NCBI GenBank assembly: GCA_016176295.1
Contig: JACOXN010000003.1
Coordinates: forward strand, 28,212 to 92,211
From: Candidatus Giovannonibacteria bacterium
Lineage (GTDB): Bacteria > Patescibacteriota > Minisyncoccia > UBA11713 > 2-01-FULL-45-33
DNA length: 64,000 bases
Direction of reading: 5' to 3'
This document shows positions 1-64,000 of this stretch, in pieces; positions within the stretch are counted from its first letter, which is position 1; every line of letters begins with the position of its first letter. The notes beneath the pieces were generated by a model, which was not told where the DNA came from, did no database searches, and worked only from the letters and a program-made list of their open reading frames with translations. The position numbers were made by a program, and so were the translations under genes.

Positions 1-941
1 TTATTTCCAAAGGCGCCAAAATAAAAGTCATCTTTTTCGGCTCCACCGAAGAAACCAAATGGTTCGCGGACTATGTGAATCAAAACCCTTCTTTGGGATA
101 CAAAATAGAAGTTGTAACCGCCGAGGAAGATATCCGAAATGCTCTCAAGAAAAAACCGGCTGACTTGATCGTAGTCGAACCCAACGCTCTCGAAAATAAG
201 GAATTGGTAAAAATGTTCTACGAGGTGCTCCCTATGGGAATTTCAATAATGAATTTCGCCGAGTTCCACGAGCATCTAACCGGCAAAGTCCCCACTTCGC
301 TCATCACCGAGTCATGGTTCCTGGAAAATTTGATGGAATTGAACAAACAATCATTCGAAACAATGAAGCGTGGGATAGATATCATAGGCGGAGCCGTGAT
401 ACTGGCCATCACTTTTCTCTTTTATCCGATAGTCGGACTTTTCATAATTTTGGATTCAGAGGGCCCCGTTCTTTTCAGACAAGCTCGCGCGGGAAAGAAC
501 GGAAAAGCATTCAGCCTGGTAAAATTCCGCTCGATGGTAAAAGGCGCCGAAGAAATCAGCGGACTTAAAGAATCATCGGGCGGCAAAAAAGACGCAAGGA
601 TCACGAGAGTCGGCAAAATCCTCCGGAAAATTTATATCGACGAACTGCCGCAGGTGATAAACATAATCAAAGGAGAAATGTCTTTCGTAGGTCCCCGGCC
701 GGAGCGCCCGGAGTTCGTCAAAGTTTTAAAAACAAAAGTTCCTTATTACGACATGCGCCTTTTGGTGCGCCCCGGCATCACCGGCTGGGCGCAGATAAGC
801 ATGAAGAACGATGCTTCCGTGGAAGACGCACCGGAAAAGCTGCAATACGACCTCTATTACATCAAAAACCGCACCATCACCATGGATCTCGCCATAATGC
901 TAAAAACCCTCACCACGATGCTCGGGAGAAGCGGCAAGTAA
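1..941 (+). CDS. Polyprenyl-phosphate glycosyl-1-phosphate transferase (bacterial sugar transferase family, WbaP/CpsE-like); 5' end lies outside the window
   Basis: The frame is open from base 3 (ISKGAKIKVIFFGSTEE...), so the GTG at 75 in the ORF track is probably internal. One TM segment (IIGGAVILAITFLFYPIVGLFIIL) is followed by a catalytic domain with KFRSM, DELPQ, FVGPRPERPEF and RPGITGWAQI motifs. Confidence 0.85.
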   Translation, partial: ISKGAKIKVIFFGSTEETKWFADYVNQNPSLGYKIEVVTAEEDIRNALKKKPADLIVVEPNALENKELVKMFYEVLPMGISIMNFAEFHEHLTGKVPTSLITESWFLENLMELNKQSFETMKRGIDIIGGAVILAITFLFYPIVGLFIILDSEGPVLFRQARAGKNGKAFSLVKFRSMVKGAEEISGLKESSGGKKDARITRVGKILRKIYIDELPQVINIIKGEMSFVGPRPERPEFVKVLKTKVPYYDMRLLVRPGITGWAQISMKNDASVEDAPEKLQYDLYYIKNRTITMDLAIMLKTLTTMLGRSGK

Positions 942-955
942 ACGTGATTCTGTTC

Positions 956-1095
956 AGGAAAACTAAAGTGTTTCTGAACGGATTTTGCGCCATTTTCAGC
1001 AAGGTCTCCGCAGCAGCGGAGTGAAAATGTGCGCAACCCTCGGAGCCCCGCGCTGGCGGGGCGAGAATGAGTGAAAAAACACTTAAGTTTTTCCT
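956..1095. repeat. Structured repeat element, copy A (nested helices P0-P4; candidate structured RNA or REP/MITE-like element)
   Basis: Pairings read directly from the sequence. P0 956-964/1086-1095; P1 966-973/1077-1084; P2 985-998/1022-1036. P3 hairpin CTCCGC-AGCA-GCGGAG at 1006-1021; P4 hairpin GCCCCGC-GCTG-GCGGGGC at 1045-1062. Homologous to 39624-39759 in the same orientation. GC-rich relative to its surroundings. Lies between two convergent genes and touches the stop codon of the 1094-4789 gene. Confidence 0.8.
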
Positions 1096-4000
1096 AAAAC
1101 AAATTCGGGGGCGAGCTGATGGCTATATTGTTTTCAAAAGTTAAATTCAAAACGTTTAAAGTCGAGTTGGCGGTAAGGATGGCGAGAGAGTTGCTGGAGA
1201 ATAATATACCATCAAGCGATGCGTTTGAATTTAGTATCATAAGACCTGTCCCCGGCCCGCCTCCGGGAGCGCTTGTGTGTTCGCTGAATTCAAAATTGGC
1301 AAGCGAAATGTTTGAGCCTCCGTCTATTCTCATACCGATGTTATAATTTTTCTCAATTTTCCCCTGGTTCAAATTTAGTGTCCCCCCGTTCACGCTAAAC
1401 CCCGCGCACTGATTGTTGCAGGCTGCCGGGCCTCCCCCGCCGTGGCGCAAAGTAAATCCGGCGCCGTAAGCCGCACTCCCGGAATTCATAACGATGCCTT
1501 TCCATTGGCCGGGAGCCGAATCACCCAACGAAGAAAACAAAATATCGTCCGCCGAAACTCCTTTCATTTCCAAAGTTCCATTGATTTCCAACGAACTCGA
1601 ATCACCAGCACCCAATATCTTTGTTCCCGATTCTATAACCAAGCCGAAATTCTGCGGCACGGAAAGCGTGGTCCTTGAGGGAATAATGTAAGGCAACGGA
1701 TTGGCCGAAAGCGTGGTTGTGCCGGAAGAAGAAGTGAGAGATCCGGAAAGCGAAATACCATTTATTCCATTGCTGGAACCGCCGTTTCCGGAAAAAATTC
1801 CAATCCTGCCATTTGACGTAACGGCATCGGAAATATTTCCGATAAATTCGTTATCCGAAACCGAAGCATCCGAACTTTGCACATTGAGCCCGTAATAATT
1901 CCCGGAAAAAATGTTACGAGAAATATTCGGCGTTCCTCCGCCTATTGTCAGGCCGCTCTGATATATTGTAGAGTTTTCGGAAAACAAATTGTCTGAAATA
2001 TCGGCATCTGATCCGGATACTTTTAGGCCGTCGCTCCAGGATTTTTCAAAAATGGAATGAGTAATCTCCGCCGGAGAACTTTCGACAGCTACCATGGAAC
2101 GAAAGTTATTCGGCGTATTGCCGTACCATCTTCCACCGTAACGAAATCTGGAGTGAGATATTACATTTTGTGATGCAGGGCCGACCAACAATACATTCTT
2201 CCAGGCACCCGGAGACGGCTCCGTGGTGGTGGCATCGCCATTCGTATCTCCGCCGAATTCATCGTCAAAGATGCTGGTGAAAACTATCGGTTTCTCTCCG
2301 GTTCCTTCCGCTTTTAAAGTGCCTTCGATGTTGAGCAGCGCATCGCTGCCGAATTTGATAACAACTCCCGGCTCGATATTTAACACGACGCTAGGTTTGA
2401 CTGTAAAATTTATATTTCTGGGGATAATGTACGGGCTTCTTCCGAAGATTAAAGTTTTGTCGCTTTCAAGAACCGAACCCGGAGCGATGATGTAATTCAG
2501 GCTATTCCGGTTTTTCGGAGTTGCCGATAAAAACAAACCATTTTTATCGTGCCCGCGCGTGACAACCGTGCTATCGGCGCTTCCCCAGTTGTACGGGTCC
2601 GAAGAAGAAATATCCGCATCCCTCCGTTCCATGCTGTATCCGCTTCCGAAGCTTGATCCGCCGCACCATCTGCCTTCGCAAAGAGGCACGCGGTCGATGG
2701 TTGTCGAACCCCGGCTTAAAATTAATACTTCTCCCGAATTTGAAAGTCCGGAACCCGCGGCTCCGCCAGCCGGCGGACCGCTGAAAGGTAAAATCAAATC
2801 AGCCGGAATGTCGCTTACGGTTTCATCGTTTGAACGCTCTATCAAAAAATATCCGTGAGCCGGTAAAACTCCGGAAAGCGGAAGGTAAGGCACGCCGTCC
2901 TCCGCTTTCAATACCCAGCCGCTAAGATCTATGGGCAGAGATGTGCGGTTATACAGTTCCATCCATTCGTCGGACGGGTCAGAGGGAGTTCCCATCCAGG
3001 CGACTTCGTTTATTACCACCGGGCTCGCCGAAACTTCAACGGTTTTGGAAAGAGGAGGGCTTTCGTTTCCGGTTGTGTCAACGGCTTTCGCGGAAAAAGA
3101 ATAAATTCTGTTGTCTTCGGCCGCAAAAACGGTCGAGGTGGCATGCGTATTTAAAAAATCAAAACCGCTGCAATAAAGTCCGCCGTTCATGCAAGAAATA
3201 TCATAGTACTCCAAGTCAGCTGTATCTGAATTCCATGCCAAAGTAAAAGATCCGGGATTTAAGAGGCATGATTCAAAAGATATGGAATCCGCACATTCGA
3301 GAATTGAGAAAGAAATATCGGGAGGAGTGACATCATTGGTCAACCCGGCAGGTTGACCAGGCGGGAAAACACTCGGTGTTTCAAGTGGTTCAACACCGAG
3401 TGTTGAGGAGCCAGGCAAATCGGAGGAGGGCGCGGCTTGCTCCAACGTCATCGTCGGAGTTCCTCCGCCAAATCCCGGCACGTACGGAATAGATGTTGGA
3501 ACCGGCGCTGGCGTTGGCACAATTTCATTGGATGTGAATTCTCCCAAAACTTCGCCTTCCGTACCTCCCCTCGCACACTCCCTGCCTGCCGGCAGGCAGT
3601 CTTCTAAAGGAGGAGAAATTGAATTGTTCTCGCCCGGCAGAGAAAAACTCGGTGCCGCTTCGGCAACAGTGTCGTTTCGCGGTAATGAGATTTGAAAAGC
3701 GCTCGCCGGAATTTCATCAATGAGCGGGGTCGGCTCCGCCTGCTCCGCCCCAAAAGTTCCGGCCACTGCCGAATATATTTTTTCCGACAATGGTATTCCC
3801 TTCGCCCATAATTCTTTGCTTTTCCTCTCCTTTTCCGCTTCCTCAAAAAATAATCTCATTACTCCCGCGCCGTGTAATACGGCCTGTTTGGAAAGATGTG
3901 ACCAGTAGTCGGTGAGGATTAGGTTATCAGGATCATCTAGAAAATAGTCTTTTTTCTCTGGACTTTGCCATTCAAATTTAGCTAATCGTGCAGCTAATAT

Positions 4001-4789
4001 AATATCATTGTTATACGCAAATATTACAGACTTTCCGTTACTTCTAATTATTTCAACCTCATTAGATATTTTTGGTTTAACATAATCAGTAAACAAAATC
4101 GTATCTTTACTAAAAAAATTACTATTTGAATAACGAGACAAAGAATCAAAATAATCTTGAAGCGTACCAAACGCCAGTGGTTGTGCAGAATCGCCATACA
4201 AAGATTTTGCTAACCCCTCAATTTCAGTGGGCGTAAATTTTTTAGTCCAATACTCGTAAGGGCTGCCGAAATCCAAAACCGGCGGATGAGGATCGTTCCT
4301 TGTGTGGTCCGGCACAGATGCGTCTTCCACTAAATGCAAAATATTTCCCAAAGCAATAAACCCGCGCTCCTTATCTGTCCAAACATAGTCGTGTACGGCC
4401 CTCTGCCAAGAATAATCGGTACGCGAGTCGAAATATCCCATAGAAACTGCCGCAAGTGAGCTGCCGCTAATGGCATACGACGGGTCATACAAAGACTGGC
4501 GAAAAGTGCTCTCCGCCCAAATTTTGGACGCAGGAAAACCCCAAAGGCCCCTGTCATAAACGGGGTCATAAAAATGATTCATCGGGCGTATGTTTTCGTC
4601 CTCGATAATACTCCCTATTTTAACCCATTCTTTCTCTTCCGTAGTCAATGAAAGTTCCGGATAATACAAATTAAACAGATCGACTATTTCATCGGTTAAC
4701 GCCGGATGGGTTGTTTGATCGCTATAAGCAAAAGAAAACAGCGGGGAAAAGAAGGACAATAAAAGCAAAGTGGTGACTCGTATTTTCAT
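1094..4789 (-). CDS. Giant secreted surface protein: signal peptide, Zn-phospholipase-C-like domain, Pro/Ser-rich linker, lamin-tail domain (LTD), right-handed beta-helix repeats
   Basis: 1231-aa ORF. Signal-like N-terminus MKIRVTTLLLLSFFSPLFSFAYS. HLVEDASVPDHTRNDPH His/Asp cluster resembling Zn-dependent PLC. LTD signature VVINEVAWMGTPSDPSDEWMELYN..GWVLK..GYFLIERS..LSNSGEVLILS. The C-terminal ~450 aa are periodic G/S/N-rich repeats (ISxNxF, NGI) typical of parallel beta-helix proteins. Confidence 0.8.
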   Translation of the reverse strand: MKIRVTTLLLLSFFSPLFSFAYSDQTTHPALTDEIVDLFNLYYPELSLTTEEKEWVKIGSIIEDENIRPMNHFYDPVYDRGLWGFPASKIWAESTFRQSLYDPSYAISGSSLAAVSMGYFDSRTDYSWQRAVHDYVWTDKERGFIALGNILHLVEDASVPDHTRNDPHPPVLDFGSPYEYWTKKFTPTEIEGLAKSLYGDSAQPLAFGTLQDYFDSLSRYSNSNFFSKDTILFTDYVKPKISNEVEIIRSNGKSVIFAYNNDIILAARLAKFEWQSPEKKDYFLDDPDNLILTDYWSHLSKQAVLHGAGVMRLFFEEAEKERKSKELWAKGIPLSEKIYSAVAGTFGAEQAEPTPLIDEIPASAFQISLPRNDTVAEAAPSFSLPGENNSISPPLEDCLPAGRECARGGTEGEVLGEFTSNEIVPTPAPVPTSIPYVPGFGGGTPTMTLEQAAPSSDLPGSSTLGVEPLETPSVFPPGQPAGLTNDVTPPDISFSILECADSISFESCLLNPGSFTLAWNSDTADLEYYDISCMNGGLYCSGFDFLNTHATSTVFAAEDNRIYSFSAKAVDTTGNESPPLSKTVEVSASPVVINEVAWMGTPSDPSDEWMELYNRTSLPIDLSGWVLKAEDGVPYLPLSGVLPAHGYFLIERSNDETVSDIPADLILPFSGPPAGGAAGSGLSNSGEVLILSRGSTTIDRVPLCEGRWCGGSSFGSGYSMERRDADISSSDPYNWGSADSTVVTRGHDKNGLFLSATPKNRNSLNYIIAPGSVLESDKTLIFGRSPYIIPRNINFTVKPSVVLNIEPGVVIKFGSDALLNIEGTLKAEGTGEKPIVFTSIFDDEFGGDTNGDATTTEPSPGAWKNVLLVGPASQNVISHSRFRYGGRWYGNTPNNFRSMVAVESSPAEITHSIFEKSWSDGLKVSGSDADISDNLFSENSTIYQSGLTIGGGTPNISRNIFSGNYYGLNVQSSDASVSDNEFIGNISDAVTSNGRIGIFSGNGGSSNGINGISLSGSLTSSSGTTTLSANPLPYIIPSRTTLSVPQNFGLVIESGTKILGAGDSSSLEINGTLEMKGVSADDILFSSLGDSAPGQWKGIVMNSGSAAYGAGFTLRHGGGGPAACNNQCAGFSVNGGTLNLNQGKIEKNYNIGMRIDGGSNISLANFEFSEHTSAPGGGPGTGLMILNSNASLDGILFSSNSLAILTANSTLNVLNLTFENNIAISSPPNLF

Positions 4790-4850
4790 GAAATTAGCTT
4801 AAATTTTATAAGCTAATTTGTAGCAAAATGATTAAAACTTTTCAATATCC

Positions 4851-4872
4851 AAAAAATCCGCCAAGAAGCGGA
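4851..4872 (-). terminator. Candidate intrinsic terminator after the 4906-5391 gene
   Basis: On the minus strand: TCCGC-ttcttg-GCGGA followed by TTTTTT. The stem is short (5 bp). Confidence 0.4.
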
Positions 4873-4905
4873 ACAAATGATTACCAAAGTTGCACATTAA
4901 TAAAT

Positions 4906-5391
4906 CTAAAGCTCAACAATTTTCCAAACACCATTGGAACCCATTGCAATATCTATAGCCAAAGCTAATTGATTTACATCGTTGTAAATGTAAAAAGTAA
5001 AGCGCGAATCTCCGAGAGCTTTTTTCTCTTTTGGTCTATTTAAATCACTTACCATCAATGTTAGTTTGTTATTATCCTTAATCTTCTTTAAATTCTCTTT
5101 CCACTTTTCCTGGTCATCAATAATAAAATATTTCGCGGCCAAATCGGTGTCCCCGGCTTTTAAGGCATCAATGAAAAGCTGGAGGGTTTCTTCGGGGGTT
5201 TTGCCGCCGTAGGTGTCTGCCATGTACTTTTGCTCAAGCTCTTTCTGCAGCTCCTCGGCGCGTCGAGCGTCATCGCGCGGACCTTTTAGATTGTAGTAGT
5301 CAACGGCAAAAATAACGGCCAGCCCCAAAACAATCAGCCCCAAAAGCATCCCAAAGAATTTCCAAAAGTGTTTATTCGTCATCAGCTGCAT
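4906..5391 (-). CDS. Hypothetical membrane-anchored protein
   Basis: 161-aa ORF with an N-terminal hydrophobic anchor (FWKFFGMLLGLIVLGLAVIFAV) and a charged extracytoplasmic domain. No recognisable motif. Confidence 0.6.
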   Translation of the reverse strand: MQLMTNKHFWKFFGMLLGLIVLGLAVIFAVDYYNLKGPRDDARRAEELQKELEQKYMADTYGGKTPEETLQLFIDALKAGDTDLAAKYFIIDDQEKWKENLKKIKDNNKLTLMVSDLNRPKEKKALGDSRFTFYIYNDVNQLALAIDIAMGSNGVWKIVEL

Positions 5392-5451
5392 AATATTTAT
5401 ATATTATCCCGTAACAACCTTAAAATCAACAATTCAATAAAATTTTAAGCC

Positions 5452-5489
5452 ATACTCAATTTTGTACGACCGTTTGTTTTTGAGTATAT
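5452..5489. repeat. 38-nt dyad-symmetric repeat, copy 1 (ATACTCAA-N22-TTGAGTAT)
   Basis: ATACTCAATTTTGTACGACCGTTTGTTTTTGAGTATAT matches 6078-6115 at 35 of 38 positions. 8-bp outer inverted arms plus a central ACGACCGT near-palindrome. Lies just downstream of the PaaX-like gene. Confidence 0.75.
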
Positions 5490-5512
5490 TCATAAAGCGT
5501 CTGAACATGCTA

Positions 5513-6052
5513 TCAAAGACCGAAAAACGACCTTAACTCCCCATCCTCCGGTATGGCAGCCGAATCTATTAAGATCAGTTCTTTGCCAAATATAAAGTCG
5601 CTCCAGAGATCAAAAAAATCTTCCGGCAGGCGGTAAGGATAAGCCCAAACGCTTTTTTGAAGCTGGTAAAATCCGAAACCGGTCAGTTCCTTGCGGAAAA
5701 AATCCCTTTTGCTCCTTACCTTCTCCGGTATATCAAAAATCAGCAATCGCCATTTGCCGTCCCACTTTTTAGATTTGGATAAATCCAACTTCAACTTTAT
5801 ACGCAACGCCAAAGCTTCCCCCGCTTCCGAAAGGCAATACTCTACTTTTCCTTTCCGGCGCTCTCCGATAATAAGCCCCTTCTTTTCCAGCCTGTTCAGA
5901 GTATTTCTGAACGATTGAGGCTTAGCGTGAACGCAAAAAGCATGGAAATAAGGATGCGGCCAAAAAGATTCGACAAAAGCTTTGTTAAGAGCGTCTAATA
6001 TCAAAACCGCAGAATCCGAAAGCGTTGGCTCATAAATTATCTTTTTTCGCAT
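5513..6052 (-). CDS. PaaX-family-like transcriptional regulator (N-terminal wHTH plus Cas2-like ferredoxin-fold domain)
   Basis: WDGKWRLLIFDIPEKVRSKRDFFRKELTGFGFYQLQKSVWAYPY is the characteristic PaaX/Cas2-fold segment. The start is set at MRKKIIYEPT (6052) because the longer track ORF (to 6121) overlaps the ArsR gene. Confidence 0.65.
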   Translation of the reverse strand: MRKKIIYEPTLSDSAVLILDALNKAFVESFWPHPYFHAFCVHAKPQSFRNTLNRLEKKGLIIGERRKGKVEYCLSEAGEALALRIKLKLDLSKSKKWDGKWRLLIFDIPEKVRSKRDFFRKELTGFGFYQLQKSVWAYPYRLPEDFFDLWSDFIFGKELILIDSAAIPEDGELRSFFGL

Positions 6053-6071
6053 AAAATAAGATTTAATTATT

Positions 6072-6335
6072 TTATATATACTCAATTTGATACGACCGTT
6101 CGTTTTTGAGTATATGACCATTGAGCAGACTGGCCTGTACCAAGCGTCTCGTGTGTTCCGAAATTGTTTTAATGTTTGCCTCTAAATCGTTCGCTATCCC
6201 TTCAGCGGTAATGCCTTCAAATTTATCAACAAGCATCAAAATCTCAATACGTCGATGATTTGCAATGCCTTTGAAGTTTCTCTCCATTTGCCTGGCCGTT
6301 TTTGTTTTGTCTTTCATAGTATTTAACATAAGCAC
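6072..6335 (-). CDS. ArsR/SmtB-family winged-helix transcriptional regulator
   Basis: 87-aa ORF. FKGIANHRRIEILMLV..EGITAEGIANDLEANIKTISEHTRRLVQASLL is a typical ArsR HTH core. Alternative ATG starts at 6329 and 6317. Confidence 0.75.
   Translation of the reverse strand: MLMLNTMKDKTKTARQMERNFKGIANHRRIEILMLVDKFEGITAEGIANDLEANIKTISEHTRRLVQASLLNGHILKNERSYQIEYI
6078..6115. repeat. 38-nt dyad-symmetric repeat, copy 2
   Basis: ATACTCAATTTGATACGACCGTTCGTTTTTGAGTATAT. Overlaps the last codons of the ArsR gene and sits ~25 nt upstream of the PaaX-like start. Confidence 0.75.
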
Positions 6336-6338
6336 ATC

Positions 6339-6366
6339 ATTCCAACATTCTTGAGAATGTTGGAAT
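6339..6366. promoter_or_regulatory. Perfect 12-4-12 palindrome immediately upstream of the ArsR gene (candidate operator)
   Basis: ATTCCAACATTC-ttga-GAATGTTGGAAT, 4 nt upstream of the annotated GTG. ArsR/SmtB repressors classically autoregulate through imperfect 12-2-12-type inverted repeats. Confidence 0.5.
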
Positions 6367-6498
6367 CAAAAAATATTCAGTAATATCTACTCCGCATTAA
6401 TTTCTGATATTTACATCCTATATTTTTTATCACAAAGAGAGGTTAAGCATTCTCTAAATCGACAAGTCATTCTAGTTATTGCGCAATATTGAACTTAA

Positions 6499-7059
6499 CT
6501 AGACTAATTTCGACTCACCCGAAAAATCACGGTAAGGATAAAATACAACGCCATGGAGCTCCAAAACATCCGTTCCGCAAGTTTTTGCTTTATGTCGTGC
6601 CTTATCTATATACTCCAGAAAAAGATTGTGATCCATTTTGAGATCTGTATATAGATCTTCCTTATCAAGCATAATATGTTTTGCGTTGATTTTTTTTATG
6701 ATTGCCTCAAGATTATTTACTCCGTTTTTTGTTTCGATCTTGGGCACAAGTCCAATGCTTGCGGGCAGCTGTTTGCGGATTTCATAAATTTTCAACGGGT
6801 CTTCAACGTTTGAAACGGCAAAATATTTAATATTTGGGAATTTTTTTACTAATGATAGAGTTTCCTTAAGCGTAATACTGGGCCGAGGCGGCTTGGAACG
6901 CCCCTGCGGATAATCCAGATAAACATCATGCTTAATTCTTTTCAGCAGACCAGTCAAAGAAACCAAGTCCTTTACCCAAGCAACATTTATACGAAGAACC
7001 GCCCCTTTGGGAAGCTTAAGCGGCGTTGTATCAAGAACATGGTGTGAAACTATCAGCAT
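6499..7059 (-). CDS. Minimal pyruvate-kinase-barrel-like protein (function unknown)
   Basis: 186 aa. The segments LRINVAWV, YFAVSNVEDPLKIYEIRKQL, LVPKIETKNGVNNLEAII and HIMLDKEDLYTDL parallel the PK A-domain blocks (MRLNFSHG, FIAASF.., SKIENQEG.NN.DEIL, GIMVARGDLG.EI). The B and C domains are missing and the RGDLG loop is altered. Confidence 0.4.
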   Translation of the reverse strand: MLIVSHHVLDTTPLKLPKGAVLRINVAWVKDLVSLTGLLKRIKHDVYLDYPQGRSKPPRPSITLKETLSLVKKFPNIKYFAVSNVEDPLKIYEIRKQLPASIGLVPKIETKNGVNNLEAIIKKINAKHIMLDKEDLYTDLKMDHNLFLEYIDKARHKAKTCGTDVLELHGVVFYPYRDFSGESKLV

Positions 7060-7063
7060 ATTT

Positions 7064-7516
7064 TTATGTATTTTCTTTTTGGTCTTGAATCTTTTTAATA
7101 ATTTGGCTTGTTGATATGCCGTGGTGATAACCCAATTTATGAACCTTTCCTCCGATTTTTTTCATGGTTTTTTCACCGGGTATTTCTTCATTTTCTTCCC
7201 AACCTGCGCCGGGGCCCTTTGCTAAAATATGTGGCTTCAATTTTTTAATAATTTTATCAGGCTCAAGTTCTTTTTGCACCACAATCTTGTCCACAAAAAC
7301 ACAGTGTTGAATCAAATGCATCCTATCCTTAAGACTAATCACCGGTTTTCTTTTGAAAGACTCCGCTACCTCGTCGGTGAAAAGCCCTACTATGAGTTCG
7401 TCACCCAATGCTTTGGCCTCTTTAAGGAGCTCTACATGCCCTTTATGGAAAAGGTCAAAAACGCCATAAGTATAAACAACGGTCTTTTTCATTTTATGCT
7501 GTTTTTTTGGCGCCAT
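7064..7516 (-). CDS. tagD: Cytidylyltransferase, glycerol-3-phosphate cytidylyltransferase (TagD)-like
   Basis: YGVFDLFHKGHVELLKEAKALGDELIVGL (HxGH nucleotidyltransferase motif) and C-terminal GISTSQIIKKI. An alternative start at 7492 (MKKTVVY) is possible. Confidence 0.7.
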   Translation of the reverse strand: MAPKKQHKMKKTVVYTYGVFDLFHKGHVELLKEAKALGDELIVGLFTDEVAESFKRKPVISLKDRMHLIQHCVFVDKIVVQKELEPDKIIKKLKPHILAKGPGAGWEENEEIPGEKTMKKIGGKVHKLGYHHGISTSQIIKKIQDQKENT

Positions 7517-7568
7517 AATATTAAATATAACTTCGGTATTTTTTATATTGTTTCATAACAAATTAAAT

Positions 7569-7856
7569 TTATATTTTCAATTTCTTATTTTTCATTTGCG
7601 ACCCTCTAACTTTCAAATAAAGGACCAGGCAAATTGCCAAAAAAAATAACCCGAAAATATATTTGATTACCAGCGGTGGCTGTTGGATAAGACTGGCGTA
7701 CCAAAGAGCTATAATATTCGCAATAAATTGGATAAAAAGCAAGAGAAAGCTTAAGCCTTCCACGGTTTTAGTCTTCATCGTTTTAATTATCTGCGGAATA
7801 TAACAGATTGTAAACAAAATTGTAGCTATCCAGCCCAAAAGTGATGATAGTTCCAT
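7569..7856 (-). CDS. PQ-loop / SemiSWEET-type small membrane protein
   Basis: 95 aa with three predicted TM helices and a PQ motif in TM1 (ICYIPQIIKTMKTK). Confidence 0.7.
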   Translation of the reverse strand: MELSSLLGWIATILFTICYIPQIIKTMKTKTVEGLSFLLLFIQFIANIIALWYASLIQQPPLVIKYIFGLFFLAICLVLYLKVRGSQMKNKKLKI

Positions 7857-7865
7857 GTGCGTAAG

Positions 7866-9059
7866 CTATATTTTTTTAACTAGCAATTCATCAATTTTTT
7901 TAACCGTCTCCTCTGTCGCATGACCTTTATTAAAAAGCAGTGCATCATCTATATCATAAACCTGCTTTTTTTGCACATCCCCGGATATCATTCCTGAAAC
8001 TATTCTGTTCAGTTCTTCCGGTGTTTTGACTAAATATCCGTACTTGCCCCTAAAATCACCCAGTGAATTCATTTCGTGGTCTTTAAAAAATTCCGGTATA
8101 TCAAGGAAAATTATTTGTTTCCTCAAAAAATAATACTCAATCCAAAGCGTGCTGATATCACCTATCCCAATATCACTAGCCATAATAAACTCGGTGGAAT
8201 CCTGTTCAATAACATTATATATCCTTTTTTTACTCAAATTATCTTTTTCAAAAAATTCCTTCCAGTTTACTCCTCCACTGCTCTTGATATTTTTTGGGTC
8301 CATGTAAGCACCCGGATGGACTTTGATAATAAGATTGACATGATGCTTCTCAGGAAGATCTAAAATATCTTTAAGCCATGAAAAAATGCTCGCATTTTTA
8401 TTGTACGTAGGACCGTAAAAAATAGTTGGCAGTGACGGGTCAAGACCCAGTTTGTTCAGAAAATCCGTTCTATCGCCGGGTTTTTGAAAAAGTTTATCCG
8501 ATTTCGGGCCGCCCAATCGGTGTATCCTCGGAATTTTTTTTATATTATGGTCCTTGCAATATCTAAGCAAATCTTTTTCGTAAAGAGCGCCTGTGATAAT
8601 CGTATCAGATACTCTTTCAATCGCGGGCGAAAAAACATCGTATTTTGTTTTAGAAGTAATTGTATGCGGAAAATTTATCGAAAACCGCGTATTCCTGGGA
8701 ACATGGATATCGTAATTCAATGTCGTATTAATATAGAGGTCCACGCCCGAGATCCAATCGGTAAACGCAACATCAATCCATAATTTCGGCGCACCAGGAA
8801 ATTCCCTTTGCAGCTGTTCCAGAAAATTTTTTTTAAGCGGATATTTTGAAGAATATATAATCAATGATTTTTTTTCATACATTTTTTGGATGACGCTCAG
8901 AATACACAAAAGATCATGAGGCGTGGTAATTTCCATAAGAATCACCGGAGCTTTTTTACGATGTGCTCGGAAAGATAAAAAAATAATCCACAAAACCCGC
9001 GGTATTTGAAAAAATTTCCGAATGATCTTATATATTTTTTTTGCGGCTTTTATAAGCAT
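7866..9059 (-). CDS. CDP-glycerol glycerophosphotransferase (TagB/TagF family)-like
   Basis: C-terminal blocks IFYGPTYNKN, LIIKVHPG and ASDIGIGDISTLWIEYYFL resemble TagF-family motifs (YAPTxR, KxHP, SD..sS...e). Adjacent to the TagD-like gene. Confidence 0.6.
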   Translation of the reverse strand: MLIKAAKKIYKIIRKFFQIPRVLWIIFLSFRAHRKKAPVILMEITTPHDLLCILSVIQKMYEKKSLIIYSSKYPLKKNFLEQLQREFPGAPKLWIDVAFTDWISGVDLYINTTLNYDIHVPRNTRFSINFPHTITSKTKYDVFSPAIERVSDTIITGALYEKDLLRYCKDHNIKKIPRIHRLGGPKSDKLFQKPGDRTDFLNKLGLDPSLPTIFYGPTYNKNASIFSWLKDILDLPEKHHVNLIIKVHPGAYMDPKNIKSSGGVNWKEFFEKDNLSKKRIYNVIEQDSTEFIMASDIGIGDISTLWIEYYFLRKQIIFLDIPEFFKDHEMNSLGDFRGKYGYLVKTPEELNRIVSGMISGDVQKKQVYDIDDALLFNKGHATEETVKKIDELLVKKI

Positions 9060-10282
9060 TATTTTGAAACCAAATCAGAAAATAATTCCAATAATTTCTT
9101 TATATTCGAGGCAGCGCTAAATTCCTGCAGATATTCTTTATTGACATTTTTTTCAAATCTACCTTCTATTAACTCTTTCATGTGCCATGCCAATTTATCA
9201 ACTTCTCCGTATGTGAAGCATCTGTAACCAAGCTTTTCGAGAAATAGCCAAACAGGGCTATCCTTGCTGGTTACCCCCAAAATGGCCGCCCCGCTCCCTG
9301 CATAATCAACCACTTTGGACGGGAAACACCAACTTTCAGCATCTTCAACATCAATTAGTACAAGGCAATCCGCCAATTGCATATATTGTAGGCTATCACG
9401 GTATCCTACCTGCCCAATGAGCTTTACAACAGACCCAAGATCATATTTATTTATTAACGTCTCCATATCAGCTGGCGTAAAATCCGTATAGCCGCTGTTA
9501 TAACCAACCAATCTAAACTCAATCTTGCCGGACAAACTCCGATTTTCAGAAATAATTTTTTTTAATGCCTTAAATAATATCTCGGGATTTCTTGCTTTAT
9601 AAAAAGCGCCTACATGGCTGAAAACAAATTTCTCCTTCGATTTTTTCATTTTTACTTCCTCGTTGGCGAGTGGATAATCGGACTCGGCAAAAGAATGATG
9701 TATAACCGCTCCTTTATCCTGCCACTCGCGCGGATATTTTTTCATCACCATGTCGCGCATGCTCGCGTTAATGAAAATCACCGCATCGCTGTTTTTAATT
9801 ATCTTAGTTTCCTGCTTTAAAACAATTTTTTTTCGCCACCAGGACATTTTAGACCAAGGATTATCATACCAGGGATCACTAAAGTGAGAAACAAAAAGCA
9901 CGCCGGTCTTTTCTTTTACGATTGCCCCAATAATATTGCTTTCCTGCGGATTTGCAAAAGAAAAAATAATATTTAGATCGTGCTTTTTAACTATCCCCGC
10001 TAATTGTTCTGCAATATCGTTATAATATCGGCGGCGCAAATAACCACGGAGCGGAGGAATCCGATTCAGATATTTATTCAACTTAAACTGCGAAATTTTG
10101 TAGATTTGCGCATTTATTTCCCAATCACCATTTGAGCCGTAATTTACTATCACGGGTTTAATTCCCTGGCGGATCCATTCCGGGATCATTTTTCCGATAA
10201 GTATTGCCTGCGGACGAACGGTCGGTGGCGTCCAAAAACTTAAACAAAGCGGACGTATCTCATTTTTATTCTCGGCTACCAT
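9059..10282 (-). CDS. Glycosyltransferase, GT-B fold (GT4-like)
   Basis: The C-terminal domain pattern FVFSHVGAFYKARNPEILFKAL..FRLVGY..VKLIGQV..LADCLVLID..FPSKVVDYAGSGAAILG fits GT4-type retaining transferases. Confidence 0.6.
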   Translation of the reverse strand: MVAENKNEIRPLCLSFWTPPTVRPQAILIGKMIPEWIRQGIKPVIVNYGSNGDWEINAQIYKISQFKLNKYLNRIPPLRGYLRRRYYNDIAEQLAGIVKKHDLNIIFSFANPQESNIIGAIVKEKTGVLFVSHFSDPWYDNPWSKMSWWRKKIVLKQETKIIKNSDAVIFINASMRDMVMKKYPREWQDKGAVIHHSFAESDYPLANEEVKMKKSKEKFVFSHVGAFYKARNPEILFKALKKIISENRSLSGKIEFRLVGYNSGYTDFTPADMETLINKYDLGSVVKLIGQVGYRDSLQYMQLADCLVLIDVEDAESWCFPSKVVDYAGSGAAILGVTSKDSPVWLFLEKLGYRCFTYGEVDKLAWHMKELIEGRFEKNVNKEYLQEFSAASNIKKLLELFSDLVSK

Positions 10283-11394
10283 TTTTTTCCTGCGAATTTT
10301 TTGATTAGTGAGACCGTCCTTTCCACAGTATCAGATTTATAATACGGATCTTTAATTTTGTTGAATATTTCTTGAATTTTATCATGCTCCGAGTCTATTT
10401 GTCTGACAGCGTCGATAATTCTTTTTTTATCGGTTCCGGCCAAAAAATTCACTCCCAAATCAACTGTTTCAGACCATGCAGTAATATCCCGCAGAGTTAT
10501 ACAAGGAACTTTTGACCAAAAAACTTCCTTTTGCAGTCCTCCCGAATCGGTTACGACTATACTAGCTCCTGCGATCAAATGCAAAACTTCCCTATTCTCC
10601 AAGGGCTCTATTATGACAAAATTAGCAAGACCTTTTTTTGCATATTTAAGCTTTTCAAGCCTAGCTTTAGTGCGCGGATGGATTGGCCAAACTACCTTGT
10701 ACTTTTGTAAACTTCTCAAAGCATCTAGCACATTCTTCATTTTTTTCGGGTCATCAACATTTCCCGCTCGGTGCATGGTCAAAAAAATATATTTCTCCTC
10801 TTTCAAGCCTAACTTTTCCCTCAAATCTAAACTCTTACTTTCTCTAAAATTTTTCTGAAATACCTCATATAACGGGTCCCCAGTATTAAATATTTTTCCT
10901 AAAACCTTTTCGTCGCGCAAATTTTTCGCGGAAGTATCGGAAACGGCAAAAAGGACATTTGAAGCATGGTCAATGAGGCGACGGTTTTTTTCTTCCGGCA
11001 GGCTCATATCCCATTCTCGCGGCCCGGCTTCAAGATGCGCAATCGGAATGTTGTATTTCATTGCCGCGACCAGCGCGGCAAGAGAAGAGTACGTGTCTCC
11101 CAAAACTGCGATAATATCCGGATTAAATTTTTCAAAGAATTCTTCCAAACCCGCTGTCATTACGGGCATCAACCTTCTTTTGCTGTTTTTACCGGCCTTC
11201 AAATTTTTATCCGGCATCGGCAATTTTAGCTCTTTAAAAAAAGATTCGCTCATTTCATAATCATAATGCTGACCGGTATGAATCAAACGAAAATTAACTT
11301 CGGGATCTTTTTTTAAACGAGATATAACGCCAGCGGAGCGTATGATCTCGGGCCTTGTACCGACGATGTATACAATTTTCTTTTTATTTTTCAC
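10276..11394 (-). CDS. UDP-N-acetylglucosamine (or UDP-diacetamido-sugar) 2-epimerase, WecB/WbpI family
   Basis: [31 protein letters not shown] and HLEAGPR motifs. Confidence 0.8.
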
Positions 11395-11909
11395 AATTTC
11401 TCAATGATATTCCCCCCTCTATCCACTTTACCGTGAATTTTCGCGGGATTTCCATATACAAGCGCAAAATCTGGCACATCTTTAGTCACAACTGAACCAG
11501 CGCCAATCAAAGCATATTCGCCTATTGTCACGCCTGGAAGTATGGTTGAACCAGCGCCTACGGATGCACCTTTTTTTATCAAAATTTTTCCCAAAACCCA
11601 ATCACGATCGTCTTTCAGTTTTCCATTTTCATCAATAGCCCGCGGAATTTTGTCATTAGTTAATATGACACCTGGACCCAAAAAAACACCATCCTCTAAA
11701 ATAACGCCATGATATACAAAAACGCCATTTTGTATCTTAACATTGTCTCCGATAGATACGCCAAAATCAACATATGATCCTTTGCCCAGAATGCAATTTT
11801 TCCCGACCGTGACTTTTTCCCTGACTTGCGCCTGGTGCCATATCTTTGTTCCTTCGCCTATCCGGCTTTCCGGTGATACGTCGGCAGATGGATGTACATA
11901 ATAGTTCAT
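11391..11909 (-). CDS. Left-handed beta-helix (hexapeptide) sugar N-acetyltransferase, WbpD/WlbB-like
   Basis: Continuous hexapeptide repeats ([39 protein letters not shown]..). Size and layout match 3-amino-sugar N-acetyltransferases. Confidence 0.7.
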
Positions 11910-11930
11910 GTTTATATAACTCCTGGAGAA

Positions 11931-12602
11931 TTAATAGTTTTCGGACGGACTTCTTTGATGCCACCATAATGGATGCGTCAAAATACAAAGCCTGGGGACC
12001 TCTTTTTCGATAAAACTGCACATACACCCTTCTCGCCATCTGGCACTACTATCGGAAATGTATTTCATGTCTTTTAAAAAAAGCGACGAATACGCCTGGT
12101 ATAACAGGTCGAATTTGTCTTTATTCTCGTCAGTTACAAGAAATTCTCCGTCGCTATTATTGGGTTCGTGGCACGATACTCCGGAAATTTTTGCATTGAT
12201 AATTCTTTCAAAGATATCTTTGTCCCTTTTAAAAAAGTTTTCTGGATCCTCTTTGAACAAACGAGCAAACGCCGCGTCATAATGCAGGCCCAGTTCATGC
12301 CCCGCAGAGGATAAATCTTTAACAATACTGTGGTTTTCAAAGCTCATAGGATTATAACCGCCATGCATCCGTATAAAATAAGTAGCCTTGATGCCAAGGC
12401 TATTTTCAATAATCAAAAAATTTTGGACCAAAGACAGTTTGTGATCAATGTCGTGCCGCATCAAAATAACTTTCTGACCGGCATTTAATTCTTTTTCTCG
12501 TCTGACGAATTCCCTAAATGTCAAAAAAATGTATTTTTTTGCAAGGGCATTTTGCAGGACTTCTTTATAATGCGACGCTTTGAATGAACAGTTACCTATC
12601 AT
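11931..12602 (-). CDS. Polysaccharide deacetylase-like protein (CE4-related, divergent)
   Basis: The MRHDIDH, GLHYDAAF and SCHEPNN metal/His-type blocks give a weak match only. Confidence 0.45.
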   Translation of the reverse strand: MIGNCSFKASHYKEVLQNALAKKYIFLTFREFVRREKELNAGQKVILMRHDIDHKLSLVQNFLIIENSLGIKATYFIRMHGGYNPMSFENHSIVKDLSSAGHELGLHYDAAFARLFKEDPENFFKRDKDIFERIINAKISGVSCHEPNNSDGEFLVTDENKDKFDLLYQAYSSLFLKDMKYISDSSARWREGCMCSFIEKEVPRLCILTHPLWWHQRSPSENY

Positions 12603-13390
12603 GATGTTTTATTACAAGTAATGCCTATGATGACTTTGTTCGATGTAAACGTCGCGCTATTCTTAAATATTTCAGCCGTTAATTCATTCATTTTATTCTC
12701 TAACGACTCTTTATACAATGGCGTCGCTTTCCAATATTTCAGGAGCACATCGGCATCCGGAAACTCAATCGGATTATTAAAATATTGGACTTCCACATTT
12801 CCGAATTCTTTCTTAAGCATTGGAACCGCGTCATGCTCCAAGAAATAAGACCAGCGCAAAAAATCTTCTGAAAAGCTACCACCGGCCTGCTTCACCAAAT
12901 CCAAGAACTCCATGTTGTTCTTCGCCGTTGGTCCGCAAATAAAAAGACGGCCTCCAGGTTTTAATTGAGCATGCAAGTCCCTGAATGTTTTTCTGGGTTC
13001 TTTGGTGTAATAAATAGCAAACGAGGAAAGAACTCTGTCGAAAGGGCCAGTGAAAACTTTTTCACTTATTTCCGTCAAATCCGCCTTTACAAGCGATATG
13101 TTTGCGGCATTTCTCTCTTTGATCTTGTCCGCGCACTTTTTAAGCGATTCGTCGCTAATATCTGCACCTACAACAGAGCCAGCGGACCCGACCGTATCAG
13201 AGATATCAAAAAGATGTTTCCCAGTTCCGCACCCCACGTCCAGCACGCTCATGCCGGTGCTTAAATTGAGATTTTTTAAAACCCAGCCGTCAAAATCGGA
13301 TTTTGAAAAGTTTTCGTGAACATAAATCCTGTAATCAAGCGCTCCCGAGTCTATCTCGATCTTTGGTTGATTTGAATCATTCATTTTCAT
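12599..13390 (-). CDS. Class I SAM-dependent methyltransferase
   Basis: VLDVGCGTGKH SAM-binding motif I, followed by FDRVLSSFAIYY and PGGRLFI blocks. Confidence 0.8.
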   Translation of the reverse strand: MKMNDSNQPKIEIDSGALDYRIYVHENFSKSDFDGWVLKNLNLSTGMSVLDVGCGTGKHLFDISDTVGSAGSVVGADISDESLKKCADKIKERNAANISLVKADLTEISEKVFTGPFDRVLSSFAIYYTKEPRKTFRDLHAQLKPGGRLFICGPTAKNNMEFLDLVKQAGGSFSEDFLRWSYFLEHDAVPMLKKEFGNVEVQYFNNPIEFPDADVLLKYWKATPLYKESLENKMNELTAEIFKNSATFTSNKVIIGITCNKTS

Positions 13391-14352
13391 ATCCTCAAGG
13401 CCACTTCCAAAGCACGCAATGCATCTTCGGGTTTAAACGACGGTTCGCGTTTTTCCAAAACGGCAGAAACGAATTCCTTAATCTCACATTTCAGAGGTTC
13501 CTCCTTGACAAGCTCGATATTAGTTATTTTAGGAGAATAGAACTTAGCGCGAAATTCTTCGAAGTCTTTGTATAGCCCGTTCGCAAAATGACCGTTCTCG
13601 TACAAGGTCATTTTTTGGTCTATGTAGTCAAGTCTGGCAAAAGCTTTAGTTCCGGTTATATCCAACACTCTGATCTTTGCCGGTGTAAGCCAATTGACTT
13701 CAATATACGCCGAAGAAGTCGGATACTTAAGCAAAATGAAAGCGTTATCCTCCTGGTCTTTCAACACGGCCTTTGACTTATTGGCATAAATATCAACAGG
13801 CAACTCACCGAGCAGATAATTCGCAATATCTATATCATGAATGGCTAAATCCAGGATTACATTAGCATTCTTAGTCTGTGGAGGCAAACCACCCAGCCTA
13901 CGCACGTTAATAGATATTACTTTGCCAAATTTACCGCTTGCAACGATTTCCGCAAGCTTTCTTACTATGGGATTAAAGCGCTCGATGTGGCCCACCATCA
14001 GCACTACGCCCTTTTCCCTGGCTTTTTTTATTATCTTAACTGCCTCATCCGAAGTGGTCGCTATGGGTTTCTCCAAAAGAACATGGATACCTTTATTTAA
14101 TATGTCCATGCTAACCTTGTGATGAAGGTAAGTAGGAACAGCTATTGAAACGGCTGTAATATTTTCGTTTAAAAGTAGCTCATTATAATCCGAATAAAAT
14201 TTGCATCCGTATTTATTTGCCAAAGCTTCGCCGTTTTTTAAATCCGTATCGCAAATTGCCGTCAAAACAACGTTTGGTAATTCAGAAAAAACTCTTGCAT
14301 GGTTTTTACCCATAATACCGGCTCCGATCACCGCCACATTTAATTTATCCAT
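13387..14352 (-). CDS. Gfo/Idh/MocA-family NAD-dependent sugar oxidoreductase (WbpB-like)
   Basis: N-terminal Rossmann VAVIGAGIMGKNHARV and EKP motif (VLLEKPIA). Confidence 0.8.
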   Translation of the reverse strand: MDKLNVAVIGAGIMGKNHARVFSELPNVVLTAICDTDLKNGEALANKYGCKFYSDYNELLLNENITAVSIAVPTYLHHKVSMDILNKGIHVLLEKPIATTSDEAVKIIKKAREKGVVLMVGHIERFNPIVRKLAEIVASGKFGKVISINVRRLGGLPPQTKNANVILDLAIHDIDIANYLLGELPVDIYANKSKAVLKDQEDNAFILLKYPTSSAYIEVNWLTPAKIRVLDITGTKAFARLDYIDQKMTLYENGHFANGLYKDFEEFRAKFYSPKITNIELVKEEPLKCEIKEFVSAVLEKREPSFKPEDALRALEVALRI

Positions 14353-14353
14353 A

Positions 14354-15448
14354 TTAAATATTTTTTATTGTATCTATTATGTAAGTGATATCCTTGTCGG
14401 AAACCCCGGGATGCACGGGCAGTGATAAAACCTCCTTAACCATTTGCTCAACAATCGGGAGAGAATACTTGCCCGCAGCGCGCACAATATGTGGAACCAA
14501 ATGCAATGGTTTAGGATAAAAAACCGCGTTTCCTATACCTTTTTCGGATAAATATTTTGAAAACTCATCTCTCGTCATTTTACAGTGTTTCGTAATTCTG
14601 ATCGTATACTGGTGAAATACATGTTTGCAATCTGGGCTTACATGTGGCAAAATTATTCCTTTTATCTTGTCCAGCCCCTTTGTAAGCATCGCCGAATTTT
14701 TGATTCTATTCTTATTGAAATTTTCTATTTTTTTCAACTGTGCCAGCCCGACGGCAGCAGAAATATCCGTCATTCGGTAATTATACCCCATATCAAAATA
14801 TTCATAGCGGGCTTTCTGCGATTGTCCATGATGCCGGAACATTCTTGCTCTTTCCGCATATTTCTCATTATCTGTTACCAAAATTCCACCTTCGCCAGTA
14901 GTCATATTTTTTGTCGCATAAAAAGAAAAACAACCGATATCTCCCAAAGCACCAGCTTTTTTATTTTTAAACACAGCACCGTGCGCCTGGCAGGCGTCTT
15001 CGATGATCTTTAATTTATTTTTGTTCGCAATTTTTCTAATTTTCTCAAAAGCATACGGATGCCCAAAAATATCAACGGGGAGGATAGCTTTTGTTTTAGC
15101 CGTGATTTTTCTCTCCAATTTATCCGGATCAATATTGAATGTTACAGGTTCAATATCGCAAAAAACCGGCTTTGCGCCTAATTGCAAAATTGCATTTACC
15201 GTAGCTACAAAAGTAAATGGAGTAGTGATAATCTCATCGCCTTTTCCTATACCAGCGGCGTATAAAGCAGTATGCAAAGCCGCCGTGCCGCTATTTACCG
15301 CAATCGCATATTTGGCCCCGCAATACTCAGCAAATTTCTTTTCAAATTCCGAAACTCTCGGCCCCTGGGCGATAATGCCGGACCGCAAAACATTGGTAAC
15401 CGCCACAATTTCTTCTTCGTTGAAATATGGTTGCGCAATATTGATCAT
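14354..15448 (-). CDS. DegT/DnrJ/EryC1/StrS-family PLP sugar aminotransferase (WbpE-like)
   Basis: AVNSGTAALH, DEIITTPFTFVAT and SFYATKNMTTGEGG (PLP-lysine region). Confidence 0.85.
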   Translation of the reverse strand: MINIAQPYFNEEEIVAVTNVLRSGIIAQGPRVSEFEKKFAEYCGAKYAIAVNSGTAALHTALYAAGIGKGDEIITTPFTFVATVNAILQLGAKPVFCDIEPVTFNIDPDKLERKITAKTKAILPVDIFGHPYAFEKIRKIANKNKLKIIEDACQAHGAVFKNKKAGALGDIGCFSFYATKNMTTGEGGILVTDNEKYAERARMFRHHGQSQKARYEYFDMGYNYRMTDISAAVGLAQLKKIENFNKNRIKNSAMLTKGLDKIKGIILPHVSPDCKHVFHQYTIRITKHCKMTRDEFSKYLSEKGIGNAVFYPKPLHLVPHIVRAAGKYSLPIVEQMVKEVLSLPVHPGVSDKDITYIIDTIKNI

Positions 15449-16995
15449 GATAATATTCGTTCTATCTCAGTCTTGTAAGCTCCCCATAACAAACTCTTCC
15501 CCTCTCCAGCCCATTCTTTGGTGATTTTATCGTAATCGAAGCCAGTATCAAACACGGCAGCAACATAATTTTCCAATTTTCGTTCATATTCGTCCGTGTT
15601 CAAATTTTTACTTAGTACTTCCTTTATTTTGGCAGACAAAGTAGTCAGATCGGTATGATGGGTCACATTTGGTAATTTTAATGAGGTACCCAAATCACCC
15701 AATTGAATGGCAGGTATCTTTAAAAAAGCTGCCTCAGCAATCGAAGTGCTTGACGGACTAATCACCACAGATGATCCTTTCAATACTTTTTCCGATGCGA
15801 TCCTATAATCAATAAATTTAACGTTGACGGTTCTTGCCACTTTTTCTATATAGGAAGGCGACCGCTTACCTATCATCACAGGATGTTCTTTTACTACCAA
15901 AGTATAATCATCCGGAAGAGATTGCGCGACAAGCCTTGCCGTTTCTATTTGATTGGAAAAATAGGGCGCCCTGACATCGATTGTCTCCTCTGGTTGAAAT
16001 TGAAGAGGCAGATAGGCATACCTTTTAACCGCCTCCAAAGGATAATAACTAAAACGATTCATAAACTTTTTATAACTCTTTTCACAAAAGTGATCCCTCA
16101 AAATAATCTTTGGTGGTTTATATTCGTATGTCGGACCCAGCTTCAGCATGTCCTTTGGCCTTTTTATGTACCAACGCAAAATTTGCTTGTAAGGTCCCAA
16201 CTCGGCTCGAATTTTCTGAAAAAAGGTTTTATTATCGCTTATCTTTATATATGTCGGGGTCTTAAAATTATCTCTAAATTCATTAATATATTGCCGAGCA
16301 CGTGCTCGATTCGGTGTTTCTTTTCGTCGGTCATTCAAAAAATTAACGCGGTCAAAAAAAATGCCGCGATCACACTGATATCCTTCCACAAAAATATAGA
16401 ATCCCTGCACTTTACTGTCCGTAGATGCCAACACCGGCACATTGTGTTTTCGCCCGTATAAATTGAACATAATATGCATCAAGGAGACAAAATTAGGACA
16501 GATCACCAGATCAGCTTTAAAGCCGTCAAAAAAGAATTTTATGCATTTATAGACAGCCTGGATATATTCAATCATTCGTTCGTCGGAAACATTCTTTTTA
16601 TATCCGAAATAATATTTATCTCCGTAAGATTTTGTGTAGAGCCGCATTGAATAAACAAAAGGCCAAATTGAATCGACACCTAATTCTGAACAAATCTCCT
16701 CCAAGGAATAAACATCCCCCGCAAGATATGCTCGCGGATCTCTTAATATTCCATCACCAAATAAAATATGATGATATTTAACATCGGGCTGATTCACAAT
16801 TAAATCGTGAGTAGTCTCCTTAAAAGTTAATGCCGCAAGTTCGCATCCTTCATCAAACAACTTCTTCGCCAAAAAACGGCCAACGCCTTTGCCCCAAGAG
16901 CGTTGTTGAAAAATTAAAACGCGTTTTCCTTTTAGATTACTCATCTTATCCAGCTTAGATAATAAAACCTTATCATGTATGGCTTTGTTTCTCAA
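15445..16995 (-). CDS. Capsule polysaccharide biosynthesis protein family (KpsC/KpsS/LpsZ-like, Capsule_synth) paralog 1
   Basis: YAYLPLQFQPEETIDVRAPYFSNQIETARLVAQSLPDDYTLVVKEHPV matches the family core (LQxxxDxxI ... KxHP). Paralogous to 33289-34719. Confidence 0.6.
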   Translation of the reverse strand: MRNKAIHDKVLLSKLDKMSNLKGKRVLIFQQRSWGKGVGRFLAKKLFDEGCELAALTFKETTHDLIVNQPDVKYHHILFGDGILRDPRAYLAGDVYSLEEICSELGVDSIWPFVYSMRLYTKSYGDKYYFGYKKNVSDERMIEYIQAVYKCIKFFFDGFKADLVICPNFVSLMHIMFNLYGRKHNVPVLASTDSKVQGFYIFVEGYQCDRGIFFDRVNFLNDRRKETPNRARARQYINEFRDNFKTPTYIKISDNKTFFQKIRAELGPYKQILRWYIKRPKDMLKLGPTYEYKPPKIILRDHFCEKSYKKFMNRFSYYPLEAVKRYAYLPLQFQPEETIDVRAPYFSNQIETARLVAQSLPDDYTLVVKEHPVMIGKRSPSYIEKVARTVNVKFIDYRIASEKVLKGSSVVISPSSTSIAEAAFLKIPAIQLGDLGTSLKLPNVTHHTDLTTLSAKIKEVLSKNLNTDEYERKLENYVAAVFDTGFDYDKITKEWAGEGKSLLWGAYKTEIERILS

Positions 16996-17010
16996 TAAAA
17001 AAGCCCCGAA

Positions 17011-17490
17011 CTATGTTCGACGGGCCAAAGTCATTTCGACGCAAACGATTTTTTTGTAGGGAACTATGCCGCCATATTTATAGCCAGCTTTGGCGAAAGC
17101 CTTTAGTGAAGGAACATTGTCCTGTTTGATGTGCGCAATTATCCGTTGCACTTCCGGGTGCTCCGAAAAAAGCATTTTGGCAGATTCACGCAGGCCTTTA
17201 GACGCATAGCCTAAACCAAAAAACCTATGCTCTACAGATACGTGTACTTCTGCTATTTCGCCCCGAATGTCGTATCGCACTTGCCCGACAGAAGTTTCTC
17301 CGAAATGCTGTACAACGTCGTCAATCACATAGAGGATGCGATTGGGATCCGCCAAAACTCCGGCAAACCACTTCTGATGGGTTTCAAGATCGACTTCATC
17401 CGAGTTCCACGACGCAAGGCGAACCGGTTCTTCATTTCGAAGATTGAATAAAAATTTTTCGTCGCCATGTTTTGCTTTTCTTATATTCAT
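17011..17490 (-). CDS. GNAT-family N-acetyltransferase (PseH-like candidate)
   Basis: GNAT acetyl-CoA pocket (HRFFGLGYASKGLRE). Start set at MNIRKAKHGDE (17490) because the longer track ORF overlaps the upstream synthase gene. Confidence 0.65.
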   Translation of the reverse strand: MNIRKAKHGDEKFLFNLRNEEPVRLASWNSDEVDLETHQKWFAGVLADPNRILYVIDDVVQHFGETSVGQVRYDIRGEIAEVHVSVEHRFFGLGYASKGLRESAKMLFSEHPEVQRIIAHIKQDNVPSLKAFAKAGYKYGGIVPYKKIVCVEMTLARRT

Positions 17491-17533
17491 TCCATGTCTC
17501 CTTCTTTTATAGCCGCAATTCCAATCAATCGAA

Positions 17534-18655
17534 TTAATCCGCACCAATACTACCAGCAATATGTTCTTTTTTCAAGGGTGTGCCGAATTCGATATCTACT
17601 GCCGCTATCTTTCCGACTACTTGGTCAAAATATTTCGTGTGCAGGCCAAATGCCGGACGAACTGAACGAACATTTTCCGGAGTAAATTTTTCTCCTTTTT
17701 TAATATCTTTGGCAACGAAAAGCGAGCGCCGCCAGCGTAAATTATATTTCTCAAGCTTGTTTCGTGGTCCGTAGTTAGGCGTTCCTAAAGCTTTTTGGTA
17801 TCGAACTTCATTAATCTGGTAATTCTTTTTACCATGCAAAATTTCAACGAGTTCTTTCAGCTCCGCAGGCTCAAGGGAGAAATCAGCATCCGGACCGCCC
17901 AAAGCTCGGTCCAAAATAATATGCTTTTCTACGATTGCCGCCCCCGCGCGCATAGCCATAATCGGCACATCTACCCCCCCGGAATTATCGGAAAAACCTG
18001 CAACCACTCCCCATCTTTTTGAAATATCCTGAATTGTGGCTAGATTTGTGTGTTCCTCATCCGCTTCATTTTTATAATCGGTAATGCAGTGCAGGATAGC
18101 TATATCTTTTGCGCCGTTTTCACGAAGAGTTTTTAAAGCGAGCTCAATATCTTCAATGCTCGCATATCCAATTGACATTATTACCGGTTTTCCGGTCTCA
18201 GCGACTCGTTTTAACAAAATAAAGTCATTCACTTCATAAGAAGCAATCTTGTAGAATTGCGCATTCATTTTCTCCAAAAAATCAACGGCAGTAACATCAA
18301 AGGGAGAAGAAAAAAGAAAAATTCCGAGTTCATCCGCAAGTTTTTTCAGTTTCGGCTGCCATTCCCACGGAGTGTAAGCCTGCTGATAAAGCTGGTAAAG
18401 AGTCTTCCCTTTCCACAACGCCGGATTATCGGCATCCGCTCCGACGCGAAACCATTCTTTGTCGGAATTAAGAGTGATAGTGTCCGCAGTATAGGTCTGA
18501 AGTTTTATCGCATCCGCTCCCGCTTCTTTCGCAACCCTGACCAACGCTTCCGCTTCCGCATATTTCTGATGATGATTGCCGGATATCTCCGCCACTACAA
18601 AAACCGGCTCGCCGTCTCCTACCATTCTATTCCCTAGCTTAATAACTTTGGCCAT
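17534..18655 (-). CDS. pseI: Nonulosonic acid synthase (NeuB/PseI/LegI family), probably pseudaminic acid synthase
   Basis: VAEISGNHHQKYAEAEALVRVAKEAGADAIKLQTY plus a C-terminal SAF-type domain (FVAKDIKKGEKFTPENVRSVRP). The PseI versus LegI/NeuB choice rests only on the PseB/PseC context. Confidence 0.75.
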   Translation of the reverse strand: MAKVIKLGNRMVGDGEPVFVVAEISGNHHQKYAEAEALVRVAKEAGADAIKLQTYTADTITLNSDKEWFRVGADADNPALWKGKTLYQLYQQAYTPWEWQPKLKKLADELGIFLFSSPFDVTAVDFLEKMNAQFYKIASYEVNDFILLKRVAETGKPVIMSIGYASIEDIELALKTLRENGAKDIAILHCITDYKNEADEEHTNLATIQDISKRWGVVAGFSDNSGGVDVPIMAMRAGAAIVEKHIILDRALGGPDADFSLEPAELKELVEILHGKKNYQINEVRYQKALGTPNYGPRNKLEKYNLRWRRSLFVAKDIKKGEKFTPENVRSVRPAFGLHTKYFDQVVGKIAAVDIEFGTPLKKEHIAGSIGAD

Positions 18656-18661
18656 CCATTT

Positions 18662-19291
18662 TTAAATATTAATTAAATATTTATACGTCCCGCTTCTTAT
18701 TTGTTCCGCTCCTTCTTTTTCTTTCGCAATCAATTCCTGCAGCTCAGATGAATCGTAAGCTTTTTGTATAACTTCGTTCCATCGGGAATAATCACTATCC
18801 AGAAGCACTTTCTCCGCTTCCACTAAGTTTATTTTTTTTGCGCTTGGATGGCCTTTTAGGTCCGGTCCAAAATCAAGCATGGCTCGTATGCGCGGCAAGT
18901 GGTAACGGTTGGAAATGAGATCAATTTGGCCAACAGTATTATTATCAGCAATAACAACGAGCGCTTTTAATTGTTCGTAAGTAGAGTTGGTTTTTCTTTC
19001 CTCCATGACTTTGTTTTCTGGTACCCCAAGCTCAATCAATTCCCGTTTCATGATGGATGACAAGAAAAGTTCCTTAGGAAGAACTAATTTTGATTTGCCT
19101 TTTTCGCCTAAAACAAGCAAAGACCGATCGGGATTTTTTTTAAAAAGCAGACTTCCCGCGACGATTCTTAAATAACCCCCCGGTGCGCCATGATGATCTT
19201 TTAAATCAGAAAAGTCGGTTGAATGCCACAAGCCATCGCTTTTCTTTTCAAACCAACCGCTAAGAATGGCGATAATGCGTTTATTTTGCAT
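18662..19291 (-). CDS. DUF218 (YdcF/SanA/ElyC-like) protein
   Basis: GVPENKVMEERKTNSTYEQL and LISNRYHLPRI blocks correspond to the DUF218 signature (Gvp...i..e..s.nT.eN ... s..H..R). Confidence 0.6.
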   Translation of the reverse strand: MQNKRIIAILSGWFEKKSDGLWHSTDFSDLKDHHGAPGGYLRIVAGSLLFKKNPDRSLLVLGEKGKSKLVLPKELFLSSIMKRELIELGVPENKVMEERKTNSTYEQLKALVVIADNNTVGQIDLISNRYHLPRIRAMLDFGPDLKGHPSAKKINLVEAEKVLLDSDYSRWNEVIQKAYDSSELQELIAKEKEGAEQIRSGTYKYLINI

Positions 19292-19964
19292 TTTGAGTAT
19301 TCGGCATATTATTTACAAACTGGCAGCAAAGCCCCGGAACCCGCGCGGAAATAAATAAAGCTTTCGCCAGCAATGGCTCCCAGCCGAATGCGCAAAGAGC
19401 GACAGCTATAGCGCCGTCAATATTTATCGGGAGATTCTTGCCGCTTTGCAGTTTCAATTCTTTTTCCAAATCTTTCGCAATTGAAATAAATTCCCCGCCT
19501 ATTCCTAATTCTCCCATTACCGCAAAAATAAGTTCAACTCTCGGATCAATTTCATAAATTCTGTGACCGTAACCCGGTAAGCGTTTTTTGGCTGTAAGGC
19601 TCTCCGACACAAATTTAACCGGAGTAATTTCATCTTTTTTTATCCGATAAAACATCTCCATACATGCTTCACCTGCGCCGCCATGAATATCATTGATCTC
19701 CAAAACTCCGGCGGCAACGGCTTCTGAAATTGTTTTTCCGACTTTGCCTGAGGAAATTACTGCCTTTGCCGAAGGAGTATCCGGACCATGATCAATGGTT
19801 AAATTCAAAATAAGCTCAAAAACTTTTAACTCGGCTTCATTTGGTTTCCGCCCTGAAAGCAATTCAAAAAACATTGCCGGATATGTAAGCTGTCGGCTTG
19901 CCTGCAATTGTTCCGTATCTCCAAAAAATGCAATGTTGTTTTTGTGTTGAATGGTTTTTGCCAT
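19281..19964 (-). CDS. Short citrate-synthase-fold protein, ATP-citrate-lyase C-terminal / citryl-CoA-lyase-like
   Basis: 227 aa. LTIDHGPDTPSA, INDIHGGAGE, LPGYGHRIYEIDPR and PINIDGAIAV parallel ACLY C-terminal blocks (ADHGPAVSGA, IGDRFGGA, IMGIGHRVKS..PD.R, LNVDG). Confidence 0.65.
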   Translation of the reverse strand: MAKTIQHKNNIAFFGDTEQLQASRQLTYPAMFFELLSGRKPNEAELKVFELILNLTIDHGPDTPSAKAVISSGKVGKTISEAVAAGVLEINDIHGGAGEACMEMFYRIKKDEITPVKFVSESLTAKKRLPGYGHRIYEIDPRVELIFAVMGELGIGGEFISIAKDLEKELKLQSGKNLPINIDGAIAVALCAFGWEPLLAKALFISARVPGLCCQFVNNMPNTQNAK

Positions 19965-19968
19965 AATT

Positions 19969-20874
19969 CTAGGACTTCTTTATTAAACCCGCGATATCAT
20001 CAAAATGTTCCGCGACCAAAACTCCGGCCTCCCGCAAAACTCTTCTCTTTTCCTTGGCCGTACCTTTCCGACCCTCAATAATTGCTCCTGCATGGCCAAA
20101 TTGGACATCATTCGGCAATACGGCGGCGAAATCCCCGGCAATGAACGCCACTACCTTTTTTTTGATCCTCCTCTCCGAAACAAGTTCTGCGACGCGTTCC
20201 TCCGCAGTACCTCCCAATTCCCCGAAAATAACCGATGCCGTTGTCATTGGGTCGTCCTCCAATGCAAGCAAAAAATCGGCAAAGTCGGTGCAAATTATCC
20301 TCTCGCCGCCGATACCCGCGGCATACGACACACCAAGATCGTTATTTTTGAGATGAAGGCTGATTTCGGATGTCATGCCGCCCGATTTGGAGATAACAGC
20401 AACATTGCCATCAACAAAAACGCGTGACGGATCGGCCCCGCCAATCGCGCCAATTTTAATTTTATTATGCGGGCTAATGAAACCTACCGAGCTGGGGCCC
20501 AAAACGCTTGCTCCGAACTGTCTGGAAAGAGAATAAATGATAGCTGCATCTTTTGTCGGCACTTTCTCTGCGCCGATCAATACGAATTTTATCCCCGATT
20601 CCATTGCTTCGGTAACCGCCCCTTTTGAAAAAAGAGGTGGCACAAACATAACTGACCCATCTACTTGCCCAACCGCTTGCACGGCATCTTTCACCGTATT
20701 AAAAATCGGTACCCCATCCAAAATCTCTCCGCCTTTGCCCGGGGTTACTCCCGCCACTATATTGGTGCCGTAAGCACGCATCCAAGGCAGAGCCCTCTGC
20801 CCCTCCGAACCGGTGATCCCTTGGCCGATTATTTTCGCGTTTTCCCTAAGCAACAAGCTCATGTTTTTTAGCAT
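19969..20874 (-). CDS. CoA-ligase alpha-type subunit, ATP-citrate-lyase / citryl-CoA-synthetase-like (SucD fold)
   Basis: GITGSEGQ CoA-binding start, SKSGGMTSE, and phosphohistidine loop VQFGHAGAII followed by AKEKRRVLREAGVLV (ACLY has FGHAGA...KNQALKEAGVFV). Start moved to the ATG at 20874 (AGGAG upstream) because the track ORF over-extends into the beta gene. Confidence 0.7.
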   Translation of the reverse strand: MLKNMSLLLRENAKIIGQGITGSEGQRALPWMRAYGTNIVAGVTPGKGGEILDGVPIFNTVKDAVQAVGQVDGSVMFVPPLFSKGAVTEAMESGIKFVLIGAEKVPTKDAAIIYSLSRQFGASVLGPSSVGFISPHNKIKIGAIGGADPSRVFVDGNVAVISKSGGMTSEISLHLKNNDLGVSYAAGIGGERIICTDFADFLLALEDDPMTTASVIFGELGGTAEERVAELVSERRIKKKVVAFIAGDFAAVLPNDVQFGHAGAIIEGRKGTAKEKRRVLREAGVLVAEHFDDIAGLIKKS

Positions 20875-22015
20875 ACTCTCCTGCGAGTTTAGAAATAATA
20901 TTTGCCGATTCCGCGATTGATGTTTCTTCTCCGTATAAATGCAGATCAAGTTCCTTAATTCCGCGCAGCATTTCAAATGCCTCTTTGTCCCTTGGACCTC
21001 CGCGTCTGATAACTATCGGGAAATCAAATTTTTTAACCAGTTCTTTTTCCGCGCTCCTTAAGCCTTCCATCAATCCCGACAATGTCGCGTAAATATCGGT
21101 AAAATTAGCGATGGCGCCTACTATCCAAAGACCGCAAAGACCCGGCTTGGACATTACGATCTTAGCCAATTTTTCGATTTTTTCTTTCGGTGGATTTCCG
21201 GAATATTCCGTATAATTCGCCGGCCTACCGCCAGCCGCAAAAAGAGCATCAAGCGCCGTCAGAGAACCGCCGCCTCCGGAAGCCAAAACAGCTATATCCC
21301 CTGAAAGGTCGAAATACGCCGAGCCGGCCGTGCCTCTGTAGTCCCCCTCGTCAATTTTTTTTGCCGCAATTTCTCTTTCTGTCGGAGGCCTTCCGGAAAT
21401 CGATCTCGTAGGGAAATTCCATTCTTTGTGCCTCCCCGAAGCCGCGTCATCCAGTTTAATTTTTGCGTCAAGCGCGACATATCCCTGTTCGGACAAAACT
21501 AAGGGATTAATTTCCAAAAGCAGGCAGTCGCCATCAAAAAAAAGTCTAATAATTTTTTTTACCAGCTCGTCCGGCAATCCGGCAAGTGCCGGCACATGTT
21601 CCAGCGGATTTTTCGGGTCAATTGGAAATACACTGCTTTTGCGGTCCTCAATGCCGGTACCGCCTTCATCGGAAAACATTAAAACCGGTTCCCTGCTTTC
21701 CGTATCATAAGAAATAGAAATATAGTACTCGGAGCCGGAATATTCTATCTTCTCTTCGGCCAAAATACTCTCTATTTTTTCTCCGTTGATTGAAGAATCA
21801 AACATTTTGTAAACAGCGCTTTTGGCTTCGTCAGCATTGCTCACAATAATAATTCCTCCGGCATCTTTCCTTTTTCCGGTAAGTGTCTGCGCCTTCAAGA
21901 CAATATTCGATGCAACGGCAAAATCTGCCTTGAGAGATTTGATCAGCCGGGATTTCGGCACATTTATGCCCGCCTCTTCAAGAATCTTTTTGCCTTCAAA
22001 TTCGTAGAGAATCAT
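20846..22015 (-). CDS. ATP-grasp beta-type subunit, ATP-citrate-lyase / citryl-CoA-synthetase-like (SucC fold)
   Basis: ANYTEYSGNP (ACLY-type ANYGEYSGAP, not the SucC-type ANFLDVGGGA), IVGAIANFTDIYATLSGL, IVIRRGGPRDKEAFEML and LHLYGEETSI parallel ACLY blocks (IGGSIANFTNVAATFKGI, IFVRRGGPNYQEGLRVM, IHVFGTETHM). Confidence 0.7.
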   Translation of the reverse strand: MILYEFEGKKILEEAGINVPKSRLIKSLKADFAVASNIVLKAQTLTGKRKDAGGIIIVSNADEAKSAVYKMFDSSINGEKIESILAEEKIEYSGSEYYISISYDTESREPVLMFSDEGGTGIEDRKSSVFPIDPKNPLEHVPALAGLPDELVKKIIRLFFDGDCLLLEINPLVLSEQGYVALDAKIKLDDAASGRHKEWNFPTRSISGRPPTEREIAAKKIDEGDYRGTAGSAYFDLSGDIAVLASGGGGSLTALDALFAAGGRPANYTEYSGNPPKEKIEKLAKIVMSKPGLCGLWIVGAIANFTDIYATLSGLMEGLRSAEKELVKKFDFPIVIRRGGPRDKEAFEMLRGIKELDLHLYGEETSIAESANIISKLAGEYAKKHELVA

Positions 22016-22785
22016 TTTATCCGACCTCGATCTTTATCATTTTTTAACGATTTCTCATATCCCTCGTTCCGACCGATGGTTTGATTTATTTTAGCAATTT
22101 CGGGGTTTTTATCTAAAAAATCTAAAATATCCGTAAAACCGAAGTTTTTATTTTTTTTGTTAAGAGATCCGAATATTTTTTCCACCAAAATCAGATCTTC
22201 GAGGTTATCAACCGTTAACCTGATATCTGAAACATCTTTTTTATATTTTATATTTCCCAGCCTGAAAATTTCTGGATGGTTGGCAATATAAGCTGTCACA
22301 TGCTCTCGCTCCGATGGTAATCTGGCTTCGCGCCATGCCTTCTCCAGCGCAGCAAAAGAAAACACCTCTACATCCATTCCGTCCGGATAAGTGGGAGGCC
22401 TCACGTTGCTCACATAATCAAACTTATTTTTGTTTTTTAAATAATAATTCACCACATCGTCCACTATTTTCGGGTCCATTAAAGGGCAATCCCCAGTGAT
22501 GCGCACAATGACATCTCCACCAAATTTTTTGGCAGACTGATAATATCTATCCAAAACATCATTTTCCGAACCGCTGAACACGTCTATTCCCAATTTTTTG
22601 ACAACTTCCGCAGTTTCGTTATCCTCCGGTTTGTCGGTTGTGGCCAGAACAATCTTATCCAAAGTTTTGGCGCGTTTTAGACGCAATATTAAGTGCTCAA
22701 GCAAGGTCTTGCCCTCCACCACTTTAAGCACCTTTCCGGGAAGACGAGTGGAACCAATTCTTGCCTGTATAATTGCGACAGTCAT
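22012..22785 (-). CDS. Cytidylyltransferase (SpsF / acylneuraminate cytidylyltransferase family; CMP-nonulosonate synthetase candidate)
   Basis: N-terminal AIIQARIGSTRLPGKVLK and ITGDCPLMDP blocks. Confidence 0.7.
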   Translation of the reverse strand: MTVAIIQARIGSTRLPGKVLKVVEGKTLLEHLILRLKRAKTLDKIVLATTDKPEDNETAEVVKKLGIDVFSGSENDVLDRYYQSAKKFGGDVIVRITGDCPLMDPKIVDDVVNYYLKNKNKFDYVSNVRPPTYPDGMDVEVFSFAALEKAWREARLPSEREHVTAYIANHPEIFRLGNIKYKKDVSDIRLTVDNLEDLILVEKIFGSLNKKNKNFGFTDILDFLDKNPEIAKINQTIGRNEGYEKSLKNDKDRGRIK

Positions 22786-22852
22786 ATTGTTGTTTTAATT
22801 ATTAAATATAACACATCTTGGAACACTTTTGTTTTTAAAAAACCAAGTCAGC

Positions 22853-22881
22853 TTGCTTTTTTTCTATATTTGTGGTATAAG
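22853..22881 (+). promoter_or_regulatory. Candidate sigma70-type promoter for the 22945-23997 gene
   Basis: TTGCTT (22853-22858), a 17-nt spacer, then TATAAG (22876-22881) preceded by TGg (extended -10-like). AGGAGG RBS at ~22930. Confidence 0.4.
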
Positions 22882-22944
22882 ACATATTAGCTTCGTATTT
22901 TATAACTTGAAAATTGAAAAGCTCAATACAGGAGGACTTACGAA

Positions 22945-23997
22945 ATGGATATATTCTTGGTCGCTGACGACTTTGGTGAATCAGAATGCCTCGAAAAGAT
23001 TGCAAACGCATTTCATAAGCGAGGACATACGACAACGAAATTTTTGGGGTTTGGAAAAAAATTGGTTCTTACGGACAGTGTTCTTCGCCAGGCTTTGAAA
23101 GCCAATATTCTGTTGGCTTCCATTTCCGGAGACAGCGAAATGGAAAGACATCTCACATCCGTCGTAAGACAACACACTAATATGCCTGTAGTCGTTTATT
23201 CGATCAACAAATACGCTTTTCGGAATGAAAAGGCTACTGCCTTGCGCGAAATCGCCGACGTACTTCTGGTGAGCAGCGAAGACGAAATTCCGGAAGCAAG
23301 GACACTGTTCAGCAATGCAAAAAAAATCGAAGCGATCGGCAACATCATGCACGAAGATTATTATCCGGCTCTCTCCCGCTTTGAATCCCGCAAAATAGCC
23401 GGAGTTTCAGAGGAACAAAAACTAATTTTTGTCCCCGGCGACAAGTGCATCGGCATCAACTGGCCGCTATTTTACTCCGTGATAGAAGCGGCGCATTGCA
23501 TCACGGTTCAGATACATACTCCAGTGGTATCTCTCGGCATTCATCCGGGTGACGCCACATACCGGCGCGAAATCTACAGCGATCTTGTAAAATACAGTCG
23601 AGGAGTACCTGTAAAAATATACACGCGTGACGTGCTGAATTCATCAATACTTGTTACTGCATGCGATTTGTTGGTCACTGCGTGTTCCTCGCTTGCAGTT
23701 GCCGCCGCATTCCAGAGAAAGCCCATCATAGGCTTTTTCTTCGAAAATATGCTGGCTGAGTACGAGGATGTTTACGGCACGTTCAAATGGGAACCGGCAG
23801 AAAACGAGTCTGCTTTGGTGGTCCGTTCTGGCTCCATTGATTCCCTGAGCAGAGCTATGCATAGTCTGTTATTGCCGCATAGTTCTGATAGCCGCTACAT
23901 GAAAAAAAAACAGGCAGACAACTACCCAGCCCCACCGGCCCTCGGGTCTACCGCAAAAAAAGCGGTAGATATAATTCTTCAAACTATCGTTCGTTAA
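22945..23997 (+). CDS. Hypothetical protein, possibly GT-B/Rossmann-like (weak PseG-type candidate)
   Basis: 350-aa ORF with an RBS and its own terminator. It is one of only two plus-strand genes inside the glycan cluster. The C-terminal LLVTACSSLAVAAAFQRKPIIGFF resembles the nucleotide-sugar-binding half of MurG/PseG-type proteins. Functional support is weak. Confidence 0.45.
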   Translation: MDIFLVADDFGESECLEKIANAFHKRGHTTTKFLGFGKKLVLTDSVLRQALKANILLASISGDSEMERHLTSVVRQHTNMPVVVYSINKYAFRNEKATALREIADVLLVSSEDEIPEARTLFSNAKKIEAIGNIMHEDYYPALSRFESRKIAGVSEEQKLIFVPGDKCIGINWPLFYSVIEAAHCITVQIHTPVVSLGIHPGDATYRREIYSDLVKYSRGVPVKIYTRDVLNSSILVTACDLLVTACSSLAVAAAFQRKPIIGFFFENMLAEYEDVYGTFKWEPAENESALVVRSGSIDSLSRAMHSLLLPHSSDSRYMKKKQADNYPAPPALGSTAKKAVDIILQTIVR

Positions 23998-24026
23998 ATA
24001 GCGATAGTACCCCCTTACCCCCTAAT

Positions 24027-24059
24027 AATCCCGCAAAGAAGCGTTTGCGGGATTTTTTT
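24027..24059 (+). terminator. Intrinsic terminator between convergent genes
   Basis: AATCCCGCAAA-gaagcg-TTTGCGGGATT followed by a T-run (24053-24059). Confidence 0.7.
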
Positions 24060-24074
24060 ATAATCTTAGCAAGA

Positions 24075-25394
24075 CTAAGTCAGACGTTTAAAATCTGAAT
24101 GAGCTACCGGGCCTTCAAGTAATTTATGAATCTGATTATTATTCAATGCTTCCTTTATTATTTCAAAAACTTCACCAACCGCTTTAAGATAAACCTTGAT
24201 ATGCGCTTCTTTATGCGCGTAAGAAACATACACGCTCGGCGTGGCAAGAAACCCCCGCTTCAGCATTTCTTGGGTAAATAAAGTACGTAGAGCTTGGTTA
24301 TCTTTAGAGTAATTAAATGAAAAAGTGATCAATGCTTCCGGCCCTACCACCGAAATATTCAAGCCGTGTTTCTGCGCCAGAAGCGACCAGCCGTCTCCGA
24401 TCATTTTCCCGATTTTTTTAATGTGCAGAGGGACATTCTTAGCCTGCAATTTTTTTATTGTGGCAAGAGCCGCTGCCGGACCGACCCGCTCAGTCCAAAA
24501 CGTACTGGAAATAAATGTATCCTGCGCCGACTGCATGACTTTTTTCCTGCCTATTATAGCAGCCATCGGGTATCCGTTGCTCATGGCTTTGGCAAAGACG
24601 GCGATATCGGGATGAACGCCGTAAAACAGATGAGAACCGCCCGGATTCAATCTCCAGGCGATGGTAATTTCATCAAAAATAAGAACCGCACCTATTTTTT
24701 CCGCAATTTTTTTTACTTTTTTCAGAAAATCATTTTTTGGTTCCTGGTGCCGCAAAGGTTCCACGACAATAACCCCGATATCCCTATGTTTTTTTACGAT
24801 TTCCTCCAATTCATCTATGCGGTTGTAGTTAAATGGAACAGCGCTTCCTTTAAGCCCTCTTGGAACTCCTTTTGGTTCCAGACCCGGAAGCAGATGCCCG
24901 TCCAAATTTTTGTCGCTTGAAAGATTAGAAGACAGATACCAATCCTGCCAGCCATGATAGCCGCAAAAAGCCACTCTGTCTCTGCCGGAATGCGCCCTGG
25001 CGATCCTTACTGCGACCGCCATGGATTCCCCGCCGGTACGGGCAAAACGCGCCATCCCCGCCCAAGGATGGAGTTTAATGAGCAATTCAGCCAATTCAAC
25101 TTCCTCGGGGGAATTCAATGTATTCATGGAACCCTCGTCAATAACTTTTTTTACGGCTTTATTCACGTCATCGTCCGCGTAGCCCAAAATACAACTCCCT
25201 ACGCCCATGATGGTCATGTCTATGAATTTATTACCGTCCAAATCCCAGACTTCCACACCTTTTGCTTTTTTAAAATAAGCCGGCCATTGCTCCGGCAAAA
25301 ACATTTCCGAACGCTTGGACAAAAGCTGTCCGCCTCCGGGAATTACTTTTTTAGCTGTATTCCATAACGCGATCCCTCTTTTTGGCTTTTTCAT
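24075..25394 (-). CDS. Class III PLP aminotransferase (glutamate-1-semialdehyde aminomutase-like)
   Basis: 439 aa. GSCILGYADDDVN, RFARTGGESMAVAVRIARA, IVVEP and IFDEITIAWR blocks. Confidence 0.75.
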   Translation of the reverse strand: MKKPKRGIALWNTAKKVIPGGGQLLSKRSEMFLPEQWPAYFKKAKGVEVWDLDGNKFIDMTIMGVGSCILGYADDDVNKAVKKVIDEGSMNTLNSPEEVELAELLIKLHPWAGMARFARTGGESMAVAVRIARAHSGRDRVAFCGYHGWQDWYLSSNLSSDKNLDGHLLPGLEPKGVPRGLKGSAVPFNYNRIDELEEIVKKHRDIGVIVVEPLRHQEPKNDFLKKVKKIAEKIGAVLIFDEITIAWRLNPGGSHLFYGVHPDIAVFAKAMSNGYPMAAIIGRKKVMQSAQDTFISSTFWTERVGPAAALATIKKLQAKNVPLHIKKIGKMIGDGWSLLAQKHGLNISVVGPEALITFSFNYSKDNQALRTLFTQEMLKRGFLATPSVYVSYAHKEAHIKVYLKAVGEVFEIIKEALNNNQIHKLLEGPVAHSDFKRLT

Positions 25395-25401
25395 AAAAGA
25401 T

Positions 25402-26298
25402 TTATTTTGTTAAAACATTAACGATCACTTTTGCGTCAGACAAATCCTGAAGCGGTTTTGATTTTTTTTTCACGCAAGAAAAAAAATGCTTGAGCTCCTC
25501 AATAAACATACCATCGAGATCTTTTTTGTTTTTTCGGAAATCCAATTCGTATTTTCCGTCTTCAGCCAAAATCTCAATTGTATGAACCGGGGTTTTTCTT
25601 AAATAATCCATAGAAAGTGATGATATGACGCCATTTTCATGTTCAAATACCACTGATGCCGCTTCTTCGCTCTTGGTATCTATCGAATGTATTTTACTTT
25701 TGTTTATCTTACTGTTTTTAATAGGGCCGAGTAAGGCGCGCAAATAATCCGCCACGTGCGACCCCGAGTCCAACACAACTCCACCACCCTTTCTTTCTGC
25801 AGCATAAATTTTTTTGTAATTGGCGTTGGCACGGGCAGCAGGAAGAAAATAGCCCAGAGTGATATTGGCAAGTATTGGCTTACCAAATTTATTTCTCTTC
25901 ACATCTGACGCGAATTTAATAAAACTGCGGTTAAACCTGTAATTACAGGCCACCATAACAACTTTCTTAAGTTTCCTTGATTTCTTTACTAAGGCGCCTA
26001 CTCCTTTTAGATTATGCGAAAGCGGCTTTTCGATGAAAACATGAGCTCCGTAATTCAGCGCCAGAGACGCCGTTGCCACGTGCAAATGGGTGGGATTACA
26101 AACAAACACAACATCCGGCTGTTCCCTTTCCATCGCAGTTTTAACATTGTTATAAAAATTGAACTTACCAAGCACCAGCAAAGACTCGGGTTTCTTTTCA
26201 TCCGGATCGCAAACCGCCAGATCTTTATAACCCAGCTTAAGCAGATTTTTTAAATGCTTTGTACCAATTGAACCTGCACCAATAACCAAAATAGTCAT
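25402..26298 (-). CDS. Gfo/Idh/MocA-family oxidoreductase
   Basis: ILVIGAGSIGTKHLKNL Rossmann motif and FIEKPLS motif. Confidence 0.75.
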   Translation of the reverse strand: MTILVIGAGSIGTKHLKNLLKLGYKDLAVCDPDEKKPESLLVLGKFNFYNNVKTAMEREQPDVVFVCNPTHLHVATASLALNYGAHVFIEKPLSHNLKGVGALVKKSRKLKKVVMVACNYRFNRSFIKFASDVKRNKFGKPILANITLGYFLPAARANANYKKIYAAERKGGGVVLDSGSHVADYLRALLGPIKNSKINKSKIHSIDTKSEEAASVVFEHENGVISSLSMDYLRKTPVHTIEILAEDGKYELDFRKNKKDLDGMFIEELKHFFSCVKKKSKPLQDLSDAKVIVNVLTK

Positions 26299-26337
26299 AA
26301 TAAATGTAACTCTAGCACAGAAAATAGGTTGCTGCCC

Positions 26338-27465
26338 TTAACCGGTTATTCCTTGGATTTTCTCGATTACGAATTGCTGATATTTCTGCGTTAGACCGGG
26401 AAAAATCGGGATGGAAATCTCGGATTCGTAGAATTTTTCCGCACTGGAGCAAAGCCCTTTTTTGTATCCAAGTTTCCGGTAATAAGGATGCCAATATACC
26501 GGAATATAATGGACTTGCACGCCAATGCCGGCATCGCGTAGTTTTTTAAAAACTTCCGCGCGCTTTGAATTATCTTTAAGCCTCAAAGGGTAGAGATGCC
26601 AACTCGAGCTTGCACCTTTGTATTCTTTGGGCAGAATGATATTTTTATTGTTTTTGAAAGCCTCATTATATCGCGCGACTATTTTTTTTCTTGCCACTAT
26701 GAATTTACCCAATTTTTTCAGCTGTGTAATACCAAGCGCGGCCTGCATATCCGTCATACGATAATTATGCGCCAACTCCTGCATTTCATAGTACCAATCA
26801 CCGGCTGGTGAAGTCTCTAATTTTTTAATGTCTTTCGTAATTCCATGGCTCCTGTAAAGGCAAAGTTTCTCATAAAAATCCTTGTTATTCGTTGCAATCG
26901 CCCCGCCCTCGCCTGTCGCTATTGATTTAACGGGATGGAAGCTGAACATGGTCATATCAGCGATGCCGCCGATCTTTTTGCCTTTGTATGAAGCACCCAA
27001 AGCATGGGCGGAATCTTCAAGGAGTATTAAATTGTGTTTTTTTGCCAAGACTTTAAGCTCATCCAATTTCGCGGGAAGCCCGGAATAATCCACCGGCACA
27101 ATAGCGCGTGTTCTGGGAGTTATCTTTTTTTCGACTTCCTTGGGATCTATATTTCCGGATCCTTCTTCAATATCCGCAAAAACAATTTTTGCTCCGCTCC
27201 ACAAAGCCGCGTTGGATGTTGCGGCAAAAGTGAGAGGTGTAGTTATTACCTCGTCGCCCTTTTTCAAACCTGCGGCAAAGTAAGCCGCCTCAAGAGCGGC
27301 AGTACCGTTTGAGAATGCGACGGCGAACTTAGCTCCCGCTTCCTTAGCCAGAGCTCTTTCAAATTCACCGACTTTCGGGCCTTGAGTTAAAAAATCGGAT
27401 CTCAAAACATCAACAACCGCTTTGATGTCGTCTTCACCAATAGATTGATGGCTGTAGGGAATCAT
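26338..27465 (-). CDS. pseC: UDP-4-amino-4,6-dideoxy-N-acetyl-beta-L-altrosamine transaminase (PseC-like, DegT family)
   Basis: MIPYSHQSIGEDDIKAVVDVLRSDFLTQGPKV is a PseC-type N-terminus, with FSFHPVKSIATGEGG as the PLP-lysine region. Start moved to the ATG at 27465 (the track uses an upstream TTG). Confidence 0.75.
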   Translation of the reverse strand: MIPYSHQSIGEDDIKAVVDVLRSDFLTQGPKVGEFERALAKEAGAKFAVAFSNGTAALEAAYFAAGLKKGDEVITTPLTFAATSNAALWSGAKIVFADIEEGSGNIDPKEVEKKITPRTRAIVPVDYSGLPAKLDELKVLAKKHNLILLEDSAHALGASYKGKKIGGIADMTMFSFHPVKSIATGEGGAIATNNKDFYEKLCLYRSHGITKDIKKLETSPAGDWYYEMQELAHNYRMTDMQAALGITQLKKLGKFIVARKKIVARYNEAFKNNKNIILPKEYKGASSSWHLYPLRLKDNSKRAEVFKKLRDAGIGVQVHYIPVYWHPYYRKLGYKKGLCSSAEKFYESEISIPIFPGLTQKYQQFVIEKIQGITG

Positions 27466-27477
27466 TGTATTAATTTT

Positions 27478-27527
27478 CAATTATCAATTTACAATTTTCA
27501 ATAAATGTTAAAATCATCAATTTTCAA
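27478..27527. repeat. Left inverted-repeat block flanking the four-helix-bundle ORF
   Basis: CAATTATCAAT (27478-27488) plus three AATTTTCAA 9-mers (27472, 27493, 27519). Reverse complement of the block at 27888-27929. Confidence 0.65.
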
Positions 27528-27889
27528 ACACCTCTGGATGAACGGCTAATTTTAGCAAAAATTAGAAGCAATTCATTTGCTTCTCTCCAAAATTTTTTTA
27601 TTTCTTCTGTTCGTTCTGAATTTGCTCTTGCCAGCAATCGTAACCAATGTTTCGTTTCTTTTATTTCTTTCTTCACTATGCCAATCTTATGAATAAAATC
27701 TTTTTTACTTTCCGCCTCTACTGCCTCACAATAGTTTGCCCCCGTTGATCCCGAAGAACCTACCAATTGATCAATAATTCTGCGGTTTACCACATCAATA
27801 CTTAAAGTTCTAACAAAATCAATAATTTCTTCCGCAAACTTTGCTGTTCTTTCCTCAAGATCAAACTTCTGATTTGATAATTTATCCAT
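27524..27889 (-). CDS. Four-helix-bundle protein (family formerly called '23S rRNA intervening-sequence protein')
   Basis: 121 aa. GANYCEAVEAESKKDFIHKIGIVKKEIKETKHWLRLL is the hallmark of this family. Confidence 0.8.
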   Translation of the reverse strand: MDKLSNQKFDLEERTAKFAEEIIDFVRTLSIDVVNRRIIDQLVGSSGSTGANYCEAVEAESKKDFIHKIGIVKKEIKETKHWLRLLARANSERTEEIKKFWREANELLLIFAKISRSSRGV

Positions 27890-27929
27890 TGAAAATTCAT
27901 TGATAATTGTTCATTGAAAACTGAAAATT
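27888..27929. repeat. Right inverted-repeat block flanking the four-helix-bundle ORF
   Basis: ATTGAAAATT-c-ATTGATAATTG (27888-27909), then TTGAAAACT (27914) and CTGAAAATT (27921). Overlaps the ORF start codon. Confidence 0.65.
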
Positions 27930-27947
27930 ATTTATCGAATTTCGTGC

Positions 27948-28934
27948 TTAACTTTCTAGAACTTCTTTGGCTTTTTCTAATGGCAAAAGAAAATCTTTGT
28001 GGTTGCTCACATATAAGGAGTTTACCGGGAAGTTTGGTTTATTCGCATGAACACTGGGCTCTTGGTCGGCGCTGAACTCCGGCAAAATCGCATAAAAAAG
28101 TCCGAGATCCTTTGCCCGCCTAGCCTCGTATTCCGTAATTAAAATCTCATGCATTTTTTCACCCGGACGCACTCCAACCGTTTTTAAAGTGCAGTTCGGC
28201 GCTAAAGTTTTTAGTACATCCACGACTTTCAAACTATTCATCTTGGGCACGAAGATTTCGCCTCCTTCCATAACGCCGAGCCCCGTCAAAATAACATTCA
28301 TAACATTGTCTACTTTTATCCAGAAACGAGTCATGCGCTCATCCGTGAGGGTAAGCACTCCGGTATGCTTCTGCTTCGCAACCAGCTCCACAATGCTTCC
28401 GCGGCTCCCGATGACATTGCCGTATCTTACTACGCTGAACTTGGTCTTTCCTTTCGCCCCGCGGTAAGCATTGGCAGCTATTACCAGTCTTTCCGCGCAC
28501 AGTTTGCTTGCCCCGTAAAGATTAACCGGCTGAACCGCCTTGTCCGATGATACAAAAAGAACTTTTTCAACGTTATTGTCCAAGGCGGCATCTACCACAT
28601 TTTGAGTTCCCAAAACATTTGTTTTTATAGCTTCGAGCGGATTATATTCCAAAGCCGGAACTTGTTTCAACGCCGCGGCATGCACCACAATGTCTACTCC
28701 GTTAAAAGCGCGGTCCAACCTAGGCAAGTCCCTCACGTCTCCCAAAAAATATCTTACCCTAGCGTCATTTACTTCATTTTGCATGACGCTCTGTTTAAAT
28801 TCGTCCCTGCTGAAAATTATTATCTTTTTAATATCAGGAATTGCCAGCAATTTAGCCACGAAAGCATGACCAAATGTACCGGTCCCCCCGGTTACTAAAA
28901 TTGTTTTTCCTTTTAAAAATGAATTGTCCATCAT
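27948..28934 (-). CDS. pseB: UDP-N-acetylglucosamine 4,6-dehydratase (inverting), PseB/FlaA1-like
   Basis: GKTILVTGGTGTFGHAFV, IIIFSRDEFKQ, RYFLGDVRD and YGASKLCAE (SDR YxxxK). Confidence 0.85.
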   Translation of the reverse strand: MMDNSFLKGKTILVTGGTGTFGHAFVAKLLAIPDIKKIIIFSRDEFKQSVMQNEVNDARVRYFLGDVRDLPRLDRAFNGVDIVVHAAALKQVPALEYNPLEAIKTNVLGTQNVVDAALDNNVEKVLFVSSDKAVQPVNLYGASKLCAERLVIAANAYRGAKGKTKFSVVRYGNVIGSRGSIVELVAKQKHTGVLTLTDERMTRFWIKVDNVMNVILTGLGVMEGGEIFVPKMNSLKVVDVLKTLAPNCTLKTVGVRPGEKMHEILITEYEARRAKDLGLFYAILPEFSADQEPSVHANKPNFPVNSLYVSNHKDFLLPLEKAKEVLES

Positions 28935-29085
28935 ATTATCTATCGCAATTAACGACTAGTTTATAACAATTTAACTACTTTAGCAAGCAAAAAGTTTTAA
29001 TTAATTATTAAAGATGTACGACATTTTGTTTGAAAAAGCATAGACCGAATTCTCAAATAAAAATACTTAAAAAAACCTCAGGGCT

Positions 29086-29619
29086 TTACTCCTTGAATTT
29101 TACTAAAACTACCCGGTCCACATATTTTCCATCTGACAAATATTGTTTTTTTTGTCTGAATTCTTCGTTGAAGCCGGCTTTTTTAAAAGTCTTTACTGAC
29201 CCGATATTGTCTTCATAGGTACCCGCGAGTAGTTTATGTATTTTAAAATATTTAAAAGAAAAATCCGAAAAAAGATGAATAGCTTCGGCTGCAAAACCTT
29301 TACCCCAAGAACCTTTGTCTCCAATCATAATTGCGATGCTGCCAAACCCGTGATCCCAATAAATGTCTCCCAATTTAATGGTGCCAATAAATTTATTTAA
29401 GTCTTTCCTGATTATTGCCAAAAACACCGAGTTAGAATCTGCATTCACTTTTTTGACATATTTCTTCGTAGATTCGAGGGTATGTTCAGTAAAACGGGTT
29501 TCCATATACTTACCGACCTCCTTATCGTTAAGCCAGGAACAATATTCTTCTGTGACGTCTGCCGGAGTAATGCTCCTCAAAACAATTTTTTCACCTTTGA
29601 TAAGTATTTTTTTATTCAT
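29086..29619 (-). CDS. GNAT-family N-acetyltransferase (RimJ/RimL-like)
   Basis: 177 aa with the GNAT core WGKGFAAEAI. Confidence 0.7.
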   Translation of the reverse strand: MNKKILIKGEKIVLRSITPADVTEEYCSWLNDKEVGKYMETRFTEHTLESTKKYVKKVNADSNSVFLAIIRKDLNKFIGTIKLGDIYWDHGFGSIAIMIGDKGSWGKGFAAEAIHLFSDFSFKYFKIHKLLAGTYEDNIGSVKTFKKAGFNEEFRQKKQYLSDGKYVDRVVLVKFKE

Positions 29620-29637
29620 TATTTTTAAATAATACTG

Positions 29638-30843
29638 TCACGCATTTAATTTACTACATTTTTTCTTAAACTCTCCCATCTGTTCTGCGGAAAGATGAAC
29701 CGGTCCGAAAGCTGAAGACCCTCCCCAAACGTTGTCTTTAATCCATTCCCCTTTTTCTATACGCCACACATGGGGGTCACGGAACGTGTCGGCAATGCGC
29801 CAAAATTCATCTTCGGTCATGCCCACATACTCAAGCCAATAATAAAGGTCGCTCGAAACGACATGGTCATATTTTTTTACCATTGCAATTCCTTCTTCTC
29901 TTGTCATATAGCCGTCTCGGATATCTTTTGAGGCATGGTCGGAACCTCTTCCATAGCCAAACTTTATGAATTTAAGTAAATCGTGAACTCCGTTCTCATA
30001 TCTGTCATCCAAATTAGAAAAACGCCTGTACGTCCTTTCAAACGGTTCTTGTTTCGGTTTCCACCCGTATTTTTCCTGAACCATCCTGGTATGCTGATTT
30101 GGATCCCATTTAAAGAAATTTCCTATATATAATCCCCTGATACCAACCTGCAATATTTCTTCATCAGACGGATATTTAGACCATAATAAATCTTTTTCCA
30201 AAATTTTTTCCCGAGGGTCGTTTAGCATATCATGCCATTCGAACCCCCGTAAATCATGCTCATGCCTTACTCTGGCGCTAAATTCCAAAAAATCATCCGG
30301 ATCGTACATCCCGGAAATATCCCAATTGGTCTCTCCCCATATCATCAAAGGAATTTTGAATTTAACGGCTATCTGTATAGGATAGGTCATTATTCCGCAG
30401 TGGTTATGCCAATTCATATCCCCCATTTTGCGAAAACAAAGCCTATTCAATTTTTTCAGCACTTCTACACTTGGCCCAAAAACCAAATGATCGGCGTTAA
30501 AAACTTGACGCATCCTGTCGCGATTGTAATTCCCTTCGGGAAGGTAATTATTACCATCATAAGTGACCAAAAGAGGCTTAAGGCCATACTCTGAAATCAT
30601 AACGTGAGTTTGATAATAACTGTCTTTTCCTCCGCTAACAGGGATTATACAGTCGTAGCTCGACTCATTGCTTTTCAAAATTTCATTTATGGTCTTTTCA
30701 AAAACTTCTTTTCTGCGCTTCCATTCGTCATCACCAAAACTTTTTGCCCTTTCAAACGCCCGACAACTGGAACAAATACCGTCCTCATCCATGTTGAGAT
30801 TCACGGCAATTTCAGGATATACGCAGCGGGAACAATATCTCAT
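29638..30843 (-). CDS. N-acetyl sugar amidotransferase (PP-loop ATPase; WbuX/PseA/LfnA family)
   Basis: N-terminal Cys cluster MRYCSRCVYPE..DEDGICSSCRAFE and PP-loop-like IIPVSGGKDSYYQ. Confidence 0.8.
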   Translation of the reverse strand: MRYCSRCVYPEIAVNLNMDEDGICSSCRAFERAKSFGDDEWKRRKEVFEKTINEILKSNESSYDCIIPVSGGKDSYYQTHVMISEYGLKPLLVTYDGNNYLPEGNYNRDRMRQVFNADHLVFGPSVEVLKKLNRLCFRKMGDMNWHNHCGIMTYPIQIAVKFKIPLMIWGETNWDISGMYDPDDFLEFSARVRHEHDLRGFEWHDMLNDPREKILEKDLLWSKYPSDEEILQVGIRGLYIGNFFKWDPNQHTRMVQEKYGWKPKQEPFERTYRRFSNLDDRYENGVHDLLKFIKFGYGRGSDHASKDIRDGYMTREEGIAMVKKYDHVVSSDLYYWLEYVGMTEDEFWRIADTFRDPHVWRIEKGEWIKDNVWGGSSAFGPVHLSAEQMGEFKKKCSKLNA

Positions 30844-30854
30844 AATATTATATA

Positions 30855-31664
30855 TTACTTAATGATTAATAAATCCGGAGATCGTACATTATAACCATTT
30901 TCATAAAGATAAGTTTTTGCCCGATAAACACTTTGATCCGTATAGTTAAAAATATTAGCGGCGGCAACGGCATCAACTTTTGTTTTGTCGAAGGCTTCCG
31001 CAAAATGGCCCCATTCACCGACCCCCCCTAAAGCAATAACTGGTATCTTAACACTTTCCGAAACCGCGGACAAAAGTTCTATATCATAACCTGTTTTTGC
31101 GCCATCCCTATCAATGGAATTAAGCAATATTTCTCCCGCTCCTTCAGCCTCTACGATTTTGGCCCACTTAACCGGATCATAAGAAGTTTTTTCCTGTCCG
31201 CCGCGCGACATAACCAAATATTTATCGTTTATTCGCTTTGCATCAATTGAAACAACAACACATTGTGAGCCGAATTCCCTTGCAGCATGAGCGATGAATT
31301 TCCTGTCGTCCAAAGCTTGGGTATTTATGGAAATCTTGTCCGCGCCAAGCGATAATCTTTTTTCAATATCGCTCAAGTTTTGAATTTTACCTCCCACCGT
31401 CATAGGCATGAAAGTTACTTTAGCGACATCTTCAATTATTTCTACGAAAGAACTCCGATTGGGATACCCTTGATCTTCCCTCCGAATGTCATATGTTTCT
31501 TCCTTTGAGATATCCAAATAAATGATCTCATCCGCCGCCCACTCGCTCAAACGTTTGACAGCCGTTACCGGGTTACCAAGATTCTGGTGTCGCTTAAAAC
31601 CCTTACTCTGTACAAGCCAGCCATTCTTCAAAAGCAACACAGGTATGAGCCTGTTCTTTTTCAT
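30855..31664 (-). CDS. HisF-like imidazole-glycerol-phosphate-synthase cyclase-fold subunit (WbuZ-like)
   Basis: RLIPVLLLKNG, DEIIYLDI, VGGKI and GAGEILLNSIDRDG blocks. Confidence 0.8.
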   Translation of the reverse strand: MKKNRLIPVLLLKNGWLVQSKGFKRHQNLGNPVTAVKRLSEWAADEIIYLDISKEETYDIRREDQGYPNRSSFVEIIEDVAKVTFMPMTVGGKIQNLSDIEKRLSLGADKISINTQALDDRKFIAHAAREFGSQCVVVSIDAKRINDKYLVMSRGGQEKTSYDPVKWAKIVEAEGAGEILLNSIDRDGAKTGYDIELLSAVSESVKIPVIALGGVGEWGHFAEAFDKTKVDAVAAANIFNYTDQSVYRAKTYLYENGYNVRSPDLLIIK

Positions 31665-32281
31665 CGAAGCGATAAAAAGTTTTCAAGCAGTAATTTTCCG
31701 GCCTTTTGGCTTTTTTCAGGATGAAACTGAACACCAAAAATATTGTCTTTCGAAATAATTGAATTAAATTGCTCACCGTATTCGGTTTTGGCAATTACAT
31801 TTTCATTATTTTCTTCCTTGAAAACATAGCTATGCACAAAATAAAAATCCTGATCAACTGACAGCCCGTTAAGCAATGGGGTTTGCTTGGCAATGCTTAC
31901 GTTGTTCCATCCTATATGCGGCAATGGAAGGCCCCCGGTGCTCATTTTTTTTACCTCTCCGTGAATCCACCCAAGACCTACATGCTCCCCAAACTCAAAG
32001 CCCCTGTCTGCCAGCACTTGCATCCCCACACAAATACCAAGAAACGGCTTTTTATTCCTTATAATCTCATTTTCCAAAATATCCAGATGAATTGTTTTTT
32101 TTATTTTTTCCATGGAAGTTCCGAATGCCCCGACTCCCGGAAGTATTATATGTGAGCCGGCTAAAATATCCTCAGGTCTGTTAGACACAATTACATCTTT
32201 TCCCAAAGCAAAAAGAATATTAAAAACAGATCTTACATTGCCGGAACCGTAATCTAGAATACAAATTTTTTTGGAATTCAT
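31661..32281 (-). CDS. HisH-like class I glutamine amidotransferase subunit (WbuY-like)
   Basis: ICILDYGSGNVRSV, LPGVGAFG, FLGICVGMQVL (catalytic Cys) and VQFHPEKS. Confidence 0.8.
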   Translation of the reverse strand: MNSKKICILDYGSGNVRSVFNILFALGKDVIVSNRPEDILAGSHIILPGVGAFGTSMEKIKKTIHLDILENEIIRNKKPFLGICVGMQVLADRGFEFGEHVGLGWIHGEVKKMSTGGLPLPHIGWNNVSIAKQTPLLNGLSVDQDFYFVHSYVFKEENNENVIAKTEYGEQFNSIISKDNIFGVQFHPEKSQKAGKLLLENFLSLR

Positions 32282-33282
32282 TTATTTTTTGCTACCAACC
32301 ACATGTGAGAAGAAAGTTTATTCTCCTTGAGAAAAGACTGAAACTTCCCTCCAAGGGTATCCCACTTGTCAAATAAAATGGTTTTCAAAAACGGAAACCC
32401 GGAAACGTCAAAATCTCCCGAAATAACTTTATTTCTGACAATATCGGCATCCAATTCCCCGGGAGTGAAACACTCTAAAACCTCAAAACCACCGCGTTCG
32501 AATAATAGCTGAAGAGAAGTCGGATTAAAAAGATTTATATGTTCCGCATCAATGCTTTCAGAAACCAGTCCGAGAGTTGCGATTTCAAACCCCTGATAAT
32601 TTGGACAAGTAACAATAAAAATTGAATTTGGCGCCATCAGCCTCCTGCAATTTTTTATAAAATCTTCCGGAGAATATAAATGTTCAATGACTTCAAATGC
32701 GGCAACAATATTGGGTGAAAACTGCAAAGAAGAAATATTTTCCACTGAACGCTCTAAAGTTTCTACACCCCTCTTCCGACAAGATTCTGCGCTATCTTTT
32801 CCAGGTTCAATAGCAATGACTTTTTTGAACTTGCCGGTTTTTTTTACCTCTTCCACAAAAGTGCCAAACCCGGCTCCCACTTCAACTAAGCAGTCAGTTG
32901 GTACATCTAATTTCCCGCAAATTTCGAACAATTTCTTTACTCTCGGCTTAACAATCCTCTCCCTGCGAGACGTCTCAGAACTAGGAAAAATATACTTGTT
33001 CCAATAGGCGTAATTAGCAGAATAGGCGTAAAACTCGTTCAATATTTCTGGAGTTGCCCGGGGGTTCATAAAAACTGTGCCGCATTTACGGCATTTTTCG
33101 AATTTAAAGCCGAATTTTTCAAAAACAGAATCGGGATCATTCGAGCCACAGGCCGGGCAATTAACCATGATAAACTTGTCTTTTCTGTCGCTTAAAAAAT
33201 TTATATCCTTGGCAATCGCTTGCTCCATTCCTTCTCGATATTCCTCGGGCCTTATGTCGTGTTCATTGAAACTATTATTCAT
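32278..33282 (-). CDS. SAM-dependent methyltransferase with N-terminal zinc-ribbon
   Basis: CPACGS...CRKCGTVFMNP zinc ribbon, then the LVEVGAGFGTF SAM motif. Confidence 0.75.
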   Translation of the reverse strand: MNNSFNEHDIRPEEYREGMEQAIAKDINFLSDRKDKFIMVNCPACGSNDPDSVFEKFGFKFEKCRKCGTVFMNPRATPEILNEFYAYSANYAYWNKYIFPSSETSRRERIVKPRVKKLFEICGKLDVPTDCLVEVGAGFGTFVEEVKKTGKFKKVIAIEPGKDSAESCRKRGVETLERSVENISSLQFSPNIVAAFEVIEHLYSPEDFIKNCRRLMAPNSIFIVTCPNYQGFEIATLGLVSESIDAEHINLFNPTSLQLLFERGGFEVLECFTPGELDADIVRNKVISGDFDVSGFPFLKTILFDKWDTLGGKFQSFLKENKLSSHMWLVAKNK

Positions 33283-33288
33283 AAAGAT

Positions 33289-34719
33289 CTATTTTGAAAT
33301 ATTTGCTAAAATCTTGTCTGCTAAATTCACTTTCGCTTCTTCCGGTGATATAGTAAGTTCCCTCTCCGGAACCGATTCCAAATAAGCCTGGATAGTAACA
33401 TCTCCCAAACTTTTCAAATAATTAATAACTTCTGACTCTTTTACGTCAAAACCGGACTTAATTTTCTCCAAAGCCGCACGACAAGAATCTAGGCCACTTA
33501 TCCTGAAAACACCTGGACAATCACGATACCACGGGTACCCAAAAATCAAAGCTGGCTTTGAACGTAAAATTGCTTCCCAGCCTGGTGTACCAGTTACCAC
33601 AGCAACAGTTTGAGAATTTTTTATTAAAGAAAAAGTATCTGTAACGATGGGCACCAATTTTACATTGTTTATTTTTGAAATTCTATTGTAAAAACCCGGA
33701 TATCTGGCACTCGAATAATTTAAACCGCCCCGTAACCACCATTGGCCGGGATGTTCTTTTACGTATATTGTCCAACCTTCGGGCAATGAAGCAGATAATG
33801 TATCGATCATCAAGATTTGGTCCGCGTACATGTCTCCCATGGGACTCGTGACCATCTCTGGTTGGAATCCGAGAGCAACATATATGAATTTTTCTGAAAA
33901 AACCGGAGGAACTTGCACACTTTCGTACTCTGTCTTTAAATTCATTCGAAATTGCTTAAGTGCAAATCGAAACAATTTATTAAATATGGTTCCATCTTTG
34001 ACGCTTACCAGGGTAATTTTAAGCCGCCTAAAAAAAATGTTTTTTCTGCCAGCAATCAAATTTCTATAGTGCTTCATGTAAACCGGCTCAGAATCCTTTT
34101 GCTTATCTGAGTGAATCATATAATATTGTTTTATGTCCTGGCTTAGATCATCGATTGAACAATTACTTTTTTTATTTTTTTCTATAGCGTTCCTCAAATC
34201 AGAGCTGCCATCTATCCAATCCGAATATGTTAAAACTCTGTTGGCAACCCAAGTATCGTCGAACATGACGGTTTTAATGTTCAGCATTCTGGCAAGAGAG
34301 TATATTATATAATTGTAAACAGTGTGGGGTATGGCGGGAAATATTATAGCGTCGGGCTTATATTTTTCAATTAGCCCATCCCAATATTGAAGCATATTGT
34401 AATAAATATGCCGTCGCTCATCCACACACAAAGTATCAAATTTCTTATTCATCATTGTGAGCACGATAGATTCGGTTTTGTACATCTTCTCGATCAGATC
34501 CTTGCTTGGGGGCGGAAACTCCGAGGGGTCAATACCTTTAGCCGGCTCGCATACCCAGGCATCGTAGTGGTCATGAAAAACCGTTCCCTGCAGATCGGGC
34601 GCCTTACCGTTCTCATACAAACCCACCCAATACGGAATTGAGTGCCCATTTTCTTTTAGTTTGTTTATGAGCTGTTCCATTTGAGAATATGGAGCAGCCC
34701 AGATCAAAAATAGTTTCAT
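33289..34719 (-). CDS. Capsule polysaccharide biosynthesis protein family (KpsC/KpsS-like) paralog 2
   Basis: FIYVALGFQPEMVTSPMGDMYADQILMIDTLSASLPEGWTIYVKEHPGQWW has the same core pattern as 15445-16995. Confidence 0.6.
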   Translation of the reverse strand: MKLFLIWAAPYSQMEQLINKLKENGHSIPYWVGLYENGKAPDLQGTVFHDHYDAWVCEPAKGIDPSEFPPPSKDLIEKMYKTESIVLTMMNKKFDTLCVDERRHIYYNMLQYWDGLIEKYKPDAIIFPAIPHTVYNYIIYSLARMLNIKTVMFDDTWVANRVLTYSDWIDGSSDLRNAIEKNKKSNCSIDDLSQDIKQYYMIHSDKQKDSEPVYMKHYRNLIAGRKNIFFRRLKITLVSVKDGTIFNKLFRFALKQFRMNLKTEYESVQVPPVFSEKFIYVALGFQPEMVTSPMGDMYADQILMIDTLSASLPEGWTIYVKEHPGQWWLRGGLNYSSARYPGFYNRISKINNVKLVPIVTDTFSLIKNSQTVAVVTGTPGWEAILRSKPALIFGYPWYRDCPGVFRISGLDSCRAALEKIKSGFDVKESEVINYLKSLGDVTIQAYLESVPERELTISPEEAKVNLADKILANISK

Positions 34720-36488
34720 TATTCCCGAATATTATATACTTTATAAAAATATGAATCTTTGTTTTTTAATAGTTCCTCTGGTGATCCTTCCTCGACTATC
34801 TTTCCGTCTTTAATCGCAAGTAATTTATCTGAGTTCATAATAGTTGAAAGCCGATGTGCAATAACTAAAACTGTAATTTTACCCTTGAGGTTTTCAATGA
34901 CTTTTTGGATCTTTACCTCCGATTCGTTGTCCAAGGCACTGGTGGCTTCATCCAGTATTAACAGCTGGGGATCCCGCGCCAAAACGCGCGCAATCACAAT
35001 TCTTTGGCGCTGTCCGCCGGATAAAAGAGCGCCCCTTTCACCTATCACTGTTTCAAACTTTTCCGGCAAACCGGAAATGAAATCATAAATGTTGGCCATT
35101 TTGGCCGCTTCGATCATTTTTTCCTCAGTAATCGAATTATTATAAAATTTTATATTACTGGAAATTGTATCGTTCATCAAAAAGATATCCTGGGAAACAT
35201 ATCCTATGTTCCTACGCCATTCTTCCATGCTAATGTTTTGAATGTTGTTTCCATCCAGTATTATTGAACCGCTTACCGGTTTTAATAGGCGCAGAAGCAA
35301 ATCCACCAAAGTTGTTTTACCGGCTCCTGAAGGGCCCACCAAACCTGCCATCTGTCCTTTATTTATTACGAAAGAAATATTCTGAAGCACATTCCTTTCG
35401 AAATTGTATGAAAAATTAATATTATTAAATTCTAAACTTCGATTGAAAGTAAATTTATCGTTTCCGCCTATCGGTTCTTTGCGTAAAACCGATTCATCCT
35501 CATAATTCAAAACCCTTTCTACATACGGAATAAGCGAGTTGGTTCCGATAAAAAATGACTGGACCTGCTCAATATATACGAAAATTTGCTTGGAAACGTA
35601 CATGATAACCGCGAAAGCCGCAAAATTGAAATTCCCGGCCTTATAAGAGAGTGCGAAAATCAGGGAAATAAAGATAAGGCTTACCGGTTCCAGCAAAGAA
35701 CTGCTGAAAGCGCTTATAATCGAGGATCGGATCCGCAGTTCCTTTACCTTTGCAAAATATTCGCCGCCCTTTCCGGCCACAGCTTTTCCTGCAAACATTG
35801 TTTTTACCGTTTTCATGCCCATGATATTTTCGTTGGTAAAATGGGCTATTTGCTTCTGTAATTTTTCGTCTTCATGCGATATGCGCCTGACCCGCGAAAC
35901 GACCGGACGCAAAACTGCTAAAAACAAAACACCGCCCAAAGCAAAGGTCAAAAAAGTTGTCTGCAGCGATATGTTAACGGCAATAAAGGTATAAACTAAC
36001 AGATTTGCGAATACCAGCATGGCGCTCGAAACAACCGTCATCATCGATTTTGTATACTGCAGATCTATCATAAAAATGGTTTCCAAATATCCGAGTTTTT
36101 GTTTTAAAAGATAAGGCCAATCTGCCTCCAAAGTCGCGCCAAAGAGCTTGTTTCTTTTCTTCTCTTCATAATCAGCGGAAATCCTGCTGTTAATGTATGA
36201 AAAGAAAACCAATACCGCCGCCTTCAGCACAAAAAGCACGATCATAAAAATAAGCAGATACTTCAAACTGAATTCTATATTGAGAAATGAAAATATATTT
36301 TTAATAGAGCGGGTTATCACATCGTCATTTCCGGTCTCTGCCCCCACTACAAAAGAAAACAAAGGCACCAAAGCATTTATTCCTATACCCCCCAAAAGAC
36401 CGCTCAAAAATCCAAGAACCGAAAGCAAGGCGATATGATATTTGTATTCGCCAAAGCTTCTGTAAAATAATTTAAAAAACTCTACCAT
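34719..36488 (-). CDS. ABC exporter, fused permease-ATPase (MsbA/type I exporter-like)
   Basis: Six-TM N-terminal half. Walker A GPSGAGKTT, signature LSGGQRQR, Walker B LLILDEATSALD. Confidence 0.9.
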   Translation of the reverse strand: MVEFFKLFYRSFGEYKYHIALLSVLGFLSGLLGGIGINALVPLFSFVVGAETGNDDVITRSIKNIFSFLNIEFSLKYLLIFMIVLFVLKAAVLVFFSYINSRISADYEEKKRNKLFGATLEADWPYLLKQKLGYLETIFMIDLQYTKSMMTVVSSAMLVFANLLVYTFIAVNISLQTTFLTFALGGVLFLAVLRPVVSRVRRISHEDEKLQKQIAHFTNENIMGMKTVKTMFAGKAVAGKGGEYFAKVKELRIRSSIISAFSSSLLEPVSLIFISLIFALSYKAGNFNFAAFAVIMYVSKQIFVYIEQVQSFFIGTNSLIPYVERVLNYEDESVLRKEPIGGNDKFTFNRSLEFNNINFSYNFERNVLQNISFVINKGQMAGLVGPSGAGKTTLVDLLLRLLKPVSGSIILDGNNIQNISMEEWRRNIGYVSQDIFLMNDTISSNIKFYNNSITEEKMIEAAKMANIYDFISGLPEKFETVIGERGALLSGGQRQRIVIARVLARDPQLLILDEATSALDNESEVKIQKVIENLKGKITVLVIAHRLSTIMNSDKLLAIKDGKIVEEGSPEELLKNKDSYFYKVYNIRE

Positions 36489-36507
36489 TGAACTTCAATA
36501 ATGTTTT

Positions 36508-37620
36508 TCATAAAAATCTTAAAATGTTTTCCGCCCTTCGGGTCCAGGTGTACTGCCCGGAATCACGATAAGCATTCGCGGCAAGGCGATCCGCTAATTT
36601 TTTATCTTTCAGAACTCTCTTAACCGCTTCCGCAAATGCCACGGGATTTCCAGCTTCCACCAAAACAGCAGTATTCTCATTCAGCACCTCTCTCACGCTG
36701 GGCAGGTCTGAAACCACGATGGGGCGCTTAGCCGCCATATATTCAAACATCTTCATCGGAGACATAAAGTAAGTATAATGAGTTGTCGCGGGAAAAGGCA
36801 TCAACAATATATCGAAAGCTTTTTGATAAAGCGCGACAATGCTCTGGGTCTGGTGGTCACGGAAAAAAGCCCTGCTTTTCAGCCCTTTGGAATCCGCAAG
36901 CTGCTGATACTCTACCACATGCCGGGGCTTTCCTCCCATGGCCACAAATATGACGTTTTCTTCAAGAAGCGGTAAAGCCTCAAGCACGTCAAGGAACCCT
37001 TTGTCCTCGCCCATAGTCTTAAAACGCCCGCAATAGCCGATAATTTTCTTATCCTGGGGCAAATTGAGCTTTTTCCGGGCTTCAGCCTTTGAAACATCTA
37101 TATCAAAAATGCCGGGATCAACCCCGTCCGGAGCGACAAATGTTTTATTGCGAATCAGACCATATTTTTCCGAGTACATATCGCGCAAATGCGAGGTAAC
37201 AAAAATATACTTATCCACGAAAAAAGATAAAACTTTTTCGGCAAACATGTCCGTACGGTTGTCTTCGATAAGCCTGTGTATCTCGTAAGCAAACTTGACC
37301 TTGAACCGGAAATAAAACTTATTGAAAAGAGCCATAAAAAACAAAAGCCGCGGCTCCCGGCAATAAATCCTGTCGATGCGGTTTTTTTTTGCGAATTTCA
37401 GATACTGAACCGCCAAAGAGTAACTTTTTAAATTGCCGAAATTTATTATTTGCAGGTTGTGTTCCGAAAGCCCCGCCTCGGCAGAGAGGTCGATCTTTGC
37501 GCCGCCGAGAAAAAAATTGGTTTTCATCTTATCTGCCAACGCTTTGGACATGGCGATTATCTGCATGCGGTTCGCAAGCCCGGAAGGATAGGTTATCGAA
37601 GTGGCGTAGATCAAACGCAT
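36508..37620 (-). CDS. Glycosyltransferase family 4 (tandem paralog 1)
   Basis: GT4 C-terminal domain. LYQKAFDILLMPFPATTHYTYFMSPMKMFEYMAAKRPIVVSDLPSVREVL is nearly identical to the next gene. Confidence 0.8.
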   Translation of the reverse strand: MRLIYATSITYPSGLANRMQIIAMSKALADKMKTNFFLGGAKIDLSAEAGLSEHNLQIINFGNLKSYSLAVQYLKFAKKNRIDRIYCREPRLLFFMALFNKFYFRFKVKFAYEIHRLIEDNRTDMFAEKVLSFFVDKYIFVTSHLRDMYSEKYGLIRNKTFVAPDGVDPGIFDIDVSKAEARKKLNLPQDKKIIGYCGRFKTMGEDKGFLDVLEALPLLEENVIFVAMGGKPRHVVEYQQLADSKGLKSRAFFRDHQTQSIVALYQKAFDILLMPFPATTHYTYFMSPMKMFEYMAAKRPIVVSDLPSVREVLNENTAVLVEAGNPVAFAEAVKRVLKDKKLADRLAANAYRDSGQYTWTRRAENILRFL

Positions 37621-37626
37621 AAATCT

Positions 37627-38961
37627 CTAATTTCTAATTGCTCTAATTATTAATTCAGCTCGCTTCTCCCACGTATAACTCTGAACGCCCTCATAAGCTC
37701 TCGCGGCCAGCTTTTCGCCCAAACCGGGATCGGACAGCAGTTTTTGGATGCCGTCCGCCAGACTTTTCGGATTCCCGGGCTCCACAAATATGGCGCTGGA
37801 TTCATTCAGTACTTCCCTGACACTGGGAAGGTCCGAAGCCACAATGGGACGCTTTGATGCCATGTATTCGAACATCTTCATCGGGGACATGTAGTAAGTA
37901 TAGTGCGTTGTGGCGGGAAAAGGCATTAAAAGGATATCGAAGGCTTTTTGGTATAGGGCAAGTTTATTTCTTGAAACTCTCTCGACATTTATCAGGCGAG
38001 CCAAACTTGATGCATCTAAAATTTCACTGCTCGCGCTTTCCGTTTCGCTAGCGCTTAACCCTCTCTCCGGGGGCTCCGACGCGCGTACGCGCTCCGAAAA
38101 GCGCTCGCTATCATTTGAAATTTTATCTGCACTTGGCCTAGATCCAACCGAAACAAAGTAGACATCATTTCTCGTCTCAGAAATTTTACGCAAGGCTTCC
38201 AAAATTTCTGAATGCCCTTTCTCCATTCCCATCGTTTGCAAACTTCCCGTGTAGCCCAAAAGAATTTTATCCTGGGGAAGATTCAGAGTTTTTCTGGCCT
38301 CCTCTTTTGAAATATTAATGTCAAAAACATCCAAATCCACTCCGTCCGGGGCCACCAAAATATCCATGTCGTTAAATCCGGCCCCTTTATATAATTCTTT
38401 TAAAGCCGCCGTAACCGCCACAATTTTGGAAGTTTTTTTCACGAAAAATTTATGGAGCCAAATCATGCTCCAGCGATGCGATTCAAAGATAGTTTTGAAA
38501 CCGAGTCGGGAAAACAGGAAAATAATTTCAGGGTTCCTTGAATATATCATCGCAGATCCACGCAGATTATCTGAAATCGCAGAATTACGCCGATTACTTG
38601 AACTATTAAATCCGCGCAGATTTTTTGCGTGAAAAAATAACTTGAACAAATAAAAAAAACTCTGGAGGAAAAAACCCAATTTTCTCAAGAAAAGCGGGGT
38701 TAAAGCGATAAAGTCGGGGACTGAAATTTTAGTGACGGTAAAATTTCTTTCGATGCCGTAATACTCGAACAAATCCTGCTTGATGTCATTTTTTCTCGTG
38801 GGGATTATCAATTCTACTTCTATATTATCCGCGTTTATCTGCGAACCAATCTGCGCGTATCCGCGCTTTTGCAATGCAAAAGCCTCGCACATTTTGGCTA
38901 CCTGGTAGCCGTGCGCTTTTTCGGTGGGAATGCGAAAGTTTGCGATATAAACCAATTTCAT
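37627..38961 (-). CDS. Glycosyltransferase family 4 (tandem paralog 2) with repeat-derived in-frame insertions
   Basis: Same C-terminal block (LYQKAFDILLMPFPATTHYTYYMSPMKMFEYMASKRPIVASDLPSVREVL). Has extra low-complexity segments (SADKISNDSERFSERVRASEPPERGLSASETESASSEILDAS; NLRGFNSSSNRRNSAISDNLRGSA; GYAQIGSQINADN). Confidence 0.8.
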   Translation of the reverse strand: MKLVYIANFRIPTEKAHGYQVAKMCEAFALQKRGYAQIGSQINADNIEVELIIPTRKNDIKQDLFEYYGIERNFTVTKISVPDFIALTPLFLRKLGFFLQSFFYLFKLFFHAKNLRGFNSSSNRRNSAISDNLRGSAMIYSRNPEIIFLFSRLGFKTIFESHRWSMIWLHKFFVKKTSKIVAVTAALKELYKGAGFNDMDILVAPDGVDLDVFDINISKEEARKTLNLPQDKILLGYTGSLQTMGMEKGHSEILEALRKISETRNDVYFVSVGSRPSADKISNDSERFSERVRASEPPERGLSASETESASSEILDASSLARLINVERVSRNKLALYQKAFDILLMPFPATTHYTYYMSPMKMFEYMASKRPIVASDLPSVREVLNESSAIFVEPGNPKSLADGIQKLLSDPGLGEKLAARAYEGVQSYTWEKRAELIIRAIRN

Positions 38962-38962
38962 A

Positions 38963-39613
38963 CTATTTTTTCAGAAGAAAAATGTAACCCAGAGGATATT
39001 TTTCTTTAAGCTGCGGCCTTAGCTTCAGTAAAACTCGGTCAAGTAAATAATATATGGGAAAAACCGCGAGCTTTAAAACGCCGGGCAGAGGAAACGAAAC
39101 CATAATATTGTAGCTTACCGCGCACGGCCCCAAACCGACTTCTTTGACGACTACATTCTTAAAACCGGCTTCCGCAAATATCTTCTTCAATGACTCCTTT
39201 GTATACCTGAAATAGTCATGCGGGTCCGCGTGATAGCTCATCATGAAAGGCACAAAACCCAAAACCTCGTTACCGGATTTAACGACCCTTTTTGCCTCGC
39301 CTATCAAAAACCTGTAATTATAAATATGTTCCAGAATGTTGAACATGAGCACCTGATCAACACTTTCATCCGCATACGGCAGCGGGTCTTTTTCAAGGTC
39401 TACGGTCTTGCCGATTGCATGCAGGCTTTTGAAATCAATATTTATAATCTCCGTACGGGGCTCTTTTTTTAAGAATTGAAAATAACTGGGGTTTACACCC
39501 CCGCCCACGTCAAGTACCTTTCCTTTGACCGTATAATTGGCAAGCTCCAGGTTCATCATTGTCCGGAGCAGACTTTTTTTTCTCCAAATCCCTTTAGCTA
39601 TTTTAAAAAACAT
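38963..39613 (-). CDS. Class I SAM-dependent methyltransferase
   Basis: VLDVGGGVNP SAM motif and VDQVLMFNILEHI. Start moved to the ATG at 39613 (MFFKIAKG...) because the upstream 51 codons of the track ORF merely translate repeat copy B. Confidence 0.7.
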   Translation of the reverse strand: MFFKIAKGIWRKKSLLRTMMNLELANYTVKGKVLDVGGGVNPSYFQFLKKEPRTEIINIDFKSLHAIGKTVDLEKDPLPYADESVDQVLMFNILEHIYNYRFLIGEAKRVVKSGNEVLGFVPFMMSYHADPHDYFRYTKESLKKIFAEAGFKNVVVKEVGLGPCAVSYNIMVSFPLPGVLKLAVFPIYYLLDRVLLKLRPQLKEKYPLGYIFLLKK

Positions 39614-39623
39614 GATTTTTAGA

Positions 39624-39759
39624 GACGGACGAATGAGTCTCTGAACGGGTTTTGCTGCCTTTTTGGCATGGTCTCCGCGAAGCGGAGCAAAAAGGTCAGC
39701 AACCCTCGGAGGCCGCCGCTGGGCGGCCGAGAATGAGTGAAGAGACTCAATCGTCCGTC
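39624..39759. repeat. Structured repeat element, copy B
   Basis: P0 39624-39632/39751-39759; P1 39635-39642/39741-39748; P2 39652-39665/39688-39702. P3 CTCCGC-GAA-GCGGAG at 39673-39687; P4 GGCCGCC-GCTG-GGCGGCC at 39711-39728. Intercistronic, between the GT4 stop (39747) and the methyltransferase start (39613). Confidence 0.8.
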
Positions 39760-40835
39760 GATTCAAATAAATTAATAAACTCTCTTACTCCTTTCTCTTT
39801 GCCAAATCCTTTGGAAAATTCCAGCGCTTCAATCCTGGCTTTATTATACGCTATTTCATCCGAAAGCAGAGACTTGATGCGGCCTTGGAAACATTCGATA
39901 TCACCGACTTCGCACAAATAATTTTCCAAAGATTTCGGCACGAGTTCCCGAATGCCGCCAATATTTGAAGCCACAAATGGCACACCCGACGCCATCGCTT
40001 CCAAAATAACGCGCGGCGAGCCTTCCTCGCGCGAAGGCATCAGAAAAACACGGGCGTCTTTAAAATATCTTACCACTTCAGCATTTGCTACGGGACCCAA
40101 AAGTTTTACTTTTCCCGTCAGACCGGAATTTTCAATTTCCAATTTACAATTTTCGAATTCCGGCCCGGCACCGATAACCACAAATTCCACGTCGTCATTT
40201 TTAAAAGCTTCAGCTATTTTGGGCACAAAATCAACTCCTTTTCTTTTTGACAAATGATGAACGAAGAGCACGATTTTCGGGGATAATTTCTTGTTGGCAT
40301 CTGGCTTGAATCTCTCCGTGTCTATCCAATTCGAAACCACGCGGTATTCTTTTACACCGTAACGCGCAACATACTCTTTGGCGAGCGACTCCGGGCCGGT
40401 GACCAAAATTGAGTTACGTAAAATAAACCGGAAAAGTTTTTCTTTGAGCCAATTTTGCTTAAAGAGCCACGGCATTCCGCGGTTCCAGTAAAAAACCTTC
40501 ACTTGGCGGCTAAGCCGCCAAGTGGTTAATAAGACTGCCAAAACGCCATAATAAGAATAGTGGACATAAAAACCCCTGAATCCCGAAGATAGAAGTTTGA
40601 AACACATCCAAAGCATCTCCAAAAAACGCAACGGTGGAAATTTGTATTTTTGAACATAAATCTGCGCCTCCCCTAAATCAATTTTTTGTCCGAAACTTAG
40701 TTTCGGACATTTTTCCACGATAACAAAAATATCCGCGGTCTTTGCCGCTTCGCGGATAAGCAGGTAATTATAAAAAAAATGGGTATCGGTACCCTCCTCG
40801 TAAATAGGTAAAATATAGGCAACTTTTGGTTTCAT
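39747..40835 (-). CDS. Glycosyltransferase family 4
   Basis: LFVHHLSKRKGVDF, VIGAGPE, FLMPSREEGSPRVILEAMASGVPFVASNIGGIRE (E-x7-E region). Confidence 0.85.
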   Translation of the reverse strand: MKPKVAYILPIYEEGTDTHFFYNYLLIREAAKTADIFVIVEKCPKLSFGQKIDLGEAQIYVQKYKFPPLRFLEMLWMCFKLLSSGFRGFYVHYSYYGVLAVLLTTWRLSRQVKVFYWNRGMPWLFKQNWLKEKLFRFILRNSILVTGPESLAKEYVARYGVKEYRVVSNWIDTERFKPDANKKLSPKIVLFVHHLSKRKGVDFVPKIAEAFKNDDVEFVVIGAGPEFENCKLEIENSGLTGKVKLLGPVANAEVVRYFKDARVFLMPSREEGSPRVILEAMASGVPFVASNIGGIRELVPKSLENYLCEVGDIECFQGRIKSLLSDEIAYNKARIEALEFSKGFGKEKGVREFINLFESTDD

Positions 40836-40910
40836 GCTACTTTTATTCTAACCTAAATATAACTTTCGCCAAATAAAAAAGTTCCCCGATGGGCATCGGG
40901 GAACTCCATT

Positions 40911-41798
40911 TTATATGAGTTCCTTGTAATGCTTTTTGTACCACTCCACGGTGCGCCGCATGCCCTCGCGGATAGGCGTAAACTCGTATTTTCCGAGCCA
41001 TCTTTCAAGGGTCGAGGTATCGCCGCGGATGACCGCCTTCGAGGTCTCGCCTTTCCTCATCGGAAGATACTCAATGGGGGCTCCCGTTATTTCGGAAATA
41101 AGCTTGGCAACCATGATTACCGGAACTCCTTCGCCGCTTCCTGCGTCGATAACTTCGGACGCCACTTTCGGAGCTTCAAGCGCCATTATCAAAATGTCGG
41201 CGGTGTCCCCTGCGTAAACCAGATCCATCATTTGGCCGCCGTCGCCGTAAACCTGGAGAGGCTGACCGGTAAGAGCCCGGATGATAAATGAAGGCGCGAA
41301 TTTCCGCACCGGTTTGTATTTCTGCCGCTCGCCATAGACGTTGAAGGCGCGCACGACCTGTATCTCGGTGCCGAGCTCCTGGTTGTAAACGTAAAGAGCC
41401 AGGTCCTTGGCGGTCCTTTTGGAAATAGCGTAGGGATTTTGCCACACGTCCGGCAGAGTGATGTAAACGCAGCGCTTTTTCAGGCTGTCGTATTTTCGGA
41501 GAGCTTCAAAGACATTGATGGTCCCCAGGACATTGACCCGCATCGTTTCGGGCACATGCTGAAGCGTCTCGGCGGTCCCCAAAATTCCGGAAAGATTGAT
41601 AACTGCGTCGGCCGCGTAAACCGCCTGATTGACGGCATCCGCATCGCACACGTCGCCGATGAAATATTCGACACCGCATACCTGCTTTTTTGAAACGAAG
41701 CGCCGATCAAAGCTAATGGCCTTATGCCCCATTTTCAAAAGCCTTTCTATGACATGGCTCCCGATAAATCCCTGTCCTCCGGTAACCAATACTTTCAT
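40911..41798 (-). CDS. NAD-dependent sugar epimerase/dehydratase (extended SDR, GalE-like)
   Basis: VLVTGGQGFIGSHV Rossmann motif and YAISKRTAK (YxxxK). Confidence 0.8.
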   Translation of the reverse strand: MKVLVTGGQGFIGSHVIERLLKMGHKAISFDRRFVSKKQVCGVEYFIGDVCDADAVNQAVYAADAVINLSGILGTAETLQHVPETMRVNVLGTINVFEALRKYDSLKKRCVYITLPDVWQNPYAISKRTAKDLALYVYNQELGTEIQVVRAFNVYGERQKYKPVRKFAPSFIIRALTGQPLQVYGDGGQMMDLVYAGDTADILIMALEAPKVASEVIDAGSGEGVPVIMVAKLISEITGAPIEYLPMRKGETSKAVIRGDTSTLERWLGKYEFTPIREGMRRTVEWYKKHYKELI

Positions 41799-41869
41799 CT
41801 TGCCTCCAATACCGATATCGGATTTAATTCTTCAGAGAGAATAACAAAAATAAAGATTAATTTCCAATA

Positions 41870-41898
41870 TTGACAATTATTTCCCCTATTGCTAAAAA
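41870..41898 (+). promoter_or_regulatory. Candidate sigma70-type promoter for the 41919 gene
   Basis: TTGACA (41870-41875), a 17-nt spacer, then TAAAAA (41893-41898). GGAGG RBS just before the ATG. Confidence 0.45.
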
Positions 41899-41918
41899 AA
41901 TAACGAACGGAGGTATTT

Positions 41919-42431
41919 ATGCTAGTCCCCCGCGGAGTTCTTTTAAAGAATGAGACAATATTCGTGCTCACCGGCAACGGATGGGAAAGAACAAAATTCG
42001 CCATTGAACTCTACAAACAAAATTGGGCTTCGCATCTTGTGATGGTTGGCTCGACGGGAAGCCGTCCGCCGAAAAATATGTCGGCGTACGCTAAATTTTC
42101 AGGCATTCCGCATAACCGAGTTGAAACAGCGGAAAACTCGCGAAACACCAAGCAAAATATTGCCGAAGTGCTGGATATCTGCGAAAGGAGAGGTTGGAAA
42201 CGCGTGCTGGTGGTTACATCCCCGCACCACGCGCTGCGGACGCATCTCTATTTAAAAAAAGCGAAGCCGGCAAGAAAAGGGATCAAGATAACATTGTATC
42301 CTCCGGAAAACTACAGCTGGTTCGACTGGGTCGAGAGCTCGCGCGACGCGGGGAAAAAAGCATTTCGGCTCTGGTTCCTGGCCGGAGAAATTTATAAAAT
42401 CATCAAATACAAACTCAAAGGAGATCTTTGA
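41919..42431 (+). CDS. DUF218 (YdcF-like) protein
   Basis: FVLTGNGWERTKFAIELYKQNWASHLVMVG, NSRNTKQNIAE, VLVVTSPHHALRT. Confidence 0.65.
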   Translation: MLVPRGVLLKNETIFVLTGNGWERTKFAIELYKQNWASHLVMVGSTGSRPPKNMSAYAKFSGIPHNRVETAENSRNTKQNIAEVLDICERRGWKRVLVVTSPHHALRTHLYLKKAKPARKGIKITLYPPENYSWFDWVESSRDAGKKAFRLWFLAGEIYKIIKYKLKGDL

Positions 42432-43527
42432 GTATTTTTTTATATTGTTCCAGGTATTCTTCTTTTGAGAGCACGCTGGGAAAAGAAGCTTTGGCCCCAT
42501 CTTTTAGAGCTCCCAGCCGCTCGCGAATCGTTATAACTTCCGTTATTTTTTGATAAATAGCTCTTGCGTCCCCCACAGGCACTACCATGCCGTTGAAACC
42601 GTCTATCACATCCTCATTGGCGGGCGCTACATCGGTCATCAGAACGGGAAGCCCAGCCGCCAGCGCCTCCAAGGGAGCCCGCGCTCCGCCTTCATAATTT
42701 GAAGTAAGAAGATAAAGATCCGCGGTTTTGTAATAAGACGTCAGGTCATCCGTCCAGTCTTCGAATTTAATATTTGCTTCCAATTTCAGGCTCTTAACTT
42801 TTTGTTTGAGACTTTCTTTTTCCGGCCCTTCGCCAACTATCAAAAGCAGGGTCTTTGGGAATCTTTCGGCAATAGTTTTCATGATTTCAAGCGCCAGATA
42901 TATATTTTTTTCAGCCGAGAGCCTTGAGGGCATCAGAATAATGAAATCGCGGCTCGGATATTTTTCATGCAGTTTCATTTTTACCGGCGCGTTCCTAATT
43001 TTGTCTATATCAAGATAGATAGGAAGAACGGTTATTTTATGTTCCTGACTTTTGAACCCTAACCCAAGAATGGAATTTTTAATTCTTTCCGAAACAACTC
43101 GTACTCCGCTTGCCCTTGGGATCAAAAATTTCGCGAGCCGCACCCGTAATTTGTTAGACGCCGAGTGTTTAACAAAATATGAACTGAAAATATCGGTGTG
43201 TATCTGCATTTGCCAGGGTATGCCGAATTTTCTGGACAAAAGCCACGCAAGGAAACTCCTTTCCGCATCCTGCGCGGTGATAACATCGTATTTATTTTCC
43301 TGCATCAGTTTTTTTGCCTTCCGATATCCTCCCCAAAACCTGTAAAACCGCCCGCCCACTGAGAAAACCCGCGTCCCCGAAGCAAGCTCCGCATCCGGCA
43401 TTTTTGTCCTGGTGAGCACCAAAATATCCAGTTCCCCGAAAGTGTTCCCGTATTCAACCATCCTATCCGCTACTACGGAGCCGGGCTTCAGCACCCCCGC
43501 ATCCCCGCTAATCATCAATACTTTCAT
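42415..43527 (-). CDS. Glycosyltransferase family 4
   Basis: LLIVGEGPE and LLTSNYEGGARAPLEALAAGLPVLMTDV. Confidence 0.85.
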   Translation of the reverse strand: MKVLMISGDAGVLKPGSVVADRMVEYGNTFGELDILVLTRTKMPDAELASGTRVFSVGGRFYRFWGGYRKAKKLMQENKYDVITAQDAERSFLAWLLSRKFGIPWQMQIHTDIFSSYFVKHSASNKLRVRLAKFLIPRASGVRVVSERIKNSILGLGFKSQEHKITVLPIYLDIDKIRNAPVKMKLHEKYPSRDFIILMPSRLSAEKNIYLALEIMKTIAERFPKTLLLIVGEGPEKESLKQKVKSLKLEANIKFEDWTDDLTSYYKTADLYLLTSNYEGGARAPLEALAAGLPVLMTDVAPANEDVIDGFNGMVVPVGDARAIYQKITEVITIRERLGALKDGAKASFPSVLSKEEYLEQYKKILKDLL

Positions 43528-44552
43528 TGTTTTAAAATTTTTATTGTTTCGGTAATCATCTGTTCTTTTTCAAATTTTTTCAGCTTCTCGCAGGAATTTT
43601 GGACGAACTTGTCGCGCATTACGCTGTCCATCATCATTGTTACGACGGCTTCTTTCAATTTTTCACGGTCGTTATACGGAACCAGCAATCCGTCCTTTCC
43701 GTTTTCGATGACCTCCGGATTTCCGCCGACGTCGGTCGTAATTATCGGAGTTCCCGCGGCCATGGCCTCCAGGAGCTGATGAGAAAGCCCTTCATAAGCG
43801 GTATTTAAAACAAAAACATCGGCCGCGCGCAGATAAAGCAGCAGCTTTTCGCGCGGCTCGCCGGTCAGGATAAAAAGTTTCGCATCGGGAATCTGTTTCA
43901 GGATATCGGGCATAATTTCCCTCAGGGTCTTAAAACCTTTCCATGGCACGTCCCGGCCGGCTGAAACGATAATGGTGCCCGAAATACCCAAACGTTTTCT
44001 CGCTTCGTCTTTTGCAACTGTAAATTGCGGAGCCTCGAATGCATTATAAATAACATGAATCTTATCATCCGGCACTCCCCACAAAGCAACCGTTTTTTTT
44101 AAATATACACTTGGAACTATTATTTTAAATACCGAGTCCGCCGAGAATTTTTGCAGTATCCGAAAAAATTCAACCTTAAGCCCGTAACTTTTCTTTAAAA
44201 AATCATCCAACGTTTCTTTTACTCCGAACCTCTGCACCCCCTGCTCCCAGGCGTAATCGCCGACTATTTTTAAATAAAATCTTTTTCTTAATAACCTCGC
44301 CGCCAAAGTCGCTGGGAAGCCGACGCTTACCGGGTCTTGCGCGAAAATTATATCCGCATGCCTGCATTTTCTGACGAGTTTCCAAAAATAAGCAAGATGC
44401 CGAAGAACCTTGGGCAGATGCCGGACTTCACCGAAACTCAAAATTTCCGCGTCTACCCCCCTCTTCGGCAATTCCACTGAAAGCAGTTTGCTGTAAGTAG
44501 CGGGCCCTCCGATATCCGGAGGAAAAAGCGGTGTCGCTATTAAAATCCTCAT
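43524..44552 (-). CDS. Glycosyltransferase family 4
   Basis: Start taken at MRILIATPLFPPDIGGPATY (44552, a 4-nt overlap with the upstream stop). VLNTAYEGLSHQLLEAMAAGTPIITTDVGGNPE. Confidence 0.85.
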   Translation of the reverse strand: MRILIATPLFPPDIGGPATYSKLLSVELPKRGVDAEILSFGEVRHLPKVLRHLAYFWKLVRKCRHADIIFAQDPVSVGFPATLAARLLRKRFYLKIVGDYAWEQGVQRFGVKETLDDFLKKSYGLKVEFFRILQKFSADSVFKIIVPSVYLKKTVALWGVPDDKIHVIYNAFEAPQFTVAKDEARKRLGISGTIIVSAGRDVPWKGFKTLREIMPDILKQIPDAKLFILTGEPREKLLLYLRAADVFVLNTAYEGLSHQLLEAMAAGTPIITTDVGGNPEVIENGKDGLLVPYNDREKLKEAVVTMMMDSVMRDKFVQNSCEKLKKFEKEQMITETIKILKQ

Positions 44553-45682
44553 AAGAGCTGAACGAATATTTCTTTCATCTGATTTGAAACGGTGATCCAC
44601 AAGAATCTAGCTTGTATCTCTTTTCTCGCGTTCAGTATGATCTCATCGCGTTTTTGCGGCGCAAGCGTAAGCGCTATGCGAATAGCATCCGCCAGATCCT
44701 CAATGTCATTGGGCCAGGCCAAAAATCCTGTTTTCCCTTCATAAAGAAAATCCGAAGTGCCGCCCACTCTGGTACCGACGGTGATAACTCCCGCCGCCAT
44801 CGCTTCCAAGAAAGCATTGCCCAGCCCTTCTGTGCGCGAGGGCCTCACAAAAATATCGGCTTCTTTATAATAAACCGGCAGTTCCGCGTAAGGAACCTCC
44901 CCCAAAAATTTAACCCGGTCTTCAAGATCCAGACCTTTTGCTAATTTCATCAAATATTTCTTATCCGGCCCGTCCCCGGCAAGTATTATGCGGAATGAAA
45001 AAAAATTTTTCAGCCGGCCGCAGGCTTCAAGCAAAAGATCAATGCCGTTCTTTTCGACAAGCCTGGAAGCGGAAAAAATAACTGGAGGTTCGTTCATCGG
45101 AAGAACAGATATCGACAAAAGCTTTTCGGGAACGCCGTTGGGGACTAAAGTTGCCGGTCCATTGTAATTTAAATCCCTCACCTTGTACAAAAGATACCGG
45201 CTTATTGCGGTTACGTGGTCGGCTTTTTTAAAAATAATCCTCCACCAGAGCCAAGAAAAACCCAGCGTCCGCAATCTGAATTTCCATTCCTCCGCTCCTT
45301 CCTGGATGGCAAGGATGAAAGGTATCTTTGGATTAAAAAGTTTTACAAGAAAAGCTCCGATCGAAGCATAAGAAACCATTACCCCCCAAAGCAGAAATTT
45401 TCTGTCTTTCAATTTCCAGTCCGCCGTCACGCTCGGGCTCAATAACTCCCAGAATATTAGAAACGGAAGCAAAAGCTTGTCTAGGTTGGTACCCAGTCCG
45501 AGCCGGATAATGGTTCCCTCGGGCGTTTTTTCTCTCGCCGGCAAATTCCTTTTCAGGCGAGCGGTTAAAATATAAAAATCAAACTCACCGCGAAGATTTT
45601 TTGCTATCTCTTCGATCGCTATTTCCGCTCCTCCCAAAAAAGGCTTATACACGGTGGTAAGCACGACTATGGCGGGTTTCAT
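44549..45682 (-). CDS. Glycosyltransferase family 4
   Basis: MKPAIVVLTTVYKPFLGGAEIAIEE N-terminus (the track start at 45703 is also possible). VRPSRTEGLGNAFLEAMAAGVITVGTRVGGTSD. Confidence 0.85.
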   Translation of the reverse strand: MKPAIVVLTTVYKPFLGGAEIAIEEIAKNLRGEFDFYILTARLKRNLPAREKTPEGTIIRLGLGTNLDKLLLPFLIFWELLSPSVTADWKLKDRKFLLWGVMVSYASIGAFLVKLFNPKIPFILAIQEGAEEWKFRLRTLGFSWLWWRIIFKKADHVTAISRYLLYKVRDLNYNGPATLVPNGVPEKLLSISVLPMNEPPVIFSASRLVEKNGIDLLLEACGRLKNFFSFRIILAGDGPDKKYLMKLAKGLDLEDRVKFLGEVPYAELPVYYKEADIFVRPSRTEGLGNAFLEAMAAGVITVGTRVGGTSDFLYEGKTGFLAWPNDIEDLADAIRIALTLAPQKRDEIILNARKEIQARFLWITVSNQMKEIFVQLL

Positions 45683-45719
45683 TATCCTATTGTAACCCGC
45701 CAAAGGAAATAATGTAATT

Positions 45720-47171
45720 TTACTCCAGGCTGCGCATGGCGGCGTGCTTTATGAACACGATAGCCAAACTGCCCAATAAACTGAGCGCCAATCCGATCAT
45801 TAACCATCTGAAACCCGTAAATATGCTCCGTGGGGGAACGGAAGACGTCAATTGCTGCGGTGAAACGGACCCTGCTTCCGCATTGACAACAGGGACGGCA
45901 TTTAAAAGCGGCTTTGATGCGGAAGCCGAGGTGACAGATATTTTTTTGATCGGTTTCAAAGTTTCGTTAGCGGCTCCGGGCGTGGCTTTAGTTTCTGTCC
46001 ACTCGCCTTCCGAAAAGGAAAGGCTCTGTCCCGGCCCCAAAACGGCTGGATATTCCTCTGAAATCAATATTTTTCCATTCGGGTATAAAAGTCTGACTGA
46101 GCCCGCAGGCGCGACAGAAAAGCCCATCACTTCCTCGCTAAAAACCGGAAACGCTCCTGCCGCAAGAACAGTGTTTGCGGGGAAAAAAAACTTTGAACCG
46201 CCAAGGTCTAGGCCGAAATTAGAAATATCAATTTGTCTGGAAGAACTATTTTTTAATTCAATAAATCCTCCTCCCGCCTGTGCGCCCCACTGAGAAGGCC
46301 GCAGCTCGGAAATAACCAAAGGATTTTGTATCACGGCCGCTTTTAAAATATCGGAGGCCGAATAATCTCCCAGGGAAACGGAAAGATAAACCGTATAAGT
46401 CCCTGGGTACAGGAATGTATGCGTGACCTTTTTCCCCTGCAAGGTTGCTCCGTCGCCGAAGCTCCATGAAAATAGCGCGCTGGGGAGAGATTTACCGGCT
46501 CCGTCCTCGGCGATGCCCACAAAATCTGAAATTGCTCCGGCCAATACAGTTTTATCCGCGCCGGCATGTGCGGATATTTTAGTCTCCGGATTGGGAAGCC
46601 AGCCGGAATTTTCAGCGGGTACCGAGGAAGGATCCGCAGAATTATTCGGAGTCTCTTCCGCGCTCGGTGAAGAGCTTGAGCTGCTCGTTTCGGAATTGGC
46701 CGCTCTCGGCGTAGCTGCGGCCATCCCCCAGCCGGATGAAGTTTTTTGCAAAGTTTCTTTCGTAGTATTGCTGCCGCCCAAGGCCCAGTTTCCCGAACCG
46801 TCAACCCTGTCGACTTCCGCTCCCGCAACATTTTTTAGTATTAAAATTTCGCCTGAATTTGAAAGTCCGCTTCCGAAAGGCGCGATAAGGTCTGCCTCCA
46901 CCTCGGGCACGGTTGTGTCATCGGTCCTTTCAATGAGAAAATATCCTCCCGCCGGTATAGTTCCCGAAAGCTCCACATTCATTCCCCCGTCCTGGGAAAA
47001 TAGCGTCCAGCCGTTCAGATCCTCGCCGTCGTCGGAATATAACTCAAGCCACTCGTCGGACGCGGAGTTTTCCGTTCCCATCCAGGCAACTTCATTAATT
47101 ACCACGCCGGCGTAGGCGGGAAAACTGACTGAAATCAAAAATAATGCAATGAAAAAAGGTGATATTTTCAT
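45720..47171 (-). CDS. Secreted/anchored surface protein with two lamin-tail domains and a PKD-like domain
   Basis: Signal-like MKISPFFIALFLISVSFPAYA. LTD1 is VVINEVAWMGTENSASDEWLELYS..GWTL..GYFLIERTDD..LSNSGEILILKN. PKD-like segment FSWSFGDGATLQGKKVTHTFLYPGTYTV. LTD2 is LVISELRP..GGFIELKNSS. C-terminal TM anchor WLMIGLALSLLGSLAIVFI. Confidence 0.8.
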   Translation of the reverse strand: MKISPFFIALFLISVSFPAYAGVVINEVAWMGTENSASDEWLELYSDDGEDLNGWTLFSQDGGMNVELSGTIPAGGYFLIERTDDTTVPEVEADLIAPFGSGLSNSGEILILKNVAGAEVDRVDGSGNWALGGSNTTKETLQKTSSGWGMAAATPRAANSETSSSSSSPSAEETPNNSADPSSVPAENSGWLPNPETKISAHAGADKTVLAGAISDFVGIAEDGAGKSLPSALFSWSFGDGATLQGKKVTHTFLYPGTYTVYLSVSLGDYSASDILKAAVIQNPLVISELRPSQWGAQAGGGFIELKNSSSRQIDISNFGLDLGGSKFFFPANTVLAAGAFPVFSEEVMGFSVAPAGSVRLLYPNGKILISEEYPAVLGPGQSLSFSEGEWTETKATPGAANETLKPIKKISVTSASASKPLLNAVPVVNAEAGSVSPQQLTSSVPPRSIFTGFRWLMIGLALSLLGSLAIVFIKHAAMRSLE

Positions 47172-47204
47172 TGAAAAAAGCTTAGCGTATCCTTTTTATA
47201 AAAG

Positions 47205-47234
47205 CAATAAAAAAAACGCCGTTAGCGGGCGTTA
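47205..47234 (-). terminator. Intrinsic terminator overlapping the stop of the 47232-47684 gene
   Basis: On the minus strand: TAACGCC-cgctaac-GGCGTT followed by TTTTTTTATT. Confidence 0.55.
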
Positions 47235-47684
47235 CATTTTTTGGACTTTGACGGAGGTTTCATCGAATGACAGAAAATACGACTCCGCAACACCCGGCTT
47301 GAAGCTGTTTTTTGCTTTTTCATCGTCTTCTTTTTGGCGGTCAAAAATATCTTTGCGGTAATGTTCACTATTGTGCAAAAATTTGTACCAGCCGCAATCC
47401 TGATGGTGGATGATGATTACTCTATTGGTGCCGTGGTGGTCCGCAAAAAATTTGACCCATTGCTTGGCGATCCAGGATGCCTTCAATAATTTTGACACCA
47501 AAAAATGAATGGCTCCTGGCACTGCAATGAAATTAAAATTCTTTACCACGAGATGGTCCTCAACAAATTTATGTGTCTTGTTCACGAACCGCCCGTCACT
47601 ACAGCAAAAAACCAGCACCTTTTTTCCTTCCGGATCCACTTCGAATTCTTCACTCCAAAGAATATCGCTTTCTCCGAACATCAA
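47232..47684 (-). CDS. Small beta-carbonic-anhydrase-like protein (divergent)
   Basis: CCSDGRF and IIIHHQDCGWY mirror the beta-CA zinc-ligand motifs (CxDxR ... HxxC). At 150 aa it is shorter than typical enzymes. Confidence 0.4.
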   Translation of the reverse strand: MMFGESDILWSEEFEVDPEGKKVLVFCCSDGRFVNKTHKFVEDHLVVKNFNFIAVPGAIHFLVSKLLKASWIAKQWVKFFADHHGTNRVIIIHHQDCGWYKFLHNSEHYRKDIFDRQKEDDEKAKNSFKPGVAESYFLSFDETSVKVQKM

Positions 47685-47748
47685 ACCTCCCCATTTGAAT
47701 GGATTTTCAAATACCAGACTGACTTTATAGCAAATTTAGTTTCTCGAG

Positions 47749-49065
47749 TCAATGGGCGAGACCGCTTCCGAAGAGAAACCGCATCGCCTTATTTTGGGAT
47801 CTGTGGGGAAGAATAAGCAAAAGATAACGGGAAGCTGTAATGGCGGAAAACATACTGACCAAAACTCCGAGCCCGAGAGTCAAAGCAAAACCTTTTACAA
47901 TACTTGTTCCGAACCAGTACAAAATAGCAGCGGTTATCAAACTGGACACGTTTGAGTCGCGAATTGAGGTCCAGGCTCTGGAAAAACCTTCTTTCATTGC
48001 GGAGTCAACCGATTTTCCGGCTTTTAACTCCTCTTTCATGCGTTCGAATATCAAAATGTTGGCATCCACCGCCATTCCAACCGAAAGTATGAAACCGGCG
48101 ATTCCGGCGGATGAAAGCGTAACCGGAATAAGTTTAAAAAGAAGAAGCGACAAAGCGGCATAAATGCCGAGCGCCACAACGGCAATCAGCCCCGGAAGAC
48201 GGTACCAAAGTATCATGAAAATGGCGACTGCGAGGAACCCCCAAATTCCGGCGCGCAAACTTTTCATCAGCGATTCAAAACCTAAAGACGGCTCGACGCT
48301 CTGCTGTGAAACCAGAGTGATGGGAATCGGCAGAGCTCCGGCATTGAACCGTCTCACGAGCTGCTTTGCCTCGTCCACAGTGAAATTCCCGGTTATCTGC
48401 GCGCTGCCGCCCGCTATCTTATTCTGTACGATGGGAGCACTGATTATCGAACCGTCCAAAAAGACAGCCAACGGCAAATTCACGTTGCGCCCGGTTATAT
48501 CCTCAAAGAGCTTTGCTCCTTCGGAATTGAATTCCAAAAGCACGTCCGGCGATCCGCTGGTGCCGTTAAAACCGAGCTGGGCTCTATTTACGAATCTGCC
48601 GGAAAGTTCGGTGGGGACGAAATCTTTAATTTCCGCGCTAGAAGTGGCCGTAACTTTTCCTGAACTGTCCCTGGCCAATTCTTTAAACTCCAGATAAGGT
48701 GTTTCGCCGATGGTTTTTATCGCCTCATTAATATCAAAAACTCCGGCCAGCTCAACAATAAGGCGGTTTTTCCCGCCGACTTGCGCCGTCTGAACCAATG
48801 GTTCGGAAACCCCGAAAAGATTGACTCTCCGTTCAATTACGTCTTTCAAGCCGTCCATTGAAGAGCTTATGTCCGCAGCTGGCAAGGAAGAAACGTCGGC
48901 TTCGTATTCCAAATGCGCCCCTCCCTGAAGATCGAGGCCCAGGCGGAAATTTTTTGCCCAGCGCTCGTCATGAAACCCGAGAAATTCGGCGGAATCATAA
49001 AATCCGGCGGCAAGTCCGAGTATCAAAATGGATAGCGCGATTATCCGCACTTTGGTCGAATTCAT
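47749..49065 (-). CDS. secD: Protein translocase subunit SecD
   Basis: N-terminal TM, LGLDLQGGAHLEY, a periplasmic domain, and a C-terminal six-TM block (GIAGFILSVGMAVDANILIFERMKEE). Confidence 0.85.
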   Translation of the reverse strand: MNSTKVRIIALSILILGLAAGFYDSAEFLGFHDERWAKNFRLGLDLQGGAHLEYEADVSSLPAADISSSMDGLKDVIERRVNLFGVSEPLVQTAQVGGKNRLIVELAGVFDINEAIKTIGETPYLEFKELARDSSGKVTATSSAEIKDFVPTELSGRFVNRAQLGFNGTSGSPDVLLEFNSEGAKLFEDITGRNVNLPLAVFLDGSIISAPIVQNKIAGGSAQITGNFTVDEAKQLVRRFNAGALPIPITLVSQQSVEPSLGFESLMKSLRAGIWGFLAVAIFMILWYRLPGLIAVVALGIYAALSLLLFKLIPVTLSSAGIAGFILSVGMAVDANILIFERMKEELKAGKSVDSAMKEGFSRAWTSIRDSNVSSLITAAILYWFGTSIVKGFALTLGLGVLVSMFSAITASRYLLLILPHRSQNKAMRFLFGSGLAH

Positions 49066-49130
49066 AGATAGTTAGTATCCTAAATCAAAATACTTGAAAA
49101 AGCAAAAGTCGCTATCCGCCCCGGATTTTT

Positions 49131-50195
49131 TCAATCCTTTGTTTCCTTCACTTTCTTCAAATAATCTTTACCAAGCCACTCGAGAAAAGCTTTTTTGAAT
49201 CCCTCCTCGCTCCTAAAAATACCGTCGCTCCAACTCGTCAAAAATGGGCTGGCAGGCTTATCCGGCGGATAAATCAGTATGGTTTCGCCGTTCGTCTCGT
49301 GCATTTCACGCATTTCATTATTAACACCCGCCGAAAACGTGACTTCAGGAAAGAAAGCTATCATGCCCGTACACCCCGGAATAAGCCAATAAAGGTCGCG
49401 TGCTACGACCTGATGATAAGTAGCATGGTCTATTACTTTTAAATGCTGAGGGGAAAGTGGCTCAATAAACCTGGGGTCGATTACCACAATATATTTTTCA
49501 AGCCATTTGAGCAGATCGTCAATACGCTTTCTAGCCGGAGAGAATTTTTTATCGTAAAAAAGAGAAAGCGGCATCCCCAGATAAAACTTTTTCCTCCAGG
49601 GTTCGTAAATCATTCGATAGAGCAGCCGCGGGTCGGTTTTAGAGGGAACCACGAAAAAAGGCTTGCGGTCGCGCTTGGACCAGTCTTTAGTTGTCTCGAA
49701 TTCCGCACTTTGCCAATCCAATATCCTTTCCTTTCCGTATTTTTTTGAAACCCCGGACCCGAAAAGAAAACTTTTCCATTGTTTTCTCTGCCGTAGGCTG
49801 TTTTCAATGCTCTCGACATTGTCGAGAAAATTAATATAAATGTCCGGCCGGAACTTTTCCAGATAATGATGGTCGAAAGCGGATGAATAGCGGTATTTCC
49901 AATAAAACCACGCGTGCATGGTTACAATGGTCACGTAATTTTCCTTACGCAGCTTCGGCAATTCAGAATAAATGCTCTCCAAAACCGCGCTTCTTAAAGC
50001 GTTTATGGTGGTCGGGTTGGTATTTAAGACATTTTCGGGAGTTATCCTGATATTTATGCGCTTGGCATGTTCAAGAAGCATATCGCCGGTTTTAAATATC
50101 TTGACTTTCTTGTGCCTGGATTCGGCGTATTTCCTGAAACTCTCAAGAGCTTCATCCTTACCGGACCCGGATATTGCTGTGGCGATAACAAGCAT
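49131..50195 (-). CDS. Hypothetical two-domain protein: P-loop kinase-like N-terminus, possible nucleoside 2-deoxyribosyltransferase-like C-terminus
   Basis: ATAISGSGKDE is a Walker-A-like start. The C-terminal half (FYLGMPLS..., GMIAFFPEVTFSAGVNNEMREM) loosely resembles the NDT/Rossmann-like fold. Both calls are tentative. Confidence 0.35.
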   Translation of the reverse strand: MLVIATAISGSGKDEALESFRKYAESRHKKVKIFKTGDMLLEHAKRINIRITPENVLNTNPTTINALRSAVLESIYSELPKLRKENYVTIVTMHAWFYWKYRYSSAFDHHYLEKFRPDIYINFLDNVESIENSLRQRKQWKSFLFGSGVSKKYGKERILDWQSAEFETTKDWSKRDRKPFFVVPSKTDPRLLYRMIYEPWRKKFYLGMPLSLFYDKKFSPARKRIDDLLKWLEKYIVVIDPRFIEPLSPQHLKVIDHATYHQVVARDLYWLIPGCTGMIAFFPEVTFSAGVNNEMREMHETNGETILIYPPDKPASPFLTSWSDGIFRSEEGFKKAFLEWLGKDYLKKVKETKD

Positions 50196-50271
50196 AAATT
50201 ATATGAGAAAAATATAAGACATATCTGAATCATAGCCATTGAAAAAGACGAGCGCAAGAAAATAGGGGGAT

Positions 50272-50304
50272 AACATTAATGTTCAACATTCAATGTTGAA
50301 CATT
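50272..50304. promoter_or_regulatory. Array of five alternating AACATT/AATGTT hexamers (13-1-13 perfect palindrome)
   Basis: AACATT AATGTT c AACATT c AATGTT g AACATT, lying ~70 nt upstream of the 49131-50195 gene start. It shares the AACATT/AATGTT half-sites with the palindrome at 6339-6366. Confidence 0.45.
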
Positions 50305-50335
50305 TTTAGAAAAAGAAAAAAACCGTAATAGGGTT

Positions 50336-51049
50336 TTACTTTTTTTTCTTTTTGAACTTTTTCAAAACTACTTCCCCGTCCAGAAGGTTTTTGTGGAGGG
50401 TTTCCTCGCTCCGCTTCATGTGCACCTCAATGTAACCGATAAGATTACCTTTTTCATCCACGGCTTTAACCGGTTTGGAATAATACGGCGCGAAAGTACA
50501 GTCTTCGCTTTTTTCCGCGTACTGAATGATCTCATAAGCGCGGTTGATTCGAACTTTGATCTCGTCCTTGATGTCTATGAATACCCCGGCCAAGCCCAGC
50601 TCGGAATCTTTGAAGTGAAGCGCCGCGACAAATAAAGCGTGCGCCGTGCCGCGGACATACAACCAGTAGCGAAGCTCGTCTTTTGCCTGCCACTCGCCTT
50701 TTTCGACTTTTATCTGCGGAACCCGCTGAATGAAAGTGTACATGGAGTAATTGAGCTCACCGTCTTCGGCTCCATCGTATCCGTACTTTTTCCGGAGTCC
50801 GTAAATGGCTTCGGCCAATTTTCTCTCCGGCGTATGCATCGGAAACGGCATCGGCCCTGCTCCGTCAACTTGGATCAGTCTTGTTAAAACAAAACCTACT
50901 TCTTTGAAGATTCCCAGATAAACCGGAATGAGGTCTTTGTTTTCTTTGATCTCTTCGGCAGCTTTTTGGGACAGCACCTCCACCAAAGGGTCAAGAATTT
51001 TCCTGTCGTCCGCAGGAGGAACCGATTTTAAAGAACCCACATAAGGCAT
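50336..51049 (-). CDS. Hypothetical protein
   Basis: 237-aa ORF with good coding character and a Lys-rich tail. No motif recognised. Confidence 0.55.
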   Translation of the reverse strand: MPYVGSLKSVPPADDRKILDPLVEVLSQKAAEEIKENKDLIPVYLGIFKEVGFVLTRLIQVDGAGPMPFPMHTPERKLAEAIYGLRKKYGYDGAEDGELNYSMYTFIQRVPQIKVEKGEWQAKDELRYWLYVRGTAHALFVAALHFKDSELGLAGVFIDIKDEIKVRINRAYEIIQYAEKSEDCTFAPYYSKPVKAVDEKGNLIGYIEVHMKRSEETLHKNLLDGEVVLKKFKKKKK

Positions 51050-51130
51050 AAATTTTTCCTTTTTTTAATCTAAATACGTATTAACACATTTTTTTAAAAA
51101 TTAATACTTGACAGAGCGTGCTTAGTGAAA

Positions 51131-51154
51131 TAAAAAAAGGACTGAATTCAGTCC
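51131..51154 (-). terminator. Intrinsic terminator overlapping the ThyX-like stop codon
   Basis: GGACTGAATTCAGTCC perfect palindrome, followed on the minus strand by TTTTTTTT. Confidence 0.6.
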
Positions 51155-52509
51155 TTGACTATGATGTCCTGTTCTCCGCGCTTTACGTCGAACCTGTCGG
51201 GGTCTTTATCCAGATGAAGCACCAGACCATATCTCTTGAACCGCTTGTTTAGTTCGCCTGCTATCTGTAATGCTCTCATGCGAAGCGTTGGGTGCACGAA
51301 CCGCGTGGAACGAAGTTCCGCAAGATATACCAAAGCATGGATGCCCCCGGTGAGTCGGTTTGGACAGTTATAACCCATCGCAATATAGTATTGCGCGGTT
51401 GCCGGATTACACTTCAGTCTCTTTATCTTTTGCTCCTGTTCTTTCAGAAATTCCGCGGCTTCCAAAACAAATTTGTCAGGAAGTTCCGATAGATACCATG
51501 GATGAAATCCAAATTTTGTAGTGAGTAAAGGCATTTGCTGTATGACCGCCCGATGCCTCTCAATATCCCGGAACGAGCCAAAATCAAGCATGCATAAGAT
51601 CTGCATTAATCCACACTCGGCTATCTTTTTGGGGAGCTCCGTTTTTGACGGGCGCCCCATCAAGTAGGCTCTGTATCCGCTTAAAAGTTTTCTGTCGATC
51701 TTGTCCCAGGCCACCTGGAAATCCGGCCACTCGTCGGCTGTCAGATAATTCAGATCCCATACGCATTTTGCGTTATATATCTCGGTTTCCGCGTGTCTTT
51801 TAACCGAAAACGAGGAGGGGTACGCTTCAAGCACGACACTCTCAAGGGCGTTGGCAACCGCTTTCACTTCATTCAAAGGATGGTGACGCAGGATCATTAG
51901 TTCATCGGCCATCTGACGAAGATTGCTATGCCAGGAAAGTTTGGTCGAGGCTCCAGCAGGCAAAAAACCACGCATGATATCAAACGCGCGCGCTTTTATC
52001 GCCTTATCGTAAACGGCATTCTTTTCATTCTCACTGCGGGGAAATCTGTTTTCGAGGTGAGGGATTAGGACGCCAAGCCCTTTCAGATAAAAGCTACGCC
52101 AGGACTCAAGCACGTCTGCACTGCCGGCGGTTCCAATCGGGTCGATAAATTTCTGCACGGAAAAATCAAGAAAGCGGGTCGAACATTCCTGACCGGAATA
52201 AAGCTGCCAATCCTGCACCGCTTTTGCTACCAACATCGAAACACCCTCGATAAAGATAGTGCCCGTGCCGCAATCCCCGATTGATTTATGACCATAGCCC
52301 ACATAGAACTGCGACATGAATTTTTCGGGTCCTTTTTCCGCAAGCGTTTTCAAATGCTGTGATATTCCGCCAATGGAACGGGAGTGAAGCGCCTGAAGCA
52401 TTGCTTCCGCCTCAGGGCCAATAACCGCGCCTGTATTTAAAACCAAAACTATTCCGCCGTCAGGAAGAACCCTTATGGTATGTTTCAACTCAAGCACTTG
52501 ATTATTCAT
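51148..52509 (-). CDS. ThyX-like (flavin-dependent thymidylate synthase fold) protein, atypically long
   Basis: 453 aa. The N-terminal half has a ThyX-like block GHKSIGDCGTGTIFIEGVSMLVAKAVQDWQLYSGQECSTRF, with DWQ where RHR is expected. The C-terminal half carries FRDIERHRAV. Confidence 0.55.
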   Translation of the reverse strand: MNNQVLELKHTIRVLPDGGIVLVLNTGAVIGPEAEAMLQALHSRSIGGISQHLKTLAEKGPEKFMSQFYVGYGHKSIGDCGTGTIFIEGVSMLVAKAVQDWQLYSGQECSTRFLDFSVQKFIDPIGTAGSADVLESWRSFYLKGLGVLIPHLENRFPRSENEKNAVYDKAIKARAFDIMRGFLPAGASTKLSWHSNLRQMADELMILRHHPLNEVKAVANALESVVLEAYPSSFSVKRHAETEIYNAKCVWDLNYLTADEWPDFQVAWDKIDRKLLSGYRAYLMGRPSKTELPKKIAECGLMQILCMLDFGSFRDIERHRAVIQQMPLLTTKFGFHPWYLSELPDKFVLEAAEFLKEQEQKIKRLKCNPATAQYYIAMGYNCPNRLTGGIHALVYLAELRSTRFVHPTLRMRALQIAGELNKRFKRYGLVLHLDKDPDRFDVKRGEQDIIVKD

Positions 52510-53003
52510 TCACTCTCCTCTTTCAATTTATCTTGCGCAAGTATATCACAAACATCTTTTTTGTTTACGAGTTTTACCCCCATCAAAGCCGCGTCTCTTC
52601 TGACTCTGGCGATCTGTTCGGCATATTTCTTGGGCTTGTATTCCACATCGTAATAAATTGTTTTTACGCCGACATTCGCAATAGCTTTAAAGCATACATA
52701 GCAGGAAAACATCGTAGAATAAACTTCAGAATCTTTCAGTGAAATACCGTCCCTGGCTGCCTGGACTATGGCGTTAATTTCAGCGTGAATAGTGCGCACA
52801 CAATGTCCGCTTTCATCAAGATCGCACCCGACCTCGTAACAGTGAGGTAAATTTCGGGGAGAACCGTTGTAACCCGTGCTTAGAATTGTATGTCCTTCCC
52901 TGCTGACAAATACACAGCCGACCATCCCGTTATTACAGGTACTGCGCTCTTTTGTTTTTTCCGCGATGCCGAAGAAATATTCGTGCCAATTGGGCCTTTT
53001 CAT
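52506..53003 (-). CDS. dCMP deaminase (ComEB-type cytidine/deoxycytidylate deaminase)
   Basis: HAEINAI zinc/catalytic motif and SCYVCFKAI second zinc motif. Confidence 0.8.
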   Translation of the reverse strand: MKRPNWHEYFFGIAEKTKERSTCNNGMVGCVFVSREGHTILSTGYNGSPRNLPHCYEVGCDLDESGHCVRTIHAEINAIVQAARDGISLKDSEVYSTMFSCYVCFKAIANVGVKTIYYDVEYKPKKYAEQIARVRRDAALMGVKLVNKKDVCDILAQDKLKEESE

Positions 53004-53055
53004 TTATATTCTCCAAATCAAAGTGCTTGAGCTTATATAGTTTTAGCATGGCGCG

Positions 53056-53086
53056 AAAAAAAATCCCAGATTAGTTCTGGGTTTTT
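53056..53086 (-). terminator. Intrinsic terminator after the phosphoribosyltransferase-like gene
   Basis: CCCAGA-actaa-TCTGGGA followed by TTTTTTTT on the minus strand. Confidence 0.6.
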
Positions 53087-53112
53087 ATTTATTCGTCAAA
53101 TACCAAGGAGGA

Positions 53113-53808
53113 CTAGAGTTTAGTGTATTTATTTTGCCAGCCTGCCGGATCGGCCAGGAATTCCCGAAAGGAATCGAGTAGTTTTTTCGAGAACACGCCC
53201 GCCTTTTGGGCCGCATCCAGGAGTTCTGCCAGGGTAAAAAGATAAAGCGGCGTCACGTTCGCTTTTTCGAGAGCGGCTACCGATTCGGGATTATCATAAA
53301 ACAGAATACAGGCCGCGTATCTCACCTCGCGCCCCATGCCCCGAAGTATCTTTACACTCTCTAAAGTGCTCTTTGCGTAATTAATGAGCTCTTCCATGAC
53401 GATGCCTTTTTTGTTGCAGCCATCAAGTCCTATGATGCTCTCTTTGAGGCCGTACAGTTTTTTCACTGGCCGCACATATGTGAAACTGAAACTTCGGAAA
53501 AGCATTTTCTCCAGATACTCGGAAAGGAGCCAACCCGGTATCATTCCTCCTGTCACATTGCCGGCGATGAAATCAATGCCGGCCTTGGCCGCTTTTTCGG
53601 CGACTATGTTTCTGGCCAGTCCGTAAACAAGAGGCTTAATGAGGTCTTTGTCTCCCGCCAGATGTTTCAAAGAAATATAGCCGGGCCCGCGATTTCCCGA
53701 TGAATAAATAAAGGGTTCCGCTCCCGCCTCGCAATCGCGAATCTGCAATACACCGGCGTTAAGCACGCGCCCCAAAAGATCTTGTCTGTTCATTTCTGTC
53801 CTTTCCAA
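53113..53808 (-). CDS. Phosphoribosyltransferase-fold protein (orotate PRT-like, divergent PRPP loop)
   Basis: IDFIAGNVTGGMIPGWLLSEYL and KKGIVMEELINYAKST occupy the positions of the type I PRT flexible-loop and PRPP-binding motifs. The acidic PRPP motif is degenerate. Confidence 0.5.
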   Translation of the reverse strand: MERTEMNRQDLLGRVLNAGVLQIRDCEAGAEPFIYSSGNRGPGYISLKHLAGDKDLIKPLVYGLARNIVAEKAAKAGIDFIAGNVTGGMIPGWLLSEYLEKMLFRSFSFTYVRPVKKLYGLKESIIGLDGCNKKGIVMEELINYAKSTLESVKILRGMGREVRYAACILFYDNPESVAALEKANVTPLYLFTLAELLDAAQKAGVFSKKLLDSFREFLADPAGWQNKYTKL

Positions 53809-53863
53809 ATTAAAAATAACTCTTAAAAGAGTGTATCAAAACAAAAAAAATAAAAAAGGCCCG

Positions 53864-54529
53864 CTAGAGCCCCAGTTGTTCCTGAACAGCTTTTATAACT
53901 TTTTTGGTTATTTTATGCTGCTCGTCATCCGCGTTGATGATCTCCCATCTTTTAATATTTTCTATATTATGCCGCTCCGCTTCGACCAAATAACCATTCC
54001 GCACTTTCTCAAAAAATTCCATTGGCTCCGATTCAAAACGGTTTATCTGGTCTTCCTTGGTAATGCGCTTCATTGCCACCTGCGGGGCGAGATCAAAAAG
54101 AAATGTGAGGTCGGCGTTAACTCCCTGGGTAGCTTTATGATTAATTTCCTTGATAAACTCCAAGTTCATTCCCCGTCCATGACCCTGGAATGCCCGCGAA
54201 GAATCAGGCCCTCTGTCGCTCACAACAATGGCTCCTCTATTCAAAGCCGGTAAAACCACTTTTTGATATAAAGCCGCGCGAGGTTTAACGAACAGCTCAA
54301 ATTCGGATTTTGCCAATTCAGTTCCTTCAAGGTCGGGACGGTTCTTTCTCAAATCCATAATCTCTTTGCGGAAATCGGGAATTTCCAAGACCGGGTCAGG
54401 ATGAGGAGGTTCTTTAATTTCAACAACCTCATACTCTTTGCCCAATAAATATCCGATTAGCCGATGAAGCTGTCCGGATTTGCCGCATTTATCTATTCCT
54501 TCTAAAATAATCAGCTTGCCTTTTGCCAT
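53864..54529 (-). CDS. tmk: Thymidylate kinase
   Basis: LIILEGIDKCGKSGQ P-loop and VVSDRGPDSSRAFQG (DR motif). Confidence 0.8.
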   Translation of the reverse strand: MAKGKLIILEGIDKCGKSGQLHRLIGYLLGKEYEVVEIKEPPHPDPVLEIPDFRKEIMDLRKNRPDLEGTELAKSEFELFVKPRAALYQKVVLPALNRGAIVVSDRGPDSSRAFQGHGRGMNLEFIKEINHKATQGVNADLTFLFDLAPQVAMKRITKEDQINRFESEPMEFFEKVRNGYLVEAERHNIENIKRWEIINADDEQHKITKKVIKAVQEQLGL

Positions 54530-54603
54530 CTTGCCTCCATTTTACACCTTTTGTATATCTCTCGATAATTTTAACATATAACCTGACAAAAAGCCTATGG
54601 AAT

Positions 54604-54632
54604 AAAAAAACAGCTTTTAAAGGCTGTTTTTT
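54604..54632 (-). terminator. Intrinsic terminator after rplK
   Basis: AAAAAAACAGCtTTtaaAgGCTGTTTTTTG: a short stem flanked by A- and T-runs (bidirectional design). Confidence 0.55.
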
Positions 54633-54647
54633 GTCCAAGTGTTTAAG

Positions 54648-55073
54648 TTAGTCTCTTACTTCAATTCCCATGCTTCTTGCGGTACCAGCCACGATTTTCA
54701 TGGCGGCTTCCACATCATCGGCATTCAAGTCTTCCATTTTTTTCTCGGCAATTTCTTTAAGCTGTGCTTTGGATATTTTACCCACCTTTCCGGTAAGAGG
54801 ATTAGCGGCGCCTTTTTCCACTCCCGCGGCTTTCCGGAGAAGCGCCGAGGCCGGCGAAGTTTTAAGTTTAAAATCGAAAGTCCGGTCCTGATATATAGTT
54901 ATTTCTGCGGGCACGATGTTGTCGCCCATCTGGGCGGTAGCCGCGTTGAATTTCGAGACGAATTCACCGATATTCACACCGTGCTGGCCAAGAGCCGGTC
55001 CCAAAGGAGGCGCCGGGGTCGCTTTCCCCGCAGGCAACTGAACTTTAATTATTGTTTTTACAGGTTTTGCCAT
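54648..55073 (-). CDS. rplK: 50S ribosomal protein L11
   Basis: [30 protein letters not shown] is the classic L11 N-terminal domain. Confidence 0.95.
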
Positions 55074-55111
55074 AATTGGTTAATGAGTTAAATGGTTAAA
55101 TGCATGAGCAG

Positions 55112-55657
55112 TTATAATTTCTTAACTTGCAGAGGATCAAGCTCCACGGGCGTCTCTCTGCCGAAAATTGAAACCAGGACTTTCACTTTTCCTCTGGACT
55201 CGTCCACATCGCTTATCTTTCCTTCGAAGTCTTTGAACGGACCATCGCTTATTCTTACCGCGTCTCCCACCATAACGTCAATTTTATGCGTAGGTTCGTC
55301 TTTACCCATTCTGGAGAAAAGACCTTCTATTTCCTCGTTGGATAAGGGCGCCGGAGTGGTACCCGAGCCTACGAAACCGGTCACTCGCGGCGTGTTCCTT
55401 ACAACATACCACGAAGCGTCCGTAACTATCATCTCAACCAAAACATATCCGGGGTATACCTTATCTTCGATAACCTGGCGTTTCCCGCCTTTTATCTTTA
55501 TTTTCTTTTCTTTGGGAACTATAACCTGAAATATCTGGTCCTCCATACCAAGAGATTCAATGCGCTGTTTTAAATTCCGGGCAACTGCGTCCTCATATCC
55601 GGAATAAGTATGCAAAGCGTACCAATTTTTTCCAAATTCTCCTTTTTGCTTAGGCAT
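55112..55657 (-). CDS. nusG: Transcription termination/antitermination factor NusG
   Basis: WYALHTYSGYEDAV NGN domain and C-terminal KOW (GDAVRISDGPFKDFEGKISDV). Confidence 0.95.
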   Translation of the reverse strand: MPKQKGEFGKNWYALHTYSGYEDAVARNLKQRIESLGMEDQIFQVIVPKEKKIKIKGGKRQVIEDKVYPGYVLVEMIVTDASWYVVRNTPRVTGFVGSGTTPAPLSNEEIEGLFSRMGKDEPTHKIDVMVGDAVRISDGPFKDFEGKISDVDESRGKVKVLVSIFGRETPVELDPLQVKKL

Positions 55658-55672
55658 AAGATAATTTTTAAA

Positions 55673-55858
55673 TTATTGTATAAAAGAGGAGATTACCGCC
55701 GCGAAAACGAAATCAAAAACCCCGAGTACGGCGGATACGCCGAGGGAAACCGCTATCACTATGATGGTAAAACGGATGGTCGCCTCCCGGCTCGGCCAGT
55801 TGACCTTCTTCATTTCGACTCTCACTTCTTTCAGATAATTTACGAATTTATTGAACAT
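55673..55858 (-). CDS. secE: Preprotein translocase subunit SecE
   Basis: 61 aa. EVRVEMKKVNWPSREAT followed by a single TM. Conserved secE-nusG-rplK order. Confidence 0.85.
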   Translation of the reverse strand: MFNKFVNYLKEVRVEMKKVNWPSREATIRFTIIVIAVSLGVSAVLGVFDFVFAAVISSFIQ

Positions 55859-56062
55859 AAAACTATAATACTAATTTGCAAATTTTATACGAATAATACA
55901 AATATACGAATAATTTTTTGTAATTTGTGGCATTCGAATATTGTTTGTGGATTTGTGTTATCCTGGCATTTTTAAAAGCCCTCCGGGGCTCTATGTGTTT
56001 TAATATACTCCCTTGCGATAAATAAGTCAACATGCTAAAAAATTAAAAAAGAGGACATTGAA

Positions 56063-56797
56063 ATGAACATAATATTGCTTGGAATAGCCGTTTTACTTGC
56101 GGGCAGCTGCTCTGTTCCTCCATCCACGGCAAAAATAACGCTCGGCATCTACTATACATTCCAGCCGGTCCAACAGTATGTTGCTTGGCCAGAAAGAAAA
56201 AACGGCCTTGAAGTTGCAACCACTCATGAAAATTTCAAAAACGAAATCCGTGAAATGGTGAAAAACACGGAGCTGCAAATCACCAACGAAGTCTTCCAGG
56301 GTGAACGCAAAATCGAGCTTGTTATCAACTTCGTGGAACGTTGGGAAATAGGAAACTTTCCCTGGCACAAACCTGATAAAACAGGCACGGCGGACGGAGA
56401 CAAATTCTTTGAGAGCGTGCATAAGCTAAAAAACAAACCGAAAGCCGATATTTATATCGCCTTGATTGCAGTTGAAATTTCAAACGTCAAGCTGAGGAGT
56501 GAATTTGCAAGTACAGTCTCCTCGGACCAAACATACGATGCGGTCCAAAAAGAAAATACCATTCTGATCGGCGCATTCCTAAAACACACCAAAGAAAAAA
56601 ATGAAACCTTGCTGCAGCACGAATTGGGACATTGGCTGGGCGTAGAAAGGCATGAACCGCAAGAGAACTGCGATAAAACGCAGTTGGTAATGTGTGCCTA
56701 TACTATTTCGAAAGGCGCTATAAGCGAAGTACACAAAAAAGCGATCAAAAAATTTTATCTGGGCCGCACTGGCCAAAATCCGCCTTCAGAATATTAA
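56063..56797 (+). CDS. Putative lipoprotein with HExxH zinc-metalloprotease motif
   Basis: Signal peptide ending LLAGSC (relaxed lipobox). LQHELGHWLGVERHE (HExxH plus a downstream His). Confidence 0.5.
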   Translation: MNIILLGIAVLLAGSCSVPPSTAKITLGIYYTFQPVQQYVAWPERKNGLEVATTHENFKNEIREMVKNTELQITNEVFQGERKIELVINFVERWEIGNFPWHKPDKTGTADGDKFFESVHKLKNKPKADIYIALIAVEISNVKLRSEFASTVSSDQTYDAVQKENTILIGAFLKHTKEKNETLLQHELGHWLGVERHEPQENCDKTQLVMCAYTISKGAISEVHKKAIKKFYLGRTGQNPPSEY

Positions 56798-56812
56798 AAA
56801 GGCGGTTTTTTT
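56780..56812 (+). terminator. Intrinsic (bidirectional) terminator between convergent genes
   Basis: CCGCCTT-cagaatattaa-AAGGCGG followed by TTTTTTT. An A-run is present for the opposite strand. Confidence 0.6.
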
Positions 56813-56820
56813 ATAAAAAA

Positions 56821-58785
56821 TTATATGTCCAGATTTTTGACCGTTTTGGCGTGCGTCTGGATAAAAAGTTTACGCGGACCCACTTCGCTCCCCATCAAAA
56901 TATCGAATATTTTATCGGCCTCTTTCGCGTCGTCGATGGTCACCTGCTTAAATACGCGCCTGGCCGGGTCCATGGTGGTTTCCCAGAGCTGCTCCGCGTT
57001 CATTTCACCCAATCCTTTATACCGCTGAACGTTGGAACCTTCCGAATCTTTTGTCATTTTATTTTTTTCCTCTTCGGAATAGGCATATTTTATTTCTTTG
57101 CCTTTTTGCACGCGGTAAAGCGGCGGCTGGGCGATATAAATGTATCCGTTCTGGACAAGCGGCAGATAATACCTGTAAAAAAGCGTCAAAAGCAAAGTCC
57201 TGATGTGCGCTCCGTCCACGTCGGCATCCGTCATAATGATGATACGGTGGTAGCGGAGTTTGGAAATATCGAAACTTTCCGCGATGGCAGCGCCCAAAGC
57301 GATAACCAATGTTTTTACCTGCTCGGAGCCAAGTAATTTATCGAGGCGCGCTCTTTCAACGTTCAATATTTTTCCGCGAAGCGGCAAAATGGCCTGGAAA
57401 CGCCTGTCACGCGCTTGCTTCGCGGAACCTCCGGCTGAATCTCCCTCAACAATGTAAAGTTCTGACTCCGCCGCGTTTTTGGACTGGCAGTCTGAAAGTT
57501 TCCCCGGCAATGCCAATCCATCCAGCGCACCCTTTCTTAAAATAGTGTCCTTGGCGGCCTTGGCGGCTTTTCTGGCTTTTAACGCCAAAATAACTTTATC
57601 CAAAATATTCCTCGCATCTTGCGGATGTTCCTCGAGATACGCATCGAATTCGGAACCGAAAACCGATTCCACGGCTGTTCTGGCTTCCGGGTTGCCCAAC
57701 TTGTCTTTGGTCTGCCCTTCAAACTGGGGGTCGCGCAATTTGACAGAAATTATCGAGGTAAGCCCTTCTCTCACGTCTTCACCGGTCAGATTTTCCTCCG
57801 ACTCTTTCAAATAATTATTTTTCCTCGCGTAATTGTTGAGAGACCTGGTGAGCGCAGTGCGGAATCCAGTCAGATGCATGCCTCCGCCGGGGTTATAAAT
57901 GTTGTTCGCAAAACTGTTCTCGCGCGCCTGGAGATCGTCCACATATTGGAGAGCAATTTCCACAGAAATGCTTTCGTTTTCTTTTTGAGTATAAAAAATA
58001 TTTTCGTGCTTCGGTTCAAGCCCCTCGTTCAAATATCTGACATAAGATGAAATTCCACCCTCAAAATAAAATGAATAGGACCTGTGGGCCAATTCGTCTT
58101 TTTCTCTTTCATCATTGAATATTAGCCTAATGCCTTTGGTAAGGTAAGCCTGCTGGCGCAAGCGTTCCGATATGCGCTTCCAGTCGAACTCCGGGATTTT
58201 TCCGTTCTGCCCGGTAAAAATTTCCGCATCCGGCTCGAATGTGGTGGCCGTGCCGTTATTTTTGCATTTGCCGACCTTCTGGACTTTGGTTTTTGGTTTT
58301 CCCCGCTGATATTCTTGCGCCCATTGCTCGCCCTCACGGCAAACCTCGACTCTTAGCCAGCTGGAAAGAGCGTTCACCACTGAAACTCCTACTCCGTGCA
58401 AACCTCCGGAAACTTTATATCCGCCTCCGCCGAATTTTCCTCCCGCATGAAGAACCGTCATGACGGTTTCCAAAGCGGATTTTTTGGTTTGTTTATGCGT
58501 TTCAACGGGAATTCCGCGGCCGTTATCCACGACTCTAACTCTTCCCTGCGGCAAAAGCGTAACCGAAATATGGTCGGCATGCCCGGCCATAGCTTCGTCG
58601 ATAGAGTTGTCTACAACTTCCCAAATGAGATGGTGAAGCCCATCCACTCCGGTGGAACCAATGTACATTCCGGGGCGCTTCCGCACCGGGTCCAGCCCTT
58701 CCAAAACCATAATGTCCTGCGCGGTATAACTCGCCTCCTTTCCTCCCGTATTGGCAGGCTTATTTTTTGGTGCTTTTTTGGCCAT
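56821..58785 (-). CDS. gyrB: DNA gyrase subunit B
   Basis: LEGLDPVRKRPGMYIGST, GGLHGVG, EGDSAGGSAKQARDR, PLRGKILNVE, IIIMTDADVDGAHI. Confidence 0.95.
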   Translation of the reverse strand: MAKKAPKNKPANTGGKEASYTAQDIMVLEGLDPVRKRPGMYIGSTGVDGLHHLIWEVVDNSIDEAMAGHADHISVTLLPQGRVRVVDNGRGIPVETHKQTKKSALETVMTVLHAGGKFGGGGYKVSGGLHGVGVSVVNALSSWLRVEVCREGEQWAQEYQRGKPKTKVQKVGKCKNNGTATTFEPDAEIFTGQNGKIPEFDWKRISERLRQQAYLTKGIRLIFNDEREKDELAHRSYSFYFEGGISSYVRYLNEGLEPKHENIFYTQKENESISVEIALQYVDDLQARENSFANNIYNPGGGMHLTGFRTALTRSLNNYARKNNYLKESEENLTGEDVREGLTSIISVKLRDPQFEGQTKDKLGNPEARTAVESVFGSEFDAYLEEHPQDARNILDKVILALKARKAAKAAKDTILRKGALDGLALPGKLSDCQSKNAAESELYIVEGDSAGGSAKQARDRRFQAILPLRGKILNVERARLDKLLGSEQVKTLVIALGAAIAESFDISKLRYHRIIIMTDADVDGAHIRTLLLTLFYRYYLPLVQNGYIYIAQPPLYRVQKGKEIKYAYSEEEKNKMTKDSEGSNVQRYKGLGEMNAEQLWETTMDPARRVFKQVTIDDAKEADKIFDILMGSEVGPRKLFIQTHAKTVKNLDI

Positions 58786-58875
58786 GTTAATAAATAAATA
58801 TTAGCATAAATACGCTATCCCCACAAGCTGAAATTATTTCCAAAAATTGTCTTAGTTTAACTAAAGTCATTCCAC

Positions 58876-58927
58876 AAATTAAAAGCCCGTAGCGATATTT
58901 GCCTAACGGCAAAAGTCGGTACGGGCT
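58876..58927 (-). terminator. Intrinsic terminator after the small lipoprotein gene
   Basis: AGCCCGTA...TACGGGCT outer stem with an inner TTGCC/GGCAA hairpin, followed on the minus strand by TTTTAATTT. Confidence 0.55.
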
Positions 58928-58938
58928 TTGATTTTCAT

Positions 58939-59232
58939 TTAATTGAGACAAATATCCGGAGGATTTGGTACGCCTGCTCCACTTAGACCCTTACCTTGCT
59001 TTACCACCTCGACATCCAGAGCAAAACCATTCGCAGCTCCGGCAAATAATCCGTATACGGCATAAACCGGCGCAAGCAATATGGCACCCGCAACCCCGCC
59101 GGCTGATTTCCTGTCCGCTTGCTTCCCTATACAGTGCGCAGGATACATCACCGGCCCCACAACAGTTCCGACTGCTGTACATCCATGCAACGCAAGCGAA
59201 ACCAAAATAACCGCAAGCAGCATTAATCTCAT
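58939..59232 (-). CDS. Small Gly-rich lipoprotein (hypothetical)
   Basis: MRLMLLAVILVSLALHGC lipobox. Glycine-zipper-like AGGVAGAILLAPVYAVYGLFAGAANG. Confidence 0.6.
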   Translation of the reverse strand: MRLMLLAVILVSLALHGCTAVGTVVGPVMYPAHCIGKQADRKSAGGVAGAILLAPVYAVYGLFAGAANGFALDVEVVKQGKGLSGAGVPNPPDICLN

Positions 59233-59273
59233 TGCTATAGCTCCTAAAATCTAAAACGAGCCTAACATAGGCA

Positions 59274-59329
59274 ACGAAAAAGTAAAAGCCCTGTCCTGAT
59301 CTGCCAAATGGCGGATTACGGACAGGGCT
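59274..59329 (-). terminator. Intrinsic terminator after the M24 peptidase gene
   Basis: AGCCCTGTCC...GGACAGGGCT 10-bp stem, followed on the minus strand by TTTTACTTTTT. Confidence 0.6.
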
Positions 59330-59340
59330 GATTTTTTATT

Positions 59341-60549
59341 CTACGGAATAATCATCGATCCCAGATCTTTGGGAAATTGCGTGAGATTGCGGCAGCCGTC
59401 TTTGGTGACAAGCACCATGTCTTCGATACGGATGCCGCCAATGGGTATACCTTTTTTACTTAGTAAAAAGCTTGGCTCAATTCCATTTTGATAATAAAGC
59501 CCAGGCCCGACGGTCACAACATTCCCTTCCGACAAAAGCGAACCTGAAGAATTTATCCGCGGCGCCTCGTGAATATCCAATCCAACGCCGTAACCGACAC
59601 CGTGAAAAAAACCTTCCATCGGCCTGGTTTCCGTATTGGTATGGTAACCGTCTTTTTCAAAGTCTCCGATAGTGGTGTCATAAATATATTTTCCGTCAGC
59701 TCCATCCATCACCATACTGATACCCTTTACTTGTCCGCGAAGTACTCCGTTGTACATATCTTTTAGTTCTTGCGGCGGTTCGCCTTTGAAAAATGTCCGC
59801 GTCATATCCGCGTAATAATGCGTTTCGAGCGAGAGCGGGAAAACATCCATAACTATCGGTTGGTGAGCCGTTAAGGGACCGAAACCTTTGCAATGCGGGT
59901 CGGCGGCCTGGAGTCCGCAGGAAACAATAGTATCAACTCCGAGATAGCCTTGGGAATAGAGCGAGCCATCAATTATTTTTCGCAATGATTCAGAAGTGAC
60001 TAATCCGCAATTGATGTAAATATCCGGCGATCCATAAGCAATAATTTTGTCCTCTTTGATATAACATGACCACAAAAATACCAGAGCTTTGCCGACGGCA
60101 TTCTCAACCGCCCTCTGTGCTTTTTCTATCTCGGCCACTTCCCAATCGGTTTTAATGGCGCGCTTCGGATAAAACGGCGGCGGCGCGGCAACTATGCTAA
60201 ACGATTTAGCCAGATGATCTTTTATGCCACACGGAAATGTTTCCGGCACTATGATCTTTTGCACGCCGTGCTTTTGAAGAAAATTCGCAACATATCCTTT
60301 GGTTTTGCTGTCATAGTCGGATAAATTCACGGCCTCTATTTCGGGTCTGCATTCTTTCGCCGCCCTTTCAAGCTCTAAAGGACTAATCAAAATAAATGAT
60401 TTTCCATCCGGTATTTCCACCAACACAACCGGATCCGGCGCTTTAAACCCTGTCCGCCACAAAATATCAGCTGAAAAATGCGGGGGACCCAGATCAGTCG
60501 TTCCCCATAACACCAAAGCGGTTTTTTTGACAGCAGTTTTTCTTTTCAA
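59341..60549 (-). CDS. M24-family metallopeptidase (Xaa-Pro aminopeptidase / creatinase fold)
   Basis: Pita-bread metal ligand blocks: VMDVFP..YYADMTRTF, HGVGYGVGLDIHE, TVGPGLY, GIRIEDMVLVT. Confidence 0.8.
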   Translation of the reverse strand: MKRKTAVKKTALVLWGTTDLGPPHFSADILWRTGFKAPDPVVLVEIPDGKSFILISPLELERAAKECRPEIEAVNLSDYDSKTKGYVANFLQKHGVQKIIVPETFPCGIKDHLAKSFSIVAAPPPFYPKRAIKTDWEVAEIEKAQRAVENAVGKALVFLWSCYIKEDKIIAYGSPDIYINCGLVTSESLRKIIDGSLYSQGYLGVDTIVSCGLQAADPHCKGFGPLTAHQPIVMDVFPLSLETHYYADMTRTFFKGEPPQELKDMYNGVLRGQVKGISMVMDGADGKYIYDTTIGDFEKDGYHTNTETRPMEGFFHGVGYGVGLDIHEAPRINSSGSLLSEGNVVTVGPGLYYQNGIEPSFLLSKKGIPIGGIRIEDMVLVTKDGCRNLTQFPKDLGSMIIP

Positions 60550-60633
60550 ATGAGACTCCTTTAAAAATCAGATCTAAAAAGAAAATAGCACTTAAAAATA
60601 AATTAAGCAATCAAACAAAACCAGTTCAGAGTC

Positions 60634-61719
60634 TTATTGGTTTTGTTTAGCGAGCGCAGACTTAATGATATGGTCCAAAAGCTTTGAAAAAGAAATTCCG
60701 GAAGCGGCGGCAGCTTTGGGAAGTAGACTCCGGGCAGTGAGGCCGGGAATAGTATTTATCTCAAGGATATAAATTTTAGCTCGATCTTTCGCCCAGATCA
60801 TATCAGTCCGCGAAAACCCGGAGCATCCGATAAGCACATGCGTTTTCAACGCGATGCCCTGGCATTCAGCCAAGATATCGTGCGGAACTTCTGCCGGAGT
60901 TATTTCATCCGAACCTGACTCGGCATATTTTGATTTGTAATCGAAAAAATCCCCCAGCTTGGGCACTATCTCTGTGGGCAGAAGCGGCGTTAAATTATTT
61001 TTACCGTCATCCAGCACTCCGCATGTGAGTTCAACTCCCGGGATAAATTCCTGTACCAAAATATTTTCTGAAGACATTGCCGCTTTTTTTACGGCTTTTC
61101 CAAGATCGGTTATTTTTTTTACGATGCTGACCCCGACGCTTGAGCCGCGGTCGGCAGGCTTCACCACCAAGGGAGCGCTGAACTTGTTTTCGATGTTTTT
61201 TAAAACTTGCTCGCTTTTATTCTTAAATTCCGAGGCTCCAAATGACATTGATTCCGGCATATTGAGCCCATTGGAAGAAAAAACTTGCTGTGAACGTATC
61301 TTATCCATGCCTAAAGCACTGGCCACAGCTCCAGACCCCGTGTAAGGAACCCCGGCGGAATCCAATATGGCCTGCACTTGGCCGTCCTCCCCGAACTCCC
61401 CGTGCATGGCGATGAAAACTACGTCTGCAAAAGAGCCGACGGAGTGGAAAAACTTTTCGGATGAAATTTCCAGGTGGGGGCGGCCGCCGCGGAATTTAAA
61501 TTCCGACCTTGTCCGCGGTGGGGCTAAGGAAATTTCAGATGAAAAGTTTTTTCCCGATGGTAAAAGCCATTCGCCTTTTTTGGTGATGGTCGCAAGCGTC
61601 GGCTCATATTTTGAGCGGTCCAAATACTGATGCACCATTTCCGCAGTCTTAAGAGACACTTCGTGCTCGCTCGAAGGGCCTCCTCCCAAAACCAAAACTT
61701 TTATCTTTTTCCTTGCCAT
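60634..61719 (-). CDS. ddl: D-alanine--D-alanine ligase
   Basis: VLGGGPSSEHEVSLKTA, FIAMHGEFGEDGQVQ, VVKPADRGSSVGV, INTIPGLT. Confidence 0.9.
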   Translation of the reverse strand: MARKKIKVLVLGGGPSSEHEVSLKTAEMVHQYLDRSKYEPTLATITKKGEWLLPSGKNFSSEISLAPPRTRSEFKFRGGRPHLEISSEKFFHSVGSFADVVFIAMHGEFGEDGQVQAILDSAGVPYTGSGAVASALGMDKIRSQQVFSSNGLNMPESMSFGASEFKNKSEQVLKNIENKFSAPLVVKPADRGSSVGVSIVKKITDLGKAVKKAAMSSENILVQEFIPGVELTCGVLDDGKNNLTPLLPTEIVPKLGDFFDYKSKYAESGSDEITPAEVPHDILAECQGIALKTHVLIGCSGFSRTDMIWAKDRAKIYILEINTIPGLTARSLLPKAAAASGISFSKLLDHIIKSALAKQNQ

Positions 61720-61775
61720 TATTAATATAATGCGATAATTTTAAAAAAGATTCAAAATAAAATTGGGGATGAAAT

Positions 61776-62507
61776 ATGTTTTTTAGGCTGACAATCATCT
61801 TTCTGCTCGGTTTTTCCATCCTGGCCTGGAAACTTTGGGACCAAGAGAAGAAGTTTCAAGGCAGGGAACTAAAAACCGTCAAAGGTTTTGAAAGCGTGAT
61901 CAAGAAAGACGATAAAAATTACGTATTCTGGTTCAAGAACGGGGCCGGTAAGTCCATAAAGCTCGAAATAGAAACCGATTCAGCGGATAAGATCAGAATT
62001 ATCGACGGGGTTTTAGAGGGAAAACCTATGGCGCTGGAGTACGTCTGCGGCGGGCACGATGACTGCGGCAAGATTAGAAAAATTTCCAAAGACCTAAAAA
62101 TGAACGTTGAAGCGATAAAAATATTCGTACATTCCTATGACGACATCGAAATCCCTCAAGCGCTCTCTAGGCGCTTTTTTTGTTTAAAAATCGGGGCTTA
62201 TTCCTTGAGATCTCTTACTGTAAATTTTTCAGCATCTTTACTGGCTGTTTTGAATTCTTCGAGTTCGGCTATTCTTGCTTCAACCTCCGCAATTTCTCGC
62301 AACATATCAGCTTTAACTTTAGGATCCGGCGTGGCTTCGGCGTCTTTTTTTTCGTCTTCTACAGCTTTTTTTAGTTCCTGGACATATTCATCAGAATCGG
62401 AAAGAAACTCCCGCACCTCGCCCTCATCCATCTCGCGGGATTTGCGTAGTTCTTTTATCATTTCGATTTTTTCCTCCTGCTCCAAGTCTGCGTATCTCCG
62501 ATCTTGA
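61776..62507 (+). CDS. Hypothetical membrane-anchored protein; C-terminal ~100 codons run antisense to 62198-62551
   Basis: The N-terminal TM (LTIIFLLGFSILAW) and a plausible globular part extend to ~62180. The Ser-rich tail is the antisense reading of a Glu/Lys-rich gene, and no stop codon occurs before 62507. Confidence 0.45.
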   Translation: MFFRLTIIFLLGFSILAWKLWDQEKKFQGRELKTVKGFESVIKKDDKNYVFWFKNGAGKSIKLEIETDSADKIRIIDGVLEGKPMALEYVCGGHDDCGKIRKISKDLKMNVEAIKIFVHSYDDIEIPQALSRRFFCLKIGAYSLRSLTVNFSASLLAVLNSSSSAILASTSAISRNISALTLGSGVASASFFSSSTAFFSSWTYSSESERNSRTSPSSISRDLRSSFIISIFSSCSKSAYLRS

Positions 62508-62551
62508 TCCTTTTCGGTCTCTTGAAATTGCTCGAATTTAAATTCTCCCAT
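62198..62551 (-). CDS. Hypothetical acidic coiled-coil protein
   Basis: 117 aa, highly charged and helical (EEKIEMIKELRKSREMDEGEVREF...AEVEARIAELEEF). Confidence 0.5.
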   Translation of the reverse strand: MGEFKFEQFQETEKDQDRRYADLEQEEKIEMIKELRKSREMDEGEVREFLSDSDEYVQELKKAVEDEKKDAEATPDPKVKADMLREIAEVEARIAELEEFKTASKDAEKFTVRDLKE

Positions 62552-62562
62552 GATTTATCTTA

Positions 62563-63318
62563 TCATTTAGTAGATTTTAAAACAATTATCCTCCCGGAAA
62601 AACAGTTAATAAAATCTTCCGCGCGAACGAAATAATTTTCCTGGGTATCATTATAAAAACCGGCCGGGTCATTGATATAAAATCCTGAAATCCTGCCAAA
62701 ATCGATCTTAAAACCAAGTACCACCACCAAATGTCCGTTTTTATCCACATGGTTAACCCCGCGGTAGCGTATCTGGTTGGAAACCGACGCGATGACAAAA
62801 TTATTTTTTAATATTTCAGAAGCAATAGTATGGATACCTATGAACCATAGCAGTTTTCCGGAAAAACCGAAGCTTTCCGCGAATTTTAAAAATTGATAAT
62901 GCAAAAGCCCGATAAGCCGTTTGGGATTTTCCGGATTTTCTCTGTAACACCCGGCTTTAAACGCCCTCTTCCCCAATTCTACAATCGGAGGAGGCTGGAT
63001 GCCGGTAGCTTTTAAAATCATTGAAAAACAAGCCATCCCGCAAAGCTTGGGCACCCAAAAAACATAGTCATAGAGTGACTCTGCTCCGGAGCCCCGCCAA
63101 TTGGGATCATCGCGAAGATTATCATCATTCTCCACGAACTTTTCCACCATCTGGGGGCTTGCGAACTGGCAAACATAGGGTATCTTGTCTGAAATACGGT
63201 AATCTCCATCCTTCAACGCGGCAATTTTTTTTGCAAATTTTTTTTCCTGAAGATTTCCTGCAATTTTATACCCAAAATATAATAATTTCTTTTTGACCAG
63301 TTTTTTTATCTTACTCAT
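62563..63318 (-). CDS. Peptidase C39-like (papain-fold) domain protein
   Basis: YVCQFASPQ ... KLCGMACFSMILKATG (candidate catalytic Cys) and a downstream NGHLVVVLG (candidate His). Confidence 0.5.
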   Translation of the reverse strand: MSKIKKLVKKKLLYFGYKIAGNLQEKKFAKKIAALKDGDYRISDKIPYVCQFASPQMVEKFVENDDNLRDDPNWRGSGAESLYDYVFWVPKLCGMACFSMILKATGIQPPPIVELGKRAFKAGCYRENPENPKRLIGLLHYQFLKFAESFGFSGKLLWFIGIHTIASEILKNNFVIASVSNQIRYRGVNHVDKNGHLVVVLGFKIDFGRISGFYINDPAGFYNDTQENYFVRAEDFINCFSGRIIVLKSTK

Positions 63319-64000
63319 CGGAGTTCCGCCCCGAATTGCCTGGCGGTTTCGCTATATACATCGTTTTGAATCTTATCGACCTCTTCCGTAACCAACGTCC
63401 TCTCATTCGATCGGTAAACTATCCGATAGGTGTAGCTGGTTTTTCCTTCGCCAAATTTTTCTATATTTTCATATTTGTCCTTAAGCTCTACTTGTTCGAT
63501 AAGATCTCCTCCCAGGTCACGAATAAGGTCAAAATAGTTATTCGGAACGAAAGCATTGGAAACAATAAAAGAAATATCGCGGATTATCGGAGGATATTTG
63601 GAAACTTCCCTGAATTTATTCCCCAGCTTCAGCTGTTTCTTTACTCTGGGGTCATCGGACCAGAGAAGACGGATATCCGGCAATTCCATACTGATTATGG
63701 CCAAGCGCTCCAGCCCGAAACCGAAAGCCCAGCCGCCCCACACTTTTGAATCAACACCCAATTTTTCGAGAACCGAGGGCTGAGCGATGCCGCCGCCCAG
63801 AACTTCCAGCCATTTGCCGTCCTTTTCTATCTCCATTTCAATAGAATCATATGTGTACGGAAAAGAATCATCATTGAACCGATACTTTATGTCCGGACCT
63901 AATGCCGCCTGAGCGATCTTTACAAGCGCCGCTTCGAGATCAAGGCGCGTTATTTTTTTCTTGTCATTCCTCGTCAAATAAAGCCCGTCTATTTGATGAA
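63315..64000 (-). CDS. pheS: Phenylalanine--tRNA ligase, PheS catalytic core fused to a C-terminal FDX-ACB anticodon-binding domain (mitochondrial-type); 5' end outside the window
   Basis: The frame is open to base 64000 (..HQIDGLYL = class II motif 2 FHQxEG). Motif 3 is GWAFGFGLERLAIISMELPDIRLLW. It is followed by SKYPPIIRDISFIV..YFDLIRDLGGDLIEQVELKDKY..YTYRIVYRSNERTLVTEEV, the FDX-ACB pattern seen in human FARS2. Confidence 0.85.
   Translation of the reverse strand, partial: HQIDGLYLTRNDKKKITRLDLEAALVKIAQAALGPDIKYRFNDDSFPYTYDSIEMEIEKDGKWLEVLGGGIAQPSVLEKLGVDSKVWGGWAFGFGLERLAIISMELPDIRLLWSDDPRVKKQLKLGNKFREVSKYPPIIRDISFIVSNAFVPNNYFDLIRDLGGDLIEQVELKDKYENIEKFGEGKTSYTYRIVYRSNERTLVTEEVDKIQNDVYSETARQFGAELR

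Follow-up and report, generated by a model that had tools for sequence, protein, structure and literature searches.

One important question raised by the window (the whole 64,000-nucleotide stretch of Candidatus Giovannonibacteria DNA analysed here) is whether two foldback elements on its + strand, at 956..1095 (W1) and 39624..39759 (W2), are copies of a structured RNA or of a dispersed palindromic repeat. W1 is set between convergent genes. The 5' arm of its closing stem, AGGAAAACTAAAGTGTTTCT (956..975, + strand; earlier divided into P0 and P1), is paired with the 3' arm at 1075..1095, and this stem can be extended by ~10 imperfect pairs outside 956/1095. The junction strand J1/2 (GAACGGATT, 976..984) comes next; its GAAC was placed by RNAalifold opposite the GTGA at 1071-1074, as G.A, A.G, A-U and C-G. 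The P2 arm together with P3 spans 985..1036 and consists of P2a (TTGCGC/GCGCAA), P2b (CATTTTCA/TGAAAATG), the internal loop GCAAGGT and P3 (CTCCGC-AGCA-GCGGAG). It is followed by J2/4 (CCCTCGGA, 1037..1044), the P4 hairpin GCCCCGC-GCTG-GCGGGGC (1045..1062), whose closing G-C pair covaries to A-U in relatives, and J4/1 (GAGAATGAGTGA, 1063..1074). J2/4, which is the same in W2, and J4/1 served as search anchors.

W2 occupies the gap between two minus-strand genes, and its parts are likewise given on the + strand. They are the 5' arm of the closing stem, GACGGACGAATGAGTCTCT (39624..39642), which is the partner of the 3' arm at 39741..39759; J1/2, GAACGGGTT (39643..39651); the P2 arm and P3 (39652..39702, with TTGCTG/CAGCAA, CCTTTTTG/CAAAAAGG, the internal loop GCATGGT and CTCCGC-GAA-GCGGAG); J2/4, CCCTCGGA (39703..39710); the P4 hairpin GGCCGCC-GCTG-GGCGGCC (39711..39728); and J4/1, GAGAATGAGTGA (39729..39740). 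A covariance model made from relatives matched W1 at 954-1095 (42.4 bits, E = 9.5e-9) and W2 at 39621-39761 (54.6 bits, E = 6.4e-12). These were the only sites on both strands of the 64-kb window, even at E <= 10, and no third copy was found in the window by mismatch-tolerant pattern searches.

The consensus of the two copies obtained with RNAalifold contains 48 predicted pairs; two-sided changes were present in 15 of them, one showed a one-sided change (G-U/A-U) and none was broken. An earlier note on this DNA had counted at least ten compensatory changes without any disruption, which was a conservative figure. The coordinates and helices it gave for both copies hold, and the conserved multi-helix structure with massive covariation is borne out. 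The blocks CTGAACGG, CCCTCGGA, GCTG and GAGAATGAGTGA and the P3 stem CTCCGC/GCGGAG are unchanged between W1 and W2. Fold stability on the + strand was well separated from that of shuffled sequences (z = -6.4 and -8.6, with 0 of 200 shuffles equally stable for each copy), and the reverse complement of the copies folds strongly too.

Further copies, ~115 in number, were recovered by exact-pattern scanning from 32 genome assemblies and from metagenomes. The genome scan returned 71 loci, 64 of which are true copies from 32 assemblies of at least six phyla, and the metagenome scan returned 90 further stretches, with 80 listed loci (L080-L159) being analysed. The hosts include Patescibacteria, Desulfobacterota, Nitrospirota, Nitrospinota, Planctomycetota and Latescibacterota. 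When the covariance model was run on ~1.05 Mb it added just two copies to the exact-pattern matches, a gain so small that the ascertainment bias on junction conservation was not removed. Rfam 15 gave no match over the whole window at the gathering threshold, its only match in 15 loci from relatives was a tRNA, and permissive scans of W1, W2, L009 and L019 yielded merely weak miRNA-type hairpin matches. The scans of the window and of the tested relatives agree with the previous proposal that the element belongs to no known Rfam-type family. No matches were obtained in the viral contigs searched or among the plasmids searched (blastn, distant mode), and the literature on the conserved strings and on palindromic or in-frame elements in Patescibacteria and the other host phyla contained nothing relevant that we could find. 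The foldback family is apparently uncatalogued in the catalogues and literature searched.

The layout of the family is constant and comprises a closing stem of ~20 bp and free sequence, a three-way junction and two variable hairpin arms. The unit extends from the base of the closing stem to the matching base and measures ~100-170 nt, the closing stem having a median of 20 bp (interquartile range 18-22). Over 37 sequences 94% of the cells are paired, versus 53% in shuffles and 39-49% in slid controls, and two-sided changes were seen in 25 of 25 pairs. The junction can be written as YUGAACGG / CCCUCGGA / GAGAAUGAGUGA, with tandem G·A pairs joining GAAC to GUGA and P1 running on through this motif. 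In relatives the tandem G.A is swapped for Watson-Crick pairs (UCAC/GUGA, GACC/GGUC and GAAC/GUUC), and these three independent replacements support the GAAC/GUGA pairing. K-turn and k-junction models built by hand were rejected, since the junction did not match the standard geometry and the tandem G.A lies inside a continuous helix. The P2 and P4 arms vary freely and tolerate nested insertions, including other palindromes nested in P2, and in the minimal members, L012 and L118, the core is reduced to ~60-70 nt. P4 loops are mostly NGGA (purine fraction 0.61). In many members outside the Patescibacteria the apical loops of P4, and often those of P2, are CAUGGAUG, CACGGAUG or ACAGGAC, and 2-3 GGA loops per element are present in members from Desulfobacterota, Nitrospirota and Nitrospinota. 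Copies from the window (Patescibacteria) and from Planctomycetota lack GGA loops, and have GCUG, AGCA or GAA instead.

Junction conservation is lower than it appears, because 20 of the ~28 seemingly invariant bases were imposed by the search pattern and J1/2, which was not imposed, is variable (TGAGCGG, TGAAGGG, TCACGG, TAAACGG and TGAACAG). Moreover, copies in miaA that were recovered without the motif carry 1-4 junction changes, in both orientations. The hairpin arms of these miaA copies are kept even where the junction decays, so that stem covariation alone cannot tell selection on RNA from maintenance of a palindrome at the DNA level.

Regarding the genes beside the window copies, a bacterial sugar transferase gene (75..941, + strand; Pfam PF02397, E = 4e-61) has its stop codon 15 nt upstream of W1, and the gene for a 1231-aa lamin-tail-domain protein (1094..4789, - strand) touches the 3' arm of W1 with its stop codon, the final two bases of the arm lying within this TAG (1094-1096). 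The ATG of a methyltransferase gene (38963..39613, - strand) is located 10 nt past the 5' arm of W2. On the other side, the 3' end of a GT4 glycosyltransferase gene (39747..40835, - strand; 100% identity to a Candidatus Giovannonibacteria protein) overlaps the 3' arm of W2, which on the minus strand encodes the last codons (..TDD) and the stop TGA (39747-39749). As observed earlier, both copies lie at the stop codon of a minus-strand gene, and neither is followed by a T-run. No T-run was present 3' of W1, W2 or their relatives on either strand, so an intrinsic terminator, which combines a GC-rich hairpin with a U-run, was dropped. The GT4 protein of the window ends in ...NLFESTDD* and its homologues in ...NLFK*, and the relatives of this gene directly adjoin the next gene without a hairpin downstream. 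This argues against the outer stem being native target sequence or a pre-existing hairpin; a further argument is provided by L020 and L051, which have common arms at unrelated loci. The GT4 locus of the window is also carried by the metagenome runs L078 and L079.

Wobble pairs indicate which strand folds. In 75 independent loci 95 G:T and 16 A:C were counted, and a separate count gave 39 and 11, an excess which indicates that the + strand of the window is the one selected to fold. The + strand is likewise favoured by its purine-rich junction and by the NGGA loops. In co-directional contexts the fold strand is antisense ('--') in 28 cases and sense ('++') in 4 (p = 2e-5), and the element follows the stop codon of the gene that it faces by 0-36 nt at ~20 loci of the first set. 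In four syntenic pairs the element showed 7/534 differences versus 445/7446 in the flanks (Fisher p = 3e-7), indicating that resident copies evolve ~4.5 times more slowly than their surroundings.

The family also behaves as a repeat. Copies of the same Nitrospinota genome have a ~225-bp unit in common, with conserved upstream flanks, and L020 and L051 are ~99% identical, arms included, with the similarity stopping at the hairpin base. Contig ends carry many copies, the element being a cause of contig breakage, and WGCX01 and CAYMFW01 are among the multi-copy genomes. Landing sites are beside stop codons or in frame within genes, in all kinds of gene context, and a second copy within one locus was seen only in L054 and L147. 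All-against-all clustering of the ORFs within 3 kb of the 71 loci retrieved only generic families (HD-GYP regulators, Ser/Thr kinases and DinB) and no linked partner protein. Since no target-site duplications were found (direct repeats are absent beside the Planctomycetota copies, whose arms differ completely), nor any transposase or empty/filled polymorphism, we infer mobility rather than demonstrate it. In miaA, in-frame copies occur in sense and antisense, with the reading frame kept both ways, and orientation differs in 6 of 14 cases among nearest MiaA relatives; the element flips in place between its inverted arms, repeatedly, over evolutionary time. Giovannonibacteria proteins contain many other in-frame palindromic inserts.

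It had been proposed that the compensatory changes reflect selection on RNA and not repeat behaviour. This contrast is not sustained for a dispersed multi-copy repeat that flips and resides in frame in ORFs. Membership of a known REP or MITE class, which had been named as a way in which the proposal could fail, is only half borne out: the behaviour is like that of REPs, Rickettsia palindromic elements (RPEs) and MITEs, but no known matching class was found. RPEs are reportedly dispersed palindromes of ~100-150 bp, located in frame in genes as well as between them, and transposase-less. The foldback family resembles them in these dispersed palindromic repeats, in its in-frame and intergenic insertion and in the lack of an associated transposase, but RPEs are known only from one genus and the foldback family is spread over at least six phyla and has a conserved three-way junction and arms of free sequence. 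MITEs are marked by target-site duplications and by terminal inverted repeats conserved among copies; here, the L020/L051 unit extends to the hairpin base and carries its arms along when it moves, and the wholly different arms of the Planctomycetota copies have no direct repeats at their flanks. Likewise, the element resembles an inverton in being a segment bounded by inverted repeats and found in both orientations at miaA among species, repeatedly, and differs from it in that its inverted repeats do not constitute a conserved recombinase site, an invertase was not seen and within-population switching gave no sign in a protein search with the L007 MiaA. That search (the L007 MiaA is identical to P0001 over the overlap) detected no near-identical flipped MiaA isoform, and active phase variation was set aside.

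The reading that we tentatively favour is that W1 and W2 are resident copies of a foldback element that is non-coding, widespread and horizontally scattered and carries a strand-specific RNA module. The payload would be the strand-specific + fold, most likely as RNA, as suggested by the G.U excess, the purine-rich junction of GA type and the NGGA loops of a protein-binding type. The folded RNA might act in cis, through cleavage, termination or protein capture. Such cis-activity would account for the almost constant antisense placement of the + strand relative to neighbours in untranslated co-directional contexts, and for the occurrence of both orientations in the translated miaA linker. The window copies would then be silent on the glycan-operon mRNAs and would fold only on transcripts opposing those genes. 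If + RNA is rarely made from antisense copies, their strong conservation needs another explanation, for which antisense transcription, gene conversion and a DNA-level role are candidates.

A more specific possibility, to which we give a rather low probability, is that the junction constitutes a new strand-specific RNA device (a self-cleaving or self-acting RNA, or a host-factor trap) mounted on the flipping foldback and insulating gene 3' ends. This device would act only on transcripts opposing the adjacent gene, where it would block antisense read-through, and would be harmless on sense mRNA or when translated. The family shares with hammerhead-type ribozymes a core of ~60-70 nt, conserved bases in a three-way junction, a GA-stem-GA arrangement, a variable closing stem and the lack of a consistent gene association. 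However, its junction strands measure 5, 8 and 8 nt (7, 3 and 1 nt in the hammerhead) and are unlike the CUGANGA ... GAAA ... UH core, and the ribozyme models gave no match even at E <= 10.

The folded + strand might alternatively be a single-stranded DNA site, that is, a substrate for a recombinase or HUH enzyme comparable to the attC bottom strand or an IS200/IS605 end, with copies persisting where the folded strand is rarely exposed; we consider this unlikely. The logic is attC-like: structure is kept with free stem sequence, the site immediately follows the stop codon of an upstream ORF to which the fold strand is antisense, the length is ~60-140 nt and the tip is variable and sometimes branched. 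In addition, the hairpin base is the exact limit of the mobile unit, and neither a promoter nor a terminator of RNA type is apparent. The resemblance goes no further than this logic, as the conserved part is the tip and not the base, the stem bases lack RYYYAAC/GTTRRRY core sites (R''/R'), and the outer arms of 52 copies show no AAC/GTT at a fixed position, so an integron attC site was rejected. Nor are there cassette arrays, a second copy being confined to the two loci mentioned above, or any recurrent neighbour family that could provide an integrase or transposase. The elaborate GA-rich three-way junction and the NGGA loops are typical of RNA, and the presence of both orientations at one locus, miaA, also speaks against this explanation.

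A further explanation is that the elements are selfish palindromic DNA, whose hairpins are maintained by templated (quasi-palindrome) correction and recent spread without RNA function, the conserved blocks being a product of ascertainment and of the youth of the copies. The paired arms of the miaA copies despite junction decay, the repeated in-place flipping, the commonness of other in-frame palindromic inserts in Giovannonibacteria proteins and the 20 junction bases forced by the search pattern are all consistent with it. Against this, orthologous resident copies change at a rate ~4.5 times lower than that of their flanks, W1 and W2 have CTGAACGG, CCCTCGGA, GAGAATGAGTGA, GCTG and the P3 stem in common in spite of 15 altered stem pairs, and neither the strand asymmetry nor the orientation bias is expected under symmetric DNA-level maintenance. 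We therefore regard this explanation as quite improbable.

The earlier note had placed the element in the 3'UTR or intercistronic RNA of minus-strand mRNAs, where it would act in cis, for example as the stabiliser or processing signal proposed for REP sequences. The position 0-36 nt past the stop codon of the faced gene, the conservation of resident copies and the strong folding of the reverse complement fit this model, but action in those transcripts is not supported, since the wobbles favour the + strand, which is antisense to them; on the mRNA strand they turn into A.C mismatches (95 vs 16), and the junction and loops become pyrimidine-rich. The element is found in all gene contexts and in both orientations in miaA, and a plain stabiliser needs no conserved junction sequence, all of which makes the model very doubtful. 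REPs are species-specific, 20-40 nt long and marked by a conserved 5' GTAG foot, and a RAYT transposase gene accompanies them. As in REPs and REPINs (BIMEs), intergenic multi-copy hairpins with compensatory stem changes lie just 3' of genes in the foldback family, but here conservation across phyla lies in the centre, and the stems are the least conserved part. Unlike the REP/REPIN-RAYT system, the foldback family spans several phyla, its copies have unrelated arms and no partner gene was seen at the 71 loci.

Equally doubtful is a family of trans-acting small RNAs whose arms would present protein-binding loops, for instance as a CsrA/Rsm-type sponge in Desulfobacterota, Nitrospirota and Nitrospinota. 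The apical loops CAUGGAUG, CACGGAUG and ACAGGAC are of the CANGGANG/AYGGAY type discussed for CsrA and TwoAYGGAY (PMC4333381), and the near-identical multi-copy units of Nitrospinota, with their conserved upstream flanks, would suit such RNAs. In TwoAYGGAY (RF01731) a poorly conserved external stem is combined with tandem G.A pairs and with a pair of hairpins bearing AYGGAY loops (PMC4333381), a loop type also present in many members of the foldback family outside the Patescibacteria. Nevertheless, the Rfam model of TwoAYGGAY hits none of the tested members even at E <= 10, the Rsm models gave no match either, and the junction is specific to the family. The several GGA loops expected of a CsrA/Rsm-binding small RNA are missing from the window copies (loops GCUG and AGCA/GAA) and from those of Planctomycetota, there is no conserved promoter or terminator, and the in-ORF copies and repeat behaviour are unlike a dedicated small RNA gene. 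Other candidates were discarded: a DGR TR/VR pair, because the differences between W1 and W2 are of all types and paired across stems and not adenine-specific; a retron ncRNA, which has a similarly variable closing stem, because no reverse transcriptase is nearby; and 5S rRNA or SRP Alu, the likeness being superficial and without a covariance-model match.

If the favoured reading of a foldback element with a strand-specific RNA module holds, W1 and W2 belong to a cross-phylum family of small structured elements unlisted in the catalogues and papers searched. Its combination of features would be unusual: a junction whose conservation extends over Patescibacteria, Desulfobacterota and Planctomycetota, a ruler-like closing stem of ~20 bp and free sequence, in-frame residence in both orientations in miaA, an essential tRNA-modification gene, and a folding strand that conflicts with the strand transcribed alongside its neighbours. 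The family offers a tractable test case for the spread of small palindromic elements without a partner gene, and the minimal cores of L012 and L118 have a length (60-70 nt) at which ribozyme activity and protein binding can be assayed directly. Its practical effects include fragmented metagenome assemblies, altered C-termini (as in the GT4 protein, with ...ESTDD for ...K) and swollen linkers in Patescibacteria proteins.

The two segments described in the earlier note, at 956–1095 (copy 1) and 39624–39759 (copy 2) on the window forward (+) strand, were confirmed in coordinates and structure; they align in the same orientation with 84% column identity, flanks included. RNAalifold on the pair gave 48 base pairs, 15 of which had changed on both sides with pairing kept and none of which was broken, in agreement with the at least ten compensatory and no disruptive changes counted before; the single one-sided change was G-U/A-U. 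The blocks CTGAACGG, CCCTCGGA, GCTG and GAGAATGAGTGA, reported as identical, are indeed unchanged between the copies, and so is the P3 stem at the tip of arm P2. The loops are GCUG and AGCA/GAA, and the internal loop GCAYGGU is conserved. Both copies are far more stable than their dinucleotide shuffles (z = -6.4 and -8.6). Searched with a covariance model made from relatives, the window gave exactly two matches, copies 1 and 2, and no third copy was found by mismatch-tolerant pattern searches of the window. The sequences just outside the copies are also alike, upstream (940–955, AAACGTGATTCTGTT, and 39608–39623, AAACATGATTTTTA) and downstream (1096–1107, AAAACAAATT, and 39760–39771, CAAATAAATT), suggesting that the mobile unit may extend about 15 nt past the hairpin at either end; at copy 2 the similar stretch includes the ATG with which the downstream methyltransferase gene begins.

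No known Rfam family had been recognised, and this was borne out by Rfam 15, which gave no match in the window or in 15 relatives' loci, and by permissive Rfam scans of four elements, likewise without match. Scanning of genomes, one per species, with the exact pattern CCCTCGGA-N(12-30)-GAGAATGAGTGA yielded 71 loci, 64 of which (32 assemblies) also carried the unforced upstream block and the closing stem. The hosts belong to the Desulfobacterota, Nitrospirota (including Thermodesulfovibrionia), Nitrospinota, Planctomycetota, Latescibacterota and Patescibacteria (Giovannonibacteria, Saccharibacteria), and the copy number reaches 8 in some genomes. In metagenomes this pattern reported 90 stretches; among the 80 listed loci analysed (L080–L159), about half duplicate genome hits and 26–31 are new members. 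No copy was found in viral contigs and plasmids, and literature searches returned no description of the family. The structure is thus real, and so is the family, which is large, matched no Rfam 15 model in these scans and is undescribed in the literature searched. Since 20 junction bases are fixed by the search pattern, the "invariance" of the junction is partly imposed, and the unforced J1/2 block varies; the sample thus probably understates the size of the family several-fold and overstates its uniformity. The covariance model recovered second copies that the exact pattern had missed in two loci, L054 (136–274 and 2005–2139) and L147 (12840–12980); those of L054 are separated by 1.9 kb and point the same way, and in the extra copy, which has ACCTCGGAG, P2 is disrupted.

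The same layout recurs in all members: a closing stem (P1) of free sequence, J1/2, P2, J2/4, P4, J4/1 and the return strand of the stem. J1/2 has the consensus YUGAACGGRUU, and the P4 hairpin lies between J2/4 (CCCUCGGA) and J4/1 (GAGAAUGAGUGA); the P2 arm is variable, often branched and accepts nested palindromes of up to ~190 nt. The median closing stem is 20 bp (interquartile range 18–22), and the core of the smallest members (L012, L118) is ~60–70 nt. In 37 sequences the 21 outer and 4 P4 pairs were 94% paired, against 53% in shuffles and 39–49% in slid controls, with both-side changes in every one of the 25 pairs. GAAC in J1/2 lies opposite GUGA in J4/1 (G.A, A.G, A-U, C-G), and the tandem G.A is replaced by Watson-Crick pairs in three independent lineages (UCAC/GUGA, GACC/GGUC, GAAC/GUUC), so that P1 extends into the junction. 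The G following GGA pairs with the C preceding GAGAAUG, with covariation to A-U. Outside the Patescibacteria, and with the exception of Planctomycetota, NGGA (typically CAUGGAUG) forms the P4 loop and often that of P2 as well. It seems unlikely that the junction represents a truly new RNA device. A G.U wobble at the fifth outer-stem pair from the junction (columns 18/111 of alignment A5) recurs in several unrelated subfamilies (S145_18, Nitrospinota, Bco_6) and may be functional. Nested palindromic units, with inserts of up to ~190 nt, occupy the P2 tip in L021, L030 and L058, suggesting that the P2 apex tolerates, or attracts, further hairpin insertions.

In four syntenic genome pairs, the element differed at 7 of 534 positions, against 445 of 7446 in the well-aligned flanks (Fisher p = 3e-7). 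With the register fixed by Watson-Crick pairs only, the outer stem of 75 independent loci contained 95 G:T and 16 A:C, and a separate tally across all helices gave 39 and 11. Cytosine deamination (non-template strand, leading strand) should skew the counts the other way, and we therefore ascribe the asymmetry to selection that favours folding of the window + strand. Where the flanking genes are co-directional, the + strand was antisense to both in 28 cases and sense in 4 (p = 2e-5), the element usually lying 0–36 nt from the stop codon of the facing gene; in the translated miaA linker the two orientations are about equally frequent. Constraint, strand asymmetry and orientation bias must be accounted for by every model. 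The element is not an ordinary cis-regulatory RNA. We tentatively favour, with somewhat less than even confidence, a dispersed foldback element whose conserved payload would be the + strand fold, most likely as RNA. Cis-activity of the folded RNA would be selected against on untranslated sense transcripts, and would be irrelevant where ribosomes unfold the structure or the complement alone is transcribed; we infer this activity, which might be cleavage, termination or protein capture. The main tension is the conservation of antisense-oriented copies, if these rarely make + RNA; it might be explained by antisense transcription (insulating gene 3' ends), by gene conversion or by a role at the level of DNA.

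Among known systems, Rickettsia RPEs and REP/REPIN are nearest to the element in behaviour, attC sites in positional logic, and the TwoAYGGAY motif in its loops and tandem GA; by the tests that define them, the element belongs to none of these families, and it is classed with the dispersed repeats of palindromic or structured type. A site of single-stranded-DNA recombination that follows attC-like logic is considered rather unlikely.

The family has the behaviour of a dispersed repeat. Nitrospinota copies at separate loci share a ~225-bp unit with extended arms, and Desulfobacteraceae S145_18 holds six identical copies, several at contig ends. L020 and L051 come from separate MAGs and their flanks are unrelated; their ~99% identity takes in the arms and ends at the hairpin base. 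Planctomycetota copies have a common core with an unrelated ~19-bp stem in each and showed no flanking direct repeats; no recurrent protein family was found among the element's neighbours. Purely selfish palindromic DNA, which would have to accommodate the low divergence and strand asymmetry, is considered improbable. In Desulfobacteraceae Bco_6 the copies (L001, L043, L047, L053, L059) are embedded in a larger ~260-bp repeat whose outer ends resemble classical terminal inverted repeats (…ATATGTTCC… / …GGAACGTTAATATGAGAAC), suggesting that a conventional MITE may have captured the family core. At L018 a different second foldback element (5885–6064; 27-nt arms, inner 16-bp hairpin, starting ...CCCTGACCGGAACGG) adjoins the family copy, and the motif GTTTCTTATAAAA occurs three times in the intergenic region that holds them.

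Copy 1 lies between convergent genes: a sugar transferase gene on the left, ending 15 nt upstream, and on the right the gene of a 1231-aa lamin-tail-domain protein (1094–4789, minus strand), whose stop codon touches the 3' arm. The lamin-tail domain is the sole Pfam match of this ORF, and its neighbourhood is one of glycan biosynthesis (sugar transferase, GT4 enzymes, methyltransferase). Copy 2 occupies the gap between a GT4 glycosyltransferase gene (39747–40835) and a methyltransferase gene, both on the minus strand. The GT4 protein is 100% identical to a Candidatus Giovannonibacteria protein, an identity that places the window in Patescibacteria. It ends in ...NLFESTDD* where homologues end in ...NLFK*, the added codons coming from the 3' arm of copy 2, and two relatives lack the hairpin, their orthologous gene abutting or overlapping the one that follows. 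Copy 2 thus appears to be a lineage-specific insertion that carried its own arms. The earlier note had assigned the copies to minus-strand 3'UTR or intercistronic RNA; in spite of the adjoining minus-strand stop codons this strand assignment is unsupported, the wobble asymmetry pointing to the + strand, and a minus-strand 3'UTR element has little probability. Equally little is given to an sRNA of the GGA-loop lineages that would act in trans as a protein sponge. The NGGA loops of these lineages (non-Patescibacteria except Planctomycetota) belong to the AYGGAY/CANGGANG class, which has been considered in connection with CsrA binding and the TwoAYGGAY motif (PMC4333381); the window copies lack them.

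In Giovannonibacteria miaA the element is in frame, within the linker that joins RAIEIA to WLGIKR. Orthologues gathered by protein homology, independently of the motif, keep the hairpin via compensatory changes, and their junction has drifted by 1–4 bases. Stems can stay paired even where the junction is no longer intact; hence stem covariation alone, from which selection on secondary structure had been read, does not prove RNA-level selection. In further miaA orthologues this element, with homologous arms, is reversed in orientation and likewise in frame. The orientations are interleaved on the MiaA tree, the nearest relative being oppositely oriented for 6 of the 14 element-bearing proteins, which shows that flipping of the element in place has occurred several times. 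When flipped in silico, it left the frame open in 5 of 9 genes. A protein search with the MiaA of locus L007 (identical to P0001 over the overlap) gave no near-identical flipped isoform, so no sign of programmed switching was seen at miaA. Several other families of in-frame palindromic inserts were observed at loop positions of Giovannonibacteria proteins (alignments A2, MiaA, and A4, homologues of the window GT4 protein; loci L072–L074), which suggests that such insertions are common in this lineage. Their peptide signatures are 'LAQRDG..RAI.Q..NMRV' and 'DFAGF...EESKIN', and a perfect mini-hairpin, CCCCTCTCCTTCGTAAGGAGAGGGG, encodes 'PLSFVRRG'.

What the first reader, a model, noticed from the sequence alone, without database searches (positions are those of the whole stretch)
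15445..16995. Two KpsC/KpsS-like paralogs as candidate CMP-nonulosonate (not Kdo) transferases
ORFs 15445-16995 and 33289-34719 share the Capsule_synth core (LPLQFQPEETID...LVVKEHP versus VALGFQPEMVTS...IYVKEHP). In characterised systems this family (KpsC/KpsS) transfers Kdo from CMP-Kdo. No Kdo biosynthesis genes (kdsA/kdsB-like) are visible in this window. The only CMP-ulosonic donor the locus appears to make is a Pse-type sugar. Rhizobial K-antigen loci that make Pse-containing polymers also contain KpsS-like (RkpZ/LpsZ) genes. These two proteins are therefore reasonable candidates for the missing nonulosonate transferases or polymerases.
Basis: inference. Interest (0 to 1): 0.55.

Follow-up and report, generated by a model that had tools for sequence, protein, structure and literature searches.

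The report
Two candidate pseudaminic acid transferases
In an uncultured Patescibacteria (Giovannonibacteria) genome, two distantly related "hypothetical" enzymes sit inside a pseudaminic-acid sugar locus and are relatives of KpsS1, the pseudaminic-acid transferase of this enzyme family that has been characterised, so they most likely attach that sugar to a cell-surface glycan; this is a sound assignment but it has precedent.

Summary
Both ORFs are real and are genuine, very distant paralogs (profile-profile E 1.4e-23 over 434 columns). The contig is from Candidatus Giovannonibacteria (Patescibacteria/CPR). Each protein represents a family conserved across many CPR lineages, with a few relatives in Proteobacteria and Chloroflexota.

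Both have a GT-B fold. By profile comparison both sit much closer to A. baumannii KpsS1, the characterised retaining Pse5Ac7Ac transferase that founded GT118, than to the E. coli Kdo transferases KpsC and KpsS. All three share an invariant Glu in a (Q/H)x(Q/H)PE motif at the position of the Asp nucleophile of the Kdo-transferase QxxxD motif. They also share a VK(E/D)H motif.

Of 56 genomic loci with a P1 homolog, 44 carry PseI, PseB or PseC within 10 kb. An MsbA/PglK-type ABC exporter and P2 are often adjacent.

I raised one rival myself: that P1 replaces the missing PseG. It is rejected, because P1 homologs co-occur with canonical PseG in five loci.

The window has no kdsA, kdsC or kdsD.

These are new, deep-branching members of a known kind. 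The activity itself is untested.

The parts
15445..16995 (-). P1: 516-aa GT-B protein (probable true start ATG at 16944, giving 499 aa). It belongs to a CPR-wide family annotated 'hypothetical'. Candidate CMP-Pse-dependent glycosyltransferase of the KpsS1/GT118-like clade.
   Evidence: ORF. 100% identical to NCBI HYT01_00345 from Candidatus Giovannonibacteria; homologs are 55-84% identical across Patescibacteria. AF2 model pLDDT 88.6 with two Rossmann domains and a helical insert. Foldseek returns generic GT-B hits. hhalign versus KpsS1-like: probability 98.9, E 2.3e-17, 330 columns.
15988..16002 (-). P1 motif Q332-F-Q-P-E336. E336 aligns with the Asp nucleophile of the QxxxD motif of KpsC and KpsS, and with E303 of KpsS1.
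   Evidence: Alignments. The Glu is invariant in 19 of 19 family members. Coordinates. The loop has low pLDDT in the model.
15880..15891 (-). P1 K369-E-H-P372, the 'HP' CMP-phosphate-binding motif of CMP-ulosonate transferases.
   Evidence: Aligns with KPHP/KVHP of KpsC. K369 is invariant in 19 of 19. The role of the motif is taken from PMC10148158 and PMC12887879.
33289..34719 (-). P2: 476-aa GT-B protein and a divergent Capsule_synth member. Its start overlaps the stop of the ABC exporter gene. Second candidate CMP-Pse-dependent glycosyltransferase.
   Evidence: ORF. Pfam PF05159 29.5 bits. Profile versus KpsC in the PDB: E 2.9e-7. AF2 pLDDT 91.9. hhalign versus KpsS1-like: probability 99.4, E 3.6e-21. 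The ABC-P2 adjacency is conserved.
33856..33864 (-). P2 motif Q286-P-E288, equivalent to P1 Q334-P-E336.
   Evidence: Invariant in the P2 family. Alignment. Coordinates.
33748..33759 (-). P2 K321-E-H-P324, the HP motif.
34719..36488 (-). Fused TMD-NBD ABC exporter (HepA/MsbA/PglK-like). It is the conserved partner of P2 and often lies divergent to or beside P1. Inferred to flip or export the lipid-linked glycan.
   Evidence: NCBIfam hits: HepA 346 bits, MsbA 315, PglK 225, all below cut-off. Present in 21 of 56 P1 loci; the order ABC-P2-P1 is seen in L065, L070, L016/L034 and L069.
17011..18655 (-). PseI (17534-18655) and a PseH-like GNAT (17011-17559), immediately upstream of P1. The order NeuB-GNAT-P1 is conserved.
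   Evidence: PseI 402 bits, cut-off 340. The GNAT matches the PseH half of a Klebsiella PseG-PseH fusion. Synteny. One homolog, P0071, is a GNAT-P1 fusion.
22012..22785 (-). CTP_transf_3 cytidylyltransferase, the presumed CMP-Pse(-derivative) synthetase that supplies the donor.
   Evidence: Pfam PF02348. NCBIfam KdsB-like 71 bits and PseF 29 bits, both below cut-off. Conserved in 25 of 56 P1 loci. Fused to the class III aminotransferase in L064 and L067.
26338..28934 (-). PseC (26338-27480) and PseB (27948-28934), the committed steps of the Pse pathway.
   Evidence: PseC 486.5 bits. PseB 408.5 bits.

Best explanation
P1 and P2 are two anciently diverged paralogs of the KpsS1 (GT118)-like branch of the Capsule_synth / retaining ulosonic-acid GT-B superfamily.

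Most likely both are peripheral-membrane, metal-independent glycosyltransferases. Their donor would be the CMP-activated pseudaminic-acid derivative made by the same locus: PseB, PseC, a GNAT, PseI and a CTP_transf_3 synthetase, plus amidino and other tailoring enzymes. Each would put the sugar onto a different acceptor position of a lipid-linked glycan. That glycan is started by the Bac_transf enzyme, built by the GT4 enzymes and a TagF-like enzyme, and exported or flipped by the adjacent MsbA/PglK-type ABC exporter.

By analogy with KpsC, WbbB and KpsS1, the HP-motif His and the Lys bind or protonate the CMP phosphate. The invariant Glu (P1 E336, P2 E288) occupies the nucleophile position of a double-displacement (retaining) mechanism.

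Shown here: homology, motifs, fold, synteny, and co-occurrence with PseG.
Inferred: donor identity, acceptor, stereochemistry, and membrane association.
For: 1. Paralogy is full-length: hhalign A1 versus A2, E 1.4e-23, 434 columns.

2. Both models are confident GT-B folds with a helical insert.

3. Both are closer to KpsS1 than to Kdo transferases.
- The A. baumannii ORF at L017:14285-15727 is identified as KpsS1 by its position after the Pse biosynthesis genes, by Capsule_synth at 53.5 bits, and by the E132 'YE' motif described in PMC12887879.
- HMM bits for P1: KpsS1 50.6, KpsC 15.6, KpsS 10.1. For P2: KpsS1 66.6, KpsC 43.4, KpsS 14.2.
- hhalign versus KpsS1-like: 98.9%, E 2.3e-17 (P1) and 99.4%, E 3.6e-21 (P2), each over more than 320 columns. 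Against KpsC-N the alignment covers at most 108 columns.
- The BLASTP ranking agrees.

4. The signature (Q/H)x(Q/H)PE and VK(E/D)H is shared, and the Glu is invariant in 19 of 19 members including KpsS1.

5. Context. Of 56 genome loci with a full-length P1 homolog, 44 have PseI, PseB or PseC within 10 kb, 35 have PseI, 25 have the cytidylyltransferase and 21 have the ABC exporter. The orders NeuB-GNAT-P1 and ABC-P2-(PseB) recur across candidate phyla. ABC-P2-P1 form an overlapping operon next to PseG-PseI in the isolate Thalassospira aquimaris (L070).

6. No KdsA, KdsC or KdsD is in the window.

7. Precedent. KpsS1 is a biochemically characterised retaining Pse transferase (PMC12887879, citing Walklett 2024). 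Capsule_synth genes next to NulO modules were already proposed to be NulO transferases (PMC4487303).

8. Neither protein has a TM helix. Both have basic pI (9.3 and 8.3) and a Lys/Arg- and aromatic-rich helical insert, which is compatible with a membrane-surface enzyme.
Against: - No activity data exist for any member of either family.
- Identity to KpsS1 is only 28-29% over 130-154 aa by BLASTP.
- The proposed general base of KpsS1, Glu132 of the YE motif, is not conserved in P1 or P2. The aligned residues are Pro-Asn in P1 and Phe-Pro in P2, with a conserved His a few residues downstream.
- The catalytic loop of P1 is modelled with low confidence.
- Foldseek against the PDB ranks generic GT-B enzymes, such as UDP-GlcNAc 2-epimerases, above KpsC and WbbB, with TM-scores of only 0.2-0.44.
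- The window makes one nonulosonate (one NeuB) but has two candidate transferases. It also has two other HP-type GT-B proteins: the TagF-like protein at 7866-9059 and the DUF6716-like protein at 22945-23997.
- The locus cytidylyltransferase is not a recognisable PseF, and no PseG is present, so the exact sugar is uncertain.
- The rest of the genome could not be inspected for kds genes.
Confidence: 0.65

Rival explanations
1. P1 is not a transferase. It is a non-orthologous replacement for the missing PseG (UDP-2,4-diacetamido-2,4,6-trideoxy-beta-L-altropyranose hydrolase), working between PseH and PseI.
For: - No canonical PseG is found in the window or in most CPR loci.
- P1 sits exactly next to the PseH-like GNAT and PseI.
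- One homolog is a GNAT-P1 fusion (P0071), which is reminiscent of known PseG-PseH fusions such as the 510-aa Klebsiella gene in L018.
- P1 gives weak Epimerase_2/NeuC hits.
Against: - P1 homologs co-occur with a canonical PseG in the same locus in 5 genomes: L054, L064, L065, L067 and L070.
- In Magasanikbacteria, P1 lies beside P2 and the ABC exporter; the only Pse genes in the fetched flank (PseB and PseC) are about 8 kb from P1 (L016/L034).
- hhalign of P1 against a PseG alignment gives only 18% probability, against 98.9% for KpsS1-like.
- P1 keeps the CMP-type HP motif and the nucleophile-position Glu.
- A DUF218 gene next to PseI is present in 17 loci and never together with PseG, so it is an alternative candidate for the missing step.
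Confidence: 0.05
2. They are true KpsS/KpsC-type beta-Kdo transferases that build a Kdo linker, with CMP-Kdo made elsewhere in the genome.
For: - P2 passes Pfam Capsule_synth and matches KpsC in the PDB.
- The pairing of two paralogs with an ABC exporter resembles KpsS, KpsC and KpsMT.
- The locus cytidylyltransferase scores best against KdsB models.
Against: - The QxxxD Asp nucleophile is replaced by Glu in every member.
- Both families are far closer to KpsS1 than to KpsC or KpsS.
- No KdsA, KdsC or KdsD is in the 64-kb window.
- The host is a Patescibacteria bacterium; it is established knowledge, not tested here, that this group lacks LPS/Kdo pathways.
- The ABC exporter is MsbA/PglK-type, not KpsMT-type.
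- The KdsB-like enzyme is embedded in Pse genes and is fused to the Pse-locus aminotransferase in other genomes.
Confidence: 0.03
3. One or both proteins use a different activated donor, such as CDP-glycerol, another CMP- or CDP-linked substrate, or a UDP-sugar. They would be linked to the Pse genes only because they act on the same glycan. The true Pse transferase would then be another gene, for example the TagF/BFO_1060-like protein at 7866-9059 or the DUF6716-like ORF at 22945-23997.
For: - The window has one NeuB but four HP-type or TagF-like GT-B proteins.
- The protein at 7866-9059 gives a sub-threshold hit (26 bits) to the BFO_1060 family, which contains the genetically defined T. forsythia Pse/Leg transferases (PMC5420450).
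- The His of the HP motif is replaced by Asn or Gln in some relatives.
Against: - The protein at 7866-9059 is a Glyphos_transf member. In the window, in L010 and in L016 it sits within a gene or two of a small cytidylyltransferase, which fits use of CDP-glycerol. It is present in only 7 of 56 P1 loci.
- P1 gives an equal BFO_1060 score (25 bits).
- P1 and P2 are specifically related to the one characterised Pse transferase of this fold.
- The DUF6716-like ORF was found only in this contig.
Confidence: 0.17
4. One paralog is catalytically inactive and serves as a scaffold, chain-length regulator or export adaptor for the ABC transporter. This is the role proposed for RkpZ in rhizobia.
For: - P2 is translationally coupled to the ABC exporter.
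- The proposed base residue of KpsS1 is absent from both.
- The RkpZ-like protein is a remote relative.
Against: Both families keep the invariant Glu, the Lys, the HP motif and the C-terminal T..EA nucleotide-binding helix under strong conservation: 45-60% identity across candidate phyla.
Confidence: 0.1

Closest known systems
KpsS1 of Acinetobacter baumannii (CAZy GT118), a retaining alpha-Pse5Ac7Ac transferase, together with the related predicted NulO transferases KpsS2 and Gtr59
   Same: - GT-B, Capsule_synth superfamily.
- Encoded next to a Pse biosynthesis module.
- Shared (Q/H)x(Q/H)PE motif with an invariant Glu, the VK(E/D)H motif and the C-terminal T..EA helix.
- Significant profile similarity over more than 320 columns.
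- Similar length (480 aa against 476 and 499-516 aa).
   Different: - Only 28-29% identity over the C-terminal domain.
- Glu132 of the KpsS1 'YE' motif, its proposed base, is not conserved.
- KpsS1 has HK where P1 and P2 have HP.
- KpsS1 works in a Wzx/Wzy capsule pathway of a diderm. P1 and P2 come as a pair coupled to an MsbA/PglK-type ABC exporter in Patescibacteria.
- P1 is not recognised by Pfam Capsule_synth.
KpsC and KpsS (GT107) and WbbB (GT99), retaining beta-Kdo transferases
   Same: - GT-B fold with a helical insertion.
- HP CMP-binding motif.
- An acidic residue at the nucleophile position, five residues after a strand-ending P(L/G)Q.
- The arrangement of two paralogous enzymes plus an ABC transporter resembles KpsS/KpsC/KpsMT.
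- P2 matches KpsC-N (hhalign 96.7%) and WbbB/KpsC by Foldseek.
   Different: - QxxxD is replaced by QxxxE (P1) or xxQPE (P2).
- The relationship is much more distant than to KpsS1.
- No Kdo pathway genes are in the locus.
- The ABC transporter is of a different type.
Tanf_01245 / TFUB4_00887 / BFO_1060 family of Tannerella forsythia, genetically defined Pse- and Leg-derivative transferases (PMC5420450)
   Same: - GT-B with an HP motif.
- Encoded beside a NulO locus.
- The acceptor is a ManNAc-type sugar, and the CPR loci also encode WecB (UDP-ManNAc).
   Different: - Only sub-threshold hits: 25 bits (P1) and 15 bits (P2) against a cut-off of 200.
- That family is TagB/Glyphos_transf-like, which P1 and P2 are not.
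PseG (UDP-sugar hydrolase of the Pse pathway)
   Same: - GT-B fold.
- Gene position between or next to PseH and PseI.
- Occasional fusion to a GNAT domain.
   Different: - No sequence relationship beyond the fold.
- It co-occurs with P1 in five loci.

Membership tests
Pfam Capsule_synth (PF05159) superfamily | Score at or above the gathering threshold (20 bits) | tested here: met
   P2 scores 29.5 bits. P1 itself is below threshold with no hit. However, 38 of 38 more distant P1-profile hits are Capsule_synth-positive, and hhalign of P1 against that set gives E 1e-70. P1 membership is therefore transitive.
GT107/GT99 retaining beta-Kdo transferases (KpsC, KpsS, WbbB) | Invariant QxxxD motif with an Asp nucleophile | tested here: not met
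   The aligned position is Glu in P1 (Q332-F-Q-P-E336) and in P2 (G-F-Q-P-E288). It is Glu in all 19 family members examined.
GT107/GT99 retaining beta-Kdo transferases (KpsC, KpsS, WbbB) | HP motif that binds the CMP phosphate | tested here: met
   KEHP in both proteins, aligned to KPHP/KVHP of KpsC.
GT107/GT99 retaining beta-Kdo transferases (KpsC, KpsS, WbbB) | N-terminal-domain Glu general base (KpsC-N Glu66, WbbB equivalent) | tested here: inconclusive
   The N-terminal domains do not align with KpsC at sequence level.
GT107/GT99 retaining beta-Kdo transferases (KpsC, KpsS, WbbB) | A CMP-Kdo supply (KdsA/B/C/D or KpsF/KpsU) in the locus or genome | tested here: not met
   No KdsA, KdsC or KdsD is in the 64-kb window. 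The only CTP_transf_3 gene is embedded in the Pse genes. The whole genome could not be tested.
GT107/GT99 retaining beta-Kdo transferases (KpsC, KpsS, WbbB) | Closest relatives are bona fide Kdo transferases | tested here: not met
   hhalign, HMM and BLAST all rank KpsS1-like proteins far above KpsC and KpsS.
GT118 (KpsS1-like pseudaminyltransferases) | Significant sequence similarity to KpsS1 across the catalytic module | tested here: met
   hhalign 98.9%, E 2.3e-17, 330 columns (P1). hhalign 99.4%, E 3.6e-21, 321 columns (P2). BLASTP E 1e-12 (P1) and 9e-15 (P2), 28-29% identity. Whether CAZy would place them in GT118 or in new families cannot be decided here.
GT118 (KpsS1-like pseudaminyltransferases) | Gene lies next to a Pse (NulO) biosynthesis module | tested here: met
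   In the window, P1 abuts the PseH-like GNAT and PseI, and P2 lies in the same locus. 44 of 56 P1 loci carry PseI, PseB or PseC within 10 kb.
GT118 (KpsS1-like pseudaminyltransferases) | Glu132 of the 'YE' motif, the proposed general base (PMC12887879) | tested here: not met
   The aligned residues are C-P-N in P1 and F-P-A in P2. A conserved His lies 3-6 residues downstream (P1 H174, P2 H132).
GT118 (KpsS1-like pseudaminyltransferases) | Retaining transfer of Pse from CMP-Pse | not testable with these tools
   Requires an enzyme assay.
PseG (TIGR03590) | Homology to PseG, and mutual exclusivity with canonical PseG if P1 were a functional replacement | tested here: not met
   No NCBIfam PseG hit. 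No phmmer hit with Klebsiella or Acinetobacter PseG. hhalign gives 18% for P1 and 0.3% for P2. P1 co-occurs with PseG in 5 loci.
BFO_1060 family (NF046086) NulO transferases / TagB-TagF Glyphos_transf | Score at or above the NCBIfam cut-off (200 bits), or above the Pfam PF04464 threshold | tested here: not met
   P1 scores 25.2 bits and P2 15.3 bits. Neither has a PF04464 hit. hhalign against the window's TagF-like protein gives at most 2%.

The most novel reading that the evidence does not exclude
P1, P2 and the coupled MsbA/PglK-type ABC exporter form a conserved three-gene machine of Patescibacteria, shared with a few Proteobacteria and Chloroflexota. It would be the pseudaminic-acid counterpart of KpsS/KpsC/KpsMT. 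One paralog would prime a lipid acceptor with Pse and the other would extend it. The product would be an oligo- or poly-Pse lipid-linked anchor or homopolymer that is exported to the surface of these wall-bound, host-attached ultra-small bacteria. The chemistry would use a Glu nucleophile instead of Asp, and a base other than the YE-motif Glu of KpsS1.
Probability: 0.15. Interest if true: 0.75.

Novelty: new member of a known kind. Interest (0 to 1): 0.45.

Why it matters
Few transferases for pseudaminic or legionaminic acid have been characterised. In this fold family the work here found one biochemically characterised enzyme, KpsS1.

This analysis adds two deep-branching subfamilies. One of them is invisible to Pfam and NCBIfam, and both are annotated only as 'hypothetical'. 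It also defines a shared sequence signature: (Q/H)x(Q/H)PE with an invariant Glu, followed by VK(E/D)H.

It further shows that a Pse-pathway / P1 / P2 / ABC-exporter module is conserved across many Patescibacteria lineages. Two full-text searches found no paper linking Patescibacteria or the candidate phyla radiation with pseudaminic or nonulosonic acids. If confirmed, this would give a first biochemical handle on a conserved surface glycan of CPR bacteria.

The ortholog set in the cultured Thalassospira aquimaris makes the hypothesis directly testable.

Tried and rejected
- PseG-replacement hypothesis for P1. I raised it because PseG is missing and P1 abuts PseH and PseI. I rejected it after finding canonical PseG together with P1 in 5 loci.

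- Foldseek against the PDB for both models. It gave only generic GT-B hits with poor TM-scores (0.2-0.44), so it does not discriminate between families.

- Single-sequence PDB search for P1 found nothing. The P1 profile gave only a marginal KpsC hit, E 0.018.

- The window ORF at 22945-23997 and the similarly sized unknown ORFs in L010 and L016 turned out not to be homologous. The latter two are GNAT-like.

- Legionaminic or neuraminic acid as the locus sugar was considered because of the Epimerase_2 gene. It was rejected because that gene is a non-hydrolysing WecB (286 bits) and PseB, PseC and PseI pass their equivalog cut-offs.

- The rhizobial RkpZ analogy: the Rm41 RkpZ-like ORF is only a remote relative.

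- The Walklett 2024 paper on KpsS1 is not held in the library. KpsS1 properties are therefore taken second-hand from PMC12887879.

- Literature searches linking Patescibacteria or CPR with pseudaminic or nonulosonic acid found nothing relevant.

Full report
OBSERVATION

Both ORFs exist as stated. P1 is window 15445-16995(-), 516 aa from a TTG start. P2 is 33289-34719(-), 476 aa. P1 homologs start at the equivalent of M18, so the real start is probably the ATG at 16944.

The quoted motifs are present. P1 has QFQPE at 15988-16002 and KEHP at 15880-15891. P2 has QPE at 33856-33864 and KEHP at 33748-33759.

The two proteins are only 24% identical over 170 C-terminal residues by BLASTP (E 4e-11). 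Alignments of 41 and 44 homologs align over 434 columns with hhalign probability 99.6 and E 1.4e-23. They are therefore real, ancient, full-length paralogs and not a chance motif match.

Only P2 passes Pfam Capsule_synth (29.5 bits, cut-off 20). P1 has no Pfam or NCBIfam family at threshold.

ORGANISM AND FAMILIES

P1 is 100% identical to NCBI protein HYT01_00345 of a Candidatus Giovannonibacteria bacterium. Its 120 best relatives are 55-84% identical. Where they carry a source name, they are called hypothetical proteins of Falkow-, Kuenen-, Buchanan-, Zambryski-, Portnoybacteria and other Patescibacteria. P2 has an equally conserved family at 43-73% identity.

An exhaustive profile search with the P1 family found 271 clusters (50% identity) at E<=1e-30 and 7,307 at E<=1e-3. 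A sample of 38 distant hits (E 1e-57 to 1e-37) are all Capsule_synth-positive. That ties P1 to the superfamily transitively.

A scan of species-representative genomes found 65 loci, mostly Patescibacteria. There were also full-length P1 homologs at 31-44% identity in Gamma- and Alphaproteobacteria MAGs, in Chloroflexota and in the isolate Thalassospira aquimaris.

THE LOCUS

Nearly all genes are on the minus strand.

- Pse pathway: PseB (27948-28934, 408.5 bits), PseC (26338-27480, 486.5 bits) and PseI (17534-18655, 402 bits) pass NCBIfam equivalog cut-offs. Two GNATs are weakly PseH-like.
- Cytidylyltransferase: a CTP_transf_3 enzyme (22012-22785) scores better against KdsB than against PseF models, far below both cut-offs.
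- Amidino tailoring: WbuX, HisF and HisH (29638-32281) would make an acetamidino group.
- Second sugar: the DegT gene next to P1 is not PseC. It belongs to a WbpB/E/D/I-like module (10276-15448) together with a non-hydrolysing WecB.
- Assembly and export: the locus also has a Bac_transf initiating enzyme (75-941), several GT4 enzymes, a TagF-like enzyme with a small cytidylyltransferase (7064-9059), and a fused ABC exporter (34719-36488; best hits HepA, MsbA and PglK) whose stop overlaps the P2 start.
- No KdsA, KdsC or KdsD homolog is present in the window. No canonical PseG is present either.

STRUCTURE

AlphaFold2 models are confident: P1 pLDDT 88.6, P2 pLDDT 91.9. Each shows two Rossmann-like domains separated by a helical insertion.

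WHICH FAMILY?

I obtained reference sequences from annotated records.

- KpsS1. The A. baumannii K-locus ORF at L017:14285-15727 lies after the Pse genes and a wzx-sized gene. It is Capsule_synth at 53.5 bits. It has E132 in a YE motif, exactly as described for KpsS1 in PMC12887879.
- A related ORF in a Klebsiella plasmid pse cluster.
- E. coli UTI89 KpsC, KpsS, NeuS and NeuE.
- A S. meliloti Rm41 RkpZ-like ORF.

HMM bit scores:

| Query HMM | KpsS1 | Klebsiella ORF | KpsC | KpsS |
|---|---|---|---|---|
| P1 | 50.6 | 70.6 | 15.6 | 10.1 |
| P2 | 66.6 | 87.5 | 43.4 | 14.2 |

hhalign results:

| Query | Target | Probability | E-value | Columns |
|---|---|---|---|---|
| P1 family | KpsS1-like | 98.9% | 2.3e-17 | 330 |
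| P1 family | KpsC-N | 59.7% | 8.8e-5 | 79 |
| P1 family | KpsS | 7% | 0.0049 | 282 |
| P1 family | PseG | 18% | 0.0013 | 86 |
| P1 family | TagF-like (window) | 1.7% | 0.03 | 49 |
| P2 family | KpsS1-like | 99.4% | 3.6e-21 | 321 |
| P2 family | KpsC-N | 96.7% | 3.3e-10 | 108 |
| KpsS1-like | KpsS | 93.7% | 1.9e-7 | 141 |
| KpsS1-like | KpsC-N | 94.6% | 6.5e-8 | 94 |

KpsS1-like proteins are themselves only remotely related to KpsS and KpsC. BLASTP gives the same ranking.

So P1, P2 and KpsS1 are three deep branches of one clade. The Kdo transferases lie outside it.

MOTIFS

[quoted passage not shown] In QxxxD the Gln binds the carboxylate and the Asp is the nucleophile. The HP motif binds CMP (PMC10148158, PMC12887879).

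Alignments to KpsC and KpsS put P1 Q332/E336 on the Q/D positions and KEHP on K(P/V)HP. Across 19 members of the P1/P2/KpsS1 clade, the Glu (P1 E336, P2 E288, KpsS1 E303), a Pro and the Lys of VK(E/D)H are invariant. The clade signature is therefore (Q/H)x(Q/H)PE rather than QxxxD.

The proposed KpsS1 base, Glu132 of the YE motif, is not conserved in P1 or P2. A conserved His lies a few residues downstream (P1 H174, P2 H132).

Neither protein has a transmembrane segment. Both are basic, and their helical inserts are rich in Lys, Arg and aromatic residues. This is compatible with a membrane-surface enzyme acting on a lipid-linked acceptor, but that is an inference.

GENOMIC CONTEXT

I called ORFs in all fetched loci and searched them with the window's Pse proteins, two PseG sequences and the P1 and P2 HMMs. 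Of 56 genome loci with a full-length P1 homolog, the following had each gene within 10 kb:

| Gene within 10 kb | Loci (of 56) |
|---|---|
| PseI, PseB or PseC | 44 |
| PseI | 35 |
| Cytidylyltransferase | 25 |
| Class III aminotransferase | 28 |
| WecB | 23 |
| ABC exporter | 21 |
| P2 | 8 |

Most of the remaining loci are short contigs.

Recurrent arrangements:
- DUF218-PseI-GNAT-P1.
- ABC-P2-PseB.
- P2<-ABC<- | ->P1 (divergent).
- ABC-P2-P1, as an overlapping operon next to PseG-PseI in Thalassospira aquimaris and in an Alphaproteobacteria MAG.

THE PseG RIVAL

PseG is missing from the window. P1 abuts the PseH-like GNAT and PseI, and is fused to a GNAT in one homolog. I therefore considered that P1 replaces PseG.

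This is rejected for four reasons. Canonical PseG and a P1 homolog co-occur in five loci: L054, L064, L065, L067 and L070. P1 shows no specific similarity to PseG. P1 retains the CMP-type motifs. In Magasanikbacteria, P1 sits beside P2 and the ABC exporter; the only Pse genes in the fetched flank (PseB and PseC) are about 8 kb away.

Incidentally, a DUF218 gene next to PseI (17 loci) and PseG (5 loci) never co-occur. DUF218 is therefore a candidate for the missing step. The signal is weak and confounded by phylogeny.

MECHANISM (BEST EXPLANATION, CONFIDENCE ABOUT 0.65)

P1 and P2 are KpsS1-like transferases that depend on a CMP-Pse derivative. Each would add the locus's pseudaminic-acid derivative to a different position of a lipid-linked glycan. 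That glycan is then flipped or exported by the coupled ABC exporter.

The HP His and the Lys would handle the CMP phosphate. The invariant Glu sits at the nucleophile position of a double-displacement, retaining mechanism.

Homology, motifs, fold and synteny are shown. Donor, acceptor, stereochemistry and membrane association are inferred. A ManNAc-type acceptor is possible, given the conserved WecB and the T. forsythia precedent in PMC5420450.

Remaining rivals:
- A different donor for one or both proteins (0.17).
- One paralog is non-catalytic (0.10).
- PseG replacement (0.05).
- True Kdo transferases (0.03).

COMPARISON WITH WHAT IS KNOWN, AND NOVELTY

The idea that Capsule_synth proteins beside nonulosonate modules are nonulosonate transferases was proposed by Kenyon and colleagues (PMC4487303). 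According to PMC12887879, it was confirmed biochemically for KpsS1 (GT118; Walklett 2024).

What is new:
- Two deep-branching subfamilies, one of them unrecognised by Pfam and NCBIfam.
- Their pairing with an MsbA/PglK-type exporter.
- Conservation of the whole Pse module across Patescibacteria. No paper was found linking that group with pseudaminic or nonulosonic acids.

I classify this as new members of a known kind, of moderate interest (0.45). The most novel reading not excluded is a KpsS/KpsC-like two-enzyme system that builds an oligo-Pse lipid anchor or polymer in CPR bacteria (probability about 0.15).

Noticed in passing
window 18662-19291 (-), with a second copy at 41919-42431 (+); also L012, L020, L022, L025 and others: A DUF218 gene sits directly upstream of PseI in 17 of 56 P1 loci. 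Canonical PseG is present in 5 loci. The two never co-occur. Since no PseG is found in the window, DUF218 might be a non-orthologous replacement for the UDP-sugar hydrolase step. The signal is weak (hypergeometric p about 0.03) and confounded by phylogeny.
   Followed up: partly
window 19281-22015 (-): Three genes lie inside the Pse cluster, between the cytidylyltransferase and DUF218: a succinyl-CoA-ligase beta-like gene (ATP-grasp_2/Citrate_bind), an alpha-like gene (CoA_binding/Ligase_CoA) and a short citryl-CoA-lyase-like gene. All are below NCBIfam cut-offs. This ATP-citrate-lyase-like trio was not seen in the other loci examined. It may make an unusual acyl substituent.
   Followed up: no
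window 22012-22785 (-) and 24075-25394 (-); L064:3370-5409, L067:2480-4642: The locus CMP-sugar synthetase resembles KdsB (71 bits) more than PseF (29 bits). It is conserved together with a class III (GSA-aminomutase-like) aminotransferase, and the two are fused into one ORF in two proteobacterial loci. That suggests a coupled, uncharacterised step on the activated sugar.
   Followed up: partly
window 22945-23997 (+): The only plus-strand gene inside the cluster is a 350-aa protein. It gives weak hits to DUF6716, the family of E. coli NeuE (19 bits), and to the C-terminal half of the P1 HMM (16.5 bits), and it contains an 'IHPGD' stretch. It may be a fourth HP-type GT-B protein. It was found only on this contig.
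   Followed up: partly
window 7064-9059 (-): A TagF-like protein (Pfam Glyphos_transf 29 bits; also 26 bits to the BFO_1060 NulO-transferase family) lies next to a small cytidylyltransferase (RfaE-domain-II/TagD-like). With the GT4-WecB pair at 9059-11394, this resembles a wall-teichoic-acid-type linkage unit.
   Followed up: partly
window 10276-15448 (-): A WbpB/WbpE/WbpD/WbpI-like module is present: a GFO/IDH 3-dehydrogenase (317 bits to archaeal UDP-GlcNAc 3-dehydrogenase), a DegT aminotransferase, a NeuD-type acetyltransferase and a non-hydrolysing WecB, plus a methyltransferase and an unknown gene. It implies a 2,3-diacetamido sugar as a second unusual component. The DegT gene next to P1 is not PseC.
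   Followed up: partly
L009:435-2477 (protein P0071; the same contig is L026): A single 680-aa ORF fuses the PseH-like GNAT to a P1 homolog. The contig is labelled 'uncultured Gammaproteobacteria', but its P1 homolog is 57% identical to the window's P1, within the range seen for the Patescibacteria homologs.
   Followed up: partly
window 27524-27889 (-): A 121-aa gene of the '23S rRNA intervening sequence protein' family (PF05635) is inserted between PseB and PseC.
   Followed up: no
window 1094-4789 (-) and 45720-47171 (-): Large proteins containing LTD and PKD domains (1231 aa and 483 aa) flank the glycan locus. They may be secreted or surface proteins and possible glycosylation targets.
   Followed up: no
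L010/L015 (one contig), L012, L022, L044 and others: Many related Patescibacteria loci carry two NeuB genes and two CTP_transf_3 genes, plus radical-SAM, B12-binding, WbqC and formyltransferase genes. They may therefore make two differently tailored nonulosonates. The window has only one NeuB.
   Followed up: no

Follow-up and report, generated by a model that had tools for sequence, protein, structure and literature searches.

We identified, in a window of 64,000 nucleotides (the whole stretch of DNA analysed) from a contig of the CPR bacterium Candidatus Giovannonibacteria, three consecutive genes that probably encode a split ATP-citrate lyase of the citryl-CoA synthetase/citryl-CoA lyase (CCS/CCL) type. 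As judged from the sequences, this enzyme would convert citrate into acetyl-CoA and oxaloacetate, and would here be expressed together with the enzymes that mainly use the acetyl-CoA, the sugar N-acetyltransferases of a cluster for pseudaminic acid, a nine-carbon, acetylated sugar of the cell surface. ATP-citrate lyase (ACL)-like genes are already known from surveys of CPR genomes, where they were noted without the remaining reverse TCA cycle (PMC9671151, PMC12577380, bioRxiv 10.1101/2022.10.25.513756), the rest of this cycle being absent from the genomes with aclAB-like genes (PMC9671151). Their link to glycan operons is without precedent in the literature searched, where no report of it was found.

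Organization of the three genes

The ORFs lie on the minus strand at positions 20846-22015 (beta subunit), 19969-20862 (alpha subunit) and 19281-19964 (lyase-fold protein). They are genes 2-4 of an operon without gaps that also includes PseF-like, DUF218, PseI and GNAT genes. All junctions were read directly from the sequence. The stop codon of the upstream cytidylyltransferase and the start codon of beta share the ATGA at 22012-22015, the TAG stop of beta (20846-20848) falls within the 5' end of alpha, 4 nt separate the alpha stop (19969-19971) from the ATG of the lyase gene (19964), and the lyase stop and DUF218 start overlap by 11 nt (19281-19291). The consecutive ORFs and the two outer overlaps described in an earlier note on this DNA were thus recovered. 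The gene extents also held, except for alpha, whose mechanically called ORF, starting at a TTG at 20976, was discarded as too long, the real gene encoding about 297-301 amino acids. The ATG at 20862, which yields a 17-nt overlap with beta and a protein of 297 amino acids, agrees with the gene calls on identical and related contigs; an alternative ATG is found at 20874.

Assignment of the three proteins

The beta subunit (389 amino acids) combines ATP-grasp and citrate-binding domains, as expected for a CCS large or ACL beta-type subunit. It matches the Pfam families ATP-grasp_2 (91 bits) and Citrate_bind (PF16114, 84 bits, cutoff 26.8), and scores under the cutoff for the ACL-type ATP-grasp family PF24948 (48.8 vs 83 bits). 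Its best match among solved structures is the large subunit of Hydrogenobacter thermophilus citryl-CoA synthetase (6hxq_B, 188 bits), followed by Chlorobium AclB (151 bits) and the beta subunit of succinyl-CoA synthetase (SCS, 105 bits). The motifs ANYTEYSGNP, IANFTDIYATLSG, IVIRRGGPRD and LHLYGEETS are present in its translation, as are all those that had been quoted for the other two proteins. Residues G273, N304, F305, T306 and R338 align to G309, N346, F347, T348 and R379 of human ACLY and are invariant or nearly so across 21 homologues. In a neighbour-joining tree, SucC was split off from all other sequences in 100/100 bootstraps, and the CPR beta sequences formed a monophyletic clade (90/100) that joined ACL beta rather than CcsA (83/100).

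The alpha subunit (297 amino acids) is of the CCS small subunit or SucD-like type, with a CoA-binding domain and the phospho-histidine loop FGHAGA, seen in the motif VQFGHAGA; the motif LREAGVLV is also present. Pfam detects CoA_binding, Succ_CoA_lig and Ligase_CoA domains. Compared with solved structures, alpha scores equally well against SCS alpha (2yv2, 213 bits) and the CCS small subunit (6hxq_A, 210 bits), and 126 bits against ACL.

The third protein (227 amino acids) appears to be a minimal citryl-CoA lyase with the citrate synthase C-terminal fold, carrying the motifs DHGPDTPSA, DIHGGAGE, GYGHRIYEIDPR and INIDG. It covers only positions 138-349 of the 357 in the Pfam Citrate_synt profile (PF00285). 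The top four NCBIfam matches are citryl-CoA lyase models, scoring from 142 to 102 bits, all below cutoff (142 vs 212 for the best), and citrate synthase models reach at most 79 bits. By sequence, the closest structure is the H. thermophilus CCL (6hxp, 115 bits), citrate synthases giving 66 bits or less. The AlphaFold model (pLDDT 92.7) is likewise nearer to 6hxp (TMq 0.90) than to the CCL modules of ACLY (0.79-0.88) or to citrate synthases (0.64-0.75). Across 39 homologues, H59, H94, H134, R135, R142, D183 and R208 do not vary; the lyase retains the counterparts of citrate synthase H274, H320, D375, R329 and R401, all of them invariant in this set. The C-terminus is about 30-40 residues shorter than that of the H. 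thermophilus CCL and, together with the sub-cutoff model scores, this means that the activity could differ. What the lyase-like module contributes to catalysis is a matter of dispute for human ACLY (PMC10115795).

The same superfamilies would be found in an ordinary succinyl-CoA synthetase (SucCD) next to a truncated citrate synthase, both left over from a TCA cycle, and some database names do read succinyl-CoA synthetase or citrate synthase; the equal scores of alpha against SCS alpha and the CCS small subunit point the same way. We nevertheless rejected this identity as extremely improbable: beta has Citrate_bind in place of the SucC C-terminal domain, SucC models on beta (156-160 bits, cutoffs 370-375) and SucD models on alpha (264-265 bits, cutoffs 336-353) stay far below cutoff, the tree sets SucC apart from the CPR clade, and the lyase is far closer to CCL than to citrate synthase in both sequence and fold. 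The lyase is not a pseudogene fragment either, because its length is uniform (about 220 amino acids) across 120 homologues. The domain inventory is therefore that of ACL or of CCS plus CCL, as the earlier note had proposed from motifs. Since alpha and lyase are unfused and both are nearer to CCS small/SCS alpha and CCL than to AclA, the trio is better termed a split CCS/CCL type than an ACL.

The surrounding pseudaminic acid cluster

Profile matches confirmed the neighbours that had been named, all on the minus strand. Operon gene 1 (22012-22785) encodes a PseF-like CMP-sugar cytidylyltransferase (Pfam CTP_transf_3, 115 bits), and the trio is followed by a DUF218 protein (18662-19291, Pfam DUF218) and the pseudaminic acid synthase PseI (17534-18655; TIGR03586, 402 bits, cutoff 340; Pfam NeuB and SAF). 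Next comes a PseH-like GNAT N-acetyltransferase (17011-17559, Pfam Acetyltransf_3), a predicted acetyl-CoA consumer that matches the PseH equivalog weakly (28.6 bits, cutoff 93). Upstream of the trio operon lie genes for the aminotransferase PseC (26338-27480; TIGR03588, 486 bits, cutoff 423) and the inverting UDP-GlcNAc 4,6-dehydratase PseB (27948-28934; TIGR03589, 408.5 bits, cutoff 407.75). A second GNAT acetyltransferase is encoded at 29086-29619 (Acetyltransf_3, 84 bits), and a hexapeptide-repeat sugar N-acetyltransferase of the NeuD/PglB/VioB family (11391-11909; TIGR03570, 118 bits, under the cutoff of 160.8) would be the third acetyl-CoA consumer. The cluster also includes an oxidoreductase and class-III aminotransferase pair (24075-26298) and a HisH/HisF-type amidotransferase set (acetimidoyl groups). 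No PseG equivalog was found among the 59 ORFs of the window that were scanned (19 with NCBIfam models, the others with Pfam only), and no citrate transporter was identified near the trio. From 22785 down to about 7866, genes overlap or are separated by at most 21 nt, and terminator-like sites in this run showed no excess over shuffled controls.

Distribution in CPR genomes

The beta-alpha-lyase operon is widespread in CPR, with 108 distinct dereplicated loci; the gene order is intact in 82 of them, and many others are cut by contig ends. We counted as glycan-linked the trios with at least two nonulosonic acid markers within 10 kb, among the 63 loci whose flanks extend for 8 kb or more. Nine of the 63 qualified. 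The usual neighbours are housekeeping genes (dnaG-rpoD, trpS, ftsH, CTP synthase and similar). The family as a whole is thus not tied to glycan genes, and the link could be incidental, since about 85% of the well-flanked loci fall outside nonulosonic acid clusters.

The adjacency to pse genes is however not unique to this contig, rearranged forms being found in at least nine dereplicated loci. Compared with the order PseF-[trio]-DUF218-PseI-GNAT of the window, we observed NeuB-[trio]-DUF218-GNAT (L055), NeuB-DUF218-GNAT-[trio] (L029), PseI-[trio]-DUF218-GNAT (L077) and [trio]-aminotransferase-PseB (L014). In L025 and L070, the trio lies within a diacetamido-sugar set, with a homologue of the 11391-11909 acetyltransferase directly downstream. 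A PseF-like homologue is found near the trio in L003, L005, L014, L029, L054, L055, L077 and L113; in all of these but L113, which are glycan-linked, DUF218 accompanies NeuB/GNAT, and L003, L005, L014 and L029 also possess homologues of the second GNAT. Location inside a nonulosonic acid operon is thus an unusual placement of the trio, yet one that recurs in several related lineages.

These data bear on a rival, rather unlikely, explanation, in which the trio would be a housekeeping operon for citrate cleavage or handling, brought among the pse genes by genome compaction and rearrangement without any coupling to glycan synthesis. The prevalent housekeeping neighbourhoods and the small share of loci with nonulosonic acid markers agree with it, as does base composition, the alpha (50% GC) and beta (45%) genes being closer to the core genome (46-49%) than to the glycan island (36-44%). 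On the other hand, the linkage takes at least five gene orders in lineages dispersed across the CPR clade, and repeated chance insertion into the same type of cluster is unlikely: chance would account for only about 3 of the 63 loci, even assuming one cluster of about 25 kb per genome of about 1 Mb. The trio is moreover translationally coupled to the pse genes on both sides, which speaks against a fortuitous location.

Proposed role

We propose that the ATP-grasp subunit would take ATP and citrate, and that alpha would provide the phospho-histidine carrier and CoA binding, the two subunits together forming citryl-CoA while ADP and phosphate are released; the lyase would then cleave citryl-CoA. 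The trio would thus allow this bacterium to make acetyl-CoA from citrate, which is presumably scavenged, outside any reverse TCA cycle. As genes 2-4 of the pseudaminic acid operon, it would supply acetyl-CoA at the same time as its users are made, these being the PseH-like GNAT and two more sugar N-acetyltransferases. Elsewhere in CPR, where most lineages have the operon among housekeeping genes, it probably meets broader demands for acetyl-CoA, UDP-GlcNAc synthesis being one example. An acetyl-CoA supply, as suggested in the earlier note, fits all the evidence, but the word "dedicated" was too strong, because the trio forms an operon of its own in many CPR bacteria, mostly beside housekeeping genes. 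Other sources of acetyl-CoA, such as PFOR, Acs or Pta-AckA, may also be encoded in this genome.

The same note had alternatively suggested that a di- or tricarboxylate is activated as an acyl-CoA for an unusual N-acylation of the nonulosonic acid; the ligase would then accept an acid other than citrate, and a GNAT would carry out the transfer to an amino group. Nonulosonic acids do bear diverse N-acyl groups, the trio sits between PseF and PseI/GNAT, and the oxidoreductase/aminotransferase pair could add an amino group. We consider this reading very improbable, as the four ACLY citrate-binding residues are invariant across a family mostly found without any glycan genes, and the ligase is always co-encoded with a lyase whose intact catalytic His/His/Asp would destroy citryl-CoA. 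Moreover, the three acetyltransferases and the amidotransferase set already cover the acyl chemistry of the cluster.

The direction of the reaction is assumed, because the ACL reaction is reversible and near equilibrium. Operating in reverse, the lyase would condense acetyl-CoA and oxaloacetate and the synthetase would convert citryl-CoA into citrate with ATP formation, as reportedly occurs with substrate-level phosphorylation by the ACL of Desulfobacter postgatei; CPR bacteria are fermenters reliant on this type of phosphorylation. [quoted passage not shown] This direction is still improbable, given that, from published work, no TCA cycle is there to consume the citrate (PMC9671151) and that a setting among biosynthetic genes using acetyl-CoA suits its production, not its removal. 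Citrate cleavage thus remains our preferred reading.

Comparison with known systems

Like the canonical PseB, C, H, G, I, F clusters of Campylobacter and Helicobacter, this one has PseB, PseC and PseI, each scoring above its equivalog cutoff, along with a CTP_transf_3 cytidylyltransferase and a GNAT; the DUF218 protein and the oxidoreductase/class-III aminotransferase pair are additions. Our literature search found no citrate-cleaving enzyme in a described pse cluster, and we know of none.

SucCD and citrate synthase share superfamilies and folds with the trio, whose alpha subunit is SucD-like, of SucD size, and has the GHAGA motif. They differ by the C-terminal domain of beta, which is of the citrate-binding type in the trio, by the absence of the N-terminal third of citrate synthase from the lyase, and by the scores of all curated SucC, SucD and citrate synthase models, well under their cutoffs.

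The overall chemistry predicted for the trio is that of the two-subunit AclB/AclA of bacteria and archaea (6hxj from Chlorobium limicola, 6hxi from Methanothrix) and of the fused human ACLY. ACL and the trio beta have identical citrate-binding residues (equivalents of ACLY G309, N346, T348 and R379) and the motifs ANYxEYSG, IANFTD and RRGGP in common, and the CPR beta clade appears to be sister to ACL beta. In contrast, AclA is a fusion whereas the trio alpha and lyase are separated by a stop codon and the 4-nt spacer, alpha is far nearer to SCS/CCS alpha than to the ACL alpha region, and the lyase resembles free CCL more than it does the ACL modules.

The H. thermophilus CcsA/CcsB and Ccl (6hxq, 6hxp) also consist of three separate polypeptides with an equal domain inventory, and are the best sequence match for the large subunit and the lyase, with an identity of just about 30-35%. 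The citrate-site motif is the ACL-like IANFTD in the trio and TANNTR in CCS, and the trio proteins are shorter (297 vs 353 amino acids for alpha, 227 vs about 260 for the lyase). Unlike the H. thermophilus enzymes, the trio belongs to a CPR symbiont that is not autotrophic and has no reverse TCA cycle, and is found in housekeeping or glycan operons.

Gene organization of the trio

The three minus-strand open reading frames described in the earlier note are real: an ATP-grasp subunit (beta, 20846-22015, 389 aa), a CoA-binding subunit (alpha, 19969-20976 as a mechanical ORF) and a third, lyase-like protein (19281-19964, 227 aa), and every motif quoted for them is found in the translations. The most likely start of alpha is the ATG at 20862, giving 297 aa, because gene calls on identical and related contigs use the same position; the TTG at 20976, a start of the mechanical ORF only, was rejected. 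The trio is made of three separate polypeptides of 389, 297 and 227 aa, each with its own stop codon, as in the citryl-CoA synthetase (CCS, large subunit CcsA and small subunit CcsB) and citryl-CoA lyase (CCL) of Hydrogenobacter thermophilus.

Direct reading of the junctions also bears out the proposed tight coupling. Beta shares an ATGA overlap (22012-22015) with the upstream cytidylyltransferase gene, the beta stop overlaps the alpha start, the TAG stop of alpha (19969-19971) is followed by a 4-nt spacer and the ATG of the lyase, and the lyase gene overlaps the downstream DUF218 gene (18662-19291, minus strand) by 11 nt. From the start of the cytidylyltransferase at 22785 down to about 7866, all junctions are overlaps or gaps of at most 21 nt. 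A consensus scan for promoters and terminators was uninformative, terminator-like sites being at the shuffled expectation and promoter-like sites slightly above it, so that the operon structure is read from gene packing. Given this packing and the absence of any excess of terminator-like sites, the trio would correspond to genes 2-4 of a single long operon. Neither an Rfam scan nor a tRNA scan, each run over the full window, detected any RNA gene.

Assignment of the three subunits

Beta contains an ATP-grasp_2 domain and a Citrate_bind domain (PF16114, 84.3 bits for a Pfam cutoff of 26.8 bits), the latter being specific to ATP-citrate lyase (ACL) and CCS and replacing the C-terminal domain of SucC. 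The ACL-type N-terminal ATP-grasp family PF24948 scored 48.8 bits, under its 83-bit cutoff. The best match among solved structures was the H. thermophilus CCS large subunit (188 bits), followed by Chlorobium AclB (151 bits), Methanothrix ACL (106 bits) and the beta subunit of succinyl-CoA synthetase (SCS, 105 bits). Alignment to 3mwd_A placed G273, N304, F305, T306 and R338 of beta opposite G309, N346, F347, T348 and R379 of human ACLY, of which we take G309, N346, T348 and R379 to be citrate-site residues from the ACLY citrate-complex structure. In an alignment of 21 homologues G273, N304, T306 and R338 are invariant, and the full set including F305 is invariant or nearly so. The role of ACLY F347 as a citrate-site residue is confirmed in the literature (PMC10115795). 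A neighbour-joining tree of beta, built with five solved-structure references only, separated SucC from all other sequences (100/100 bootstraps), recovered the CPR sequences as monophyletic (90/100) and grouped them with ACL beta rather than with the single CcsA reference, that of H. thermophilus (83/100). As the method is neighbour-joining and the five references were rebuilt from aligned regions, this apparent sister relationship to ACL is provisional.

Alpha has the CoA_binding and Ligase_CoA/Succ_CoA_lig domains (Pfam) and matches SCS alpha (213 bits) and CcsB (210 bits) equally well, with ACL at 126 bits; its FGHAGA motif aligns with the GHAGA of SCS and CCS that bears the phospho-histidine.

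The third protein covers only positions 138-349 of the 357 in the citrate synthase profile PF00285, its C-terminal two-thirds. Its best solved-structure match is H. thermophilus CCL (115 bits), ahead of citrate synthases (at most 66 bits) and ACLY (about 52 bits). The top four NCBIfam models are all citryl-CoA lyases, each scoring under its curated cutoff (141.9 bits against 212 bits for the best, NF004869), while citrate synthase models reached at most 79 bits against cutoffs above 330. The AlphaFold model (pLDDT 92.7, from a 39-sequence alignment) superimposes on H. thermophilus CCL with a TM-score of 0.90, on the CCL modules of ACL with 0.79-0.88 and on citrate synthases with 0.64-0.75. Residues H59, H134 and D183, together with R142 and R208, match the catalytic His/His/Asp and the oxaloacetate-binding arginines of citrate synthase and are invariant in the 39 sequences.

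The earlier note had set SCS aside, and the curated NCBIfam models agree, with 156-160 bits against 370-375 for SucC and 264-265 against 336-353 for SucD. An ordinary SucCD pair accompanied by a citrate synthase, or a fragment of one, is refuted by domains, scores, fold and tree, and its probability is now close to nil. Fused AclAB was likewise ruled out, alpha and lyase being separate genes at all loci examined. Structure-match scores, NCBIfam, fold, residue checks and the beta tree together indicate that the trio is an unfused enzyme of predicted CCS/CCL type, with an ACL-like citrate site on its large subunit.

The surrounding glycan island

The trio lies within a lower-GC glycan island extending from about 75 to 45700. 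Three genes on the minus strand pass the cutoffs of the pseudaminic acid pathway models: PseB (27948-28934, TIGR03589, 408.5 against 407.75), PseC (26338-27480, TIGR03588, 486.5 against 423.5) and PseI (17534-18655, TIGR03586, 402.1 against 340.25). The PseH and PseF equivalog models scored 28.6 bits against 93.1 and 28.8 bits against 205.7, with matches to the general GNAT and CTP_transf_3 families only. A scan of 59 window ORFs (19 by NCBIfam, the rest by Pfam only) detected no PseG, which is why we consider that the DUF218 protein, or a 516-aa protein encoded at 15445-16995, might replace it. Other products of the island are the CTP_transf_3 cytidylyltransferase, WecB, two GNATs, a hexapeptide-repeat acetyltransferase and a UDP-GlcNAc 3-dehydrogenase-like oxidoreductase with a DegT aminotransferase. 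Methyltransferases, numerous GT4 glycosyltransferases, an ABC exporter, a Capsule_synth protein and an amidotransferase set of HisH/HisF type beside a 401-aa protein are encoded there as well.

The amidotransferase set (29638-32281, minus strand) consists of the 401-aa protein, which has no Pfam match, and then a HisF-like (PF00977) and a HisH-like (GATase) gene. This layout resembles that of amidotransferase sets for the synthesis of acetimidoyl (acetamidino) sugars, and at three loci elsewhere (L014, L029, L069) the trio is accompanied by homologues of all three genes. At 24075-26298 (minus strand) lie an oxidoreductase of the Gfo/Idh/MocA family and, as its partner, a class-III aminotransferase resembling glutamate-1-semialdehyde aminomutase; the pair suggests an extra oxidation and transamination step that canonical pseudaminic acid synthesis lacks. 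Six glycan-linked loci have this aminotransferase together with the CTP_transf_3 gene, and four of the six also have the oxidoreductase. PseB and PseC are separated by a small gene (27524-27889, minus strand) whose family, PF05635, is that of the 23S rRNA intervening-sequence proteins, and a second DUF218 gene is found at 41919-42431 (plus strand).

Flanking the island, at 1094-4789 and 45720-47171 (both minus strand), are genes for large proteins that carry repeats of the Lamin Tail Domain (and PKD); they may be surface proteins and possible targets of glycosylation. Within 6499-9059 (minus strand), a 186-aa protein with weak matches to HpcH/HpaI aldolase (citrate-lyase beta-like) and to the pyruvate-kinase barrel adjoins a TagD-like cytidylyltransferase (7064-7516) and a TagF-like glycerophosphotransferase (7866-9059), neighbours that suggest a teichoic-acid-like polymer. 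Base composition in the island (7866-38961) is 36-45% GC with GC3 of 34-53%, and in housekeeping genes at 47749-61719 (secD, gyrB and others) 46-49% GC with GC3 of 46-54%. Alpha (50% GC) and beta (45%) look core-like; the lyase gene (42%, GC3 36%) looks island-like.

Distribution and neighbourhoods of the trio

The trio proteins are 100% identical to proteins of a Candidatus Giovannonibacteria bacterium, a member of the CPR (Patescibacteria). Trio homologues at 50-80% identity are abundant, nearly all in CPR lineages (Azambacteria, Microgenomates, Woesebacteria, Daviesbacteria, Woykebacteria, Taylorbacteria, Paceibacterota). Species-representative genome scans, JGI metagenomes and targeted look-ups gave 108 dereplicated loci (designated L003 and so on); 82 of them have the genes in the order beta-alpha-lyase, and contig ends truncate many of the rest. 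Most loci have housekeeping neighbours. In Woesebacteria and Microgenomates dnaG-rpoD lies upstream; the largest neighbour cluster, to which the loci labelled Daviesbacteria belong, has trpS, the gene of a tRNA-binding protein and ftsH on the downstream side; at L053 the neighbour is a CTP synthase. When the 63 loci flanked by 8 kb or more of sequence are considered, two or more nonulosonic-acid markers lie within 10 kb in 9, and some glycan marker is present in 15. The glycan context is a minority state of the trio.

The gene orders of the glycan-linked loci vary. The order PseF-[trio]-DUF218-PseI-GNAT of the window recurs in L003 and L054. NeuB appears in L055 (NeuB-[trio]-DUF218-GNAT) and L029 (NeuB-DUF218-GNAT-[trio]), and a longer pathway segment in L077 (PseB-PseC-GFO-aminotransferase-PseF-PseI-[trio]-DUF218-GNAT). 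Further arrangements are those of L014 ([trio]-aminotransferase-PseB...DUF218-PseF), L069 (HisH-HisF-PseA-like...[trio]), L113 ([trio]-NeuB-like-DegT-PseF-PseC) and L025/L070 (DegT-[trio]-oxidoreductase-acetyltransferase-DegT). A DUF218 gene accompanies NeuB/PseI and a GNAT in seven nonulosonic-acid-linked loci (L003, L005, L014, L029, L054, L055, L077) and is absent beside trios in housekeeping context.

Uniqueness of the pse adjacency to this contig had been named as grounds for dismissing the association. The adjacency is not unique, since glycan-linked loci with varied gene orders are scattered across the CPR clade of the beta tree; nine or more dereplicated loci have it in rearranged form, and a contig-specific accident is rejected on that ground. 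It could still be that a housekeeping trio sits inside the pse operon incidentally, with no coupling to the glycan: this would fit the housekeeping neighbours of most loci and the GC content of alpha and beta, which looks core-like, but it leaves the repeated, rearranged glycan linkage unexplained, and we regard it as unlikely, if worth keeping in mind.

A more distant clade of trios (L091, L092, L101, L127; L099, L106, L115, L124; L047), with 45-50% identity in beta and 35-40% in the lyase, often has extra genes inserted between alpha and lyase, and in four of its loci a hexapeptide acetyltransferase gene lies just upstream of beta; the L047 contig is labelled archaeal. The trio also occurs in many third-party MAG records titled 'uncultured Gammaproteobacteria' (L008-L012, L016, L018-L021 and others). 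In named records it is otherwise almost exclusively CPR, and these titles may be placeholder taxonomy.

Predicted reaction and possible role

The best-supported reading of the sequences is a two-step cleavage of citrate. The synthetase pair, beta and alpha, would use ATP, via a phospho-histidine, to convert citrate and CoA into citryl-CoA, which the lyase would then split into acetyl-CoA and oxaloacetate. Predicted co-transcription with PseI, the PseH-like GNAT and other acetyltransferases, as well as the recurrence of the trio beside such genes, would fit an acetyl-CoA supply module for the glycan acetyltransferases, as the earlier note had put forward. Oxaloacetate could also feed aspartate or, via PEP carboxykinase, provide PEP for PseI. 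The genomes of CPR bacteria are very small, a TCA cycle is absent and their carbon metabolism is poorly understood; to our knowledge they also lack fatty-acid synthesis, and with neither pathway present, amino-sugar N-acetylations would be their main acetyl-CoA sinks.

The second proposal of the earlier note, activation of another acid for N-acylation of the nonulosonic acid, is disfavoured and very improbable, given that the citrate site is invariant, an intact lyase is an obligatory part of the trio and the family is found mostly outside glycan loci. Reverse operation of the trio for ATP gain is chemically possible; as the gene context is biosynthetic and the citrate formed would lead nowhere, we consider it improbable.

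ACL-like genes in CPR genomes are already known at survey level. PMC9671151, citing Probst 2017, states that the rest of the reverse TCA cycle is missing from CPR genomes with aclAB-like genes, PMC12577380 reports an enrichment of aclAB in Saccharimonadia, and according to bioRxiv 10.1101/2022.10.25.513756 sequences from CPR/DPANN that are annotated as SCS or citrate synthase form a monophyletic group with CCS/CCL. A role for the CPR genes is proposed in none of the three papers. Literature searches on citrate lyase or citryl-CoA in CPR gave survey-level mentions only, those on pseudaminic acid and CPR gave nothing, and the one on nonulosonic acids and Patescibacteria listed no paper mentioning Patescibacteria; no description of a recurrent embedding of the trio in pseudaminic-acid-type operons was found in the searched literature.

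We infer the function of the trio entirely from its genes, and its enzyme chemistry would be conventional. The conserved three-gene operon nevertheless suggests a source of acetyl-CoA in CPR bacteria, needed mainly for N-acetylation of cell-wall and surface-glycan amino sugars, and points to citrate as a metabolite that they may take from hosts; the trio offers a testable hypothesis for both acetyl-CoA supply and citrate scavenging. Matches to aclAB or CCS in CPR and DPANN genomes should not be taken as reverse-TCA carbon fixation. In the pse operon, the trio would exemplify a precursor-supply enzyme co-transcribed with a glycan pathway.

A wider reading, which we offer tentatively as a possibility short of an even chance, is that the trio is a minimal unfused ACL, the principal citrate gateway of these bacteria, repeatedly recruited to operons for N-acetylated surface sugars. 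In evolution it would stand between the CCS/CCL of Aquificae and fused ACL, the citrate site of beta being already of ACL type and alpha and lyase still separate, with relatives that include at least one contig labelled archaeal, and it would turn host-derived citrate into acetyl-CoA in symbionts devoid of a TCA cycle. If so, citrate would act as a key currency between CPR bacteria and their hosts, and the aclAB matches so widespread in CPR would be a sign of heterotrophic scavenging rather than carbon fixation.

Comparison with known systems

The closest known system appears to be the CCS/CCL of H. thermophilus (6hxq/6hxp), followed by two-subunit ACL. Citrate synthases are full-length proteins of about 360-430 aa, whereas the lyase of the trio has only 227 aa. 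The citrate-binding residues of ACL/ACLY are shared by beta, but in ACL the AclA subunit of about 600 aa fuses the CoA-binding alpha region to the lyase module, and the trio lacks this defining fusion; a citrate site of ACL type in an unfused system is relevant to how ACL arose from CCS/CCL. The trio has the architecture and the catalytic residues of CCS/CCL, and since its lyase falls below the curated CCL cutoffs and its subunits are shorter, it is best described as a putative divergent CCS/CCL subfamily.
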